Source: a bacterium UBP8_UBA817
GTDB lineage: Bacteria; Margulisbacteria; Marinamargulisbacteria; SXXA01; SICP01
NCBI GenBank assembly: GCA_945898045.1
Contig: CAMDGG010000002.1
Location: forward strand, 19,231 to 83,230
Direction of reading: 5' to 3'
DNA length: 64,000 bases
Below the pieces are notes generated by a model that ran no database searches, had not been told where the DNA came from, and was given only the letters and a program-made list of their open reading frames with translations. Made by a program: the position numbers and the translations under genes. This document shows positions 1 through 64,000 of this stretch, piece after piece (the first letter of the stretch is position 1; each line of letters starts with the position of its first letter).

Positions 1-2
1 TA

Positions 3-2309
3 GAACTAGGATATCAATTTGGAAAACTCGGCATTGCAATTGAAAAACGTTATCCAGAACCCAAAGAAACAGGCCGTATCCAATCTAGTTTTTACGGCAT
101 TATCAGCCCATGGAAAATCCCATTTAGACAAAATACACTTCCTCTCCAAGACTCTTTTCAACACTGTCAACTTTCTGGAGACAATTGGTTCGGAAGCACA
201 GCAATTCAACTCAAAATACTCCTCCTAATATTCGCGGGGAATCCTCTTCCTTCAATAGAAAAAGAATTTGAAAATCACAGAGAGCACATTTTAAACAACG
301 GATACTCGACGGCAAGCTTTTTAGCCTACGAAGAATTTATTTCTTTGCTAAAACATCCACAGCCCACTCCCTGGCAACAAATTTCTCGATACAAAGAAAA
401 CCTAAAAAAAAGTCTCACAGGATTAGGTGGCGTACTGACCTTTGAGTTAATGTTTAACTACCTACATCAGGATTTCAAAGCAGCTCAAAAAATTTCTGAT
501 TCTTCTAATGGCATCTTAAAGGAATCTGAAATAGTCATCATCTATCCAGAGTACTTACTATTTCAGGCATTAACCTATACACAAAAAACGTCCCTAACAA
601 TACTAGAGCGACACAGAATCAAAAAAACAATCAAGAAATTCGACATTTGGTCCCAAAGTTGCCCTGAAAATTTTCTATGCAAACACCTTCTCATCAAAGC
701 CGATTATCAGCGTATTAACAAACAACACAAAGAAGCGTTTGTAACGTACAATCAAGCCCTTTTAAAAGCCAAAGAATTCAGAAATCTTTATATTGAAGCC
801 ATCACCCATCAACGATTAGCAACATTCTATACAGAATTAAATTTACAACCGTACACGCTATACCACGCATCGCTTTCAAAAGAAAAATTCCAGAAATGGG
901 GTGCATCCACCATCGTCTTTTTACTCGAGACCCAATATCCAGAAATCAAATCCGAAATACAACACTACCCCTACACCTATACAGATACAAACGAAAACTC
1001 TCTCTTAAAACATATTGATATTGATGCATTTACAAAAGCCTCTCTAGCTTTATCACAAGAAATAGTCATAGAAATTCTTCTTGAAAAATTGGTCCCCATT
1101 CTCCTAGTCAATTCCGGAGCAGAAAAAACACACATCCTTCTTAAGAGCAATAACGAACTATTTTTAGAAGCGAGCGGCGATAGTACAACCAATATCCCGA
1201 CTACAAATTTACACATACCCCTCCAAGAAACTACTGATCTCCCACAAAAAATTATCAATTTTGTTTATAAAACAAAAAAACCTTTTATCACCGGCGATGT
1301 CATCGAAGAAGTAATGTTTTATACAGATTCCTACATCATAAACCATAATCCAAAATCTATTCTTTGCTTACCCATACTGAAACAGTCCCAAATTATAGGG
1401 GTACTTTACTTAGAAAATTCGCTTACTTTCAATGTCTTTACACAGGATCAAATTAAAACCCTCAACCTCCTAGCCTCCCAAGCCGCCATCTCCATCGAAA
1501 ACGCCATCCTATACAAAGAAAACCAAGACCTCATCCACAACCTAGAAACCCGCGTCGAAAAACAAGTAGAAGAAATCAAAACCGCCACAGAATTAGAACA
1601 AAAAAGCCGAGAAACCGCAGAAAAATTAGCCCAACAAACGGCCTTCTCTGATCTCACACGTGGTATCGCGCATGAAATCCGCAACCCCATGGGCATGATG
1701 CTCTCCAGCTCCGAACTCATCGTGGACAATCTCGACGACAAAACTGCCATGAGCCAGTACGCCTACATTATTAAAAGTAATATCATGCGCCTCACCAAAG
1801 TCACCAATACCATGCTCAGATACGGCGGAAAAATTAATGCCGACAAAACATCCGGTATCGTTACCGACATTATTAACGACATTTTGCTCGCGGCAAAAGC
1901 GGAGTGCAAAAACAAAGGTATCCATCTTACTAAACATCTTGAAAAAACCCCTGAGATCCCTATGGATCCCAATAGCATCAGCCAAGCCATTTTGAACATT
2001 TTGTTAAATGCCATCCAATCCATACCAACCGGAGGTGCGCTACACGTGGAAACATCCCTAGAAAACTTCACAAATCTTTTAGGCAAAGAAACCTCGGGTA
2101 TTAAAATTTATATTACGGATACCGGATGTGGCATACCCAAAGAAAACATGAGCAAGCTATTCGATCCTTTCTTCAGCACCAAATACGAAAACAGCGGACT
2201 AGGCCTGGCCATCGTTCAACGTACTATTTTCGAACACAACGGCACCATAGAAATCACTTCAGAACGAGACAAAGGCACACAAGTCACCGTCTATCTACCA
2301 ACACGCTAG
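3..2309 (+). CDS. C-terminal part of a large multi-domain sensor histidine kinase (GAF-like region, HisKA H-box, HATPase_c). The reading frame is open back to the left window edge, so the gene is 5'-truncated by the window.
   Basis: H-box motif FSDLTRGIAHEIRNPM. HATPase N/G boxes: NAIQSIPTGG, ITDTGCGIPKENMSKLFDPFFSTK and GLGLAIVQ. The ORF track starts at TTG 345, but I traced the same frame codon by codon from position 3 and found no stop. Confidence 0.8.
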   Translation, partial: ELGYQFGKLGIAIEKRYPEPKETGRIQSSFYGIISPWKIPFRQNTLPLQDSFQHCQLSGDNWFGSTAIQLKILLLIFAGNPLPSIEKEFENHREHILNNGYSTASFLAYEEFISLLKHPQPTPWQQISRYKENLKKSLTGLGGVLTFELMFNYLHQDFKAAQKISDSSNGILKESEIVIIYPEYLLFQALTYTQKTSLTILERHRIKKTIKKFDIWSQSCPENFLCKHLLIKADYQRINKQHKEAFVTYNQALLKAKEFRNLYIEAITHQRLATFYTELNLQPYTLYHASLSKEKFQKWGASTIVFLLETQYPEIKSEIQHYPYTYTDTNENSLLKHIDIDAFTKASLALSQEIVIEILLEKLVPILLVNSGAEKTHILLKSNNELFLEASGDSTTNIPTTNLHIPLQETTDLPQKIINFVYKTKKPFITGDVIEEVMFYTDSYIINHNPKSILCLPILKQSQIIGVLYLENSLTFNVFTQDQIKTLNLLASQAAISIENAILYKENQDLIHNLETRVEKQVEEIKTATELEQKSRETAEKLAQQTAFSDLTRGIAHEIRNPMGMMLSSSELIVDNLDDKTAMSQYAYIIKSNIMRLTKVTNTMLRYGGKINADKTSGIVTDIINDILLAAKAECKNKGIHLTKHLEKTPEIPMDPNSISQAILNILLNAIQSIPTGGALHVETSLENFTNLLGKETSGIKIYITDTGCGIPKENMSKLFDPFFSTKYENSGLGLAIVQRTIFEHNGTIEITSERDKGTQVTVYLPTR

Positions 2310-2317
2310 AAAAAAGA

Positions 2318-2333
2318 CTACCCCGTCTCACCT
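2318..2333. repeat. Partial copy (left arm, CTACCCCGTCTCACCT) of the ~120 bp structured repeat also present at 60874-60991 and 61418-61544
   Basis: Exact 16-mer shared with both full copies, positioned 9 nt after the stop of the kinase gene. Confidence 0.5.
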
Positions 2334-2421
2334 GCGCCAAAACCACAGATTTCACGCCTAGTGATATACCGCTTTAAATATAGTTTAAACATGTTTAAAA
2401 TGATGTAATATAGGCACATAT

Positions 2422-2439
2422 ATGATACATATGTATCAT
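2422..2439. promoter_or_regulatory. Perfect 18 bp palindrome ATGATACATATGTATCAT overlapping the brnT start codon. Likely the BrnA (RHH) operator for autoregulation.
   Basis: Perfect inverted repeat read directly from the sequence, immediately at the TA operon start, preceded by an AT-rich candidate -10 (TAATAT). Confidence 0.55.
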
Positions 2440-2701
2440 GGAATTCGAATACAACCCCCAAAAGAGCTTAAGCAATAAACAAAAACATGGGATTAATTTT
2501 GAAGAATCTTTAGGTCTTTGGAATGATCCGCTTGTAATTGAAGTTCCTATCAATGGATTTGATGAGGCTAGATATATGGTAATTGGAAAACTTAACCATA
2601 AAACATGGTCGGCCATTATTACGTATCGCGGAGATAAGATCAGATTAATTTCAGTAAGACGATCAAGAGAAAATGAGGCGAATCATTATGAAAAAAATTA
2701 A
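2438..2701 (+). CDS. brnT: BrnT-family toxin (DUF497 ribonuclease toxin)
   Basis: 87 aa. Matches the DUF497 pattern: KHGInFEE, W.DPLvI.V, RYmvIGkl and RGDKIRLISVRRSR. Confidence 0.7.
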   Translation: MEFEYNPQKSLSNKQKHGINFEESLGLWNDPLVIEVPINGFDEARYMVIGKLNHKTWSAIITYRGDKIRLISVRRSRENEANHYEKN

Positions 2702-2930
2702 AGCAACTGTTTTCGATAAAAAATTTGACGATAATGAAGACATTTCCGAGTATATCGATTGGTCTAAGGCAAAACGCATCAATGAAACCCCTATGAGAGT
2801 TGCTGTTGATTTTCCCAAATGGATGGTGGAATCAATGGATAGAGAGGCTAGTCACTTGGGACTCTCCCGTCAGGCTATTATTAAATTGTCTGTAGCGGAG
2901 CATATTAAAGAAAAAGTATCGCTAAGTTAG
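2673..2930 (+). CDS. brnA: BrnA-family antitoxin (RHH/CopG-like). The true start is probably ATG 2688 (MKKIKATVF...).
   Basis: Small ORF overlapping the end of brnT. Ribbon-helix-helix-like C-terminus: DFPKWMVESMDREASHLGLSRQAIIKLSVAEHI. Confidence 0.65.
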   Translation: MRRIIMKKIKATVFDKKFDDNEDISEYIDWSKAKRINETPMRVAVDFPKWMVESMDREASHLGLSRQAIIKLSVAEHIKEKVSLS

Positions 2931-3105
2931 TATGGTTTAACGTAGTTCATTTATAATAAACCACAACTCCCAAACGATACGCAGGGGCTATCTCCGCACG
3001 GCCAGGAAATTCGTTGACCCAAAATCAGGACGTCTTCCTTGGCACCTGTCGCTTCTCCCTGAAACACAATAAATCAGAGACATATCAACAGACGAGATAA
3101 ACACT

Positions 3106-3372
3106 TCATACCTTTGCACCTAAATAATTGCGAGATAAACCTCCCCCAACAAAATGAACAATTTCTAAACAATCCCCATCAAAAAGCATAACACCCTCAA
3201 ATGGAAACTGGCATATAACCCCGCCCTTCTCTACCACGACATGACGGCCATTAACCGATAACTGCGCCAAAACCGTTTCTACTGACACAGGCGCCTCAAA
3301 ATCAAACGTTTTAAGTTGACCATTCAAGGTCAGTGTCATCATCGTAAAACTTGCATCCTCGAAAGCGGCCAA
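3106..3372 (-). CDS. ThiS/MoaD-like small sulfur-carrier protein (possibly starting at MTLTLNGQ). Unusually, 10 residues follow the GG motif.
   Basis: MTLTLNGQ...VNGRHVV...FDGDCLEIVHFVGGG has the ThiS-like length and pattern. It overlaps the 3' end of lepB. Confidence 0.4.
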   Translation of the reverse strand: MAAFEDASFTMMTLTLNGQLKTFDFEAPVSVETVLAQLSVNGRHVVVEKGGVICQFPFEGVMLFDGDCLEIVHFVGGGLSRNYLGAKV

Positions 3373-3914
3373 AACGTAAACAAAGCCTTGCCTAACAAAT
3401 GATCTTCAGGAACAAATCCCCAATAACGAGAATCCGACGAATTAGGTCGATTGTCGCCCATCATAAAATATTCACCTTCAGGCACACGAACCGGACCAAA
3501 CTGACTATAATCCCGTTGCACATTCACCCCAGGAAACGTCACATGTACGCCATTAGCAAACACCAAGCCATCCCGAATCTCTATCTCGTCTCCAGGAAGC
3601 CCCACACAGCGTTTTACGAAATCTTTATTATCGCCCTCTTTAACCGAACGAAACACCACAATTTCACCGCGTTTTGGCAGTGTGAAACGATAAATAAATT
3701 TATTCACAAAAAGACGATCCCCAATCTGCATTGTAGGGATCATAGACCCGCTAGGAATCAGCGACGTTTGAATGATATAGGTCTTAATCAAAAGCGCCAT
3801 CGCAAGTGCAACAAGCAAAGTCTCTGTTAAATCTACAAAGCCATGAACAAAGCTATTGCGGCTGCGAAGTGACTCTTTGTAAGCTTTCCAACGATTCAAT
3901 GAAGATATGATCAT
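3339..3914 (-). CDS. lepB: Signal peptidase I
   Basis: Motifs SGSMIPT, GDRLFVNKF and GDNRPNSSDSRYWGFV; N-terminal transmembrane segment. Confidence 0.85.
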   Translation of the reverse strand: MIISSLNRWKAYKESLRSRNSFVHGFVDLTETLLVALAMALLIKTYIIQTSLIPSGSMIPTMQIGDRLFVNKFIYRFTLPKRGEIVVFRSVKEGDNKDFVKRCVGLPGDEIEIRDGLVFANGVHVTFPGVNVQRDYSQFGPVRVPEGEYFMMGDNRPNSSDSRYWGFVPEDHLLGKALFTFWPLSRMQVLR

Positions 3915-4028
3915 ATTAATTTCTAGAGTATCAAAAATAACACGGAACTGGCCAGTTCAGATTTACAAGTACATAAAAGTATAGTAAAAAAAGGGGACAT
4001 ATTTTTCACTGAACGGAGGAGTCTCAAC

Positions 4029-5033
4029 ATGGCAATAAAAGTAGCAATAAATGGTTTCGGTCGCATCGGACGCAATGTCTTTAAAATCATTCAAAACACA
4101 CCCGATATCGACGTCGTTGCAATCAACGATTTAACCGATCCCAAAACACTTGCACACCTCCTTAAATACGATTCAGTACACGGACGTTTTAACGGCACCG
4201 TAGAAGCCGGCGATAGCTGCCTCATCGTCAACGGAAAAACCATTCAAATTTCGGCCATCAGAGAACCCAAAAATTTACCGTGGGCAAAATACAACGTCGA
4301 TGTTGCAATCGAATCTACAGGTATCTTTACTGCAGCCACAAGTGACCGTGGCGGATATCTCGATCACATCGCAGCCGGTGCAAAAAAAGTCATTCTTACC
4401 GTCCCTGCAAAAGACGACATCACCACCATCGTTTTGGGCGTTAACCAACACAATATCGATAGCAAAATCAACGCCTACTCCAACGCCAGCTGTACCACAA
4501 ACTGCTTGGCTCCTATCGCCAAAGTATTGCAAGACAATTTCGGCATCGTCAAAGGCTTTATGAACACCATTCATGCTTACACAAATGACCAGAGCATTTT
4601 AGATCTTCCACACAGTGATTTGCGCCGAGCACGCGCAGCCGCACTTTCTATCATCCCAACCTCTACAGGTGCAGCGAAAGCAGTGTCACTGGTTATCCCA
4701 GAACTAAAAGGGAAACTAGACGGCATGTCTATGCGCGTCCCAACGCCAGACGGATCTGTTGTGGATCTGGTTTGCGAATTAAGCCAATCTGTTACTAAAG
4801 AACAAATCAATCAAGCGCTTAAAACCGCAGCAGAAGGTTCTATGAAAGGTATTCTTGCCTATACAGAAGACCCTATCGTTTCATGTGACATCATCGGAAA
4901 TCCACACTCTTCCATTATCGACGGATTATCCACCATGGTTATCGGAAATATGGTTAAAATTATCTCTTGGTATGACAACGAAATTGGTTATTCCAACCGC
5001 GTCGTAGACCTCATCAGTCACATCGCCAAATAA
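4029..5033 (+). CDS. gap: Glyceraldehyde-3-phosphate dehydrogenase
   Basis: [12 protein letters not shown], the SCTTNCLAP active-site Cys motif, and [15 protein letters not shown]. Confidence 0.95.
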
Positions 5034-6256
5034 TGACACCCATCGCAACTGTGCAGCGCAAGAAAACGCTTCATGACATCCCCAGCGCAGAACTAGCGGG
5101 AAAACGGGTGGTTGTACGTGTCGATTTCAACGTCCCTATGAACGGGGCAGAAATCACCGATGACACCCGTATCAGAGCCGCACTTAAAACTATTCAGTAT
5201 CTCATTAAAAATCATGCAAAAATTATTCTACTCAGTCACCTAGGCCGTCCAAAAGGAACCGTTCAAGAATCACTTCGACTCACCCCTATCGCACGCCATC
5301 TCAGCACACTATTAAATCAGCGGATTTTAAAAAATGACGACTGCATTGGTCCCGAAGTAGAAGCGCCCATATCCCAGCTACAAAACGGTGAGGTTATTTT
5401 GCTAGAAAATACACGTTTTCATGTCGAAGAAACCGACAACAACCCAGAATTCGCAAAAAAACTCGCCCAACTCGGAGACTTATTTGTTAACGATGCCTTT
5501 GGCGTTTCTCATCGTGCAGACGCATCCATCAGCGGCATCACAAACTACCTGCCTGCCGTAGCAGGCTTCCTAGTTGAAGAAGAACTCAGCATTCTTACCA
5601 AAGTACTCAACACACCAGAACGCCCCCTAATTAGCATCATCGGGGGCGCAAAAATTTCCAGCAAATTTGGTGTCCTACAAAATATTTTAGGTCGCGTCGA
5701 CACACTCATTATCGGTGGCGGCATGAGCTTCACCTTACTCAAAGCCCAAGGCTATGAAATTGGAAAATCACTCTACGAACCAGACCTACTAGAAGCGGCT
5801 AAAACTTTCCTAGAAAATGCAAAAAAAAGCACTACAAAACTCATCTTGCCCCTAGACCATATAGTAGTCGCAACATTCGACAACAACGCACCACAACAAA
5901 CCGTAGACACAGAAAACATTCCAAAAGACCAAATGGGTGTAGACGTTGGCCCCAAAACAATCGCAGCCATAGAAGCTGAAATACAAACAGCCAAAACCAT
6001 CGTATGGAACGGTCCACTCGGCGTTTTTGAAATGGACAACTTCGCTCATGGCACCTTAGAAGTAGCCCACATGCTCGCAAAAAGTGACGCATTTACCCTC
6101 ATTGGCGGGGGGGACTCTGCGGCGGCAATTGCAAAAGCAAACGTGACCAATCAAATGAGCTATATTTCAACCGGTGGTGGTGCTACGCTAGAATTCTTAG
6201 AAGGCAAGCAACTCCCAGGCATCACCAGCCTTCAAAATTTGGAGAACCCAGAATGA
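5033..6256 (+). CDS. pgk: Phosphoglycerate kinase
   Basis: RVDFNVP, HLGRPKG, GGGDSAAA and STGGGATLEFLEGK. The start overlaps the gap stop (ATGA). Confidence 0.95.
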   Translation: MTPIATVQRKKTLHDIPSAELAGKRVVVRVDFNVPMNGAEITDDTRIRAALKTIQYLIKNHAKIILLSHLGRPKGTVQESLRLTPIARHLSTLLNQRILKNDDCIGPEVEAPISQLQNGEVILLENTRFHVEETDNNPEFAKKLAQLGDLFVNDAFGVSHRADASISGITNYLPAVAGFLVEEELSILTKVLNTPERPLISIIGGAKISSKFGVLQNILGRVDTLIIGGGMSFTLLKAQGYEIGKSLYEPDLLEAAKTFLENAKKSTTKLILPLDHIVVATFDNNAPQQTVDTENIPKDQMGVDVGPKTIAAIEAEIQTAKTIVWNGPLGVFEMDNFAHGTLEVAHMLAKSDAFTLIGGGDSAAAIAKANVTNQMSYISTGGGATLEFLEGKQLPGITSLQNLENPE

Positions 6257-6636
6257 AGCAACCTGAAAACGCACACTCCCTCTCCGAAGCCATCGAAAAT
6301 CTATCCCGCAAAAGACATGTTCTAAACGAAGACGCCATGAAAGCAGGGCAAGATCGTCAGCTCTCCGAAGGATCTTCACTACCAAACAAAAAAATCTCCG
6401 TTGTCGAAGAATTCAACCACAGCGTCCACTTGCTCACCAGTATTTTTAAAGAGTCCAATTTTGATGAATTGGCCATGTTTGTAGCGCATCCCGGACGCGT
6501 TCTCATCATCAATTTCTTTATTGGCATTCTCAGAGGCATTGGCTTTATGGTCGGCGTACTACTCGTCATCGTAGGACTAGCCTATCTTTTCCAAAACAAT
6601 TTACCCACCACCCTACTCCACATCATTCCCCGCTAA
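6253..6636 (+). CDS. Hypothetical small protein with a C-terminal transmembrane segment
   Basis: 127 aa ORF translationally coupled to pgk (ATGA overlap). Hydrophobic C-terminus GIGFMVGVLLVIVGLAYLF. Confidence 0.45.
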   Translation: MKQPENAHSLSEAIENLSRKRHVLNEDAMKAGQDRQLSEGSSLPNKKISVVEEFNHSVHLLTSIFKESNFDELAMFVAHPGRVLIINFFIGILRGIGFMVGVLLVIVGLAYLFQNNLPTTLLHIIPR

Positions 6637-6639
6637 CCC

Positions 6640-7107
6640 ATGACAGCCCGACATCACCAAATCCTCATTGGAGTCCTCATCTTTTTGGACCAACTCTGCA
6701 AATTTATTGCCCAACGCACCCTCACGTTTTACACAGAAACCCCAGTACTCCCCGGCGTCTCTTTTATAAAAGTCTATAACTTTGGTGCAGCCTACGGAAT
6801 TCTGCAAAATTTCCAAGGCTTTTTAATTGGCATCAGCTTTATTGTCTTGCTCATGGGTTGGATATACCGACATCAATTGGTCAGTAGCCGCGTCGGTTAT
6901 ATAGGCCTTAGCATCATCGCATCCGGTGCCGTCGGAAACTTAATAGATCGTATCGTTAGAGGATACGTGGTAGATTTTATCGATATCCATATTATTCCAG
7001 TATTCAACCTTGCAGACCTTTTCATCAATATAGGAATTCTTTGTTTGGTTATCGATACCCTAAAGGCCTCTAAAAAAAATGACATACATACCCAGCCCCC
7101 CCAATAG
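6640..7107 (+). CDS. lspA: Lipoprotein signal peptidase II
   Basis: NxGAAYG-like FGAAYGIL, GNLIDRIVRGYVVDFID and FNLADLFI. Confidence 0.85.
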   Translation: MTARHHQILIGVLIFLDQLCKFIAQRTLTFYTETPVLPGVSFIKVYNFGAAYGILQNFQGFLIGISFIVLLMGWIYRHQLVSSRVGYIGLSIIASGAVGNLIDRIVRGYVVDFIDIHIIPVFNLADLFINIGILCLVIDTLKASKKNDIHTQPPQ

Positions 7108-7774
7108 CCTCCTAGATATTTTATATGAAGATGCGCACCTCCTCGTTCTCAACAAACCCGCAGGCGTACTAACCCATCCCACCCAATCCAAACACTGCAC
7201 CTCAGAGTCTCTCACCACACAGCTTCTGGCCTATACCACCACGCTGTCCACATTAAGTGGCGTAGATAGACCTGGCATTGTTCATAGACTGGACAAAGAC
7301 TCCGAGGGATTAATCCTAATCGCAAAAGATAATGAAACCCACGAAGCACTCAAAAAACAATTTCAAGACAAAGTCATTCAAAAACATTACTACGCCATGG
7401 TTCACGGCAGCCCCGCGGACGATGAATTCACCATTGACCTGCCCATTTCACGTCACCCCAGCAAACGCAGATCCCATGTTATTTCCAAAACAGACCCCAA
7501 ACGCCGCGAAGCCATTTCCCACATCCAAGTGCTCAAACGTTTCGGGACAAAAACACTCCTCGATGTCCAACCCGTAACCGGACGCACCCATCAAATACGC
7601 GTACACATGACCCATAAAGGCCACCCACTTATTGGCGATCCGGTCTATGGCAAAACAAAACAAGGCACAGGGCAATTATTACAATCTTACCAACTTTCAT
7701 TTACACATCCGCACACACACAAAACGTTACAATTTAAACTCCCCATGTCAGACCGGTTTTCTCGAAAAAAATAG
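7079..7774 (+). CDS. RluA-family pseudouridine synthase
   Basis: HRLDKDSEGLILIAKD catalytic-Asp motif and TGRTHQIRVHM. Confidence 0.85.
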   Translation: MTYIPSPPNSLLDILYEDAHLLVLNKPAGVLTHPTQSKHCTSESLTTQLLAYTTTLSTLSGVDRPGIVHRLDKDSEGLILIAKDNETHEALKKQFQDKVIQKHYYAMVHGSPADDEFTIDLPISRHPSKRRSHVISKTDPKRREAISHIQVLKRFGTKTLLDVQPVTGRTHQIRVHMTHKGHPLIGDPVYGKTKQGTGQLLQSYQLSFTHPHTHKTLQFKLPMSDRFSRKK

Positions 7775-7776
7775 TC

Positions 7777-8649
7777 ATGCCTGTTCTGAGACTTGTTCTT
7801 TTTCTTGTCTGTATAAGCTTTTCAAGTATCACGGCAGAACCCATCGTTTCTTTATCTAGCACAAACGTAAAGCCCGGCAGCACCATCAAAATACATCTTA
7901 AAAATCGCACGCCCCTACAAACCTGTATCCTCCAATTTGATCGCAAAAACCTCACCTTATTTCCAACAGATGCACGGAATGACCAATTCGATGGCTACAT
8001 CGGCATCCCTCGCTTTTTGACCCCAGGCACCTACACCCTCAGCGTCATCACACAAACACAGACATCGCTTCCTGAAAAAATAGAGATTCCAATCACCGTT
8101 CAGGATGGCAAATTTCCTTACAGCCATATCACGCTCATCGGAACCAAAAAAACACTGTTTGAAAAAGAAGACCTGCTTAGCAATGAAAGCAAACAAATTG
8201 AAAAAATCTTTAATACACTTACACCTAAACTCTATATTTCAGAGAGCTTTATAAAGCCCGCTCCCGGGAAAATAAGTACAGGATTTGGCGCTTATCGTAT
8301 CTATAACCAACAAAAAGAGACCCAACGTCATGCCGGAATTGACATTGTAAATAAAATAAACTGTCCCATAATGGCCAGCAATACCGGAAAAGTCGTCTTT
8401 GCCCAATCCCTTCAAACCCATGGAAATACCATCATTATCGATCACGGATGGGGAATACTCAGTATCTATAACCACCTCAACGCCATTCTTGTCAGTCCAA
8501 ACCAAACCGTAAAAGTAGGCGAAAGAATTGGTCTTATGGGATCCACAGGACTCTCAACCGGCACGCATGTACACTGGGGAATAAGTGTCCAAGGCACCCG
8601 CGTCGACCCTAGTCCATGGATAACTTCTACTGTACTCTATAACCCATGA
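7777..8649 (+). CDS. M23-family (LytM-type) peptidase, secreted
   Basis: Signal peptide. HAGIDI motif and the HxH motif GTHVHWGISVQGTRVDP. Confidence 0.8.
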   Translation: MPVLRLVLFLVCISFSSITAEPIVSLSSTNVKPGSTIKIHLKNRTPLQTCILQFDRKNLTLFPTDARNDQFDGYIGIPRFLTPGTYTLSVITQTQTSLPEKIEIPITVQDGKFPYSHITLIGTKKTLFEKEDLLSNESKQIEKIFNTLTPKLYISESFIKPAPGKISTGFGAYRIYNQQKETQRHAGIDIVNKINCPIMASNTGKVVFAQSLQTHGNTIIIDHGWGILSIYNHLNAILVSPNQTVKVGERIGLMGSTGLSTGTHVHWGISVQGTRVDPSPWITSTVLYNP

Positions 8650-9323
8650 GAACCCACGTCATAACCCTTCTGATTCTCTTACTAACGCCTCTAATCACAA
8701 CGGCAACACCCCTTACTTATACCGCTTTCGATAACAACCAACCCCAACACACTGTCATATTTACAATCACCAAAACAAACAACACTACTGAAATAAAAAC
8801 GCGTGTAACCGCAGAACATATCGAAGAAATCAACACGTGTATTCTGTCTTCTCAAAACGTCCTAATCAGTATTGATCAAAGCACACAGAATGATCCCGAT
8901 AAAGCCTATTTTTCTTGGAAGATCCTCCAGAAAAAAAATAATCTTTATGACGAAACCTACACCGAGGTAAAACGCCGCAGCGTCAAGGAAAGTACTGTAC
9001 AACTCCCTGCGAAAAGCTATCCCATTCAAGCACTACTCTATCTCTTTCAAGACATGCCCCTTGCAGAAAATTTCACCTACACATTCACCTTACTCAAACC
9101 CTACAAAGAAACCTACCCCATTATTTGCAAAGTCATCAGTAAAACAACCCTTAAAAAGGGGGAAGTGTTGATACCCTGCTACAAAATAGAGGCTACTATC
9201 AATAACTTCCTAAGCATATTTGTACCAAAATCTTATTTTTGGCTAACCGTTACAGAACCTCATATCCCCATTCAATACCAAGATAACCGGTTTGAATATA
9301 AACTACAGACCCCGATTTCTTAA
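8646..9323 (+). CDS. Hypothetical secreted protein
   Basis: Signal-peptide-like N-terminus MRTHVITLLILLLTPLITTATP. Translationally coupled to the M23 gene. Confidence 0.4.
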   Translation: MRTHVITLLILLLTPLITTATPLTYTAFDNNQPQHTVIFTITKTNNTTEIKTRVTAEHIEEINTCILSSQNVLISIDQSTQNDPDKAYFSWKILQKKNNLYDETYTEVKRRSVKESTVQLPAKSYPIQALLYLFQDMPLAENFTYTFTLLKPYKETYPIICKVISKTTLKKGEVLIPCYKIEATINNFLSIFVPKSYFWLTVTEPHIPIQYQDNRFEYKLQTPIS

Positions 9324-9914
9324 CCGATAACTTCGCAACAAATTATAAGGCGTCGATTCAAAATGCCGAAACAAATATTCAGACAAAGTCATCAAAGTAA
9401 GTAAGAATATAAAAAAGTTAATCGGCAAAGACAATAACGGCAACTCAAAATACCACAACACAAAAAACATCAAGATCACATGGCTAATCGTTGCCAACAA
9501 AAATGAATTAAGTCCTAATGCCAACAACCAAAACACAATCGGGCAAACCAAAAATAAAATAGGGAATAAAACCGAATAAATCCCCCAGATTAAAAACGTT
9601 AAATTAAATTTCCCTGGCCGCTCCAAAAAAGGTGACCACACATGCAACATGAGCATCACAATCAGGCCCGCTAAAACCCAATAAGATTCTCCAAAGAAAT
9701 AAAACCCAGCATACAAAACCCCCGCCCCTTTCAAAAAATCTAGCACATGACTCAAAACAAAAACCAACATGCGTGGCGAACAATACAACGTGTCCGATGC
9801 ATGATCCAACTTAGAAGACACCTGCCGACCCTGTGACCAAAGCCAAGGAAGCAACCTGCCAAATGGCATTAACCCAGCACAAGCAGTCCCCAGAAGATAC
9901 AAAAATTCTGTCAT
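9303..9914 (-). CDS. PlsY-like polytopic membrane protein that has lost the conserved HGSGNxGATN motif
   Basis: N-terminus MTEFLYLLGTACAGLMPFG and LDFLKGAGVLYAG resemble PlsY. The motif region instead reads LDHASDTLYCSPR. Confidence 0.4.
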   Translation of the reverse strand: MTEFLYLLGTACAGLMPFGRLLPWLWSQGRQVSSKLDHASDTLYCSPRMLVFVLSHVLDFLKGAGVLYAGFYFFGESYWVLAGLIVMLMLHVWSPFLERPGKFNLTFLIWGIYSVLFPILFLVCPIVFWLLALGLNSFLLATISHVILMFFVLWYFELPLLSLPINFFIFLLTLMTLSEYLFRHFESTPYNLLRSYRLRNRGL

Positions 9915-9917
9915 AGC

Positions 9918-11174
9918 CTAAAGACGATCTAGTTCAAAAACGGCGTGTAATAATTCCAAAGCCCTTGGGCCATCAGCCTTATCAATCACACAAGACACTT
10001 TGATCTCCGACGTCGAAATCATCCGAATATTAATACCATTATCACCCAATGTTTTGAAAAATTTGGCTGCAACACCTGGTTTAGACATCATGCCAACACC
10101 CACAATAGAAATTTTGGCAATCGCATCATCAAATTGAACCCCACTCGCTTTTAAACGAGCGCCCACGTTAGATGTTACTGTTTTTGCTTGCTGCAAATCA
10201 TCTACGCTTACTGTAAAACTAATTTTATTAAATCCGTTTTCCTGAACCGTCTGGATAATCATATCCACATTGACAGAAGCCTCGGCCAATTCAGAAAAAA
10301 TCTGTCCGGCAACTCCGGGGCTATCAGGGATATTTAAAATAGAAATTTGTGCCTCATCTTCATTCATTGTCACCCCTGTGACAGGACGATTTACTTCCAT
10401 AGCTGTAGCCTCCTTAACCAACGTACCGCTAACCCGATCAAACGAAGATCGCACATGAATCACAACCCCATTTTCTTTTGCACATTCAACCGCACGAGGA
10501 TGCAACACCTTGGCACCCAACGACGCCAATTCCAACATCTCTTCATAAGAAATTTCAGATAATTTAGACGCAGATTTTACTTTGCGAGGATCGGTCGTGT
10601 ACACGCCATCTACATCCGTAAAAATTTCGCAAACGCCAGCACCCAATGCCGCTGCCAAAACAACAGCAGACGTATCTGATCCGCCACGTCCAATCGTCGT
10701 CACATCCAGCGCATCGTTAATACCCTGAAATCCGGTAACAACCACCACATTTCCCAATTTCAATTCATGTAAAATACGTTTTGTATCTACATCCACAATT
10801 TTAGAACGTCCGTAGTGTCCACTCGTGGCAACCCCTGCTTGAGGACCTGTCAAAGAAATCGCTGAAACCCCAAGATTTTGCAACGCCATCGCCAAAAGCG
10901 CAGCAGAAATATTTTCACCAGTCGAAATCAATGCATCGTATTCACGCGGATTCGGCGTATCAGAAATACGATGCGAAAGCGCAATCAAATCATCCGTCGT
11001 ATCCCCCATCGCAGACACCACCACCACAATATGAGGTGTTGTTTTCTTCAACTCACTCACACGATCAGCAACCGCCTTAATACGCTCAGGCGTTCCAACC
11101 GATGTACCACCAAACTTTTGAACCGTAATATTCATTATAAGGCTAAAATTATCTAATTCATCCCCATATGTCAA
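9918..11174 (-). CDS. lysC: Aspartate kinase. The likely true start is MNITVQKFGGTSV.
   Basis: KFGGTSV, VVVVSAMGDTTD and C-terminal ACT domains. Confidence 0.9.
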   Translation of the reverse strand: MTYGDELDNFSLIMNITVQKFGGTSVGTPERIKAVADRVSELKKTTPHIVVVVSAMGDTTDDLIALSHRISDTPNPREYDALISTGENISAALLAMALQNLGVSAISLTGPQAGVATSGHYGRSKIVDVDTKRILHELKLGNVVVVTGFQGINDALDVTTIGRGGSDTSAVVLAAALGAGVCEIFTDVDGVYTTDPRKVKSASKLSEISYEEMLELASLGAKVLHPRAVECAKENGVVIHVRSSFDRVSGTLVKEATAMEVNRPVTGVTMNEDEAQISILNIPDSPGVAGQIFSELAEASVNVDMIIQTVQENGFNKISFTVSVDDLQQAKTVTSNVGARLKASGVQFDDAIAKISIVGVGMMSKPGVAAKFFKTLGDNGINIRMISTSEIKVSCVIDKADGPRALELLHAVFELDRL

Positions 11175-11246
11175 TCAAGGGTGACATGCCCCATAAATTC
11201 CGTTAAAATGACCGAACCTGTTCGAAAAATCCAAGGAGAGCTTTAA

Positions 11247-11792
11247 ATGAGCATCAAGCTAGGCCTCGTCGGTAAAAATGGCGCAGGGAAATCAGCAGTC
11301 TGTAACTACCTCCTGGAACACGACTTCACCTGTTTTTCACTCTCCAATATTGTCCGTGATGAAGCCCACAAAAAAGGCCTCCCTCTCACTAGAGACAATT
11401 TAGTAAGCACCGCAAATATACTCAAAGAAGAAAAAGGTGCTGCATTTTTGGCCATTCAAAGCAACGAAAAAGCGACGGGAAATAAAATTGTTTTTGACAG
11501 CATCCGAAATGTAGATGAGGTAGATTATCTCAGAAATAAAAACGTCATTCTGATCGGCATCGATGCACCTATTGAACTACGCTATCAACGTATACAACAA
11601 AGAGCCCACGGAACAGATCATGTTGATTTTGAAACCTTCAAAACACAAGACGAACGAGAAAATTCTGGAATCAGCAGCGGACAAAATATCAACGCCGCCC
11701 TCGAGCACTGCACCTATCACCTTGAAAATATCGGCGATCTTACTGCCCTTCAACACCAAGTACAGGAAATCCTAAATCAATGCCAAGATTAA
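11247..11792 (+). CDS. P-loop nucleotide/nucleoside kinase (dephospho-CoA-kinase or AAA_17-like)
   Basis: Walker A GLVGKNGAGKSAV. Small size, 181 aa. Confidence 0.5.
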   Translation: MSIKLGLVGKNGAGKSAVCNYLLEHDFTCFSLSNIVRDEAHKKGLPLTRDNLVSTANILKEEKGAAFLAIQSNEKATGNKIVFDSIRNVDEVDYLRNKNVILIGIDAPIELRYQRIQQRAHGTDHVDFETFKTQDERENSGISSGQNINAALEHCTYHLENIGDLTALQHQVQEILNQCQD

Positions 11793-13027
11793 GCCTAGAA
11801 GGCGGACACATTCTATCTGGAAACGTAAAAGCCTCCGGGGCTAAAAATGCAGCACTCCCTTTACTTGCGGCTACTATTTTGATGGACGGCGAATGTCTCC
11901 TAAGTAACGTCCCCGACCTACACGACATCAACACCATGATCAAAATGCTCAACGCCCTCAATGTACGCGCAGAGTACTGCCCAAACAATCAAATCAAAAT
12001 TACCAACACCAAAAAAGTACGCCATATCGCCCCTTACGATTTGGTCACTGCCATGCGCGCTTCATTTTTTGTAGCTGGCCCTCTGCTTGCCAAAACCGGC
12101 TTTGCAAAAGTACCGCTTCCAGGCGGATGCAGCATCGGCTCTCGCCCGATTGATCTTCACCTTAAAGGCTTCAAGGCCCTCGGCGCCAAAGTCAGTATCG
12201 AACACGGATTTGTCGAATTACAATGCAAACAACTCATCGGCACTCGATTTTACATGGACTTCCCCTCTGTAGGTGCCACCGAAAACATCATGATGGCGGC
12301 AACTCTTGCTCAAGGACAAACCATTATTGAAAACGTCGCCCAAGAACCAGAAATTACCGACCTCGGTAACTTCCTCATTGCCGCTGGTGCATCCATCACA
12401 GGACTCGGCACCAGCACCATCATTGTCAACGGAACAAAAACACTCACGGGAACTCACCATCGCGTTATCCCAGACAGAATCGAAGCCGGAACGCTACTCA
12501 TCGCGGGAGCCATCACAAAAGGAGACGTTACCGTCTTCGATGCCATCCCCGACCACAACGAACCCCTTCTACAAAAACTCAAAGAATGTGGTCTTGGCCT
12601 CGAAATTCATCCCGATAGAGTCCGTATTTTTTATCAAGATCAGCCTACTGCAGTCGATATCGAAACACTTCCGTTTCCGGGATTCCCCACAGACATGCAA
12701 GCCCAAATGATGGCACTCCTAACCGTCGCGAAAGGCACCAGCATTATCACCGAATCTATTTTCGAGAACCGTTTTATGCATGCAGATGAACTCATGCGAA
12801 TGGGCGCAAAAATCAAACTCAACAACAGAAGCGCACTCGTAACAGGCGTCCCCGCACTATCCGGAGCCGAAGTCAAAATAACCGATCTCAGAGCCGGCGC
12901 AGCACTCATACTCGCAGGACTAGCCGCAGAAGGTATCACCACCGTACACGGCCTCAAACACCTCCGAAGAGGCTACGACAATCTCCCCGAAAAACTACAA
13001 TCTCTTGGCGCAAAAATTTTAGGATGA
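11780..13027 (+). CDS. murA: UDP-N-acetylglucosamine 1-carboxyvinyltransferase
   Basis: Typical MurA N-terminus and length, GGCSIGSRPIDLH, and an active-site Cys region. Confidence 0.95.
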   Translation: MPRLSLEGGHILSGNVKASGAKNAALPLLAATILMDGECLLSNVPDLHDINTMIKMLNALNVRAEYCPNNQIKITNTKKVRHIAPYDLVTAMRASFFVAGPLLAKTGFAKVPLPGGCSIGSRPIDLHLKGFKALGAKVSIEHGFVELQCKQLIGTRFYMDFPSVGATENIMMAATLAQGQTIIENVAQEPEITDLGNFLIAAGASITGLGTSTIIVNGTKTLTGTHHRVIPDRIEAGTLLIAGAITKGDVTVFDAIPDHNEPLLQKLKECGLGLEIHPDRVRIFYQDQPTAVDIETLPFPGFPTDMQAQMMALLTVAKGTSIITESIFENRFMHADELMRMGAKIKLNNRSALVTGVPALSGAEVKITDLRAGAALILAGLAAEGITTVHGLKHLRRGYDNLPEKLQSLGAKILG

Positions 13028-13037
13028 GTTTAGGCTA

Positions 13038-13883
13038 ATGACACAGAAAATAACCTTCACAAAAATGCACGGACTCGGCAACGATTTTATTGTGATCGAT
13101 GCGCTTACTCACACACTTGATGTCGCATACTACACAGACCTAGCCCTCCAACTCTGCGACCGACACACAGGCATTGGGGGAGACGGAATCGTCTTTGTCT
13201 TACCCTCTGACAAAGCCCATTTCAAAATGCGCATAATCAATAGTGACGGCAGCGAACCCGAAATGTGCGGAAACGGACTCCGCTGTTTTGCACAATTCGT
13301 CTATCAAAATAAACTGATCAATACCCCCACGTTCCAAGTCGAAACCTTGGCGGGTATCAAAGAACCCAGCGTTTTAGAAAACGGCCTAATCAAAGTAGAC
13401 ATGGGAATTCCCATCCTAGAAAGAAGCCAAATTCCTATGTTAGGAACTCCCAAAAATACCCCCGTCATCAACATGCCCATCACAGCCCACCACAGCAATT
13501 TCCTCATGACCGGCGTCAATATGGGAAACCCCCATGCCGTCATTTTTGTAGACGATCTTAAGAAGATTGACCTCGACACTCTAGGCACAAAATTTGAGCA
13601 TCACCCCTTATTCCCAGAACGCATCAATACCGAATTCGTCAAAATCATCAACAAACAGGAAGCCCGCATGATCGTATGGGAACGCGGCGCAGGTAAAACC
13701 CTCGCGTGTGGAACAGGCGCTTGCGCCGTCCTCGTCGCAGGTGTTCTTACCGACAAACTAGAGAGAACTGCAACCATCCATCTCCCGGGAGGACCTTTAG
13801 AAATTAACTGGGACGCCAACACCAATCACGTCATCATGACGGGCCCCGCCACCCACGTTTTTGACGGAACAATTGACCTCTAA
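13038..13883 (+). CDS. dapF: Diaminopimelate epimerase
   Basis: FTKMHGLGNDF and the two Cys motifs MCGNG and ACGTGACA. Confidence 0.95.
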   Translation: MTQKITFTKMHGLGNDFIVIDALTHTLDVAYYTDLALQLCDRHTGIGGDGIVFVLPSDKAHFKMRIINSDGSEPEMCGNGLRCFAQFVYQNKLINTPTFQVETLAGIKEPSVLENGLIKVDMGIPILERSQIPMLGTPKNTPVINMPITAHHSNFLMTGVNMGNPHAVIFVDDLKKIDLDTLGTKFEHHPLFPERINTEFVKIINKQEARMIVWERGAGKTLACGTGACAVLVAGVLTDKLERTATIHLPGGPLEINWDANTNHVIMTGPATHVFDGTIDL

Positions 13884-14628
13884 AACTATCACACTCATTG
13901 GCTACTACGGCGCAGGCAACCCCGGCGACGATTGGCTAGAACGTCAAAGCGTTTCCCTCATAAAAGAATACGCCCCAAATGCAACCTGCCATCACCACCA
14001 GAGCAAACACAAAATACGCACGTTTTTCTCAATCTTAAAATGCGACACCGTTATTTTTGGTGGCGGCAGCCTTTTCCAAGATCATACGTCCCGAAAAAGT
14101 CTCTACTATTACCTTACGCTCCTAACATGTTCCCTTCTTCTACGCAAAAAAACGATACTTCTGGGCCACGGCTTTTCACCTTTTCAGTATCCCCTCTCCA
14201 AAATAATCGCCGCTTTCCTACTCAAAAAAATCCATAAAATAACCGTTCGAGACAAGGAAAGCTTCGCCTACTGCAAAACGCTAAACATACCCGAACACAA
14301 ACTCCATTTAGCAAGTGACCTCGCCTACTACAAAGCCACTATCACTTCGTGCTCAGATAAGCCTCTCGTCATTGCATCCCGATATCACGTCTGCGTCTGG
14401 GCAAGTCTCCACCAAATTCCATTTTTGGCACTCGCATATGACGATAAACTGATTAACCTAGCAACGGTACTCCAGCAACCCTACATAGATACCAGGAATC
14501 CATACACACAACACGACTTCCAAGAAAAAGTCTCTGATCTACAAAATAATTTCACTCAGTATCAAAATCAACTCAAACACCAAGTACCCCGCTTAATCCA
14601 ACGTTCAGAAAACAACAAACTTTCATGA
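13861..14628 (+). CDS. Polysaccharide pyruvyl transferase (CsaB-like)
   Basis: LIGYYGAGNPGDDWL, the pyruvyl-transferase family motif. Confidence 0.6.
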   Translation: MTEQLTSKTITLIGYYGAGNPGDDWLERQSVSLIKEYAPNATCHHHQSKHKIRTFFSILKCDTVIFGGGSLFQDHTSRKSLYYYLTLLTCSLLLRKKTILLGHGFSPFQYPLSKIIAAFLLKKIHKITVRDKESFAYCKTLNIPEHKLHLASDLAYYKATITSCSDKPLVIASRYHVCVWASLHQIPFLALAYDDKLINLATVLQQPYIDTRNPYTQHDFQEKVSDLQNNFTQYQNQLKHQVPRLIQRSENNKLS

Positions 14629-15302
14629 TCACAGTCCCCGTCTTAAACTACGCCGTTACCAACACCACCCTCTCCGAACTTCTCCGAACAGTCCCCAATA
14701 GTCTTGCCGAACCCAAATTCCATACGCTAATCACCCTCAACCCCCAAATCATCATGGCCGCAGAAAAAGACCCCTCCATCGCAAAATTACTTCACGCCAG
14801 CATCCTAATCCCAGACAGCATCGGAATTCTTTGGGCAGCCAAAGAAAAGCTTACCCAAATTCCAGGGGTCGAACTCACCGAAACCCTTCTTAAAAGTTCA
14901 TTAAACTGTTACCTCATCGGTAGCCAACCAACGGTACTCACAAAACTTCTAACCCAAATCCAAGCACCCGTTATTGGAAGTCACCACGGTTATTTCAACG
15001 ATGACGAACTCACAAAAATAATCCAAGACATCCAAACAAAAAAACCAGATATTATTCTCGTCGCACTCGGCGTTCCCAAACAAGAACACGTACTAATCCA
15101 ACTCTCAAAATCCCTCACCTATGGTATCGGAATCGGAGTCGGCGGCAGTTTCGATATTATCTCAGGAACCAAAAAACGTGCCCCTGCTTGGGTTATTACC
15201 TGCAACCTAGAATGGCTGTATCGAGGACTCTCTGAACCAAAGCGAATTAAGACCTGGGGTTATTTATTGCAATTCATTGGACGCGTCATAAAAAACGGTT
15301 GA
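14625..15302 (+). CDS. WecG/TagA/CpsF-family glycosyltransferase
   Basis: KKPDIILVALGVPKQE and GVGGSFDIISG...RAPAW...LEWLYRL. Confidence 0.75.
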   Translation: MITVPVLNYAVTNTTLSELLRTVPNSLAEPKFHTLITLNPQIIMAAEKDPSIAKLLHASILIPDSIGILWAAKEKLTQIPGVELTETLLKSSLNCYLIGSQPTVLTKLLTQIQAPVIGSHHGYFNDDELTKIIQDIQTKKPDIILVALGVPKQEHVLIQLSKSLTYGIGIGVGGSFDIISGTKKRAPAWVITCNLEWLYRGLSEPKRIKTWGYLLQFIGRVIKNG

Positions 15303-15551
15303 CACAGAAAAATAGCAACGTTAATATCATTTTAAATTAAACTAATTAATAACGTTATTGCGTGCGCTATTTTTCTACTGTGCATTCCCACAAATGCATC
15401 CATACGCATACAAAATGTAGGTACACACAGCGCATTCACTATACCATCCGTCCTACTCACCACACCCAACACCCTATCGCAAACCCAGAAAACCGAAACC
15501 CTCCACATCCCAACAAACATCTCCACGTCCTATCACGCAGACTACAAAAAA

Positions 15552-16451
15552 TTGACATATTCATTCAAAACAGATCTACCAAGAAAAATCCAACTTACAC
15601 TCAAAGACGCTACAGGAAAAGAATGGCAACAACCTCAAGCCACTCACATCACACCCTCAACCAATAGCATCGATATCCCCCTAACGAATACCTTTCCAGA
15701 CAAAATCTCCGAAATCATCCTCACGTCCGAACTAGACACCATCCCCATTCAAGCAACACCTTTCACCCTAACCTCTCTCATCCTATATGACGATCCACTT
15801 CTTTCAGCACAAAACATAACGATCAGCTCTGTTGGTACAATTTCAAGTTTCACCATCGATGGAAAAACGATTCTTGATAACGACTTCATCAAAAACACGC
15901 CTGAAATTACACTTCGCACTACCAGTGCCAACTTATCTGGCTACACCATTCGCATCATCAATACCGCAACACAAGAAATCGCAGCAGAAAAAAGCGACGT
16001 CTTAACAACACCTCAAGACACGGCCGTATTCACAATCACAAGCGCCCTCCCCGACGGCAAATACCAAGTCTTCGCCACTGCCAATTTTGGCTCAGAAGTA
16101 GCCACTGCCAACTCTAAAATCGCCATCGTCCAATCAAGCTTCGAACTTACAGACTGCCTAAACTCGCCTAACCCCTTCAACCCCAACACCCAATCAACGG
16201 CCATCACCTACAGCCTCAGCAAAAATGCAGACATCGACCTCTACATCTACACCATCAACGGTGAACTCCAAGAAAAAACGCACATTAATGCAGGGGAATC
16301 CGGTGGAACAGCTGGCTATAACAGCACCCTTTGGGACGGAAAAAATCAGTTCAACGAAACCGTATCAAACGGCATCTACATCGCCTATATTATCGCCAAA
16401 TCTGAAGGGAAAGTTAAAAAAGGGAAGGTTAAGATATGGGTAAGAAAATAA
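15552..16451 (+). CDS. Secreted or cell-surface protein with a T9SS-type (FlgD-Ig/Por) C-terminal sorting domain. The N-terminal start is uncertain.
   Basis: C-terminus NPFNPNTQSTAITYSL...DIDLYIYTINGELQ...WDGKN...VSNGIYIAYIIAKSEGKV matches the T9SS C-terminal-domain pattern. Confidence 0.55.
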   Translation: MTYSFKTDLPRKIQLTLKDATGKEWQQPQATHITPSTNSIDIPLTNTFPDKISEIILTSELDTIPIQATPFTLTSLILYDDPLLSAQNITISSVGTISSFTIDGKTILDNDFIKNTPEITLRTTSANLSGYTIRIINTATQEIAAEKSDVLTTPQDTAVFTITSALPDGKYQVFATANFGSEVATANSKIAIVQSSFELTDCLNSPNPFNPNTQSTAITYSLSKNADIDLYIYTINGELQEKTHINAGESGGTAGYNSTLWDGKNQFNETVSNGIYIAYIIAKSEGKVKKGKVKIWVRK

Positions 16452-17308
16452 TCCTTCTCTTGCTACTGGCTCTTTGCCCAGTCGTACACGCTGCCAGCAA
16501 CACAGCAGGAGCATTTACACGCTATAACACAGACGCCAGAATTGCAGGGCTCGGAGGAGCAGGCGTCGCACTATCCAAGGACGCCACCGGCGTCTACTGG
16601 AACCCCGCGAATCTATCTAGCCTAGACCGAAACAACTTCAATATCACCAGCTCCAAAGCCTTCGAAACCGATTATCTATCCGCTTTTCTTGCAATGCCAG
16701 GAAAGACCTTTTCGTGGGGTATTGGATACACAGGCGCACATATAGACGACATCCTGGGCACCCAACAAAATAGCGACAATAGAAGCGAAAAAACAGGCGC
16801 CAACTATACCTACAATGCAACCGCACTCTACCTTGCAACAAGCCTAGCCATCACACAACAACTCGCCATCGGAGTCACCGGAAAATACATCGAAGAAAAA
16901 ATTGGAACATCAAATCCACAGGGCACAGGCCTAGACGTTGGCATTACCTATCAACCTCTTTCGTGGCTACGTCTCGCTACGCATGCACAGAATCTTGCAG
17001 CCCCCTCACTAGCAGGAGAAATTCTCCCCACTACTTACAGTGGTGGCCTTAGCCTCTCTCTATTAGATAAAACACTAATACTAAGCTCCGAAGCAGAAAA
17101 ACAAACCGGCAGATCCACCAAATTTAATAGCGGCATCGAATACTGGCCCGTAAACTGCCTAGCCATTCGGGCCGGGCTCCACGATAGCCACCTCACCTTT
17201 GGCACAGGATTATGCCTCGACACGCTACACCTAAACGCATCCTGGGAAGCTCCTTATCAAGATAATCTAGACGCGCTCTACAGATTCTCAGCTAGCCTAA
17301 ACTTTTAA
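16436..17308 (+). CDS. Outer-membrane beta-barrel protein, PorQ/PorV/UPF0164-like
   Basis: Signal peptide, ARIAGLGGAGVA...NPANL motif, and an alternating beta-strand pattern ending in F. Confidence 0.45.
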   Translation: MGKKIILLLLLALCPVVHAASNTAGAFTRYNTDARIAGLGGAGVALSKDATGVYWNPANLSSLDRNNFNITSSKAFETDYLSAFLAMPGKTFSWGIGYTGAHIDDILGTQQNSDNRSEKTGANYTYNATALYLATSLAITQQLAIGVTGKYIEEKIGTSNPQGTGLDVGITYQPLSWLRLATHAQNLAAPSLAGEILPTTYSGGLSLSLLDKTLILSSEAEKQTGRSTKFNSGIEYWPVNCLAIRAGLHDSHLTFGTGLCLDTLHLNASWEAPYQDNLDALYRFSASLNF

Positions 17309-18831
17309 AGTCTCAGAATAGATAAATAGGCTTCTAAAATCTCCGGTGTAGGTCCATCAGCCAACACTTCATTTGCAAGCGCCTTACCCAATTCTACCCC
17401 AGGCTGATCAAACGCATTTAAGTTCCATAAAAAACCCTGAAACATCACGACATTTTCATAGAATGCAACAAGAGCCCCCACAACACTCGGCGTTAAATCT
17501 CGATAGAACACTAAAGAAGATGGACGATTTCCAGGGAATGCATCTTCTCTCCCAACAGCAAGCGCCACGGTTTGCGCCACCAAATTAGCCATCAACGCAT
17601 CCTCCGCATCTCGCCCAGCCTGGCCAAATTGATCTGACTTTTCGGATACCCCACCCATAAATTGAACCGGAATCACCCCCGCACCCTGATGAAATTTCTG
17701 GAAAAATGAATGTTGCGCATTACTACCCTGCATGCCAAAAACCAAAGGTCCAACAGCATATGAGAGCTTAGTACCGTCGACAGACACAGACTTTCCGTGA
17801 CTTTCACAAAACAACTGTTGCACATAATCGGGCCACAAGGCTAACGGCTCACCATAAGGAATAACCGCCCGTACAGGAAACCCCAAATAGGTACACTCCC
17901 ACACACCCAAAAGTGCCGAGAGCAAACTCATATTTTGCCTAATATCAGGAACCAAAGCAGCTTCATCTAATAAAAATGCGCCCTCTAAAAATGATTCGAA
18001 AATAGGTGAGCCAAAAACCAAAGACAGGATAACCCCGCCCACTGCACTCGTTACAGAAAACCGGCCGCCTATCGCTGCGTCCAAATAAAAAACATGTCCA
18101 AATCGAGAGACATCATCCAAGAAAGTGTCCTTCATCGTAATCGCGCAAAAATGAGCCCGCATACCGTCACTTGAAATTCCTCGCGCCTCAAACAAAGACC
18201 GAATGAGCCCCAAGTTAGACAACGTCTCTTGCGTCTCACCAGTTTTCGACACAATTAAAAAAAGTGTCGTTTCAATATCTACTTCAGACAAAACAAAGGA
18301 CGCATCAGCAGGATCAATATTGGCAATAAACTGAGGCTCCAAATATCGCTTACACCCAGAATGGGTCAATGCATGACTAACCGCCCTTGGCCCCAAATCA
18401 GACCCCCCAATACCAACTTGCACAACTGACGCAAACTTTTTCCCAGAATATCCACGCAACGATCCGTCATGAACACGTCGACTTAAGTCTGCAATTTTTT
18501 CCTGCTCTGCCCCATAGATTCCACGACTTTTAGACCGTGTCTTATGATGCTGAACTGAGCGCCCCTCACTAAAATTTACCGAAAAACCAGCCCTCAATTC
18601 CCCATACTTCTCCACTACCTGCTGTTCATCTGATAGCGTTTGAAAAACATCCAAAACCTGAGGCGACACCAACGACGCCGCATAGTTAAATCCCAATGGC
18701 CCATTCGACAACGTCAAAGTAGAAATACGCTCTGGCGTCAAAAGATCCCGAAGCACCAACGGAACGTCAGCCAATGTTTTTAATCGCGCGTGGGCAGAGG
18801 CTTCATTTAAGGGGCAGAAAGAAATAGTCAT
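17305..18831 (-). CDS. pgi: Glucose-6-phosphate isomerase
   Basis: VGIGGSDLGP, PGI-family motifs, 508 aa. Confidence 0.9.
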   Translation of the reverse strand: MTISFCPLNEASAHARLKTLADVPLVLRDLLTPERISTLTLSNGPLGFNYAASLVSPQVLDVFQTLSDEQQVVEKYGELRAGFSVNFSEGRSVQHHKTRSKSRGIYGAEQEKIADLSRRVHDGSLRGYSGKKFASVVQVGIGGSDLGPRAVSHALTHSGCKRYLEPQFIANIDPADASFVLSEVDIETTLFLIVSKTGETQETLSNLGLIRSLFEARGISSDGMRAHFCAITMKDTFLDDVSRFGHVFYLDAAIGGRFSVTSAVGGVILSLVFGSPIFESFLEGAFLLDEAALVPDIRQNMSLLSALLGVWECTYLGFPVRAVIPYGEPLALWPDYVQQLFCESHGKSVSVDGTKLSYAVGPLVFGMQGSNAQHSFFQKFHQGAGVIPVQFMGGVSEKSDQFGQAGRDAEDALMANLVAQTVALAVGREDAFPGNRPSSLVFYRDLTPSVVGALVAFYENVVMFQGFLWNLNAFDQPGVELGKALANEVLADGPTPEILEAYLSILRL

Positions 18832-20090
18832 TGCACATCATCCTGATAGATCTGACGAATCACCGCTTGAGCCGATGCTGTAAAAGGTTGAGAACGACGC
18901 TGCATCACACGAGACACAATAGGCAACCACCGATCCAGCTCCACCCTAGAATAAACCGCACTACCACCCCAACTAAACGGAGCAATATACTTATCTTGTA
19001 ATGCGCCGCCCCAGACAGTAGAACCAAAGCCCAAAACCGACCCCGTATTCAATAAAGTGCCAATCCCACACTTCACATGATCCCCAATCAGTGACCCCAA
19101 AAACTGTAAGCCTGTATCCAAAAGGCCCTCTGACGTCTGAACCCGAATCGGCCCATACGTATTTTTTAGATTTGATGTTGTCGTTCCCGCGCCCAAATTA
19201 ACCCATTCACCCACATAAGAGTGCCCCATAAATCCTTCATGCGCTTTATTCGATTGACCGTAAAAAATAGACTGTGAAATTTCGCCCGAAACTTTGCAAT
19301 TTGGGCCAATAGAAGAAGCCTTAATCTTAGCGCCCAAAACCTGGGTATTTTGTCCTACAAAAAGAGGCCCCTCCAAACGAGAGCCCGACTCCACAAAAAC
19401 ACCCGAGGCCAAATGAACAGGACCCTTCTTGGCATTAATCACCACAAAATCTTCAATCACAACATCTTGTCCAAGAAAAATATCGTCAGCATTTTGCAAA
19501 ACAACAGAAGGTGCCACATCCCCCAACACCCCATGACGACGCAAAATCTCTAAATCCTCTGCCAAAACCTGTGGGTTTAACGAAACCAAATCCCAAACAT
19601 CTTGAACCATGACAACATCATCTAAAACTATGCCCGAGCAAACACTCTCAAGCGTAGCCGCCAAAGCCTCTGCAGAAGGCACATCAAAAAATTGTGGCGC
19701 TACCAACGCCAACGCATCCCCAGCCAAGTAAGCCGCAACAACTTGACCTTGATACGTAAAAAAAACATTCGGTGTTAATGCTTGGCCTCGAATAAATTGT
19801 GATAATTTTTTTGTAAAAACAACACGTCCATTCAGCAACCAACAGACCCCATCCAGGCTAAGTTCATTAGACTGAAATTCAGGATGCCATTCTGCTAGTA
19901 ATGGCCGCAGAACCGGACGCACATGGAGACACACTTCATCAGATGGAAAATAACGCACCATCTTGTCAATCAACCGCTCCATTCCAAGCAGTAAATCAAA
20001 GGCTGGACGCATAAACGTTAAAGGAAACAAAGACGAAAACCGATCATCTTCAAAAATATAAGTTGAAACCATATCAAAAATGATAACCAA
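18828..20090 (-). CDS. Sugar-phosphate nucleotidyltransferase-like protein with a C-terminal left-handed beta-helix (GlmU/GCD1-like)
   Basis: Hexapeptide repeats VGEWVNLGAGTTTSNLKNTYG. Translationally coupled to pgi. Confidence 0.45.
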   Translation of the reverse strand: MVIIFDMVSTYIFEDDRFSSLFPLTFMRPAFDLLLGMERLIDKMVRYFPSDEVCLHVRPVLRPLLAEWHPEFQSNELSLDGVCWLLNGRVVFTKKLSQFIRGQALTPNVFFTYQGQVVAAYLAGDALALVAPQFFDVPSAEALAATLESVCSGIVLDDVVMVQDVWDLVSLNPQVLAEDLEILRRHGVLGDVAPSVVLQNADDIFLGQDVVIEDFVVINAKKGPVHLASGVFVESGSRLEGPLFVGQNTQVLGAKIKASSIGPNCKVSGEISQSIFYGQSNKAHEGFMGHSYVGEWVNLGAGTTTSNLKNTYGPIRVQTSEGLLDTGLQFLGSLIGDHVKCGIGTLLNTGSVLGFGSTVWGGALQDKYIAPFSWGGSAVYSRVELDRWLPIVSRVMQRRSQPFTASAQAVIRQIYQDDVQ

Positions 20091-20173
20091 CCCCCCCTAA
20101 TTATTCAACAAAAAAGTTCAAAAGCAAAAAAATAAACGTTATATTTATAATAAAATTATGATAAGATGACAAA

Positions 20174-20833
20174 ATGGATATAAGCATCACGATAATCAAG
20201 CTCATCATTTTCGCCACACCAGGAACCATTTCGCTATTTATCTATCAAAAACTAACAGGACAACATCCCAAGAACGATTTACAATCAATCATCTCACTCA
20301 CTGTACTATCTGTACCAAACTACATTTTGTCAGGATTAATACTTGATCAATCTCCTTTCAAACTCCTGGAATTATTTCTATCAAATCCCAAAGAAATTCC
20401 ATGGATAGGCTTAATCACAGCAACTTTAACCTCAGCAGCACTTCCTTTCTTATACGCCAGTATCAACAAATACAAAATCATCAATAAAATAGGGCAGAAA
20501 ATAAAAGCCACAAACAGATTCGGAGATGAAGATCTTTGGGAATTTTTCCAAAACGGAAAAGCAAAAACAGAACAGAACAAATGGCTTTTTATACGAGATC
20601 TCAGAGTCAACCTATGCTATTACGGATGGATCGAACATTTTTCAGAATCCAATCAAGATAGAGAATTAATTATCTCGGATGTAACGGTCTATGATAATAT
20701 AAACGGCACAGAATTATACGCCACAAAATCACTCTATATCTGCAGAAATAAATTTGAAATTACAATTGAAATCCCTATTATTCCCAACGAAAAAAATAAG
20801 GAGAATAAGAATGCCAAGACACACTCAAACTAA
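20174..20833 (+). CDS. Hypothetical membrane protein in an AT-rich, possibly acquired, segment
   Basis: Transmembrane segments at the N-terminus. The local AT content is much higher than in the neighbouring genes. Confidence 0.4.
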   Translation: MDISITIIKLIIFATPGTISLFIYQKLTGQHPKNDLQSIISLTVLSVPNYILSGLILDQSPFKLLELFLSNPKEIPWIGLITATLTSAALPFLYASINKYKIINKIGQKIKATNRFGDEDLWEFFQNGKAKTEQNKWLFIRDLRVNLCYYGWIEHFSESNQDRELIISDVTVYDNINGTELYATKSLYICRNKFEITIEIPIIPNEKNKENKNAKTHSN

Positions 20834-20963
20834 ACCTACCCCCTCAATATCAGAAGGTCCCTATAGAAAAGGAGGGACAAACTCCCCGCCAACAACAAGC
20901 AAACCCACCATTAGTCCAGCAGGCCAAGGGCCCAAACCACATTCCCACACAAGATAATCAACC

Positions 20964-21584
20964 ATGAAATTAACCATTGCAGACTACGGAGCGGGCAACA
21001 TTAGAAGCGTGCAAAAAGCGATCGAAGCCATTGGCTACACGGTAAATATTTCCTCTTCCCCCAAAGAAATCGCCGAAACAGACCTCCTCATTCTACCGGG
21101 ACAAGGCGCATTCGAAGACGCGATGACCAACCTCAAATCCTGTGGCCTTATCCCCATCATCAAAGACCACATTCAAGCAAAAAAACCCTACCTCGGCATT
21201 TGCTTAGGCCTCCAAATTCTTTTTGAAACCTCCGAAGAAAATGGCATCCACGAAGGGCTAGGAATTTTTAAAGGCAGCGTCAAAAAATTCCAAGATCCCG
21301 CCTTAAAAATCCCCCACATGGGATGGAATACACTCACCATCAAAAAAGATCCCAACAACGTTTTTGATACACTCACATCGCCCATACACGCTTACTTCGT
21401 ACACTCCTATTATATAGAAACCCCAGACACAGACATTATCTCGACAACAACCGATTATGGCATTCCGTTTACATCCAGCATTCAAACCCCACATCTACTC
21501 GCAACACAATTCCACCCCGAAAAAAGCAGCCAGATAGGCCTCACTGTTCTTGCCAACTACCTAGCCTCTCAGCTCAAAAAATAA
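20964..21584 (+). CDS. hisH: Imidazole glycerol phosphate synthase glutamine amidotransferase subunit (HisH-type GATase), standing alone
   Basis: [28 protein letters not shown] and HFHPEKS. Confidence 0.85.
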
Positions 21585-21587
21585 ACG

Positions 21588-24227
21588 ATGCAAACCGAAA
21601 TCAAAATCACTGGCGCCAAAGTCCATAACCTCAAAAACGTTTCTTTAACGATTCCAAGAAACGCACTCGTAGTGTTCACGGGCCTTTCTGGATCTGGCAA
21701 ATCTTCTCTTGCATTCGATACAATTTACGCTGAAGGCCAACGTCGTTACATGGAATCTCTCTCAGCATACGCCCGACAGTTTTTACACCAACTCGACAAA
21801 CCCGACGTCGACCATATTGAAGGCCTTTCTCCAGCTATTTCCATCGACCAAAAAGCAGCCTCTCACAACCCTCGGTCTACTGTCGCCACCATCACAGAAA
21901 TCTATGATTACTTCCGGCTGCTATTCGCCAACATCGGCAAACCGCACTGCCCCATCTGTGACGCAGAGATTAAAAGCCAATCCGTACAAGAAATCGTAGA
22001 CCAAATCACACACTGGCCCAAAGACACCCAGATTTTACTCCTCGCCCCCTGCATCAGCGAAAAAAAAGGAACCCACAAAGAACTCCTAGATCAACTCAAC
22101 AAAGACGGCTTCACCCGTGTCCGAATCAACGGAGAAATCAAACGACTTAGCGAACCCATTATCTTGGACAAAAACAATAAACACACGTTAGAAATTGTAG
22201 TAGACCGACTGAGCATCACAGATGAAAACCAAAGTCGTCTCAGTGAATCGATTGAAACCTGTCTGCGCTACACAGAAGGGACTATAAAAGTAGAAAATAC
22301 AGATACCGGCACACAACAACTTTTTTCCGAACACCTCGCCTGCCCCAACGGCCACATGAGTTACGCCGAAATTTCACACCGCCTTTTCTCATTTAATTCT
22401 CCTGTTGGAGCCTGTACAGAATGCAAAGGCCTCGGCGACTCTTTAGACTTCGATGTCGATCTCGTCAGAAAAAATGCGAGCAATCTCAAACGATTTCTCT
22501 TTGTCCGACATATTGGCGACAATTTAGACAGCTTAATCGCCGCACTCAGACGCCGCTACCATCAAACAGAATCCGAAAAAGTCCGCTTATTTTTCAGAAA
22601 TTACATGACCTCCAAACCCTGCGACACCTGCCAAGGCCAACGCTTAAAGCCAGAAGTCCTCGCTATCAGAATCGCCGACAAAAACATCGCGCAACTCACC
22701 CATCTTAGCGTGCGAGACCTCATCCCCTTTTTCCAAACCTTAAAGCTCACCGAAAAAGAACAACAAATATCCAATCAAATACTAAAAGAAATCACCGCCC
22801 GTCTCTCATTTTTAAATAACGTCGGCCTCAACTATCTCACCCTCAGCAGACGCTCAGGCTCCCTCTCAGGCGGAGAATATCAACGCATACGGCTCGCCAC
22901 ACAAATTGGCGCAGGACTCACTGGCGTTTTGTACGTCTTAGATGAACCCAGTATCGGTCTCCATCAACGAGATAATCTACGTCTCATCGAAACCCTCATT
23001 CGACTTCGCGATCTCGGCAACACCCTCATCGTCGTTGAGCACGACGAAGACACCATACAAAAAGCAGACTACGTCGTCGACATCGGCCCTGGCGCCGGAA
23101 AAGCAGGCGGAAACGTGGTCTTTGCAGGCACCGTCCCAGAACTTCTAACCGATCCCAATTCCATCACAGGCGCCTACCTCACTGGTAAAAAGAAAATAGA
23201 CATCCCCAAAAAACGCCGTCCCATCACCCCAGAAAAAGCCATAAAAATCACAGGTGCACGCGAAAATAATCTTAAAAATATCGACGTCACATTCCCGCTC
23301 AGTGTCCTCACCGCCATCACCGGCGTATCAGGTTCCGGAAAAAGCACCCTCATTCACGACATCCTCCACAAAAGCATCATGCGCCATTTCCATAACAGCA
23401 AAGAACGCCCCGGACTTCACGACGACATCCAAGGCCTAGACCATATCGACAAACTCATCACCATCGACCAATCTCCCATCGGACGCACCCCCCGATCCAA
23501 TCCCGTCACCTACACGGACGCTTTCACGCCCATCCGGGACTTATTCGCCCAAACCAACGAAGCCAAAATACGAGGCTTCAAACCAGGCCGATTTAGCTTC
23601 AACGTCAAAGGAGGCCGCTGCGAAGCCTGCGAAGGCGATGGCCTCATCAAAATCGAAATGCACTTCTTATCCGACGTCTACGTCACCTGCGACATCTGCA
23701 AAGGCAAACGCTACAACCCCGAAACCCTCACCGTCAAATTCAAAGGCCACACCATTGCAGACGTCCTCAACATGACCGTCACAGAAGCCCTAGACCTCTT
23801 CACCAACATCCCGCAAATTAAAAACAAACTCAAAACCATACAAGAAGTAGGCCTCGGCTACATCCAACTCGGCCAAAATGCCACCACCCTCTCCGGCGGC
23901 GAAGCCCAACGCATCAAACTCGCCAAAGAACTCAGCAAACGCAGCACCGGAAAAACCCTCTACCTCCTAGACGAACCCACCACCGGCCTCCACTTCGAAG
24001 ACATCCGCAAACTGCTCGAAGTCCTCAACAAACTCGTCGACACCGGCAACACCATCATCGTCATCGAACACAACCTAGACGTCATCAAAACAGCAGACCA
24101 CATCATTGACCTAGGCCCAGACGGCGGCGACGCAGGCGGCCAACTCATCGCCCAAGGCACCCCCGAACAAATCGCCAAAGTAAAAACATCTTACACAGGA
24201 CAATTTCTTAAAAATTCCCTCAAATAA
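21588..24227 (+). CDS. uvrA: Excinuclease ABC subunit A
   Basis: Two ABC modules ([10 protein letters not shown] and [10 protein letters not shown]), LSGGE signature motifs, zinc-finger cysteines. Confidence 0.95.
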
Positions 24228-24253
24228 AAAGTGTCAACCTCAAATAAAAAGTT

Positions 24254-24287
24254 GACCATTTTTTCGAGTGTCGATAAAATAGTCGAA
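24254..24287. repeat. Left copy of a ~34 bp imperfect direct repeat (GACCATTTTTTCGAGTGTCGATAAAATAGTCGAA) flanking the COG1373 ATPase gene
   Basis: The right copy at 25544-25577 shares about 30 of 34 positions, with an identical core GTCGATAAAATAGTCGAA. Confidence 0.7.
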
Positions 24288-24289
24288 TA

Positions 24290-25528
24290 ATGAAACAGCA
24301 AAAAAGATATTTAGAAGACGTCATAAAATCACTTTGCTTCAACACTAAAAATCCAAAAATGGCCTTTATTGCTGGGCCTCGACAAGCAGGAAAGACAACG
24401 TGTGCAAAACATCTTTTAGCAGAAAGAAAAAATAGCTACTACCACAATTGGGACGACAAAACCGTCCGAAAAATTTGGGCCAAAGATCCTAAAGAACTAC
24501 TAACCAAAAAAAAGGCGCCTAAACCGCTCATTATTTTTGACGAAATACATAAAGCCAAAGGCTGGAAAAGAACCCTAAAAGGACTCTACGACACCCTCAC
24601 GTTTCCACAAGATATTGTGGTAACAGGCAGCACAAAACTCAACACATACCGCAAAAGTTCCGACAGCCTAATGGGCCGCTATTATTACTTCCGACTACAT
24701 CCATTTTCACTCAGTGAATTAACAAACCTCAACCATATATTACTCCCTGAACAACTCACAAAAAAACTTTTGCAAACCCAAGCCATTCCATCTACACCAA
24801 AAGAAATAAAAACGCTTGAAGACCTCATGACTTTTGGCCCATTCCCAGAACCGTATCTAGCAAAATCCAAACAAATTTTGCAACTGTGGCAAATGGGCCG
24901 AGTCGACAAGGTCGTCAATGAAGAACTGCGAGATCTAAGTAAACTCCCCGAACTTAATCAAATCAGCCTGCTCGTAAGCTTGCTACCAGAACGTGTCGGA
25001 AATCCAATCAGCATCACAACACTCAGACAGGATCTAGAGGTAGCGTATACCACTATCAAACGATGGCTCACTTATCTTGAAGCCCTTTATTACCATTACG
25101 AAATCAAACCCTATACACACAAAATAAATCGAAGCCTTAAAAAAGAAGGCAAACTCTATCTTTGGGACTGGAGTGAGGTTGAAAATGAAGGCAGTCGATT
25201 TGAAAATTTGATCGCATCCCATCTATTTAAATATTGTGATTACCTCGTTGATACTGGCCAATCCAGAGCAGAGCTAAGATACGTAAAAACCAAAGAAAAA
25301 AAAGAACTCGATTTCGTCGTCCTCAATCACAAAAAACCCTTTCTCGCCATCGAGGTTAAATTACACGATGAAAGCCCCTCTTCAAACTGGAAAACATTAC
25401 TTCCAAAATTAAATCTTGACTTCGGAATACAAGTCGTCAAAACACCCCATATTTACCAAAGACATATATTCCCATGGGGAACCATTTATGTAATGAGTGC
25501 TGAAAAACTACTCAAGTTTCTTGCCTAA
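24290..25528 (+). CDS. COG1373-type AAA+ ATPase (AAA_14 plus a DUF4143 PD-(D/E)xK-like C-terminal domain)
   Basis: Walker A AGPRQAGKTT and Walker B LIIFDEIH. The overall architecture is shared with the paralog at 41524-42687. Confidence 0.7.
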   Translation: MKQQKRYLEDVIKSLCFNTKNPKMAFIAGPRQAGKTTCAKHLLAERKNSYYHNWDDKTVRKIWAKDPKELLTKKKAPKPLIIFDEIHKAKGWKRTLKGLYDTLTFPQDIVVTGSTKLNTYRKSSDSLMGRYYYFRLHPFSLSELTNLNHILLPEQLTKKLLQTQAIPSTPKEIKTLEDLMTFGPFPEPYLAKSKQILQLWQMGRVDKVVNEELRDLSKLPELNQISLLVSLLPERVGNPISITTLRQDLEVAYTTIKRWLTYLEALYYHYEIKPYTHKINRSLKKEGKLYLWDWSEVENEGSRFENLIASHLFKYCDYLVDTGQSRAELRYVKTKEKKELDFVVLNHKKPFLAIEVKLHDESPSSNWKTLLPKLNLDFGIQVVKTPHIYQRHIFPWGTIYVMSAEKLLKFLA

Positions 25529-25543
25529 GCCCTTCAAAATTCC

Positions 25544-25577
25544 GACCATATTTTCGTCAGTCGATAAAATAGTCGAA
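25544..25577. repeat. Right copy of the direct repeat flanking the COG1373 ATPase gene, sitting in the dnaB upstream region
   Basis: See the left copy. Confidence 0.7.
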
Positions 25578-25628
25578 AAACAACCCGCTTTCACCAAAGC
25601 AAAGAATCCATTACAATAACCAGTTCAA

Positions 25629-26990
25629 ATGCAAGATAAAATACCACCGCAGGATCTCGACGCCGAACAAGCTGTTCTAGGCGCCATGATGATTTCGAAA
25701 GATGCTACAGCAATTGTTGTTGGCAAACTACGCACCGATCATTTTTATCGTCCGGCGCATGTCCATATCTTCCAAGCACTTTTAGATCTCTATCGCAAAA
25801 ACGAACCTGTTGATCTTGTTACTGTTGCAAGTGAGCTCAAAAAACAAAACAAACTAGAAGATGCTGGCGGAAGAACCTATCTGGCCGAAATCATCAACTC
25901 CGTACCAACAGCGGCCAACGCCGAACGCTATAGCCAAATCGTTCTCGAAAAAGCCATGGCCCGAAAACTTATCGATGCCGGCTCCACCATGATCAGCGAT
26001 GCCTTTGATGACGGACAAGAAATTGACGGCGCCCTCGAAGCAGCCCAACGCGCGCTCATCGATATTTCCAAAGACCACGTCCAAGACCAATTCGTCAAAA
26101 TAGACAGTGTACTCAAAACCGTTTTCGACGACATACAAAGCATCTACGACAGCAAAGGCGAAAAATTATTGGGTGTTCCTAGTGGCTTCAAAGACTACGA
26201 CACCATCACCTCAGGATTTCAAAAATCCGATCTTATTATCCTCGCCGCCAGACCCGCCATGGGAAAAACAACTTTGGCCCTCAACTTCGCTACAAATGCC
26301 GCGATTTTACACAAAATACCCGTTGCCATTTTCAGCCTGGAAATGCCCAAAGAACAACTCGCGCTTCGTCTACTTTCATCAGAATCCAAACTAGATTCTA
26401 AACGCCTCCGAACCGCCAACCTCCACGAACATGAATATAAAAATCTCATGCACGGACTCGGCACACTCTCAGAAGCACCTATTTATATTGACGACTCCCC
26501 CGGAATATCCCCGTTAGATTTACGTGCTAAAACCCGACGTCTTCAAATGGAAGCAGATATCCAACTGATTATCATCGATTACTTACAACTCATGCGCGGC
26601 GGTAAAAAACGCATCGAAAACCGCTTCCAAGAAGTCTCCGAAATCGTCCGAGAAGTCAAAGCATTCGCCAAAGAATCCAAGATTCCCATCATCGCCCTCT
26701 CCCAGCTCAGTCGTGCCGTCGAACAACGCACCGACAAACGCCCCATGCTAAGTGACCTTAGAGAATCTGGAGAAATCGAGCAAACCGCTGACCTCGTACT
26801 CTTTATCAATAGAAATGACTATTACGAACAAAATGAAACCGCTCCCAACCAAGCCAGCATCACCGATCTTATTATTGCAAAACACAGAAACGGCCCAACA
26901 GGGGACGTAAAACTCATGTTCAGAAAAGATATTTCCAAATTTATATCCGCAGATAAGCAACCTCCGCCAAGCCCCAAAAACGAGTTCTAA
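25629..26990 (+). CDS. dnaB: Replicative DNA helicase
   Basis: GFKDYD, ARPAMGKT, FSLEMPKEQL and IIIDYLQLM. Confidence 0.95.
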   Translation: MQDKIPPQDLDAEQAVLGAMMISKDATAIVVGKLRTDHFYRPAHVHIFQALLDLYRKNEPVDLVTVASELKKQNKLEDAGGRTYLAEIINSVPTAANAERYSQIVLEKAMARKLIDAGSTMISDAFDDGQEIDGALEAAQRALIDISKDHVQDQFVKIDSVLKTVFDDIQSIYDSKGEKLLGVPSGFKDYDTITSGFQKSDLIILAARPAMGKTTLALNFATNAAILHKIPVAIFSLEMPKEQLALRLLSSESKLDSKRLRTANLHEHEYKNLMHGLGTLSEAPIYIDDSPGISPLDLRAKTRRLQMEADIQLIIIDYLQLMRGGKKRIENRFQEVSEIVREVKAFAKESKIPIIALSQLSRAVEQRTDKRPMLSDLRESGEIEQTADLVLFINRNDYYEQNETAPNQASITDLIIAKHRNGPTGDVKLMFRKDISKFISADKQPPPSPKNEF

Positions 26991-26993
26991 CCA

Positions 26994-28505
26994 ATGCGCA
27001 AGATCTGTCATCTATGCTTACTTATTTGCCTCGTCACACGCCTCCAGACCCACGCTATCGACAAACCTCAAATAACTCTAGAGGGGAATATTATAGACTA
27101 CGATCACGTCTCCAAAAATATTCTAGCGTCGGGCAATATTGTCCTTACCTATAAAAACTACACCATTCATGCAGAAAATTTAGACTATCGCATGCTCGAA
27201 AAAACAATAAAATTCCCAGGAATCTCCACCGTCAACAGAGGGAATACAGAACTTAAAACAGAAAATTTTAACTACAACTTCAAAACCTACACAGGGCAAG
27301 CCGAAAACATTGACGGCCACGTCAGTAAACTCAACATCAGGGGTAAAAAAGCAATTTTCACACCAGAAAATATTCAGCTCCTCAACACCACTGTCAGCAC
27401 ATGTGGGTGTAATGCCACACCCAGATACGATCTAACTGCGCATCGCTTATATATCTACCCGCAAATCGGACTTTTCGCAGCCTTTGATAACTGGTTAACA
27501 ACCACCATCCTTCCTTTCCCACTTTGGATCCCAACCTACGTCTACGGATCAAGCCAAGCATCCTTAGTCGCCATTCCCAATATCGGCAGCAATAGACAAG
27601 AAGGCCTCTATATCAAAGAGCAATTTGGATATTTCATTAATCCGCTCTCCAACGGCAGCACAGGCATTGGCGCCTCCCAAAAACTAGGTTTTCATATTGG
27701 CGTAAACCACAACCAAACTCTAGATGCAGAAAATAGCTTCACAACAAGCCTTCAATATACCCAAGGAAATAATTTTGATGGCAGACTCACCTATCGCCGA
27801 AATTTCCTCAAAACCAAAACCGTCATTCCCACAGAAAATGAAGACTTTTTAAACAATTTCACACAAAACACATTGAGTTCATCAGGCCATTTCACCGCAC
27901 AAGCCACTTTCAAAGAAATCATCGCCAATTCCTTCGTCACTAAAGCACCTTACTTCAGTTTAGAAATCGACAAATTCAAACTCCATAAGTCTAATATAAA
28001 TTTTTTCTACAGTATCCATGCAGGTCATATCCGAGAAATGACCCTCACAAGAAATATCATAGAAGACGCACAATACAACATCAATTTTGGCTTCAGCCAT
28101 ATACAAAACCTTTCTACAGACTGGACATTCGCAAAAACACTCGACTACTACGGCTATTGGTATAATCAATATAAACCCTGGCAGCGATTCGCCTCCGAAT
28201 TCAAGCTAAGCAATCAAAATCTGTTTCTAAACCCTGTCTTGATTTACCGAAAACTTCTTGCCGGACAAGGAGAAAGCCCCTTCAGTTTTCAAGGCAATTT
28301 CCAATTCTTAAGCGATGAATTGGGATTCAACCTTTCTCATAGAATAGGCTTCACCGAATTCAGCATACACGAAGATTACGTCCTCAAAACCAAGCGCCCC
28401 CGCACATTAGACTACACCGTCCTATTTCACCTAAACTGCTTCAAACTCTCCCTAAGCTGGAGATCCGTCCTAGAACAAGCACAGCTAGGTGTCGAACTCC
28501 TCTAA
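26994..28505 (+). CDS. LptD/OstA-like outer membrane protein (short form)
   Basis: Signal peptide. OstA-N-like region NIIDYDHVSKNILASGNIVLTYKNYTIHAENLDY. Beta-rich C-terminus. Confidence 0.5.
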   Translation: MRKICHLCLLICLVTRLQTHAIDKPQITLEGNIIDYDHVSKNILASGNIVLTYKNYTIHAENLDYRMLEKTIKFPGISTVNRGNTELKTENFNYNFKTYTGQAENIDGHVSKLNIRGKKAIFTPENIQLLNTTVSTCGCNATPRYDLTAHRLYIYPQIGLFAAFDNWLTTTILPFPLWIPTYVYGSSQASLVAIPNIGSNRQEGLYIKEQFGYFINPLSNGSTGIGASQKLGFHIGVNHNQTLDAENSFTTSLQYTQGNNFDGRLTYRRNFLKTKTVIPTENEDFLNNFTQNTLSSSGHFTAQATFKEIIANSFVTKAPYFSLEIDKFKLHKSNINFFYSIHAGHIREMTLTRNIIEDAQYNINFGFSHIQNLSTDWTFAKTLDYYGYWYNQYKPWQRFASEFKLSNQNLFLNPVLIYRKLLAGQGESPFSFQGNFQFLSDELGFNLSHRIGFTEFSIHEDYVLKTKRPRTLDYTVLFHLNCFKLSLSWRSVLEQAQLGVELL

Positions 28506-28548
28506 ATTTTGACTTATTAAAAAAAAAGACTACAATGAATCTCCCTCG

Positions 28549-28953
28549 TGGGGGTGTATTTGGCTTCGACGGGATAGATCTAAGATATGAGACGCGAGCC
28601 GAGGAGATGCCAGGCCTCGTAAAAAGGCATAAAAAAAATAGTTAACACAACTAAATTAGGTAAAACTCTAGCTTTTGATTTCGCACCAGCGAGGTTGGCA
28701 GCCTAGAAACCAAGCCACAGCCGCTTAATTAAGCAGCTGCGCCGTCCTCAAAGTCGTTGACGCTTTGAAAGACGCAACCAGTCAACTAGCCACTAGGTTT
28801 TGATCTCGGCCTAAGTAGCGAAATCAAGAAATCTCGCGATTAAACGCCTCGTTTTCAAGACGCTTAATCGTTAAATCAACTGAAAACTACGCTCGTAGTT
28901 GCCTCTTATCAAAGCTATTTCGGACACCGGTTCGATTCCGGTCACCTCCACCA
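28549..28953 (+). ncRNA. ssrA: tmRNA (SsrA)
   Basis: 5' end GGGGGTGTATTTGGCTTCGACGGG. 3' tRNA-like end GGACACCGGTTCGATTCCGGTCACCTCCACCA with a G3:U70 wobble pair in the acceptor stem. Internal tag reading frame GCT TTT GAT TTC GCA CCA GCG AGG TTG GCA GCC TAG, which would encode AFDFAPARLAA*. Confidence 0.9.
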
Positions 28954-28962
28954 TAATCCAAA

Positions 28963-29814
28963 CTAGCCCAAGATATTTTCTTGTTGATTTTGCAATTTCA
29001 AAATAGCTTTCGCATTTAATGCCGTAACCACTTTTTTACCGGTCTTAGCCTCCAATTCCTTCCGGGCCACCTTCGCAACATTTCCACCTTGTTTCGCCAC
29101 GATTTTACTCTCTTCAAAATCCTTTGGATTGACTACCGCCGAAATATCTTTGGTGGATGCTTCTGCAAGCATATTTAAAATCAGTTCGGTGTTCGTCATG
29201 TTATCCCGGAGATTTTCCTTCTTCAAACCTTTCAGTGCCCTATAGTCTTTAGTAGTTTTATCGGCCCATGCTTTGGTTATAATATCGGTGAGCGTTGCAA
29301 ACTGAACACCCTCCTTCAGACCTCGTTTTTTCCATTCATTTGTAAGTTCTTTACGTATCTCAATACTTTTCAGCCGTTGATTAATCCAGCTTTCAGAATA
29401 CCCCAATTGCAAATACTGCTCTAAAGCACGATCGATACTCAGTTCTGGATCTTGCATCTCATCTAGTCTTTCAGACGCTACTTGTGCAAGCCATAGTTTA
29501 AAGGGCTCAGCTTTGGGCGATGGGATAGATTGTATAAGGCGGAAAAGTTGTTCTGTGTCGGCAACATCGGTCATCCGCATTTTGCCATCAGGGGCCTTCA
29601 TTTTCAAACCGTTACAATTTGTAACGGTTTCATTCCCCTCATCCTTTAATCGCTTTTTTAACACCCGCCAATACACCTGAGGATTTGGGCTTTCTGTTAA
29701 TACGAAAATCACATCCACAACGGACAAATACCATTTTTCCTGATCAGCATCCCATAGCGTTCTTACTTTTTTGTCTTCAAATATTTTTATATCGTTTTCT
29801 TTTTTCATATTCAA
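28963..29814 (-). CDS. DinD-like (DNA-damage-inducible protein D family) protein with an N-terminal Bro-N-type domain
   Basis: IKIFEDKKVRTLWDADQEKWYLSVVDVIFVLT (Bro-N-like). KGLKKENLRDNMTNTELILNMLAEAST parallels E. coli DinD RKGLKKNQKILDHMGSTELAANLF. Size 283 aa versus 274 aa for DinD. Confidence 0.7.
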   Translation of the reverse strand: MNMKKENDIKIFEDKKVRTLWDADQEKWYLSVVDVIFVLTESPNPQVYWRVLKKRLKDEGNETVTNCNGLKMKAPDGKMRMTDVADTEQLFRLIQSIPSPKAEPFKLWLAQVASERLDEMQDPELSIDRALEQYLQLGYSESWINQRLKSIEIRKELTNEWKKRGLKEGVQFATLTDIITKAWADKTTKDYRALKGLKKENLRDNMTNTELILNMLAEASTKDISAVVNPKDFEESKIVAKQGGNVAKVARKELEAKTGKKVVTALNAKAILKLQNQQENILG

Positions 29815-30828
29815 TTACAAATTCCTTAACAGTTCATCAAAATCACTACTACTATTTTGAATTTGCTCCAAATGAAATAAATCATATTCTTTCTCCGCCA
29901 ACGCAATAGCTACATCATGAGAAACCTTTCCGCTATCTTGTAATATATCCTGCTCATTAAATTTCAAAAAAGAATCCATCTTTTCTGCCCAATCATTCAT
30001 CGTCATCACCTGACGATTTTGAGCCTGAAATTCTGCAAAATCCAGATACATCGTCACAATGCGATTAAGCTGATCTAATTCACTAGCCGTCAAATAATTT
30101 TTAGCGATGCCCACATCCGCTTTTCGTATCATACCCTTCGGCGAATTTTTCCAATTCGTGAGCCCCATATTTTCTTTTTCACGATCTACACGATCATAAA
30201 TTAGCTCAGCAGCCGTTTGCCCCGTAATAGCAAAATGCAATTTATTTTGAACCGTCGCAAAAAACTGCTGCGTTATTTCATGGTTCGGGTCATAGTCGGA
30301 ACTACACTTGGCATAAATATCCGTAATCTTCTGATAAAACCGCCGTTCACTAGACCGAACATCACGTATTCTCGCCAACTGCTCGTCAAAATAGTCTTTT
30401 CCAAAAGGTTGATTAGGATTTTTAAGGCGCTCATCATCCATCGTAAATCCTTTGATAATATATTCCTTGAGCCGCTCCGTTGCCCATATACGAAACAAAG
30501 TAGCATTCCGAGAATTTACCCGATACCCAACCGAAATAATGGCATCGAGATTGTAGCATTCTATTTGCCTAGTAACAGTTCTCAAGCCCTCTTGTTGAAC
30601 TTGTGCAAAATTTGCACAAGTTGAATCCCTAGCCAATTCTTCGGCTAAATAAATATTTTTTAGATGCTTGGTCACCACACTTCTGTCTACAGCAAACAAA
30701 GTTGCAATCTGAGACTGAGTTAGCCATAAAGTTTCATTATAAAGATGAATTTCTACATTCACCTTTCCATTCGGAGTTGTATAAAATAAAAAATTTTTGA
30801 TCACACCATAAGAACTAATATTTGTCAT
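29815..30828 (-). CDS. RhuM-family protein (virulence protein RhuM / PF13310-like)
   Basis: YNLDAIISVGYRVNS...FRIWATERLKEYIIKGFTMDDERLK is the hallmark RhuM block. 337 aa, as in Salmonella RhuM. Confidence 0.75.
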   Translation of the reverse strand: MTNISSYGVIKNFLFYTTPNGKVNVEIHLYNETLWLTQSQIATLFAVDRSVVTKHLKNIYLAEELARDSTCANFAQVQQEGLRTVTRQIECYNLDAIISVGYRVNSRNATLFRIWATERLKEYIIKGFTMDDERLKNPNQPFGKDYFDEQLARIRDVRSSERRFYQKITDIYAKCSSDYDPNHEITQQFFATVQNKLHFAITGQTAAELIYDRVDREKENMGLTNWKNSPKGMIRKADVGIAKNYLTASELDQLNRIVTMYLDFAEFQAQNRQVMTMNDWAEKMDSFLKFNEQDILQDSGKVSHDVAIALAEKEYDLFHLEQIQNSSSDFDELLRNL

Positions 30829-31940
30829 AAAATCATCAAGCCACGATGAATTTTATTACCAGTCAGCGTTTCAGAAATATCACTTAATCCGGTCTTAAAA
30901 TCCATTTCTAAATACTCAAATACACTAATCGCACCTGGGCCCAACAAAGATTCAAAACGTTTCTTCACCTGACCAGAATTATCGGGATTATAAACCAAAA
31001 ATTTTCTCAAGAGCCTATCCCCAGCTGTACCTAATCCAAACAAATGTTTAAAAAATGAATCTGTTTCTGGGAGCGAAAATCCAATAACAACTATATATTC
31101 AGCTTTCCCCAATTCATCTGCAGCTTTTTTCCAAATAGTAGACAAAGAATTGTGATAACCCGACTTATTCCATGTAGGCGGAACAATAAAAGACGTAGGG
31201 CTTTGCTTCACAGAACGTTCACTAAAATTATTGGTTAATTTTTCACTAAGAATCAAAGGTCCGTTTCGTCCGATATTATCCCAACTATTAAAATCTTTTT
31301 TGGCATCACTTAAAAAATCTGCCACCTGATATACCTTCACCTCAGATTTTTGACTTACCCAATTCAAAGAACCATGAAGTTTAAATAAATTACAAAATTT
31401 AGACTTTTTAATATTTGAATCAAACCCATAATAAGGAGTTAAATCTGAATTCTGTAAAGCAATATCAAGAGCAACATCATAATTAAAAGTCAATATGGAT
31501 GATTCAAAGTTATACTTATTAAGGTTCTTTAATAATTCCACAAATCCACCGTAACTCCCAGAAGAGGAAAATACACCCGAATTATCTATAGAAAATAAAA
31601 TTGATTGTTCAAGAGTTGAGACTATAACTCTCACAAGAGAGGCTATCAGCTTCTTAATATCTTTCTGTGGATAATCTGGCAACTTGTTGATTAATTGAGA
31701 AAACTCAAAAAGAGTATAAATAGACTCAATATTATTCAAATCCAGTAGTGATTTAGAATGAATTTTTTGAAGCTTTTGGATAGCAAAAAAAACTTGTTCA
31801 AATTCTATCCTGTACTTTTCCACTTTTCCTTCTAACAATAAATCTCTAGATACATTCAAAAAATCTTTCATGAGAGGCGCACCACAATCTTGAGATGCTC
31901 CCGCACCTAAAATAAAAACTATTTTCTTAGTTGCTGACAT
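30825..31940 (-). CDS. SIR2-like (SIR2_2/DUF4020-type) domain protein with a ~170 aa uncharacterised C-terminal region. Candidate NAD+-depleting defence effector.
   Basis: KKIVFILGAGASQDCGAPLMKDF (GAGxS motif), LTFNYDVALDIAL, FKLHGSLNW. Overlaps both neighbours (ATGA at 30825-30828; 14 nt overlap at 31927-31940). Confidence 0.7.
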   Translation of the reverse strand: MSATKKIVFILGAGASQDCGAPLMKDFLNVSRDLLLEGKVEKYRIEFEQVFFAIQKLQKIHSKSLLDLNNIESIYTLFEFSQLINKLPDYPQKDIKKLIASLVRVIVSTLEQSILFSIDNSGVFSSSGSYGGFVELLKNLNKYNFESSILTFNYDVALDIALQNSDLTPYYGFDSNIKKSKFCNLFKLHGSLNWVSQKSEVKVYQVADFLSDAKKDFNSWDNIGRNGPLILSEKLTNNFSERSVKQSPTSFIVPPTWNKSGYHNSLSTIWKKAADELGKAEYIVVIGFSLPETDSFFKHLFGLGTAGDRLLRKFLVYNPDNSGQVKKRFESLLGPGAISVFEYLEMDFKTGLSDISETLTGNKIHRGLMIL

Positions 31941-32307
31941 TTTTAATCCCCCCTAGCAAAAAATACGGCGAAATGAATCTGAGTAATTGTATAGCCTCAT
32001 AAGAATTAACCCGATAGCCAACGGCAATGATGGCATCAAGATTATAGAAATTGGTTTGGTAGGTTTTTCCGTCTTCGGCAGTATGCGCAAAAATTGCACT
32101 AACTGAATCTCCGCTTAATTCTTCCTCTGAAAAGATGTTTTTAAGGTGCTTTGTGATAACAGTACGATCAACGCCAAACAACTCGGCCATCTTTTTCTGA
32201 GACAACCAAATCGTTTCATCCTGAAAAACTACCTCAACCTTAACCTCTCCCTTTGGAGAGGTATACATCAAAAACTGAGATTCAACAGGCAGTAAATCTT
32301 TATCCAA
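31927..32307 (-). pseudogene. Truncated RhuM-family N-terminal domain paralog (126 aa). It either reads into or was replaced by the SIR2-like gene.
   Basis: About 60% identical to the N-terminus of the 29815-30828 protein (FLMYTSPKGEVKVEV...YNLDAIIAVGYRVNS) and lacks the C-terminal two-thirds. Confidence 0.6.
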
Positions 32308-32395
32308 AAAAAATTCCTTTTAACCCTTATAAATTAAATAACAGCAGAAATTATAAAGTATTAAAAGAAATTAATCTTGTCTACAAAAAACAGCC

Positions 32396-33178
32396 TTACT
32401 CTTCCTCATGAGACCCAGCTGGCACAAGCCCCGTCCCCAAAACATACGTTCCGGTTAAATAGGGATACACCAACGGGGCAAAATAGAGCGCTTTTGCTAT
32501 GCCTTCTTGATTAAATGCTTTGGGCTTACTCCCAAATCCAAACCCCACATGAAACGCTATATCAGGCACATCCGCATATTCACGTCGGTTGTGTGAAACA
32601 GGCGATCGTATATAAGACAATGTTAATTTAGTATCCAAGGTAACAAAATAAATATCGTTATCCCAAACCAGGCGCTCATAATTAAACTGTATCGTTGGCC
32701 CCCCCAAATAAAACCCCGTCAAGCCCTTTTGAAAGAAAAGGGGACGCCCTGCTATTTGTACATCGGGATGTGCATAGGCAACCCCAAGTCCAAACCTAAA
32801 CCGATCATCCCCATACCGCTTCCCAAAATTGTAATACAACAAATTATATCCATCACTAATACTTAAATAAGTCACAATATCATTGGTATTAGCCAAATAA
32901 ACTTTATGGTGAATTAATTCAAATCCCTGCCCATTTTCTCCATGCCAATCTTCTAGTCGAAAAATCCACCAGTGAGAATCTGAAAATGATTTATTTTGAT
33001 AAACTGCATTAATAGATTGATCCGGTAAATCTTCTAATTTTATTGTTAAGCGATTAGGAAGACTCATCGATCCGCCCATAAACGTAGACAAGTGCCAACC
33101 ATCTTGGTTCTCAGAAAAAACACTTCCAGAAATCAAGAAAAATAACGCCAAAATAATCCCTCGCAATTGCAACCTCAT
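32396..33178 (-). CDS. Hypothetical outer-membrane or secreted beta-rich protein
   Basis: Signal peptide MRLQLRGIILALFFLISGSVFS; aromatic- and Gly-rich beta-strand pattern. Confidence 0.4.
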   Translation of the reverse strand: MRLQLRGIILALFFLISGSVFSENQDGWHLSTFMGGSMSLPNRLTIKLEDLPDQSINAVYQNKSFSDSHWWIFRLEDWHGENGQGFELIHHKVYLANTNDIVTYLSISDGYNLLYYNFGKRYGDDRFRFGLGVAYAHPDVQIAGRPLFFQKGLTGFYLGGPTIQFNYERLVWDNDIYFVTLDTKLTLSYIRSPVSHNRREYADVPDIAFHVGFGFGSKPKAFNQEGIAKALYFAPLVYPYLTGTYVLGTGLVPAGSHEEE

Positions 33179-33191
33179 ACATTACTCCTTA

Positions 33192-34055
33192 TCAAATTTT
33201 ATTAAGTTCCAGCCAACGGTCTACTTTATGTAAATACCGCGTCATTAAAAGTGAAATCCCCCGAGGTTCATTACCATTTCCATGAACCAAAACCACGCTG
33301 CCATTCTTAGGAACTTCACCCTTCGCAAGCCAGGCATCACTACCCAACGCAATTAAGTGCAAGTCACGCAACTTTACCTTTAAAATATCAGAGGAAATCA
33401 GTCCTGGAAATCGAAAAAAAACAGACGGCACAATACCTACCGCCAACATCTGCTGCTCATTTTTCAAAACCTCGTCTTCCAAGACAATACCCGAACTTCG
33501 CATAAAATCAGGCTTCACCGGATGGCTCAAAGAATGATTCACCCACGTCACACGCACTCTTCCCTCCGACGCCTGACGCTTAAGCCACACCAAATCTTCC
33601 GCATGTTGAGACAACCACACCCCAGTCACAGCTATCGCCATAGGAATAGGCGCTTCAGAACTCGGCAACTGCGTAATCACCTCCCGCACAAAAGGTTTCT
33701 TACTCGGACACAAATCCACAGTCAAAAATAATCCATTCACCGAAGACCCCGAATGCCGAACTTCACCAGAAGAAACCAATCGCATAAAACGGGACTGCGA
33801 AACACGTTTCTCAGACACTTTTTTAGACAAAAACAGATCAATCTCTGTCGCCATTTTCACCTCTGTCTCGAGAGTATCTGGCGAGACAATTAAATATTCA
33901 GGATGTCCATCTTGCTCGAACGATCTCAGCGCAATGTGAAGCTGACCATTGGCATCGTTAAATGGAATGAAGATAGGTTTATAGCTAGAAATCTGAGAAG
34001 CAAAAGAAATCCCGCAAAAGAATATAGAAATTACACAGACGCTTCTAAAAATCAT
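33192..34055 (-). CDS. Secreted CE4/NodB-type polysaccharide deacetylase-like protein with a degenerate motif 1
   Basis: NodB motifs: TVDLC (where TFDDG is expected), HSLSHP, FRFPG, LGSDAWL and VVLVHGN. Signal peptide. Confidence 0.5.
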   Translation of the reverse strand: MIFRSVCVISIFFCGISFASQISSYKPIFIPFNDANGQLHIALRSFEQDGHPEYLIVSPDTLETEVKMATEIDLFLSKKVSEKRVSQSRFMRLVSSGEVRHSGSSVNGLFLTVDLCPSKKPFVREVITQLPSSEAPIPMAIAVTGVWLSQHAEDLVWLKRQASEGRVRVTWVNHSLSHPVKPDFMRSSGIVLEDEVLKNEQQMLAVGIVPSVFFRFPGLISSDILKVKLRDLHLIALGSDAWLAKGEVPKNGSVVLVHGNGNEPRGISLLMTRYLHKVDRWLELNKI

Positions 34056-34059
34056 CGAA

Positions 34060-35439
34060 TTACAACCGCATCATAAGCGCATCATATTCGATATGTGCTT
34101 TTTTTAATTCCAATGTGTACTTTAAGTTATCAATTTTGGCTTTTGTTAGATTCTGCTCACGAATATTCAAGATAAACATGTCGCTATCCCCATGTAGGAA
34201 TTTCTTTTGTTCTGCTACAACCATTTTTTGCGCAACTTCTATTTCTAAGTTGCTATTTTTGACGGTTTTTTCTGCCGTTAAAATACGTTCATGCACTATA
34301 GCCAAGTCTTGCTTGAGCTGATCAATAATCAGAGACGTTTTGAGCGACAGCTGTCGTTTCTTACTGTCTAGCGCATCTCGCTTTGCACCTTTTTCTCTAC
34401 GTTCGATGGGCGTTGAAATACTCAGCTTAACTTTGCCCTCATCCTGCAAACTACCACTTCCATTACCAGAATCCGAAGAATACTCATAACTTAAATCAAC
34501 CGCTGGCAAATTCTGATTTTCATACAACGCGATCTCATTTTGAAGTTGCTTTATCTGTGTGTCTAAATCAAAAAGAAAGGGATGGATATCAAGCAACTGG
34601 ACAATATCTTGCGTAGGTTGAATCGGGTAACGCAGTGCGTAATCTTGTGTATCAGGGATGGTGTAATGATTACACGACGTAACAAGTCCCTCTGGATCTC
34701 GCACATAAAGCGCTAACATGCGCTTCTGAATTTCTAAATCTCGATCTGCTTCCATTAATTGATTTTGACGTTGTAACAAATATTGCAAATTTTCAATGAG
34801 ATAAATGTCCGGCAAGTCCCCTTTTTTGACCCGCGCCTTAATGATCTCTTGGCGTTTATTGGCCAGCTCGTACAATCCAACATATTCCATTTTCAACTGA
34901 TACGCATAGATCCAAGTCCAATACTCTTTTGATGCTTTTTGCAGAACAGATTGCACAACAAAGCGCTGTTGTTGGTATTGGTTCACTAGATCTAGCTCTG
35001 CATTAGTCAAAGTGGTTCGCTTGGCATCTATCCAGCTATCACGTAGCACAGAGAGAGAAATGCCCAATCCAGTTTCTCCACGGCTTCGGGTGTTGAATTG
35101 GTCTTCATATGTCGGGAATGTCCCGCTTGATTGCCTATAGTGTCCATATACTTTTGCATTAGCAAAATAAAGTGGTTTTTCTATTGAGGCTTTGCCATAT
35201 TGACCCGTGTAATATCCTTCGGTTCGGCTGGCATTTTCGTATTTTATTTTTGTATCAAATTGTCCTGCAGCACTTTGTTGTTCGAAACGTCGTTGTTCAA
35301 TGGCTTCTGTAGCCGACAAAACGCTTGGAAAGTGTCTCATTACCGAGTCTTTCACATCCTTTTCGTATAATACAGTTTGTGCAGAAAGTGTTGAAATGCA
35401 TAGACAAACGATGATTAAAACAAAAAAAAGTGACTTCAT
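34060..35439 (-). CDS. TolC-family outer membrane efflux protein
   Basis: Signal peptide, two repeated coiled-coil/beta-barrel halves, 459 aa. Confidence 0.75.
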   Translation of the reverse strand: MKSLFFVLIIVCLCISTLSAQTVLYEKDVKDSVMRHFPSVLSATEAIEQRRFEQQSAAGQFDTKIKYENASRTEGYYTGQYGKASIEKPLYFANAKVYGHYRQSSGTFPTYEDQFNTRSRGETGLGISLSVLRDSWIDAKRTTLTNAELDLVNQYQQQRFVVQSVLQKASKEYWTWIYAYQLKMEYVGLYELANKRQEIIKARVKKGDLPDIYLIENLQYLLQRQNQLMEADRDLEIQKRMLALYVRDPEGLVTSCNHYTIPDTQDYALRYPIQPTQDIVQLLDIHPFLFDLDTQIKQLQNEIALYENQNLPAVDLSYEYSSDSGNGSGSLQDEGKVKLSISTPIERREKGAKRDALDSKKRQLSLKTSLIIDQLKQDLAIVHERILTAEKTVKNSNLEIEVAQKMVVAEQKKFLHGDSDMFILNIREQNLTKAKIDNLKYTLELKKAHIEYDALMMRL

Positions 35440-36539
35440 TTAAATTTTATCTTTTTTTTCACAACTTCTTTGTCGTCTGAATGGTGAGAAACCTCAGGCA
35501 AGGGTGGGAAATTATTAAGTTTTCGCCAGATTTCGTATCCCGTACTAACCTGATTAAGCAATACCCAACCAGACGCCTGTGCGCCTACACGCAAATATTG
35601 GGAATCTGGCCAAGCGTTATCTTCCTTATCCGGGATAACAATAATGCGTAATTTACCGTTTTCAGAAATAAATTGATCAACAATTTTTACGACGCCTCCG
35701 AATGTATTAATAGCAGTAGACGGCCAACCGCTAAATTGAATAGCGGGCCATCCTTCAAATTGCAACCGCACTTTTCTACCAGGGTAAACCAGACGCATAT
35801 CATTTGGATCAATATACATTTCTACAGCTGGCCGAACTAAAATAGGTACAAAAGTTGCAATAGACTGCCCCTCTTTAATGCGTGCAGACAAACTACTAAA
35901 TTGAGCAATATAAATAAATCCATCTTGTGGCGCCGTAATAATCTGTGTGTTTTGCCGAGACAATTTGACTTCGGCTTGCGCTAATTTAGCCGCAGATTCG
36001 GATTGTTTTGCGCGCACTTCTTCTAATTTTATTCTGGATTCTTCGAACGTTTTTCTTGAGCTAATTCCCTCTTCAAATAATTTCTTTTGCCGATTGAAAT
36101 TGAGTTGCGCCGTTTGTGTCACAATTGCCAGCGATTCATACTGTTCACGAAAAGAATCTCTTTCCTGAAGAATACGCTCTATTAATTCCGGGTCATTATC
36201 TAGAATCTCAACAAGTTTTTGGCCTTTTTTTACAGCTTGCCCATCTATGACGTACCACTCTTTTATGCGGCCACTCACCAGAGCCGTGATTTGTGTCTGC
36301 CGCTCATTGGGACTAAAAGCAATTAAACGACCTTTCCCATAGGAAGTTTGAAACCACGGGGTTAATACCGTAAATAAGCTAAGCAACAAAAAAATGATGA
36401 GCAAATACTTAATAGATTTCATATATGGCGGGCGTTCTGTATAGTCGTTTAACAATGAGAAATAACGCAGAGTGCTCGGCTCGAATTCGATATCATGGAT
36501 ATCTGGGAATTCTGACTTATGATTGGATGTATGCATCAT
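35436..36539 (-). CDS. HlyD-family membrane fusion (periplasmic adaptor) protein
   Basis: N-terminal transmembrane segment, long coiled-coil, HlyD-like lipoyl and beta-barrel regions. Translationally coupled to the tolC-like gene. Confidence 0.75.
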   Translation of the reverse strand: MMHTSNHKSEFPDIHDIEFEPSTLRYFSLLNDYTERPPYMKSIKYLLIIFLLLSLFTVLTPWFQTSYGKGRLIAFSPNERQTQITALVSGRIKEWYVIDGQAVKKGQKLVEILDNDPELIERILQERDSFREQYESLAIVTQTAQLNFNRQKKLFEEGISSRKTFEESRIKLEEVRAKQSESAAKLAQAEVKLSRQNTQIITAPQDGFIYIAQFSSLSARIKEGQSIATFVPILVRPAVEMYIDPNDMRLVYPGRKVRLQFEGWPAIQFSGWPSTAINTFGGVVKIVDQFISENGKLRIIVIPDKEDNAWPDSQYLRVGAQASGWVLLNQVSTGYEIWRKLNNFPPLPEVSHHSDDKEVVKKKIKFK

Positions 36540-38205
36540 AGGACTTCCTGTCTTCCAAGAGTTTTAATCCGGCTTGATCACATGCCATATAATGGTCAAA
36601 TAAGTAGGCATCATGATAGGTATTACTAAAGTAAATCAGGGTAATATCAGGGTTAGAGTCTAAGTGCGCAAAGAGTGCTTTGTTGTGAAGCGCCGCAAAG
36701 CTAATATGATGGTTCATCATAATGTATTTGGACTTATTGAGTATGGCTCGGCCTAACTTTAAGAGAACCAATTCTCGGTGGGTAAGAGGAGATCCATTAG
36801 AATCCAGCACCGTATCAACCCCATCTTCTAGTTGGGTAATCGTATCCATAATTCCCACTCGGGTCAGTATTTCTGTGATTTTAATCGTATCCGGATCTTC
36901 TAATCCATAAGATAGATATTCTTTGATACTCAGATTTAGAATCTCTGACTCGTCGATAATAGAAATACCTTGCCTATAATAATGGATATCGATGTCATCA
37001 AGCAGTTCATTATTAACACTAACCACACCTTTTTCCGGAGCATAGAATCCCATTAAGCTACCAATAAGAAGATTTTTATATTCTCTTTGGACTGTTGCAA
37101 TCAGTGTTCGAGATCCTTTTTTAAACGTGTGATTTATTTCTATCTCTTCATTAAAGAGAGCGAATTTAGCACCTTTATACGCTATCGTTTCTGGAACCAA
37201 AATCATGCGTCCCGTCATGTCTTGTTCTATATCAAATCGATAAAACGAGATCAATTTTTCACAAGACGCCTGTAAGTCATAAAAACTTCCCAGATAGGAA
37301 CCTGATTTTGCAAGATTTGCAAAGATAGATGAAAAAATAATTTCAGTGGCAACAAGTTGTCCCAACGACAATTGCCCATTGAGCACAAAATATCCAGAAA
37401 TAAACAATAAAATAGAGTTTCCTAAAACATATAACCCAAGAAGATAACAAATTTGTGAAAAGAGATGTTTAAAATGATTCTTTCGTGCATCGATATAATA
37501 ACCAGTAAGGGTATTCGACCGTTTGGTTGCGTAGTTTTTCATTTGTTTTGATTTAAATAAGAGATGATTTCTGCCCATATCCAACAACCAATCTGCGGTT
37601 TGATACTTTTGATCAGATTCGTCAATAGCATAGGCAATCGCTTGCTTCGAATGTCCTTTCCAGATTGCGTACAAAATGAGCAAAACAATACAATTGAAAA
37701 GTAAAAATACAGGATGATAAAACGAGGTCAGTATCACACCGGCTAAAATCTGAAGTGCCAGTGAATATCCACCGATCAGTACATAAGGAAGCGATTTATC
37801 AATTGAGATAATTTCAAAAAATTTCTGCATCAGAGTCGTTCTGTTGATGCCCTGCAATGCAGCATATTTGGCATAAACCACTCGGGTCGTCATCAACGCC
37901 ACAATGCGTGCAAAGAACCGTCTACGAAATACTTCCGCGATATATTCTTGAATGCCATACGACACCGCAGACAACGTTAAGATCACCAACAAAACAACCG
38001 ATACAGTAATAAGCCGCTGCAAGACCCCAACGTTGGCAATCGAGTTGATTAACGCCTGTATCGATAAAGGCAGTATAAGACTAAGTACCGTAACCACTGC
38101 ACCGTACACAAAAAGGAGAAAGTAATAGTTTTTTTCTGGGCCAAGAATAATACCCAGAACACTTTTATAGTTAATGAGAGATAATTTCTTCATTTTCAAA
38201 AGCAC
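36517..38205 (-). CDS. ABC-exporter-like protein (type I secretion HlyB-like transmembrane domain) with a fully degenerate, presumably non-catalytic nucleotide-binding domain
   Basis: Six-TM exporter transmembrane domain. NBD-like C-terminus in which Walker A, the signature motif (LTHRE where LSGGQ is expected), Walker B (IMMNHH where ILLDE is expected) and the H-loop are all lost. Confidence 0.6.
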   Translation of the reverse strand: MLLKMKKLSLINYKSVLGIILGPEKNYYFLLFVYGAVVTVLSLILPLSIQALINSIANVGVLQRLITVSVVLLVILTLSAVSYGIQEYIAEVFRRRFFARIVALMTTRVVYAKYAALQGINRTTLMQKFFEIISIDKSLPYVLIGGYSLALQILAGVILTSFYHPVFLLFNCIVLLILYAIWKGHSKQAIAYAIDESDQKYQTADWLLDMGRNHLLFKSKQMKNYATKRSNTLTGYYIDARKNHFKHLFSQICYLLGLYVLGNSILLFISGYFVLNGQLSLGQLVATEIIFSSIFANLAKSGSYLGSFYDLQASCEKLISFYRFDIEQDMTGRMILVPETIAYKGAKFALFNEEIEINHTFKKGSRTLIATVQREYKNLLIGSLMGFYAPEKGVVSVNNELLDDIDIHYYRQGISIIDESEILNLSIKEYLSYGLEDPDTIKITEILTRVGIMDTITQLEDGVDTVLDSNGSPLTHRELVLLKLGRAILNKSKYIMMNHHISFAALHNKALFAHLDSNPDITLIYFSNTYHDAYLFDHYMACDQAGLKLLEDRKSYDAYIQS

Positions 38206-38263
38206 ATTCTAACAAATTCCTTTCATCTTGTGGATTCTAATTACAATTACGATATTAAAGTGT

Positions 38264-38535
38264 ATTAAGTCCCTAGTAGTGGTCTACTGTATGTGAATAC
38301 CGTGTCATTAAAAGTGAAATCACACTACCCTTCTTAGGCACTTCCCCCTTCGCAAGCCAGGCATCGCTACCCAACGCAATTACTCAGCATGACCATCTTG
38401 CTCGAACGATCTTAGTGCGATGTGAAGTTGGCCATGAACATCATTAAATGAAAGAAAGATAGGTTTATAGTTAAAAATCTGATCAGAAAAAGAATATAGA
38501 AATTACACAGAAGATTCTAAAAATCATCGAATTAC
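38264..38535 (-). pseudogene. Internally deleted copy (3' end joined to 5' end) of the CE4 deacetylase-like gene at 33192-34055
   Basis: 38264-38400 aligns to 33203-33355, and 38395-38535 aligns to 33899-34058, at roughly 85-90% identity. About 540 bp of the interior is missing. Confidence 0.75.
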
Positions 38536-38764
38536 TATATTAGATTCCTACAAAAAGTCATATTTTATTAATGCAAATTGAGCATTACATTAACACTCAC
38601 CCTCCAAACCTCCCTCTTTGTTTATAGAGAGGAGGATTTAGGTGGTGAGTATTAAATACACAACTCATCGCAAAAGATCTAAAAAGAAATCAATTCTACA
38701 CAGAAACTCATACAGAAATCCAAAAAGCCCCCGAATGGTTGGCGGATTTTTCGTTGGATTAAAC

Positions 38765-39421
38765 TTACCTAACCCCAATAAACTTATGCGTCTGTGCAAT
38801 CACCCTTACATCTGTCAAATATTTCGAGCACAAATCAAACGCGCGATACACATCATCCACCGTCGCTTTTTCATGGACGTTCGCAAACGGCGTCACAGGC
38901 TGCAAAACCAACGGCACTTTGCCATCAAATGAACTCAAAAACTGGGCTACAAATTCCAAATCTTTTTTGGGAAAATCTTTCATTAAAATATATTTCACAT
39001 ACACATTCGGGCGACCCCGCAAGACTTCCATAAACGCCGAAAACTCTTTCTCAAACCCTGGCTTATAATCCACCGAAAAATACGTAAATAAATCGATTAC
39101 TTCCAATAATTTATCAGGCAAGAGTCCATTGGTTTCTAAATAAAGAGGGAACGGTAAAATAGGCGCCAATTCTTTAATTGCAGAGGTGTGCAAAAGAGGT
39201 TCTCCACCCGTGATTGAAATCGAATGAATCGGCTTATCTAAAAACGGCCGAATTTGCTCCTGAACCCAAGCCAGCGACACGTTTTTGCGATCTTTGGCGA
39301 AGTCCGGTTCATCACAATAAGAACAGTGAATATTACAGCCATAAAACCGAATAAAAATTTGAGGATATCCGATCCACGGACCTTCGCCCTGAAACGAATA
39401 GAAAAGTTCTTTAACGTACAT
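38765..39421 (-). CDS. queE: 7-carboxy-7-deazaguanine synthase (radical SAM)
   Basis: FQGEGPWIGYPQIFIRFYGCNIHCSYCDEP. Confidence 0.85.
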   Translation of the reverse strand: MYVKELFYSFQGEGPWIGYPQIFIRFYGCNIHCSYCDEPDFAKDRKNVSLAWVQEQIRPFLDKPIHSISITGGEPLLHTSAIKELAPILPFPLYLETNGLLPDKLLEVIDLFTYFSVDYKPGFEKEFSAFMEVLRGRPNVYVKYILMKDFPKKDLEFVAQFLSSFDGKVPLVLQPVTPFANVHEKATVDDVYRAFDLCSKYLTDVRVIAQTHKFIGVR

Positions 39422-39589
39422 AGTCTGGCATCATATCGAAAGATGCTGCTTAATCCAAGCGCGCCATGTCTCAAGCACAAGAGGCCCCCCATCATTCCCT
39501 CGACAAATAAAAAAATCCAAATCATACTAAAGTAGGTTTGAATTAAATATAAATTTATATAACTGATAAATAAGCGACAGGGACTTCAC

Positions 39590-40603
39590 ATGATCAAAAA
39601 AAGTTTTTCAGTACAACGTCAATCTTTGCTTTCAATTTTCTATCAACAAGGGTTCGAACCTCGAAAACGATTTTACACACTCATCGGTCTTCCTTTTAGG
39701 GTCTTATTTCAGATTTGCCGAAAAATACCTTTTTTTCCCACATCCTCAACAGCCCTATTTTATAGAGGGGATAAGTCATACCCATTTAAATTTGACATTG
39801 CCAAAAACACCCAATTTGAATCCATTTTTATGAAGGCTTATGAAAATGGATACGAACCAGAAATAGGTGCTGCCATTGATTTACTTTTACCTAAAGAGGG
39901 CATTTTATATGACATTGGTGCGAACTGGGGTCATCATAGTTTTTACACAGCAGCCAACAAAAATTTTACTGGAAAGATTTATTCTTTTGAACCCTTCCCT
40001 TCTTCTTTCAATAACCTCTCCAAACTAGTTAAACAATTTAACTTGCAAGACACCATATACCCCGTCAATATCGCACTCTCCAATAAAACCAGCTTCGTAA
40101 ACATGGAAATACCCAGAGGATTGAGCGGTCGTGCAAAAATTACTTCATTAGCCTCATCCCAGGGAAAAATAAGCGCACAGCCATTAGATACTCTCACGCT
40201 TTCAAAACCAGATGTAATGAAAATAGACGTCGAAGGCTTTGAACATGAAGTCTTAATAGGAAGCATCCAAACTATAAAAAAACATCAGCCCCTAATCATC
40301 ATTGAAAACTGGAAAAGCACTACTTACGGAGAAACGCTTAAACCACTAGAACTATTAGAAAGTTTAGATTACAACTGCCACATTTTAGGATGGGAATTAC
40401 AAGACAAAGAAACAAATGAACCGATCATTCTGCATTCTCTCTACGATATCAACACGAATAAATTCAAAATCAATCTAATACTCATTCCATTCCATTCGGA
40501 ACTAAGATTTTTGTTTGATAATTTACTTAATATACTGGCCCTTCCGAAAGGATTCATAATACCCGAATCAATTTCAGTGTACAAAAAAAGTCCTGCGCTA
40601 TAA
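39590..40603 (+). CDS. FkbM-family methyltransferase
   Basis: YDIGANWGHHSF and MKIDVEGFEHEVL. Confidence 0.7.
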   Translation: MIKKSFSVQRQSLLSIFYQQGFEPRKRFYTLIGLPFRVLFQICRKIPFFPTSSTALFYRGDKSYPFKFDIAKNTQFESIFMKAYENGYEPEIGAAIDLLLPKEGILYDIGANWGHHSFYTAANKNFTGKIYSFEPFPSSFNNLSKLVKQFNLQDTIYPVNIALSNKTSFVNMEIPRGLSGRAKITSLASSQGKISAQPLDTLTLSKPDVMKIDVEGFEHEVLIGSIQTIKKHQPLIIIENWKSTTYGETLKPLELLESLDYNCHILGWELQDKETNEPIILHSLYDINTNKFKINLILIPFHSELRFLFDNLLNILALPKGFIIPESISVYKKSPAL

Positions 40604-41527
40604 CGAAAGATGCTGCTTAATCCAAGCTTGCCCTTCCTCAATAGTATGAAATTCACCCGCAATCTGAGCCGCATAAATCTGTTTCAAAAGCGTCCCCATT
40701 TCTGAACCCGCCTTCACACCTAAGGCCTGCAAATCTCTCCCTAAAATAATCGGCTTAGGTTTCTTAGACGCTTCTACTTTTCTAGCAATCGAAGACGGCA
40801 TACCAAAATGAGCTACCATCATACCCAGCACATCATTCGGATAATCAGCCAATCGCACGATGCCCAATTTTTCTGCCGCAAAAAGCCCCAAAACGGGCTT
40901 CTTGGAAAGCAAAATCATCTTCCGAGTCTCCGCCCATTTGCGATCATTTGAAATATCTTCTAATGAAAGGGAGCTGCACAACGCGACTGTCTCGGGTGCA
41001 ATATCCAGTTCAAATCGGGCCGAAAATTGCATTGCCCGAAACACCCTCAGGGGGTCTTCTGAAAATCGAGGCCCCACATGCCGAAAGAACCGTCTCTCCA
41101 AGTCATTCCGGCCCCCAAACGGATCCAAAAACTCACCCGTTTCCATCACAAATCCCATGGCATTCATCGTAAAATCCCGACGCGACGCCGCCTCTTCAAA
41201 AGACATATCCCCATCTGCTTCAACTTCAAAATCCACATGCTTCTTGCCAGTTTTACGTTCTCTGCGTGGCAATGAAAAATCAATCTCCAGACCATCCACT
41301 TTCATTTTCACAACAGAAAAAAAGGCCCCCACCAAATTCACCTTTCCAAAAGCAGCCAAAATCCGAACCAGTTCGTCATAAGAAGCAATCCCAAAAACTT
41401 CTACATCAAAATCAGTAACAGGTATTCCCAACAACGAATCTCGAACACACCCGCCCACTAAAACAGCACGCCCCCCTAATTTATGAATTGCTTGTGAGAT
41501 TTTGGCTAAGCTTTCAGGAAAAATCAC
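40598..41527 (-). CDS. cca: CCA-adding tRNA nucleotidyltransferase (minimal class II head and neck)
   Basis: GGCVRDSLLGIPVTDFDVEVFG and the RRDFTMNAM motif. Confidence 0.8.
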   Translation of the reverse strand: MIFPESLAKISQAIHKLGGRAVLVGGCVRDSLLGIPVTDFDVEVFGIASYDELVRILAAFGKVNLVGAFFSVVKMKVDGLEIDFSLPRRERKTGKKHVDFEVEADGDMSFEEAASRRDFTMNAMGFVMETGEFLDPFGGRNDLERRFFRHVGPRFSEDPLRVFRAMQFSARFELDIAPETVALCSSLSLEDISNDRKWAETRKMILLSKKPVLGLFAAEKLGIVRLADYPNDVLGMMVAHFGMPSSIARKVEASKKPKPIILGRDLQALGVKAGSEMGTLLKQIYAAQIAGEFHTIEEGQAWIKQHLSL

Positions 41528-42687
41528 AATAACCCTTCATGCAACCAAGAGACGAGCGACCGAATTTTGACTCCATTAGGATATGATTTTTCTCGATTAC
41601 ACTCCAAAACCAACTGCACTCGATTAGGAACCTCAATTTTATTCTCAAAATAAGAAAACTGGGAACTCAAATTCATATCAGCATATTTTACTTCAAATAA
41701 TGAATGAGGCACTTGATTCATAACTACTAGAAAATCGATTTCCTTGCCCTCTTTAGTACGAAGAAAATGTAAACTCCCCTTTATGCCTTTCGTATCTCTC
41801 AAAAAAGAAAGATCTCGATAGAGAGATAAAGCAACCAAATTTTCAAGTTTAGCCCCTTCAGAATTAGGAAAATCAACACGGCAATAGTCATAAAAATAAT
41901 ATTTAGAATCTTTTAAAATGGCCCTCGCAACATTCTTAGAATAAGGAGTCACACGAAAAATAATATACAAATTCTCCAAAAGCTGAAGCCATCTCTTCAC
42001 TGTATTGGCATCACATTCCAAATCACGAGCCAAATTGCTATAAGAAACCGTTGAACCTACCCTGCGAGACAACAACTCAATCAATAACTCAATTTTTTTA
42101 ATATCTCGAATCGTCGCCAAATCAATCAAATCTTCTCGCAAAATCACATCCAGATGACTCTGCTTCCACCGATCATAAAAAACTTTATCTCCATTCAAAA
42201 AAGGTTCTGGAAATCCACTACACTCCCACAATCGACGAAACGCTTCTTTAGGTTCAAACAAAACCAAGGCTTCTTTAAAATCAACAGGAAATAAACTGTA
42301 CTGAAAAAAACGACCCGCCAAAGAATCCCCTACTTTTTTGTACGTATCTAATTTGGCGCTTCCAGTCACAAGCCATCGAGGAGGAATACCCTGCACATCA
42401 TAAATACCTTTTAGCCATCTCTTCCAAGAATCCATTTTATGAACTTCATCCAATATGACCAAAGAACTATCACGACGCCAAGATGCTTCCTTGAGGGCTA
42501 TACGATCAGGCGCATAATCATAGTTAAAATAATCCGCATTAGGATAAAGACCCCGAGCCAACGTCGTTTTACCTGATTGCCTTGGACCAGAAAGCAAAAC
42601 AATTTTTGTTTCTAAGTCAGTCAAAATATACGAAACTAGGGATCGATTCATTAACGACCATTCTGACATAAATTCCGTTTTAGTCAA
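41524..42687 (-). CDS. COG1373-type AAA+ ATPase (AAA_14 plus DUF4143), paralog of 24290-25528
   Basis: Walker A SGPRQSGKTT and Walker B LVILDEVH. Translationally coupled (ATGA) to cca. Confidence 0.7.
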   Translation of the reverse strand: MTKTEFMSEWSLMNRSLVSYILTDLETKIVLLSGPRQSGKTTLARGLYPNADYFNYDYAPDRIALKEASWRRDSSLVILDEVHKMDSWKRWLKGIYDVQGIPPRWLVTGSAKLDTYKKVGDSLAGRFFQYSLFPVDFKEALVLFEPKEAFRRLWECSGFPEPFLNGDKVFYDRWKQSHLDVILREDLIDLATIRDIKKIELLIELLSRRVGSTVSYSNLARDLECDANTVKRWLQLLENLYIIFRVTPYSKNVARAILKDSKYYFYDYCRVDFPNSEGAKLENLVALSLYRDLSFLRDTKGIKGSLHFLRTKEGKEIDFLVVMNQVPHSLFEVKYADMNLSSQFSYFENKIEVPNRVQLVLECNREKSYPNGVKIRSLVSWLHEGLL

Positions 42688-42761
42688 GACTATTTCGGAA
42701 TTGATATCTAAATAGACAGAAAAACGTTGACACTCACGCCCACCTAAGCTAGGTTACCAAT

Positions 42762-44165
42762 ATGTCCAAAAATACACTCTATGATAAAGTCTGGGACCTC
42801 CATAAAGTGGCCACATTACCCACCGGACAAGACCAACTTTTTATCGGCCTACATTTAATCCACGAAGTCACTACGCCACAGGCATTCGCCTCTCTTAAAG
42901 AAGCCGGTGTACCCGTTTTGTTACCTAAAAGAACGTTCGCAACCATAGATCACATCATTCCTACACAAAACCAACAACGTCCATACCAAGACAATCAAGC
43001 CGAATTAATGGCCACCACATTAGAAGACAATGTCAAAAAATTTGGCATTCAATTCTTCGACACCAACACGCAAAAACAAGGCATTGTCCACGTTATCGGC
43101 CCAGAACTCGGTATTACGCGTCCCGGCATGACCATTGCCTGCGGAGACAGCCACACCAGTACACATGGTGCATTTGGATCACTTGCATTTGGTATTGGCA
43201 CCACCGAAGTGGGCCTTATCTTAGAAACCCAAACACTTCCTTTATCACGACTTAAAGTACGCCGCATCACTGTCAACGGCACCCTCCAAAAAGGTGTGTA
43301 TGCCAAAGACGTCATCTTAAAAATTATCCAAGTCCTAGGCGTCAAAGGCGGCATCGGTTATGCCTATGAATTCGCCGGTTCTGTTTTTGATAACATGACC
43401 ATGGAAGAACGCATGACCGTCTGTAACATGAGTATCGAAGGCGGCGCCAGAATCGGCTACGTCAATCCAGACGAAACCACTTTCACCTATTTAAAAGACA
43501 GAGAATTCACGCCAAAAGGTCAAGCCTTCGAAGACGCCAAAACCTATTGGAAATCCATCGCCTCAGACAGCGATGCCGTTTACGATGACGTTGTCACTAT
43601 CGATGGGAATACAATTCAACCTATGGTCACCTGGGGCGTCACCCCCGGCCAATCCGCCAGCGTAACAGACACCATTCCCTCTCCAGAAAGCCTTCCCGAA
43701 GACGCCCGGAAAAACGCCGAAGAAGCCTACACCTACATGAAATTAAAACCCGGCATGTCCATGCAAGATATTCCTATCAACGTTGCATTCGTCGGTTCGT
43801 GCACCAACTCCAGAATCTCAGATTTAAGAGAAGCGGCCAAAATTTTAAAAAATCACAAAGTACATCCCAACGTCAAAATGCTCGTTGTACCTGGATCACA
43901 ACCCATCAAAAAACAAGCCGAAGCAGAAGGCCTTGATCAAATTTTCAAAGCTGCCGGAGCCGAGTGGCGAGACGCTGGCTGCTCGATGTGCCTTGCCATG
44001 AATCCAGATAAACTCATTGGCGACGAAATCTGTGCCTCCTCTAGCAACCGAAACTTCATGGGACGCCAAGGCAGCCCCACCGGACGCACACTCTTAATGA
44101 GTCCCGCCATGGCCGCTGCAGCTGCAATCGCTGGACACGTCACCGACGTAAGGACTTACTTATGA
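42762..44165 (+). CDS. leuC: 3-isopropylmalate dehydratase large subunit
   Basis: Aconitase-family Cys ligand motifs ([15 protein letters not shown]), 467 aa. Confidence 0.9.
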
Positions 44166-44764
44166 GCACGTCTGCAAACAGAGTCACTATCAAAGGCACC
44201 GCCGTTGTCATCGAAGGCAACGACATCGACACCGACCGCATTGTTCCCGCACGTTTCTTAAAAGAAATTACGTTTGAAAATATGGGCGACTATCTCTTCT
44301 ACGATGTTCGATTTAATGAAGATGACACACAAAAATCACACCCACTAAACGAACCACAAAATCAAAAAGCAGCCATCATGATCGTCGGAAAAAACTTCGG
44401 TTGCGGCTCATCAAGAGAACACGCAGCCCAAGCGATTTTGCGATTCGGTATTCAAGCCATCATAGGTGAATCATTCGGCGAAATTTTTGCAGGAAATTGC
44501 AAATCTGTCGGTATTCCAGTACTCACCTCTACACCAGAAACGTTAGCGTCTCTTAAAAAAATTCTAGAAGAAAAACCAAGCACGTCAGTCACCATCGACC
44601 TCGTCGATAAAACCGCCGTCCTAGAAAATCACTCATTCCCCATCTCCATCGTCGAAGCCTGGAGACAAGCGTTCTTAAATGGCTCCTGGAACGCACTCGC
44701 TATACTAAAAGCTAACACAGATAAAATCAAAGCACTCGACGCATCGCTTTCGTATAAATTTTAA
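44162..44764 (+). CDS. leuD: 3-isopropylmalate dehydratase small subunit
   Basis: [13 protein letters not shown]. Coupled to leuC. Confidence 0.9.
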
Positions 44765-44823
44765 GATCCAGAACAAAACACAACCAAGTTGCACCCACAC
44801 TAGAATAAGAAACTATTTCTTAA

Positions 44824-44906
44824 GGCCCCCTAAACCCCCCTAAAGGGGGACTTTGAAAATACGAATATGTACCCCTTCCCTTTTAGGGGAAGGCTGGTAT
44901 GGGGCC
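44824..44906. other. GC-rich structured element. An outer inverted repeat GGCCCC/GGGGCC encloses two hairpins (CCCCCCTAAAGGGGG and CCTTCCCTTTTAGGGGAAGG), located between the convergent genes leuD and rsuA-like.
   Basis: Inverted repeats read directly from the sequence. The GC-rich island is embedded in AT-rich DNA, and there is no canonical U-run after either hairpin. Confidence 0.45.
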
Positions 44907-45067
44907 TAGTCTGAAACAGTGAACAACAGTTTTTATAAACATATTATTCTAGTGCCATTAAGACCTCTGGGGGTATCCTAAATCAGAAAGAATAGCCTGG
45001 CTATTTGATAGTCCATTATCATTTGGACATGTCTTTTTGATAGTTGACTGTAAAATAGCCATCCAAT

Positions 45068-45793
45068 TTATTCACTCGCTTGGTATTTTGGCTTCCCAAA
45101 TTCCCTAAGCAACACCAACTCATCCGGATGCAATTCGCGAAATTTATCGGGCGTTAATGTATCAATCGATACTTTCCCAAACCGAACGCGCTTCAACTCC
45201 AAGACTTTCGCACCCAACATTTCCATCATGCGCCGAATCTGACGATTTTTCCCCTCAATCATGGTCAATCCATACTGTTTCGGCGTTATCATTTTCACTT
45301 TTATGGGCTTGGTCATTTCACCAAACAACAACATTCCAGTCTCTAGTTTTTCTTGCATAATCGGCGTCAAAATACGGTCAATCGTGACGTGATAAATCCG
45401 CTCATGAGCCTTGCCAGCATTTAATAAACTATTCGCAAATACACCATCATTCGTGAGTAAAATAAGCCCTTCGGATTCTTTATCCAAACGACCAATCGCA
45501 TGTAGATTTTTATATTTAGGTGGCAACAAATCTTTAATTTCTCTCTCACCCCGTTGCGGCAAGTTGGTCACAATGCCACGAGGCTTGTAGTAGGCCAAAT
45601 ATTTGTGTTGTTTTTGAATCGCCCGAACGTGCGGAGACAACTCAATCTTATCTCGAAATGGATCAACCATCGTGCCCAGCGTCGTCACCACTTCGCCATT
45701 TACTTTAATCCAGCCCTTCAATAAATACTCTTCCGCTTTACGGCGTGACAAAATCCCTTCTTGTGACAAATGTTTCTGAATACGTAATTTCAT
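45068..45793 (-). CDS. RsuA/RluB-type pseudouridine synthase with an S4 domain
   Basis: S4 domain LSQEGILSRRKAEEYLLKGWIKVNG and catalytic GRLDKESEGLILLTNDG. Confidence 0.85.
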   Translation of the reverse strand: MKLRIQKHLSQEGILSRRKAEEYLLKGWIKVNGEVVTTLGTMVDPFRDKIELSPHVRAIQKQHKYLAYYKPRGIVTNLPQRGEREIKDLLPPKYKNLHAIGRLDKESEGLILLTNDGVFANSLLNAGKAHERIYHVTIDRILTPIMQEKLETGMLLFGEMTKPIKVKMITPKQYGLTMIEGKNRQIRRMMEMLGAKVLELKRVRFGKVSIDTLTPDKFRELHPDELVLLREFGKPKYQASE

Positions 45794-46728
45794 GCGCCCG
45801 CTTGCTCCTTAATATCTACCAATAAAGTCTTTAAAGTAGGCAAGGCCGAAACATAACCAAAATCTTCTGGGCGCACCACATCATATTCAAAGTGAGGATT
45901 TTCAATCAAATATCTTTCCCATGTTCCGAGCTTAATTCTGAACCATTTACACAGCACAAAAACAAACTGAGATGTAATCCTAATATGAAACGGAATAGAC
46001 ACCCCAAAGACCTGCCCTAAAGTCCGAAACACTTCACGCGCAGTCACTACAGGATGTCCTAAAACATACGCTTTTTTATCCAAAGGCTTAAATAACATCG
46101 CCTCCACCATAGTCGCCAAATCTACTGCATGCATAAAGTGAAACGACACATCCACATCAAAAAAACGAAGCCATTTTAAGTACCGCAAATTAGGCACAAC
46201 CCCTTCGCTAATATGCGAATACGGATGCGTTTTATCCCCACCAAAAACCATCGTCGGAAATACCGTTACAATACGCTCACAAGCAGGTGATTCTGGAAGC
46301 AACGAATAGGCTTTGTATTTAGAGCGTACATACCCTGATCCAAATTCACCCGCAGCCGCAATAGGCAAATTCCCTGGCCCTAAAATACTGGCCGTCGAAA
46401 AATAAACAATGCGTTTTGCACGTGTACACAATGCAAAAAGCGCGAGGGTCTTATCAACATTTGAAATCCAAACCTGCTCAGAATCGCCCCAAGAGGTCGC
46501 GATATGCACCACATAATCCATCTCAGACAACACATCAGCCAACGTCTCAATATCCGACATATCACACCGATGAATAATAATATTGGAATATAGTTTTGCA
46601 TCAAACTTCAGGCGACTCTTTTCACGCAAAAGCAAATGCAATTCGTAAGCCGGATTGCCTACAAATCGATCCAAAAGATAGTGACCAATACATCCCGCTG
46701 ATCCAGTAATAAAGAGTTTTTCTGCCAT
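45790..46728 (-). CDS. NAD-dependent epimerase/dehydratase (SDR) family protein. The true start is MAEKLFITG; the ORF-track extension to 46998 is probably not translated.
   Basis: Rossmann motif ITGSAGCIGHYL and catalytic YVRSK (YxxxK). Confidence 0.7.
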   Translation of the reverse strand: MAEKLFITGSAGCIGHYLLDRFVGNPAYELHLLLREKSRLKFDAKLYSNIIIHRCDMSDIETLADVLSEMDYVVHIATSWGDSEQVWISNVDKTLALFALCTRAKRIVYFSTASILGPGNLPIAAAGEFGSGYVRSKYKAYSLLPESPACERIVTVFPTMVFGGDKTHPYSHISEGVVPNLRYLKWLRFFDVDVSFHFMHAVDLATMVEAMLFKPLDKKAYVLGHPVVTAREVFRTLGQVFGVSIPFHIRITSQFVFVLCKWFRIKLGTWERYLIENPHFEYDVVRPEDFGYVSALPTLKTLLVDIKEQAGA

Positions 46729-46792
46729 CGCGCTATGATAAGTGCAAAGTGCCCAATACACAAGAAATGCCCTAAATGATAGAATCAACTTT

Positions 46793-48034
46793 ATGCAGAA
46801 TTTATTAATTACAGATTTTATCCCACACCGATATCCCTTTTTACTCATCGACGCACTGATCGAATGGGAAAACCGCAAACGCGCCGTAGGCATCAAAAAT
46901 ATTTCCCTCATGGACCCTTGGATGCAAGGACATTTCCCACAACATCCCATCATGCCAGCAAGTATGATCATTGAAGCTATGGCCCAAACAGCCGCCACAA
47001 TCTTCTCAAAAGACCCAGAATTTTCTACCCAACTTCCACTCTACGACGAACTCAAAAATGTACACTTCAAAAAATCAGCCTACGCCGGCGATCAGCTCAG
47101 ACTTGAAACAGACGTCATTAAGCTCAAACCCAATGAAATTAGCGTAGAAGCCAAGGCATTGGTAGACGGAAAAGTCATCGCAGAATGTACATTCATCTAC
47201 GCTATGACCAGCAAAGCATCTCGCCCACACATTCATCCCACCGCCTCTGTTCACGCGTCTGCCAGCCTCGGAAAAGACGTCGTCGTCGGCCCGTACACCA
47301 TGATCGGCGAAAACGTGATCATTGGAGACCGAACCGTTTTGGAAGCCAATATTTTGATCGAACGCGATACGCAAATTGGCGAAGATTGTCACGTCCATTT
47401 TGGCACGGTGATTGGCTCCAACGCACAAGATTTAAAATACAAAGGCGAACGCACCGCCGTTATTATTGGTGATCGAAACGACATTCGAGAATACGTCACC
47501 ATTAACCGATCTACAGGCAAAGACACGTCCACGGTTATAGGCTCAGACAATATTTTCATGACCAGTGTCCACATCGGACATAATTGCGTCCTTGGAAATA
47601 ACATTATTATTGCAAACACCTGCAACCTTGCTGGCCACTGTTTTGTAGAAGATCGGGCCATTATTGGCGGCATGACCGGCATCCATCAATTTACCCGCAT
47701 TGGCAAAGGGGCCATGGTCGGCGGATACTCACGCATTACACAAGATATAGCGCCCTTTACATTGTGCGAAGGCAATCCGGCTGTAATCCGAAATATCAAC
47801 GCAATCGGGCTCAAACGTAGCGGATCTTCTGCTAGCGAAATCACCGAAATCAAACACATCTTCCGAACTATTTTCAGGTCCAACAAAGTATTTTCAGAAG
47901 CAAAAAAAGATGTGCAAGCACTCACACCAATATCTGAAAACGCCAAACATTTAATCGATTTTTGCTTAGCCGATTCGCCTCGAGGCCTAACCCTCAAAAA
48001 AGAAGCATCCGACACAGAAACCATAACCGATTAA
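46793..48034 (+). CDS. Apparent FabZ-LpxA fusion (3-hydroxyacyl-ACP dehydratase fused to UDP-GlcNAc O-acyltransferase)
   Basis: N-terminal FabZ hot-dog region (ITDFIPHRYPFLLID, GHFPQHPIMPASMIIEAMAQ) runs without a stop into an LpxA hexapeptide-repeat region with an LpxA-like C-terminal helical domain. Confidence 0.75.
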   Translation: MQNLLITDFIPHRYPFLLIDALIEWENRKRAVGIKNISLMDPWMQGHFPQHPIMPASMIIEAMAQTAATIFSKDPEFSTQLPLYDELKNVHFKKSAYAGDQLRLETDVIKLKPNEISVEAKALVDGKVIAECTFIYAMTSKASRPHIHPTASVHASASLGKDVVVGPYTMIGENVIIGDRTVLEANILIERDTQIGEDCHVHFGTVIGSNAQDLKYKGERTAVIIGDRNDIREYVTINRSTGKDTSTVIGSDNIFMTSVHIGHNCVLGNNIIIANTCNLAGHCFVEDRAIIGGMTGIHQFTRIGKGAMVGGYSRITQDIAPFTLCEGNPAVIRNINAIGLKRSGSSASEITEIKHIFRTIFRSNKVFSEAKKDVQALTPISENAKHLIDFCLADSPRGLTLKKEASDTETITD

Positions 48035-48035
48035 G

Positions 48036-49139
48036 ATGCAAAACCTACTAATTATCGCCGGAGAAGTATCGGGCGACCAATACGCCAGCAAGCTTGCCGA
48101 AACCCTAAAAAAACGAGATCCTCAACTAAATCTCCACGGCATCGGAGGCACACAACTTAAAGCCCAAACAGACCACTTCGTCTACGAAAGCGCTTACTCC
48201 CATGCCATGGGAAATTGGGAACATTGGAAAAAAAGACATCAAACCAAAATTCTGTTAGAAGCCCTCGAAACCTATCTCAAAACCACCCCTATCGACAAAG
48301 CCATTCTCATTGATTTTCAACATGCCAATTTCCAAATTGCTACTATTCTCCAAAAATATAACATTCCGATCTACACGTTTATCAGCCCCAACTTTTGGAT
48401 CTGGAATGACACCCGGAGCGCCAAAAAAATTGCCAAATACAGCCACACCATTTTCACCATTTTTGAACAAGAATATCAGCTCTATCACCCACTCCATCCC
48501 AGAGTCTATTATTTCGGACATCCGCTTCTATCACTTCGTCCACCCATGACAGATCCTACGCAAACTAAAAATCGCCACACCCTCACACTATTTCCTGGCT
48601 CCAGAGACCAAGAAATTCACTACCACTTTCCAGCCATGCTTAAAACCATACAAATCCTACAAAAAAATCAGGCTACTCATCCCATCCAAATAGCCGTCAT
48701 GAATCCCACCATACGAAAATTGATCAATCACTATCTCAAAAAATATCCCATTCAAAACGTACAATTTAAAGACGCTACATCACCCGATCTCCTGACAGAC
48801 ACAATGCTACTTCTCTGCGTCGCGGGAACTGTCACGCTCGAAGCGTTACTTACCTACACCCCCATGATCGTTTTAGGCGCTGTCTCCCCTATCACATTCT
48901 GGCTTGGAACCCATATCCTTAGAGTCAAACTCCCCCGAATTGCGCTCCCGAACATCGTCATGGAACAAACCATCATTCCAGAATTTATACAAAATTTTGA
49001 TCCCGAAAAAATTGCAGAAACCATAACAAAACTAGACACTAAAATGCTGGATCGCTATCCAGAAATCCTCAAAAAATTCACCAAAGATCCCAACCCGTTT
49101 GAAAGTATCGCCACAGTACTCTTAAAGGAGAAATCATGA
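48036..49139 (+). CDS. lpxB: Lipid-A-disaccharide synthase
   Basis: N-terminus MQNLLIIAGEVSGDQYASKL and the GT19 pattern. Confidence 0.85.
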   Translation: MQNLLIIAGEVSGDQYASKLAETLKKRDPQLNLHGIGGTQLKAQTDHFVYESAYSHAMGNWEHWKKRHQTKILLEALETYLKTTPIDKAILIDFQHANFQIATILQKYNIPIYTFISPNFWIWNDTRSAKKIAKYSHTIFTIFEQEYQLYHPLHPRVYYFGHPLLSLRPPMTDPTQTKNRHTLTLFPGSRDQEIHYHFPAMLKTIQILQKNQATHPIQIAVMNPTIRKLINHYLKKYPIQNVQFKDATSPDLLTDTMLLLCVAGTVTLEALLTYTPMIVLGAVSPITFWLGTHILRVKLPRIALPNIVMEQTIIPEFIQNFDPEKIAETITKLDTKMLDRYPEILKKFTKDPNPFESIATVLLKEKS

Positions 49140-49483
49140 ACCTTAAAACATTTACCCTTGTTGAACTCTGCATTGTACTCAGCGTCATAGGCATATTGGC
49201 CATTATTATCGTCCCGAAAGTCGCTTCAACCACAAAAGAAACCAATCAAAAAGCACATAAATTTCAACGACAATTTATTAATACACAGCTCGAACTCTAT
49301 CACTTTCAAAACAATACATTCCCGATTCCAAGCGGAAATTTATCCGCATGGACCGACAATTTTAAGGATTATTTTCCGCAAGGGGTTCCCACAAAAGATG
49401 TCTACGGATATGATTGGGAAATCAATGCCCATGGCCAAGTAAACCTAGACGCCATGGAAGCCAAACACGGCAAACTCGAATAA
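49136..49483 (+). CDS. Prepilin-type (type IV pilin or pseudopilin-like) protein
   Basis: N-terminal FTLVELCIVLSVIGILAIIIVP matches the prepilin cleavage and methylation motif, with Glu at +5. Coupled to lpxB (ATGA). Confidence 0.6.
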   Translation: MNLKTFTLVELCIVLSVIGILAIIIVPKVASTTKETNQKAHKFQRQFINTQLELYHFQNNTFPIPSGNLSAWTDNFKDYFPQGVPTKDVYGYDWEINAHGQVNLDAMEAKHGKLE

Positions 49484-49511
49484 ATTACCAGACAAGACCA
49501 AGGAGATTATT

Positions 49512-50156
49512 ATGCAATTTTTCATCGATACAGCAGACATCAGCGCCATTAAAAAAGCCAACGACATGGGCCTAGTTGACGGCGTTACGACCAACCCCAC
49601 CCTCATCAAAAAAGCAGGCCGCGATCACGAAGCCACTATCAGAGAAATAAGCGACCTCATCTCAGGCCCAGTCTCTGTAGAAACCATCAGCGAAGATGCT
49701 GCAGGCATGCTAAAAGAAGCCAAAACCTACCTCAAATGGGGCAAAAATATCGTCATCAAAGTCATTATGTCCCCAGAAGGCATGAAAGCCGTCCGCGAAC
49801 TCTCCAGCCAAGGCCACAAAACCAACGTCACCCTCTGCTTCTCCCCACTCCAAGCCCTCATCGCAGCCAAAGCCGGCGCCACCTACATCTCTCCCTTCGT
49901 CGGCAGACTCGACGACATCAGCCACTACGGCATGGAACTCATTTCTCAAATCCGCGACATCTACGACAACTACGAATTCGACACCCAAATCCTAGTCGCC
50001 AGCGTCAGAAGCCCCATCCACCTACTAGACGCTGCAACCATCGGAGCAGACGTGGCCACAGTTCCACCCGCAACCCTCATGCAAATCTTTAATCATCCGC
50101 TAACAGAAAGTGGGATTAAAGCATTTTTGGAAGATGCGAAGGCTTGGCAGAAATAG
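49512..50156 (+). CDS. Transaldolase-family fructose-6-phosphate aldolase/transaldolase (Fsa/TalC type)
   Basis: MQFFIDTADISAIKKANDMGLVDGVTTNPTLI; 214 aa. Confidence 0.85.
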   Translation: MQFFIDTADISAIKKANDMGLVDGVTTNPTLIKKAGRDHEATIREISDLISGPVSVETISEDAAGMLKEAKTYLKWGKNIVIKVIMSPEGMKAVRELSSQGHKTNVTLCFSPLQALIAAKAGATYISPFVGRLDDISHYGMELISQIRDIYDNYEFDTQILVASVRSPIHLLDAATIGADVATVPPATLMQIFNHPLTESGIKAFLEDAKAWQK

Positions 50157-50235
50157 GATTGCAATCCTAATAAATAGACGTTTTAATAGGATCGCACTAC
50201 GTTAATACACGAAAAAGAAAACCTCAAGAAAGAAT

Positions 50236-51198
50236 CTAAAATGTTAACCCAGGCATATACTTACTTGGATGGAGAGTTCTTTCAATTTCATCCAAGTACT
50301 TTTTTAAAATAAATTGAGCCAAGTTTTGTGAAGTAAATTCCCTATTATTTTTAGAGTCTGATTGCCAAACATATTGCTCTGAATCACTTAAAAAAAAGTC
50401 GAATTCAAAACTTTCATCCACAACAGGATCACCATAGCGGCCCTGTCTTATACCGCCCTTCCAAAACTCTATTTTCAATTTTGATTTCTCAAGAGTGTTA
50501 AGATAGTTATGCATCCAAGTGACGCCTAAAGAGCAATAATTCAAACAAATTATTTGCAAATTATTTTCAGCGTGTTTGCTGTTTATTGTAACATCAACAC
50601 TAAGTGAAACGTCAGACTGCCATTGGGTAATAAATTCATTTTTTAACTTTTGAAATTCTGCATTTGCAGCGTTTACTCCATCTATTGAATTTCGCAATCT
50701 CTCTCTTATAAATTTGAGATTCATTGCACGATCCAAACGTTTTGATCGATCCTCCAGAGATTCTTCCCTAACCTCTCCCCCAAGCCTCTGGATATTCGCC
50801 TCAATAACCCCCACAGCTCTTTCAAGACCAAACCTCTTTAAATTAACCCATAGTTTATTGTTTGGGACCCACTTAGGAACAGAAGACAACTCATCCAAGG
50901 GCATAAAAATCACAAAATCAAACCCGTGATCATGGGCTCGATTACGAATAGCCGTTTCTTCGATACGAGTCCAAGACGTTTGTCCCCATTCCTTTCTATA
51001 CAAAACTATTACTAAGCGAGATTCCTCTCCAAAAACCGCATTAAAAAGCTTCTCTCCATCACCGCCAGCAAGATCTTCTTGTCGTTTCGAATAATGAAAA
51101 ACCATATACCTATCTTGCAAAAGATCCGCAAGTTTAGTGGCTAAAGATTCATCCTCAGCTAAAAAGGAAAATGCAATATCATACTTATATTCCGTCAC
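50236..51198 (-). CDS. TIR-domain protein with a ~180 aa uncharacterised C-terminal domain
   Basis: N-terminus KYDIAFSFLAEDESLATKLADLL...VF matches the bacterial TIR start (YDVFISY..ED). A candidate catalytic Glu lies in EESRLVIVLYRKEW. Confidence 0.6.
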   Translation of the reverse strand: MTEYKYDIAFSFLAEDESLATKLADLLQDRYMVFHYSKRQEDLAGGDGEKLFNAVFGEESRLVIVLYRKEWGQTSWTRIEETAIRNRAHDHGFDFVIFMPLDELSSVPKWVPNNKLWVNLKRFGLERAVGVIEANIQRLGGEVREESLEDRSKRLDRAMNLKFIRERLRNSIDGVNAANAEFQKLKNEFITQWQSDVSLSVDVTINSKHAENNLQIICLNYCSLGVTWMHNYLNTLEKSKLKIEFWKGGIRQGRYGDPVVDESFEFDFFLSDSEQYVWQSDSKNNREFTSQNLAQFILKKYLDEIERTLHPSKYMPGLTF

Positions 51199-51830
51199 TA
51201 CTTCACCTCAGGCCGCAACCACAAACTAATCGATAACAACCGAGGCAAAAACGAAACAGTCGCTTTCTCTGGTGCCAGAAAAACCTGTTTCGTTTTACCA
51301 TCGGGCATCGGCACCAAGACGGCAGATTTCATCAACTGAGGCCCTGCAAAAATCAAAGGCTTTTTGTAAAACGTCGCCATATCCAAACGCGCAAAATTAA
51401 TCCGTTGTCCCAACACATCAAAATACAAATCTACAAACGCATTCTTCGGCGAAAGTTGTATCAAATTCTGAGCCACATTATACGTCACGACCAAAGACCC
51501 TTTCGCTTCACTATTAGTTCCCAATAATCCCATATTTACCGCAACATTCGCCGTAAAAAAAGCGTCGTTATTCAAAAACTGAATCTTAGGATTTTTAACC
51601 GTCCAATGCGCCTTACCAGACAACATCGGAACATTCACAGTCGTCGATCCAGAAATCGGCCCCATCGCAGATAACAGGGCATTCACTAGCGTTTCATCCA
51701 CCGAAAACACAACCGATGGAGGTCTTGAAATGGGTTGCACAACCAAACTATTGGCAGTTGGCATAATAATTTGGCCATAGGTACCAACCGAAAAAATAGT
51801 CAGACTTAGGATAAGTAAAAGTTTTCTCAC
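51198..51830 (-). CDS. Hypothetical secreted protein or lipoprotein
   Basis: Signal peptide MRKLLLILSLTIFSVGTYGQ. Abuts the valS stop and shares a start/stop overlap with the TIR gene. Confidence 0.45.
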   Translation of the reverse strand: MRKLLLILSLTIFSVGTYGQIIMPTANSLVVQPISRPPSVVFSVDETLVNALLSAMGPISGSTTVNVPMLSGKAHWTVKNPKIQFLNNDAFFTANVAVNMGLLGTNSEAKGSLVVTYNVAQNLIQLSPKNAFVDLYFDVLGQRINFARLDMATFYKKPLIFAGPQLMKSAVLVPMPDGKTKQVFLAPEKATVSFLPRLLSISLWLRPEVK

Positions 51831-54391
51831 AACTCTACAATCACATCCAATTCAGAAGTAGAAACAACCATCTCATACACTTCAACCACACCCGCCAAAA
51901 CAACATCTCCCATCGCAAGAAACACCCTATCTAACGCATCCTGCGAGCCAGAAATAGTCAATTTTTTCACGGGATATTTCAAACTTTGTTTGTTTTCAGA
52001 TTTAGCACCGCGAATTTCACCCATCACGAAAGCCGCAGAGTCCATAACAAGCGACAACACATCCGACGAAACCCCAGACCATTCCGATACACTTGGCCAA
52101 CTCGCCCGATGTATCGACCCGCCATCCGAAAACCGCCAAGACCAAATCTCTTCAGTCACATACGGTAAAAACGGAGCAAATAATCGCAAAAATAATCGCA
52201 ACGCTTCCTGCAACGTCGCAAGAGCAGACAACCGTTTTGCTTCGTCCGTCTCACGATATGCCCGCACTTTTACTAACTCAATATACTGATCACAAAAATA
52301 CCAAAATCCAGACTCCGACAACTCCAAACACGCCGCATAATCCAGCGTCTCAAAAGCCCGCGTTGCCTTAATAACCAATTCCCGTAATTTTTGCAAATAC
52401 GCCACATCCACCGGCTGCGTAATCTGATCCGCAGTCGGCTTTTCATCCCCCAACTGCAACATCACAAACTTACTCGCATTAAACAATTTCGTCGCAAGCT
52501 TCTGACCCATCTGAAAAATCGTTTCTTCAAACGCTGTATCCACGCCCAACCGCGCCCGTGTCGCCCAATACCGCACAGCATCCGACGAATACTGATCCAA
52601 CAACGCATTCGGCGTGACAACATTCCCTTTTGACTTACTCATTTTTTTACGATCTGGATCCAACACCCAGCCACTAATCACCACATGTTTCCAAGGAATT
52701 TCCTGATGATGCATCCACGCTTTCGTAATCGTATAAAACGCCCACGTCCGAATAATCTCATGCGACTGCGGACGAATATCCATCGGGAAAATTTTGGCGT
52801 GTCGATCGTTATTCGGCCACTGACTCGCTATCTGAGGGGTCAACGACGACGTCGCCCATGTATCCATTACATCCGGATCACCCATAAACCCATTAGGCTT
52901 CCCACGTTGGTCTTCTGTAAACCCATCTGGCACATCCGACATTGGATCAACCGGAAGCTGCTCTTCACGCGCAAAAATCGGCTTTGCATAATCCGGATTT
53001 CCCAACGCATCCATCGGATACCAAACCGGAAACGACACCCCAAAAAACCGCTGACGACTAATACACCAATCTTGATTCAATCCCTCTACCCAATTCTGAT
53101 ATCGGGCCTTCATAAAACTAGGATGCCATTCAATCTTATCGCCCTGTTTCACAAGCGCTTCTTTATGCTCCAAAATCCGCACAAACCATTGGCGCGTCTT
53201 CATAAACTCAAGCGGAGAATCTCCCTTTTCATAAAACTTTACGGGGTGCTCAATGATCTCCAAAGGCTGCATCATTGCACCAGATTCCGCCAACAACTCA
53301 GCAATTTTCGTCTGTGCTTGCTTCACCCGAAGACCTTCTAAAGGCGCATACCACTTGGCAGCTGTTTCTGCGTCTACACTTTCAAACGGTGCCTGCGTAA
53401 AATCAACGGGCAACATGCGACCATTCGCACCAATCACCTGCTTAATCGGCAAAGACTGTTGCTTCCACCACGCAACGTCCGCGGCATCTCCAAACGTACA
53501 TACCATCAAAATCCCACTACCCTTTTCAGGATCAGCATGAGTCGATGCCAAAATAGGAACACGCGCACCAAATAACGGCGTAACCGCAAACTTTCCAAAT
53601 AAGTCTTTATATCGGACATCATCCGGATGCGCCACAACCGCAATACAAGCGGGCAACAATTCTGGACGCGTCGTCGCAATCATAAAATCACCACCGTGTT
53701 CCACGTGAAACTGCACATGATGATACGCCCCAGGACGTGGCCGATCTTCTACTTCAGCCTGGGCAACCGCCGTCCGAAAATCCACATCCCACATCGTCGG
53801 AGATTCCACCTGATATACAAACCCTTTCTTAGCCATTTCCAAAAACGAATACTGGCTCACACGCTGACAATGCCGATCAATCGTCGCATATTGCAACGAC
53901 CAATCCACCGACAATCCCAACTGTCGCCACATCGACTCAAACGCCTGCTCATCTTCGGCAGTTAAAATCCGACACGCATCAATAAAATTACGACGAGACA
54001 CCGGCACTAGCGGCCCATCTTTCACACGTTTTTCAGGCATCCAAGCCGGCTCATAAGCCAACGTCGGATCGCACGTAATCCCAAAAACATTCTGCACCCG
54101 ACGCTCTGTCGGCAATCCATTATCATCCCAACCCATCGGATAAAAAACCGACTTTCCACACATACGCTGATACCGCGCCAACACGTCCGTCTGCGTATAA
54201 CTAAATACATGTCCCACATGCAACGATCCCGAAACAGTAGGCGGCGGTGTATCTACCGAAAACGTATTCTCACGATCCGCACTAGAATCCCATTTATATA
54301 CATCAGACTCATCCCAAACTTGTTGCCATTTTTTTTCAATCGAACCATGTTCATAACGCGCAGGTAATTCAGTCATAATAATCCTCTTCAA
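51827..54391 (-). CDS. valS: Valine--tRNA ligase (archaeal or short type)
   Basis: Class I HIGH motif SGSLHVGH, KMSKS motif, YPMGWDDNGLPTE, 854 aa. Confidence 0.75.
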   Translation of the reverse strand: MKRIIMTELPARYEHGSIEKKWQQVWDESDVYKWDSSADRENTFSVDTPPPTVSGSLHVGHVFSYTQTDVLARYQRMCGKSVFYPMGWDDNGLPTERRVQNVFGITCDPTLAYEPAWMPEKRVKDGPLVPVSRRNFIDACRILTAEDEQAFESMWRQLGLSVDWSLQYATIDRHCQRVSQYSFLEMAKKGFVYQVESPTMWDVDFRTAVAQAEVEDRPRPGAYHHVQFHVEHGGDFMIATTRPELLPACIAVVAHPDDVRYKDLFGKFAVTPLFGARVPILASTHADPEKGSGILMVCTFGDAADVAWWKQQSLPIKQVIGANGRMLPVDFTQAPFESVDAETAAKWYAPLEGLRVKQAQTKIAELLAESGAMMQPLEIIEHPVKFYEKGDSPLEFMKTRQWFVRILEHKEALVKQGDKIEWHPSFMKARYQNWVEGLNQDWCISRQRFFGVSFPVWYPMDALGNPDYAKPIFAREEQLPVDPMSDVPDGFTEDQRGKPNGFMGDPDVMDTWATSSLTPQIASQWPNNDRHAKIFPMDIRPQSHEIIRTWAFYTITKAWMHHQEIPWKHVVISGWVLDPDRKKMSKSKGNVVTPNALLDQYSSDAVRYWATRARLGVDTAFEETIFQMGQKLATKLFNASKFVMLQLGDEKPTADQITQPVDVAYLQKLRELVIKATRAFETLDYAACLELSESGFWYFCDQYIELVKVRAYRETDEAKRLSALATLQEALRLFLRLFAPFLPYVTEEIWSWRFSDGGSIHRASWPSVSEWSGVSSDVLSLVMDSAAFVMGEIRGAKSENKQSLKYPVKKLTISGSQDALDRVFLAMGDVVLAGVVEVYEMVVSTSELDVIVEL

Positions 54392-54465
54392 CTCAAAAAT
54401 TGATACGTCATCTTATTGTGACTGAGTAATTTCTTCAAATAAAAAGCACTTTCAGAATATGGAAT

Positions 54466-55833
54466 TTGCCAGAACACATATGGACAAAACATATTAAAAT
54501 GCCATTTTATGAGAAAAAAATTCATTTTTATAAATTTAGTGATATAATCCAGCCCATGTTAGTAGAATTCTCAGCGAAAAACTTTAGATCCATCAACGAA
54601 AAACAAACTATATCCTTTTTACCGGTTAAGGCCAAAAGCTCTGGGATAGAAAAAGGTGAGCTCCCAAATAATATCACTTCAGAAAGTATCCCACTTCTTA
54701 AAACTATCATTCTTTTCGGAAAAAATGCTTCCGGAAAAAGCAACCTACTAAAAGCCATCCGGCGACTACAAATATTAGTTATACAATCTGGGTCAATTTC
54801 ACCAGAAACAAAAATACCTTACGACCCATTTAAACTTGATAAAAACAAAACAAATGAATCTACAACTTTCGAAATTAAATTTCTCATTAAAGAAACTGTT
54901 TTTAGATATAAAATTGTCTTCAATCAAACGCAATTTTTACTAGAAGAACTATACAGCAACAAAGCCAAATTATTTGTGCGTCACCATGGAAAAACCATCA
55001 ATTTTGGACCGTCTCTACATGGACCAAAAAAAGCCATTGAAAAATTAACTGGGGAAAACCAACTATTTTTGTCAAAAGCCGGAACAAACAATTTTGAGGA
55101 ATTTAAAGAAATTTATCATTTTCTAACCTCTATCAATATCCGAATAAATATTTCAGACGAGATCCATAAAAGCTGGGATTACTACCTCGATAACTTAGCT
55201 AAAGCAATACCACAAAAAACGGCAGAACAATTTATTATCAATATATTAAAAGCTGCCGACGTAGGCATTGAATCTTTCGGTTATAAAAAAAGAGAAGAAA
55301 AAGAGTTTAAATTCCCAGAAGGAATGCCTGAAGATATAAAAGAGACCATCCTTTCTCAAAACAGACTAGCCTTAAAAACAATTCACAAAAGATTCGCAAA
55401 CGGGGACGAAGAAGACACGACGGATTTTGCAATAGAAGAAGAATCTGACGGAACACTCATGTTCCTAAAAACTACCATAAGAACTCTAATTAGTATTTCT
55501 ACAGGCTCCCCATTAATAATCGATGAACTTGACATCAATTTACATCCAAAGTTAGTTGAAGTTATTCTCGATCTATTTCATAGCCAAAACAACAAAAATG
55601 GCCAGTTAATATTTACAACACACAACACATTGTTTTTATCAAAAAAATATTTTCGTAGAGATCAAATATATTTCGCAGACAAAGAAGAAAATGGTTCCAG
55701 TGAATTCTATTCTTTAGCAGCAATTGAAGGCATTCGCCCAGACGCCCCTTACGACAAATGGTATATGAGCGGGAAGTTTGGTGCAGTACCTCTGACAAGC
55801 ATAGAAGAAATAACAAATAACTTCATTACATGA
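54466..55833 (+). CDS. AAA_21/AAA_15-type ATPase (AbiLi-like, OLD-family ATPase module). The likely true start is MLVEFSAKNFRSI at ~54556.
   Basis: Walker A FGKNASGKSNLL; C-terminal Walker B LIIDELDINLHP; conserved N-terminal NFRS motif. Confidence 0.7.
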   Translation: MPEHIWTKHIKMPFYEKKIHFYKFSDIIQPMLVEFSAKNFRSINEKQTISFLPVKAKSSGIEKGELPNNITSESIPLLKTIILFGKNASGKSNLLKAIRRLQILVIQSGSISPETKIPYDPFKLDKNKTNESTTFEIKFLIKETVFRYKIVFNQTQFLLEELYSNKAKLFVRHHGKTINFGPSLHGPKKAIEKLTGENQLFLSKAGTNNFEEFKEIYHFLTSINIRINISDEIHKSWDYYLDNLAKAIPQKTAEQFIINILKAADVGIESFGYKKREEKEFKFPEGMPEDIKETILSQNRLALKTIHKRFANGDEEDTTDFAIEEESDGTLMFLKTTIRTLISISTGSPLIIDELDINLHPKLVEVILDLFHSQNNKNGQLIFTTHNTLFLSKKYFRRDQIYFADKEENGSSEFYSLAAIEGIRPDAPYDKWYMSGKFGAVPLTSIEEITNNFIT

Positions 55834-56405
55834 CCCAATATCGAAAAGAAAAAAAACGCCCCCTCAAGAAACAATTCCTAATATTATGCGAAGGCGAAAC
55901 AGAAGTTTTGTATTTTAAAACATTCAGAAAAGAAAACAGAGTTAAATTATCTGCAGTTGACGTTATTCCATACAAACCTATTAACCATGACCCAAATGGC
56001 CTTGTAGAACAAGCTATCAAAGAGAAAAAAAAAGGTGAGTACGAAAAAATCTGGGTTGTTTTTGATAGAGATTGCCATCACAAAATAGATACCGCTCAGA
56101 AAAAAGCGCAAGTAAATAAGATCAATATTGCATACTCAAACATATGCTTTGAATTTTGGATCTTGCTCCACTTTGAGGAAACTTCAAGAGCATTCAGAAG
56201 TAAAGACGAATTAGTCAAATACTTAAAAAAAGAACATAATCATGCAAAAGACATTAACCATTACGATAAATTAAAACCAAATATGAAATTGGCTATAGAA
56301 CGAGCTAAGAAACTAAAAAAAGAAAATCAAAAAACAACACTCACTTTCGAAACAAACCCACAAACTAATATTCACGAAATCATTACTGACCTTCTCGATT
56401 GTTAA
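55830..56405 (+). CDS. RloB-like protein (AbiLii-like, Toprim-related)
   Basis: N-terminal FLILCEGETEVLYF (the RloB ILIVCEGEKTEpnYF motif) and VVFDRD. Coupled to the ATPase gene (ATGA). Confidence 0.65.
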   Translation: MTQYRKEKKRPLKKQFLILCEGETEVLYFKTFRKENRVKLSAVDVIPYKPINHDPNGLVEQAIKEKKKGEYEKIWVVFDRDCHHKIDTAQKKAQVNKINIAYSNICFEFWILLHFEETSRAFRSKDELVKYLKKEHNHAKDINHYDKLKPNMKLAIERAKKLKKENQKTTLTFETNPQTNIHEIITDLLDC

Positions 56406-56408
56406 AAA

Positions 56409-57554
56409 ATGACTCTACAAAACCCCGCACATCTCCTACAAAATCTCGCCTACCAAAAAGGCATTAACTACGACCTATCCAACTTTCAAAAAACGCTCGC
56501 CTCTTTCAACAACCCACACCACGCACTCAAAAACATCATCCACATCGCCGGCACCAACGGCAAAGGCTCCACGCTCACCTTCATCTCCTCCGCGCTACAA
56601 GATCTAGGCTACACCGTCGGCACCTACACCTCCCCCCACATTCACTCGTATTGCGAGCGCATCCAAATTAATAACACGCCTATCTCCGAAAAAGACTTTT
56701 CTCGATTTTTCGAAAAAGCCAGAGAATCTAACGCCCTCCAAACAGAATTTGAAGTATTAACCTTAATGGCATTTCTCTATTTCCAAGAAAAAAATCCGGA
56801 CTACTGCATCATCGAAACCGGCCTCGGCGGTAGACTCGACGCAACCAACATCGTCACCCCCATCCTCTCCATTATCACCAAAATCGGCCTAGACCACGAA
56901 GCCATACTCGGCAACACCATCGAAAAAATCGCCACAGAAAAAGCAGGCATCCTCAAGCCCCCAATCCCCGCCATCACCATCCAACAAAATCCATCTGTAC
57001 TCGCTATTTTTAAAAAATCGCACCCCAACATCCAAATAATTCCGGCGCTTACAACCCTCCCAAAAAACCTCCACATGCAAGGCCTCTATCAAAAAGAAAA
57101 CCTAGCACTCGCCCAAGCCGCCCTAAATCACTTGCACCCAGACGCCAAACCGAACTTCCAAAAAGCTCACATCTGGGGACGATTCGAACGCAAAGAAATT
57201 AACGGTCAAAACTGGATCATCGACGCTGCCCACAACCCCGACGGCATCGACGCCCTCATCCAAACGCTAACCCACCACTACCCCAACCAAAAATTCACCT
57301 TCATCACCAGCATCCTAAAAACAAAAAATGCAGGCGAAATTCTCTCCCGTCTCGCACCCCACGCCCTATCTATCCACTACTGCTGTTTCGACCCCCAACT
57401 CGCCCACCATTACAAAGACATTCAATCTCTTGTCCCTCATCTAAAAATCAAAGAAATCGATCTCCAAAAAATCCCAAAAATCCCAATTAAAAATCCAGTG
57501 CTAACAGGCTCGATCTACTTCATTAGCCATGTTACTCTATACCTACTACCATGA
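56409..57554 (+). CDS. folC: Folylpolyglutamate synthase/dihydrofolate synthase
   Basis: P-loop IAGTNGKGST and Mur-ligase-family motifs. Confidence 0.85.
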   Translation: MTLQNPAHLLQNLAYQKGINYDLSNFQKTLASFNNPHHALKNIIHIAGTNGKGSTLTFISSALQDLGYTVGTYTSPHIHSYCERIQINNTPISEKDFSRFFEKARESNALQTEFEVLTLMAFLYFQEKNPDYCIIETGLGGRLDATNIVTPILSIITKIGLDHEAILGNTIEKIATEKAGILKPPIPAITIQQNPSVLAIFKKSHPNIQIIPALTTLPKNLHMQGLYQKENLALAQAALNHLHPDAKPNFQKAHIWGRFERKEINGQNWIIDAAHNPDGIDALIQTLTHHYPNQKFTFITSILKTKNAGEILSRLAPHALSIHYCCFDPQLAHHYKDIQSLVPHLKIKEIDLQKIPKIPIKNPVLTGSIYFISHVTLYLLP

Positions 57555-57847
57555 ACAAAAAGTCCAAACATATACGACGCTTTATTCTGACCTATGTTGT
57601 CATTGCTTTACTAGCCATTTTGGGTTTAAACGTCACGATAAAAACACTCGCAATCAATAAAAAGATGCTCGACACTCAAAAGCAAATCACGCTGATTAGA
57701 GACGAAAATAAAACGGCCCTTTTGCAGATTCTTGCAGAGACTTCATTAGATAAAATTGAAAGTGTAGCCACCGAAAAACTCCACATGGAACTACCTAAAA
57801 AAATCGACTACCTCTACATACTACCCAAAAAAAATGACCCCAAATAA
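57551..57847 (+). CDS. ftsL: FtsL-like cell-division protein
   Basis: Small bitopic protein with a single transmembrane segment and a coiled-coil, immediately upstream of ftsI. Confidence 0.55.
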   Translation: MNKKSKHIRRFILTYVVIALLAILGLNVTIKTLAINKKMLDTQKQITLIRDENKTALLQILAETSLDKIESVATEKLHMELPKKIDYLYILPKKNDPK

Positions 57848-59555
57848 AAACAGAGTTCAAGTCTACAAACTCGGCTTCGCGCTGATCATCTGCATCCTCA
57901 TCACACGCCTCGCTTTTCTACAAATTTTCAACCACGATTTTTATAAAAAAAAATCAGAAAGCGAACTCAATAAAATTGTTCAGATCTACCCCAATCGCGG
58001 CAATATTTACGATCAAAATAAAGTCCCGCTCGCCATTACGCGTACCGCCTATTCTGTCTATATGAATCGCAAAGAAATAGACGGCCCCGAAAAAACAGCC
58101 CAAACCCTCAGCACCTATCTCAAAATCCCCTATAGCGAACTCTATGCCAAAATAAATAGCAGAGGAAATTTCGTCTGGATTAAACGTAAAATTACTAAAG
58201 AAATCTATCAAGCACTCAGAAAAGAAGACTTAGAGGGCATCTATTTTGTCAAAGACGAAGAGCGCATCTACCCTTTCCAAAACATAGCCAGTGACATCCT
58301 CGGATATGTAGGAAACGACAACCAAGGCCTAGGCGGACTCGAACACTACTACGACAAAATCCTCAAAGGCACCCCCGGGAAAATTGCTTTCGAAGGCGAC
58401 GCCAGACGCAATAGACTCATCACCGGAAAACTAGAAACCCTCCAACATCCTTACGATGGTAGCCACATCATCACCACCCTCGACTACTACGTCCAATACG
58501 TCACACAGAAATACCTCAAAGAAAACGTCGTTAAAAACAGAGCCGATAAAGGCTCAGCCATCGTCATAGACATCAAAACCGGCGACATCCTAGCCATGTC
58601 CGACTACCCAGATTTCAACGCCAATAGCTGGAAAGAAAATGCCATCGGCACAAGAAAAAACAGCAGCGTCAGCGATGTTTATGAACCAGGCTCTATTTTC
58701 AAGCTCATCACGGTCTCAGCCGCCTTAAATGAAGGCCTCGTCAAACCAGACACCGTCATCACCGTTCCAGAAACACTCACGCTCTATAACCACACCATCA
58801 AAGAAGCACACCGTCGCCCTGCAGGACAAACTAATCAAAAAACTGTCTCGCAAATTATCGAAGAATCCCTCAATGTCGGCACGGCATTATTAGGTCAAAA
58901 ACTTGGCAAAGAAAAATTATATGCCTACATCAAAGCATTCGGCATTGGCAATAAAACCGGCGTAGAACTTCCGGGAGAATCCCAAGGCATGTTTAGACAA
59001 CTTAAAAACTGGAGCGGGCTTGACCTCTCCATTATGTCATTCGGACAAGGCGTCGCCGTCACCCCCATTCAAATCGCACGCGCCGTCGCCACCATCGCAA
59101 ACGACGGCATCTTAGTTGAGCCCCATATCGTGAAATACATCACCGATAGCGAAGAAAAAACCTTGCGGAGCCCCATAAAAGATCGTCCACAACGTATCAT
59201 CAGCAGCCAAACGGCCAAAGTCGTCACCAAAATCATGACCCAAACCGTTGATCAAGGCACCGGAATGATCACCAAAATAGACGGCTACAAAATTGCAGGT
59301 AAAACCGGAACCGCTCAAAAATCAGGCGGCCATGGCTATGAAATGGGCCGATACGTCGCCTCATTCATCGGCTTCTTCCCAGCAGAAAAACCCCGATTCC
59401 TCATACTCGTCTCCATCGACTCCCCCCGAGCCAGCATCTACGGCTCCAGCGTCGCGGGCCCAGCGTTTAGAGACATCGCAAAATCGCTCATCGACCACTA
59501 CAACATTCCGCCAAGCTATACACCGTCACCCAATCTAACCGCGAAAAAGCCCTAA
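57834..59555 (+). CDS. ftsI: Peptidoglycan D,D-transpeptidase (PBP3-type)
   Basis: Active-site SIFK (SxxK) and KTGTAQ (KTG) motifs; N-terminal transmembrane segment. Confidence 0.85.
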   Translation: MTPNKNRVQVYKLGFALIICILITRLAFLQIFNHDFYKKKSESELNKIVQIYPNRGNIYDQNKVPLAITRTAYSVYMNRKEIDGPEKTAQTLSTYLKIPYSELYAKINSRGNFVWIKRKITKEIYQALRKEDLEGIYFVKDEERIYPFQNIASDILGYVGNDNQGLGGLEHYYDKILKGTPGKIAFEGDARRNRLITGKLETLQHPYDGSHIITTLDYYVQYVTQKYLKENVVKNRADKGSAIVIDIKTGDILAMSDYPDFNANSWKENAIGTRKNSSVSDVYEPGSIFKLITVSAALNEGLVKPDTVITVPETLTLYNHTIKEAHRRPAGQTNQKTVSQIIEESLNVGTALLGQKLGKEKLYAYIKAFGIGNKTGVELPGESQGMFRQLKNWSGLDLSIMSFGQGVAVTPIQIARAVATIANDGILVEPHIVKYITDSEEKTLRSPIKDRPQRIISSQTAKVVTKIMTQTVDQGTGMITKIDGYKIAGKTGTAQKSGGHGYEMGRYVASFIGFFPAEKPRFLILVSIDSPRASIYGSSVAGPAFRDIAKSLIDHYNIPPSYTPSPNLTAKKP

Positions 59556-59559
59556 ACCA

Positions 59560-60849
59560 ATGACAACCCTAGAATGGACACCCGAACTACTCCAGATTTT
59601 AGAAATCATGGAAAAAACAAAAGAGTCTCTCTTTCTAACCGGCCGAGCAGGCACCGGAAAATCTACCCTACTCACACACTTTAGATCGCGAACCCAAAAA
59701 AAAGCAGTCGTCCTCGCTCCCACCGGTGTCGCCGCTTTAAATGTCAGAGGCGAAACCATCCATTCTTTTTTTAGATTTGGTACCACAGTGACTCCCGAAA
59801 GCGCATTAAAAGCCGCCTCAAAAATAAAAAAAACAGACCTCTACGAAGCCATAGAAACTCTCATCATCGATGAGATCTCAATGGTCCGCGCCGACCTCTT
59901 CGACTGCGTAGATATTTTTCTAAGAACCGTCTGCAAAACCTCAGAACCCTTTGGTGGCAAACAAGTTATCCTCATTGGCGATCTGATGCAACTCCCGCCC
60001 ATCATCACCCGAGACGAAAAAGATTATTTTGACGACTTATACGATACCCCCTACTTCTTCTCTTCTCACGTCATGAACAACCCCCTCTTTGACTGTAAAA
60101 AGATAGAAATGGAACGCGTATTTCGACAACAAGATCCCCTGTTTATCGAATGTCTCAATCATATTCGCAACAACACCCTCTCTCCACATAATCTGAAAGT
60201 CTTGAATCAAAAATGTTACAACCCCACCTTCAAATGGCAAGAAGGCTTCGTCTTCCTCACCACAACCAACCAAAAAGCAGAAACGTTTAATCAAAAAAAA
60301 CTAGATACTTTAGACGGACAAGCCTTCTCCCAACAAGCCAAACTATCCAAAGAATTTGAATCAAAATACGCCCCCGCAGAACTAGAAGTTCAGTTTAAAA
60401 TAGGCGCCCAAGTCATGTTTCTAAACAACGACAGCGGCTCACGCTGGGTAAACGGAAGCATCGGCACCATCTGCGCAATCGATCAGGACTCCGAAGTTTC
60501 CGTCATCGAAGTAGAACTCAAAACCGGCGCACATGTCTACGTCACACCACACACCTGGGAGCTCTATAAATATAAATTTGATACCGAGAAAAAAACCGTC
60601 GCACAAGAAAAAATCGGCGAATTCACCCAATATCCCCTCAAGCTCGCCTGGGCCATGACCATACACAAAAGCCAAGGGAAAACATTCGATAAAGTCATGA
60701 TCGACCTCTCCGCAGGCGCCTTCGCATCCGGGCAAACCTACGTCGCACTCAGTCGCTGCCGTAGCATAGAAGGACTCGTACTCACCTACCCATTAAAAGG
60801 GTCCCATATTTTTGTGGATGAACGGGTTAAGCAGTTTATAAACAGTTAA
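59560..60849 (+). CDS. Pif1/RecD-family SF1B helicase
   Basis: Walker A GRAGTGKSTLL, VLAPTGVAALNV, IIDEISMV, and C-terminal IHKSQGKTFDKV...ALSRCRS. Confidence 0.8.
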   Translation: MTTLEWTPELLQILEIMEKTKESLFLTGRAGTGKSTLLTHFRSRTQKKAVVLAPTGVAALNVRGETIHSFFRFGTTVTPESALKAASKIKKTDLYEAIETLIIDEISMVRADLFDCVDIFLRTVCKTSEPFGGKQVILIGDLMQLPPIITRDEKDYFDDLYDTPYFFSSHVMNNPLFDCKKIEMERVFRQQDPLFIECLNHIRNNTLSPHNLKVLNQKCYNPTFKWQEGFVFLTTTNQKAETFNQKKLDTLDGQAFSQQAKLSKEFESKYAPAELEVQFKIGAQVMFLNNDSGSRWVNGSIGTICAIDQDSEVSVIEVELKTGAHVYVTPHTWELYKYKFDTEKKTVAQEKIGEFTQYPLKLAWAMTIHKSQGKTFDKVMIDLSAGAFASGQTYVALSRCRSIEGLVLTYPLKGSHIFVDERVKQFINS

Positions 60850-60873
60850 AGCTAGGTCCAGCCAGGAACTAAA

Positions 60874-60991
60874 ACTACCCCGTCTCACCTTTGGTGATCC
60901 ACCCCTTCACAGAAGGGGAATTCAACAAACACGTATCTCCAAAAATTCCCCTCTAGTAGAGGGGTGGCACGAAGTGACGGGGTGTTATCTA
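60874..60991. repeat. Structured ~118 bp MITE-like repeat, copy A. Terminal inverted repeat CCCCGTCTCAC...GTGACGGGG with two internal hairpins (CCCCTTCACAGAAGGGG and CCCCTCTAGTAGAGGGG).
   Basis: About 90% identical to copy B at 61418-61544. On the minus strand the second hairpin is followed by AATTTTT, so it could act as an intrinsic terminator. Confidence 0.75.
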
Positions 60992-60996
60992 AATCT

Positions 60997-61413
60997 CTAA
61001 CCAATCAACTCACTCTCCAAACGCTCCAAAACCCCAACTAAATTATTTTTCACATCCCTATCCAGCACATGAACAACTCTTAACCCCAACCCCTCCAAAT
61101 AAGCATCCCTTTCAGCATCATACTCTTGCTTATCATCATGACTCCCGCCATCAATTTCAATAATAACCCCCAAATTTTTACAATAAAAATCCACAATATA
61201 ATGACCAATTATTTTCTGCCTATCAAAATCTAGATTTAAAAACTGTTTGCTCTTAAGTTTGTTCCAAAGAATCACCTCGGATAAATTACCCACTTTCCGT
61301 AATTCTTTAGCCCTATCTCTCAAATTTGGATTAAATGGTAATTTATACCAAGCATTTACGCCTTCAGATTTGCTGTCCATATTTTGATTCGAAGAATTAA
61401 AACTTTCACGCAC
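60997..61413 (-). CDS. DUF559 (Vsr-like, PD-(D/E)xK endonuclease-fold) protein
   Basis: IVDFYCKNLGVIIEIDGGSHDD...RDAYLEGLGLRVV is the DUF559 pattern. Confidence 0.7.
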   Translation of the reverse strand: MRESFNSSNQNMDSKSEGVNAWYKLPFNPNLRDRAKELRKVGNLSEVILWNKLKSKQFLNLDFDRQKIIGHYIVDFYCKNLGVIIEIDGGSHDDKQEYDAERDAYLEGLGLRVVHVLDRDVKNNLVGVLERLESELIG

Positions 61414-61417
61414 TTAA

Positions 61418-61544
61418 CCACCCCGTCTCACCTAGGCTAAAGCTACGGCGATCCACCCCTTCACAGAAGGGGAATTTAACAAACCCGAATCTCCAAAATT
61501 CCCCTCTAATAGAGGGGTGTCACAAAGTGACGGGGCGTTATCTA
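61418..61544. repeat. Structured MITE-like repeat, copy B
   Basis: See copy A. It ends exactly at the thyA stop codon. Confidence 0.75.
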
Positions 61545-62357
61545 TCAAATCGCAATCGGAAATCGAATAAACGGATGCGGATCATACCCTTCCAAAGTAA
61601 AATCCTCGAATTCCAACTCAAAAAACGGCTTATTTGTAATTTTGACACTAGGCAAAGTTTTCTCTTCCCGCGTCAATTGTTCTTCCAATCCACCCAAATG
61701 CGTCTGATAAATATGAGCATCTCCCAGCGTATGAACAAAAAATCTTGGGATTAATCCACACTCCTGCGCCACCATCATGAGCAACAACGAATAACTCGCA
61801 ATATTAAACGGCACGCCCACCGCCACATCCGCCGAACGTTGATACAACTGCAAATCCAAATGACCATCCATCGTCACATAAAATTGAAAAAACGCATGAC
61901 ACGGAGGCAACGCCATCTGGTCAATATCCGCCACATTCCACGCACTCACAATAATCCGGCGCGAATGGGGATTGGTTTTAATCGTTTCAATGGCCTGTGC
62001 CAACTGATCAACATGCGTTTTGTGATAAGCCTGAGCCGACTCATCCCAAGTAAATTTATCCCATTTCCGCCACTGATAGCCATAGACCGGACCCAACTCG
62101 CCATCCGGACCAGCCCATGCGTCCCAAATGCCAGAATTAAGCCCGTCTTGCGTATTCGTAGCGCCCTTAATAAACCAAAGCAACTCGTACAACATACTCT
62201 TAAAATAAACTTTTTTTGTAGTTAAAAGAGGAAAGCCCGTCCGCAAATCATGACGCAGCTGGTACCCAAAAACAGACCGCGTTCCCGTCCCCGTCCGATC
62301 CACTTTATTTTCGCCATTTACCAAAATATGCCGAACCAAATCCATGTATGATTTCAT
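61545..62357 (-). CDS. thyA: Thymidylate synthase (likely start MKSYMDL)
   Basis: Motifs RTGTGT and PPCH, C-terminus ...PIAI. Confidence 0.9.
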
Positions 62358-62380
62358 AGAGAAAAACTCTAACATACCGC

Positions 62381-63757
62381 TTGACCTCATACCATAGCTT
62401 CTTTATCCTGGAACCAATGAAACCAGCAAACCCCTACGCACAAATCTTTATAGATGACGGACTTGGATCCAAAGCAAAAGCCCGTTACAAAGCCAGACGC
62501 GATCATCTCGCAACACTCATAGGTCACCCCATTGTACTCACCGGAATCGAAAACGGTCCCGGACATCCCCATCACTGGGCCATGCTTTCCAGCTTCATCT
62601 TTCAAGAACCCCTCATGCTCTATCTCACCGGCATCAATCAAACCGGCATTGCGCTCGTCCTAGATCCACATACCAACGAAGAATTTTTATTCATCGACAA
62701 AAAAGATCCCAAAAAAGAATTTTGGGAAGGCCTTCGATTTGGTGTTGGCTCCGAAGAGAATGCCCTCGAAATAGAAACCCAAACCGGTTTTAAAAATAGC
62801 CTGCCGAGACGACAACTCTCTACCTTCCTAAAGCGTTATTTTCAAAATCCCCTCTTCACCTTTTGGAACGAATCTTCAGACGGCGAAACACTCAAAGACC
62901 ACCATTGGGATTTCAAAAAAAAGCTACGTCCATTCCATCCCTATAACATTGCCCCCATCTATCAACCCGATCGCATTTTACTAGACAACCAAGACGAAAA
63001 TAACCTCACGGTCGCCAATCAAAAAACAACCGAAAGCTTCTTAAATAGTCTACAAAACATGCACACTTTTAAAACAGAATCCGACGTCGCAGCCCACCTA
63101 CACTACCAACTCCTCAAACACAGCCACTTCGGACTCAGCTTCCCAAGCATCGTCGCATCAGGCAAAAACGCCACCGTCTTACATTACACCCGCAACACAG
63201 ACCCCCTCGACAAAACCCAGCTTCTCCTCCTTGATTTTGGTGCACGCTGGCAACAAATGCATGCAGACATCAGCCGAACTATCCCTCTATCCGGCACCTT
63301 CAATCCCCTCCAAAAAATACTCTATCAAATCGTTTTAGACGCCCAAGACGTCGTCGAGAAACTAGCTAAGCCCGGCATCACCATCAAGTCACTCAACGAA
63401 GCGTGCTGGACATTTATCAACCAAGAACTCAAAAAACTAATCACCCAAAAAGGTGGCAAAATCTCCCTCGCTTACAAAAAAGCGCCGCATAATGTCAGTC
63501 ATCTACTCGGCACCCAAGTCCACGACGGAGACCCCTTCCGAGAATACAGAGACACGCCCCTAGTCGCAGGAAATTGCATCACAAACGAACCCGGAATCTA
63601 CGGCCATTTCGCTATCACGCTCAACAAAAAATCCTACAACGAATACATCGGCATTCGCATCGAAGACAATCTCCTGATTACAAAAAACGGCTGCAAAAAC
63701 CTAAGTAAAGACTGTCCAAAAACAATCTCAGAAATCGAATCTCTTCTAAAGGGATAA
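62381..63757 (+). CDS. Xaa-Pro aminopeptidase (M24B)
   Basis: HYTRN...LLLDFGA...HADISRT...NEPGIY...IRIEDN metal-ligand pattern. Confidence 0.8.
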
Positions 63758-63758
63758 G

Positions 63759-64000
63759 CTATAGCGCAGTCTGCTTACCGTCGAATTTTTTCAATAATTC
63801 TTTAGGCACCATACGAACTATGGGTTTTGGTACAGGTGACGTCATCAAAGGATCTCCCAGTGCACTTTCAGCTGTTATTCTTCTGGAAACATCTTCAACC
63901 AACATATTTTCTATAAAGCCTTTAAATATAATCTCACTTGCCAGAAAGTCCTTACGCCTACCTTCCGTCAAAGATTTTATCAAGATCAAATGATCAGAGT
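63759..64000 (-). CDS. Partial CDS cut by the right window edge. The C-terminal end resembles the end of a Ser/Thr protein-kinase domain.
   Basis: ...RRITAESALGDPLM resembles the kinase subdomain XI region R.TA.EAL.HP. The ORF is open to the window end. Confidence 0.35.
   Translation of the reverse strand, partial: SDHLILIKSLTEGRRKDFLASEIIFKGFIENMLVEDVSRRITAESALGDPLMTSPVPKPIVRMVPKELLKKFDGKQTAL

Follow-up and report, generated by a model that had tools for sequence, protein, structure and literature searches.

The stretch of DNA analysed here, referred to as the window, is 64,000 nucleotides long and belongs to the chromosome of an uncultured member of Margulisiibacteriota. It carries two adjacent genes on the same strand, with an ATPase gene upstream and an RloB gene downstream, located between valS and folC. 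The first gene (54556..55833, +) encodes an AbiLi-type ABC (AAA_21) ATPase of 425 aa, assigned by Pfam AAA_21, PADLOC AbiLi, and an alignment with 18 homologues. The second (55830..56405, +) encodes an AbiLii/RloB-family protein of 191 aa, assigned by Pfam RloB and PADLOC AbiLii and predicted to be a Toprim-like nuclease effector. The stop codon of the ATPase and the start codon of RloB share a 4-nt ATGA overlap (55830..55833, +), read from the sequence as translational coupling, and valS (51827..54391, −; Pfam tRNA-synt_1 6e-84 plus Anticodon_1) is transcribed divergently from the cassette. Both the coupling of the two genes and their position between a divergent valS and folC had been described in an earlier note on this DNA, and both are confirmed here. 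The folC gene (56409..57554, +; TIGR01499 folC, 1.3e-89) follows the TAA stop codon of RloB after a gap of 3 nt, and the further neighbors of the pair in the window include ftsL-like and PBP genes. No RNA families were found by Rfam in 48000-62000. The junctions that join the pair to valS and to folC are each spanned by separate contigs in at least six samples at 99.98-100% identity; since both junctions are covered by independent assemblies, the arrangement is not an assembly chimera. A seemingly different downstream gene in two of the contigs (L002 and L005) proved to be an artefact of gene calling near the ends of the contigs, as their DNA is identical.

The ATPase is matched by AAA_21 in Pfam (6.5e-28) and by AbiLi in PADLOC (4.7e-79), where the runner-up is the generic AAA_21-like AriA model at 1e-27. 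Its longest ORF (54466-55833, 455 aa) opens on a TTG, and the earlier note had taken this codon at 54466 as the start. However, all 18 homologues (18/18) begin at the residue aligned with M31 of the 455-aa ORF (MLVEF...), so the start is most likely the ATG at 54556 rather than the TTG, and the gene callers used for public assemblies give the protein as either 444 or 425 aa. The motifs read from the sequence comprise a Walker A GKNASGKS (54718-54741, +), an ABC-like signature ESDGT (55441-55455, +), a Walker B LIIDEL (55513-55530, +), and an H-loop TTHN (55615-55626, +), and an FRRDQ motif is also kept; all five are invariant across the homologues in the 18-homologue alignment. With these motifs intact, the initial description of the protein as a Walker A/B ATPase of the AAA_21 type stands. 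Its closest homologue is 40% identical. In NCBIfam, neither the ATPase nor the RloB protein has a model above cutoff.

The RloB protein matches the full RloB model of Pfam (2.5e-40, positions 1-195), and AbiLii (3.4e-28) is its sole match in PADLOC; its closest homologue is 42% identical. The sequence contains CEGETE (55887-55904, +), VVFDRD (56055-56072, +), and CFEFWILLH (56145-56171, +). The residues that are invariant or near-invariant in the RloB family are kept, namely, E21, G22, and E25 of CEGETE, D79 of VVFDRD, and C106, F107, E108, L112, L113, and H114 of CFEFWILLH. The assignment to the RloB family by CEGETE and the AbiLi/AbiLii architecture, both suggested at first reading, are thus borne out by the profiles, with AbiLi at 4.7e-79 and AbiLii at 3.4e-28 and the ATPase placed first.

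The AlphaFold2 model of the RloB protein, built from 35 family members (pLDDT 87.8, pTM 0.82), has strands that alternate with helices, with E21/E25 directly after strand 1 (residues 16-20) and D79-R-D81 directly after strand 3 (residues 73-79). In the predicted structure, this placement of E21/E25 and D79-x-D81 is the layout expected of a Toprim domain. A Foldseek search of the model against PDB gave nothing below E = 1e-3, and generic three-layer folds led the list; OLD proteins from Burkholderia and Xanthomonas (6nk8_A, 6njv) came up, through their C-terminal (Toprim) regions, at E of about 0.05, and 6nk8_A had the top query TM-score (0.42) among the matches listed. A profile search of PDB sequences with the RloB alignment returned nothing meaningful and no solved RloB-family structure. 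At a relaxed threshold, Pfam gave weak matches among the RloB family members to OLD-like_TOPRIM (8/35), DUF4276 (6/35), DUF3226 (5/35), and Toprim (2/35), and the weak OLD-like_TOPRIM match of the window protein spans the CEGETE region. In a viral structure library, the model had one good match only, a phage RloB-like protein (TM 0.77).

Since the ATPase motifs and the RloB-family residues are retained, both genes look functional. A reading of the pair as the decaying, non-functional remnant of an old transfer could appeal to the lack of a recognizable Shine-Dalgarno and of a strong consensus promoter, and to nearest homologues that are only about 40% identical. It is nevertheless very unlikely, because neither ORF is truncated relative to its homologues, no invariant or near-invariant family residue has been lost, and the identical sequence recurs in at least six samples.

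The history of the locus can be followed in L006, a Candidatus Margulisiibacteriota MAG from Lake Baikal (SICP01000009.1), which is the nearest genome to the window and establishes the phylum to which the window belongs. Relatives were sought via valS with one genome per GTDB species, and L006 was the only close genome in this set; the other valS matches were at most 64% identical and came from other phyla. Between the window and L006, 11 flanking proteins are collinear and 85-98% identical, with valS at 89%. In L006, folC starts at 9914 and valS at 10001 with 86 bp between them, and there is no ATPase or RloB gene. The homology of L006 stops at 54460 and picks up at the folC ATG at 56409, so the inserted cassette is defined by this alignment and by blastn as 54461..56408 (+; 1948 bp, GC 0.329), with 17 bp of L006 sequence in its place and 0 nt from its end to the folC ATG. 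On the valS-proximal side, 69 bp of the ancestral valS-folC intergenic region (54392..54460) are kept and are nearly identical to L006.

The insert also differs from its surroundings in composition. Its GC is 0.329 compared with 0.466 in the flanks, the GC3 of its genes is 0.29 compared with 0.47-0.61 in the flanking genes, and its + strand GC skew is weaker (−0.11 to −0.14 vs. −0.22 to −0.49). The repeat search at the insert ends found no target-site duplication and no direct or inverted terminal repeats, and no integrase, transposase, or other mobility gene adjoins the insert. A 17-nt imperfect inverted match between 54327-54343 (the valS 5′ end) and 56395-56411 (the RloB stop and folC start) was no better than chance pairs in A-rich DNA. 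Judged by alignment and composition, the pair is an accessory, compositionally foreign, and horizontally acquired insert. Deletion of the pair in L006 would leave the same difference between the two genomes, but the composition of the insert argues for gain instead, with L006 as the one empty-site genome on which the comparison rests.

Other relatives show further states of the site. In L113, whose folC is 91% identical, different low-GC DNA abuts folC directly and holds two small overlapping ORFs, one of 69 aa and one of 84 aa that ends in a hydrophobic tail; neither has a Pfam or PADLOC match. At more distant folC loci (47-68% identity), the neighbors differ and the pair is missing. A 20-nt conserved intergenic pattern was also scanned in metagenome contigs for more empty or filled sites, and of the 22 loci obtained, 21 were chance matches and one (L099) was identical to the window. 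The synteny comparison called for in the earlier note shows that the pair is not universal beside folC and is missing from the otherwise syntenic L006.

These comparisons bear on whether the pair serves folC or valS in a housekeeping or regulatory capacity, for example, as a partner in a folate or tRNA-metabolism operon. The tight packing against folC (a 3-nt gap with no terminator) and the site among core genes would suit such a role. The pair is, however, not a conserved partner of folC, being absent in L006 where valS and folC lie 86 bp apart, replaced by unrelated small ORFs in L113, and absent at the distant folC loci. The empty site effectively refutes the housekeeping role, which is scarcely credible in view of the foreign composition of the pair and of the homologous pairs seen on mobile elements and in unrelated surroundings.

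The expression of the cassette may be described from a few short elements. A candidate extended −10 element of perfect sequence, TGATATAAT (54540..54548, +), was read from the sequence 7 nt before the ATG at 54556; the consensus promoter and terminator scan performed at chance level, and the TGATATAAT site is absent from its list. There is no recognizable Shine-Dalgarno before ATG 54556. With the candidate −10 element so close to the ATG and no Shine-Dalgarno, the transcript of the cassette may be leaderless or near-leaderless. The same scan, at chance level, gave no + strand terminator-like site between RloB and folC. Given that only 3 nt separate the RloB stop from folC and that the ancestral upstream region of folC now lies 1.95 kb off, transcription of folC probably runs through the cassette, a co-transcription suggested by spacing alone. 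The cassette landed between the promoter region of folC and its start codon, so that folC is most likely now the third gene of the cassette operon.

A broader proposal is that the 5′ edge of folC acts as a promoter-proximal, integrase-free hotspot for cassettes, where folC would depend on read-through and the cargo would be expressed from a housekeeping promoter and guarded against deletion, because imprecise loss would silence the essential folC. The slot states that bear on this proposal are empty in L006, two small ORFs in L113, and the AbiL pair in the window; we regard it as unlikely at present.

The same module is found elsewhere in bacteria. The named nearest homologues are mostly from Bacteroidota, and in four of four homologue loci, in unrelated contexts, an AAA_21 ATPase gene lies directly upstream of RloB on the same strand, the two genes overlapping by as much as 14 nt or lying up to 6 nt apart. 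For instance, the pair of Limosilactobacillus adjoins a SIR2-HerA pair and a transposase. A tblastn search of PLSDB turned up 73 plasmid records with an RloB homologue, of which 46 are mobilizable; no Lactococcus record was among the matches listed. Many of the RloB-bearing plasmids are enterobacterial and 3.5-5.3 kb in size; a 3916-bp plasmid of E. coli has only the ATPase, RloB, and rop as annotated genes, with the ATPase ahead of RloB. RloB is also present on five phage records. In one of them, a P2-like prophage of Klebsiella, the pair, with the ATPase first and then RloB, is flanked by the genes for the replication endonuclease and the portal. This prophage slot resembles the slot of P2 that houses old and PARIS. 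PADLOC identifies both of these mobile copies, the plasmid one and the prophage one, as AbiLi/AbiLii; the same gene pair travels on plasmids and prophages.

The surroundings of valS hold further defence-type genes. A low-GC gene in the window (50236-51198, −) encodes a 320-aa protein with a TIR fold in its N-terminal ~150 residues. Its AF2 model (pLDDT 88.2) has Foldseek matches to SPARTA TIR-APAZ, MyD88, MAL, AbTir, and ThsB; TIR_2 is matched in 26 of the 31 members of its family, and no PADLOC model matches the protein. At the position of this gene, L006 has a SoFic gene (PADLOC 9.7e-116), and directly beyond valS it carries an additional ORF6N/PDC-S05 gene. The surroundings of valS therefore behave as a small defence island. 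The low GC of the insert (0.33 vs. 0.47) and the variable defence genes nearby fit the small defence islet envisaged by the earlier note. A literature search for defence systems in Margulisbacteria found nothing relevant.

Among known systems, the closest is AbiL of Lactococcus lactis, composed of AbiLi and AbiLii and modelled in PADLOC and DefenseFinder. Like the window pair, it has an ATPase gene followed on the same strand by an RloB-family gene, and the gene sizes are similar. AbiL has been grouped with the ABC ATPase + TOPRIM systems (PMC11464382), in which PARIS and MADS are fellow split systems. Abortive infection is the phenotype of lactococcal AbiL (Deng 1999, through PMC13064643 and PMC10440598), which acts after phage transcription, and AbiLii superimposes on the OLD structure 6NJV (PMC13064643). 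The AbiLi and AbiLii HMMs are the best PADLOC matches of the window pair, and its membership in the family rests on these HMMs. Unlike the plasmid-borne lactococcal AbiL, the window pair lies on a chromosome of an uncultured Margulisiibacteriota, and its nearest database homologues are 40-42% identical.

PARIS shares with the pair a split ABC ATPase and a Toprim-type effector, which in the pair is a predicted one, and its locations likewise include P2-like prophages and mobile elements. The two probably follow a shared logic as well, in which the ATPase would be both sensor and antitoxin and the released nuclease the toxin. Unlike in PARIS, the effector is RloB (PF13707) and not DUF4435, no DUF4435 or AriB match being found for the window RloB protein in Pfam or PADLOC, and the window ATPase scores far better with AbiLi than with the AriA model (4.7e-79 vs. 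1e-27). The OLD family, including P2 Old and GajA of Gabija, couples an ABC ATPase to a Toprim nuclease. The predicted RloB structure resembles it in having a Glu after strand 1 and a DxD after strand 3, and the OLD Toprim domain is linked to RloB by weak Foldseek and Pfam matches that fall below significance in these searches. HHpred was reported to relate RloB to OLD_TOPRIM (PMC10440598). Unlike OLD proper (class 1 Old and GajA), the window ATPase and nuclease-like protein are two ORFs with a stop/start overlap.

RloA/RloB of Campylobacter, known as restriction-linked ORFs, have the same RloB family and a partner ATPase, and the window pair, unlike them, lies outside any type I R-M (hsd) locus. 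An RloAB-like accessory of R-M, such as in the type I hsd loci of Campylobacter, could serve as a backup against phage anti-restriction proteins; the RloB family is named from genes inside type I R-M loci, and PARIS, of related architecture, senses anti-restriction proteins. For the window pair, this role is highly improbable, as no hsd or other R-M genes flank it, the immediate neighbors being valS and folC, and no R-M genes are adjacent at four of the four homologue loci.

The mechanism of the pair can likely be drawn by analogy with PARIS (AriA/AriB) and P2 OLD. Both AriB and P2 OLD act as tRNases once an ATPase assembly has released or unlocked them. By analogy, an oligomer of the ATPase (AbiLi) would bind the RloB protein (AbiLii) and hold it inactive, and the ATPase would be an infection sensor and an antitoxin in one. 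A phage-derived cue would then shift the conformation of the ATPase through its ATPase cycle, so that the Toprim-like RloB nuclease would be freed or activated. The nuclease would cut host and/or phage nucleic acid, with tRNA or another RNA as the likeliest target and DNA as the alternative, and the infected cell would no longer support phage growth, which amounts to abortive infection. The details may differ from PARIS, since the PARIS authors consider AbiL structurally distinct from PARIS based on structure predictions.

The antitoxin role of the ATPase raises the alternative that the pair is mainly a type II toxin-antitoxin (addiction) module, with RloB as the toxin and the ATPase as the antitoxin, maintained by post-segregational killing and without a phage-defence role in this host. 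The mobilizable plasmids of 3.5-5.3 kb that carry little besides the pair favor this alternative, and insertion directly before an essential gene would also stabilize such a module. Furthermore, in NetFlax the type II TA network includes pairs of an AAA ATPase with RloB/TOPRIM_OLD, and ATPase-neutralized toxins were validated; AAA ATPases neutralize their cognate toxins, TOPRIM_OLD toxins included, in TA assays, and one validated toxin given alongside these pairs, not necessarily one of their own, has a translation-inhibition labelling pattern (PMC10440598). Against it stand the abortive infection caused by lactococcal AbiL (Deng 1999, through the citing papers), the homologous pair of a P2-like prophage, set between its genes for the replication endonuclease and the portal, and a neighborhood enriched in other defence genes. 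Moreover, TA behavior and defence are compatible, as PARIS shows. An addiction module with no part in defence is hence improbable in our view. The pair is instead probably a functional, horizontally acquired, two-gene anti-phage module of the AbiL type.

The window pair is a divergent further member of the known AbiL family and has no feature outside what is known of it, and the locus alone opens no new mechanism question. It brings AbiL, a system described early, into Margulisiibacteriota, an uncultured lineage that is sister to Cyanobacteria, with a variant that is ~40% identical to anything else in a collection of 5.8 billion proteins. The locus also provides a natural comparison of gain, with the limits of the empty and filled sites known to the base and a third state in another relative. 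Around valS, two close genomes hold wholly different cargo, AbiL and TIR in the window and SoFic and PDC-S05 in L006, which makes the valS locus useful for studying the turnover of defence islands in uncultured freshwater bacteria.

The gene at window 50236-51198 on the minus strand, near valS, has a low GC content of 0.37 and encodes a 320-aa protein with a TIR fold in its N-terminal part, which in Foldseek matched SPARTA TIR-APAZ, MyD88, AbTir, and ThsB, among others, followed by a beta-rich C-terminal domain. The family of this protein comprises approximately 1575 cluster representatives; Pfam TIR_2 was matched by 26 of 31 relatives, and the PADLOC set of defence-system models contains none for it. 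The gene could be an uncharacterised single-gene TIR defence candidate. The equivalent slot in L006, the closest relative, from Lake Baikal, is filled by a SoFic defence gene in place of the TIR gene (L006 13873-14946, plus strand; GC 0.34), whose product has the Fic_N, Fic, and SoFic-like_C domains and matched the PADLOC SoFic model at 9.7e-116. Since L006 carries SoFic where the window has the TIR gene, a second slot near valS also swaps defence cargo. L006 has an extra gene immediately after valS as well, without counterpart in the window, encoding a 178-aa ORF6N-domain protein (L006 12574-13110, plus strand; GC 0.37) that matched the PADLOC candidate system PDC-S05 at 1.4e-56.

The third relative, L113, whose folC is 91% identical, is represented by a contig that stops short of valS. 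The DNA abutting the start of its folC (L113 1-555) contains two small overlapping ORFs, one of 69 aa, the other of 84 aa and hydrophobic at its C-terminus. Neither was matched in Pfam and PADLOC searches, and they may constitute a small toxin–antitoxin-like or membrane-acting pair.

A PIF1/RecD2-like SF1B helicase of 429 aa is encoded at window 59560-60849 on the plus strand and is also kept in L006 and L113. Parts of it matched helicase modules from two PADLOC candidate systems, PDC-S68 and PDC-M16A, and it is probably a core helicase rather than a defence gene. Between this helicase and thyA (61545-62390) is a minus-strand gene for a 127-aa protein with the DUF559 (Vsr-like endonuclease) domain at window positions of approximately 60997-61380, called in the source contig at L001 15168-15551. 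As the helicase and thyA nearly adjoin in both L006 and L113, the DUF559 gene is another small strain-specific insertion.

The plus strand of window 48000-62000 has a GC skew of approximately -0.2 to -0.5 and an AT skew of approximately +0.1 to +0.3, independent of gene orientation, and the cumulative skew drops monotonically along it. Within the AbiL insert (54461-56408), the skew is weaker than in the surrounding plus strand. The very strong skew apparently extends over the whole window and probably means that this lineage has an unusually strong replication-strand bias.
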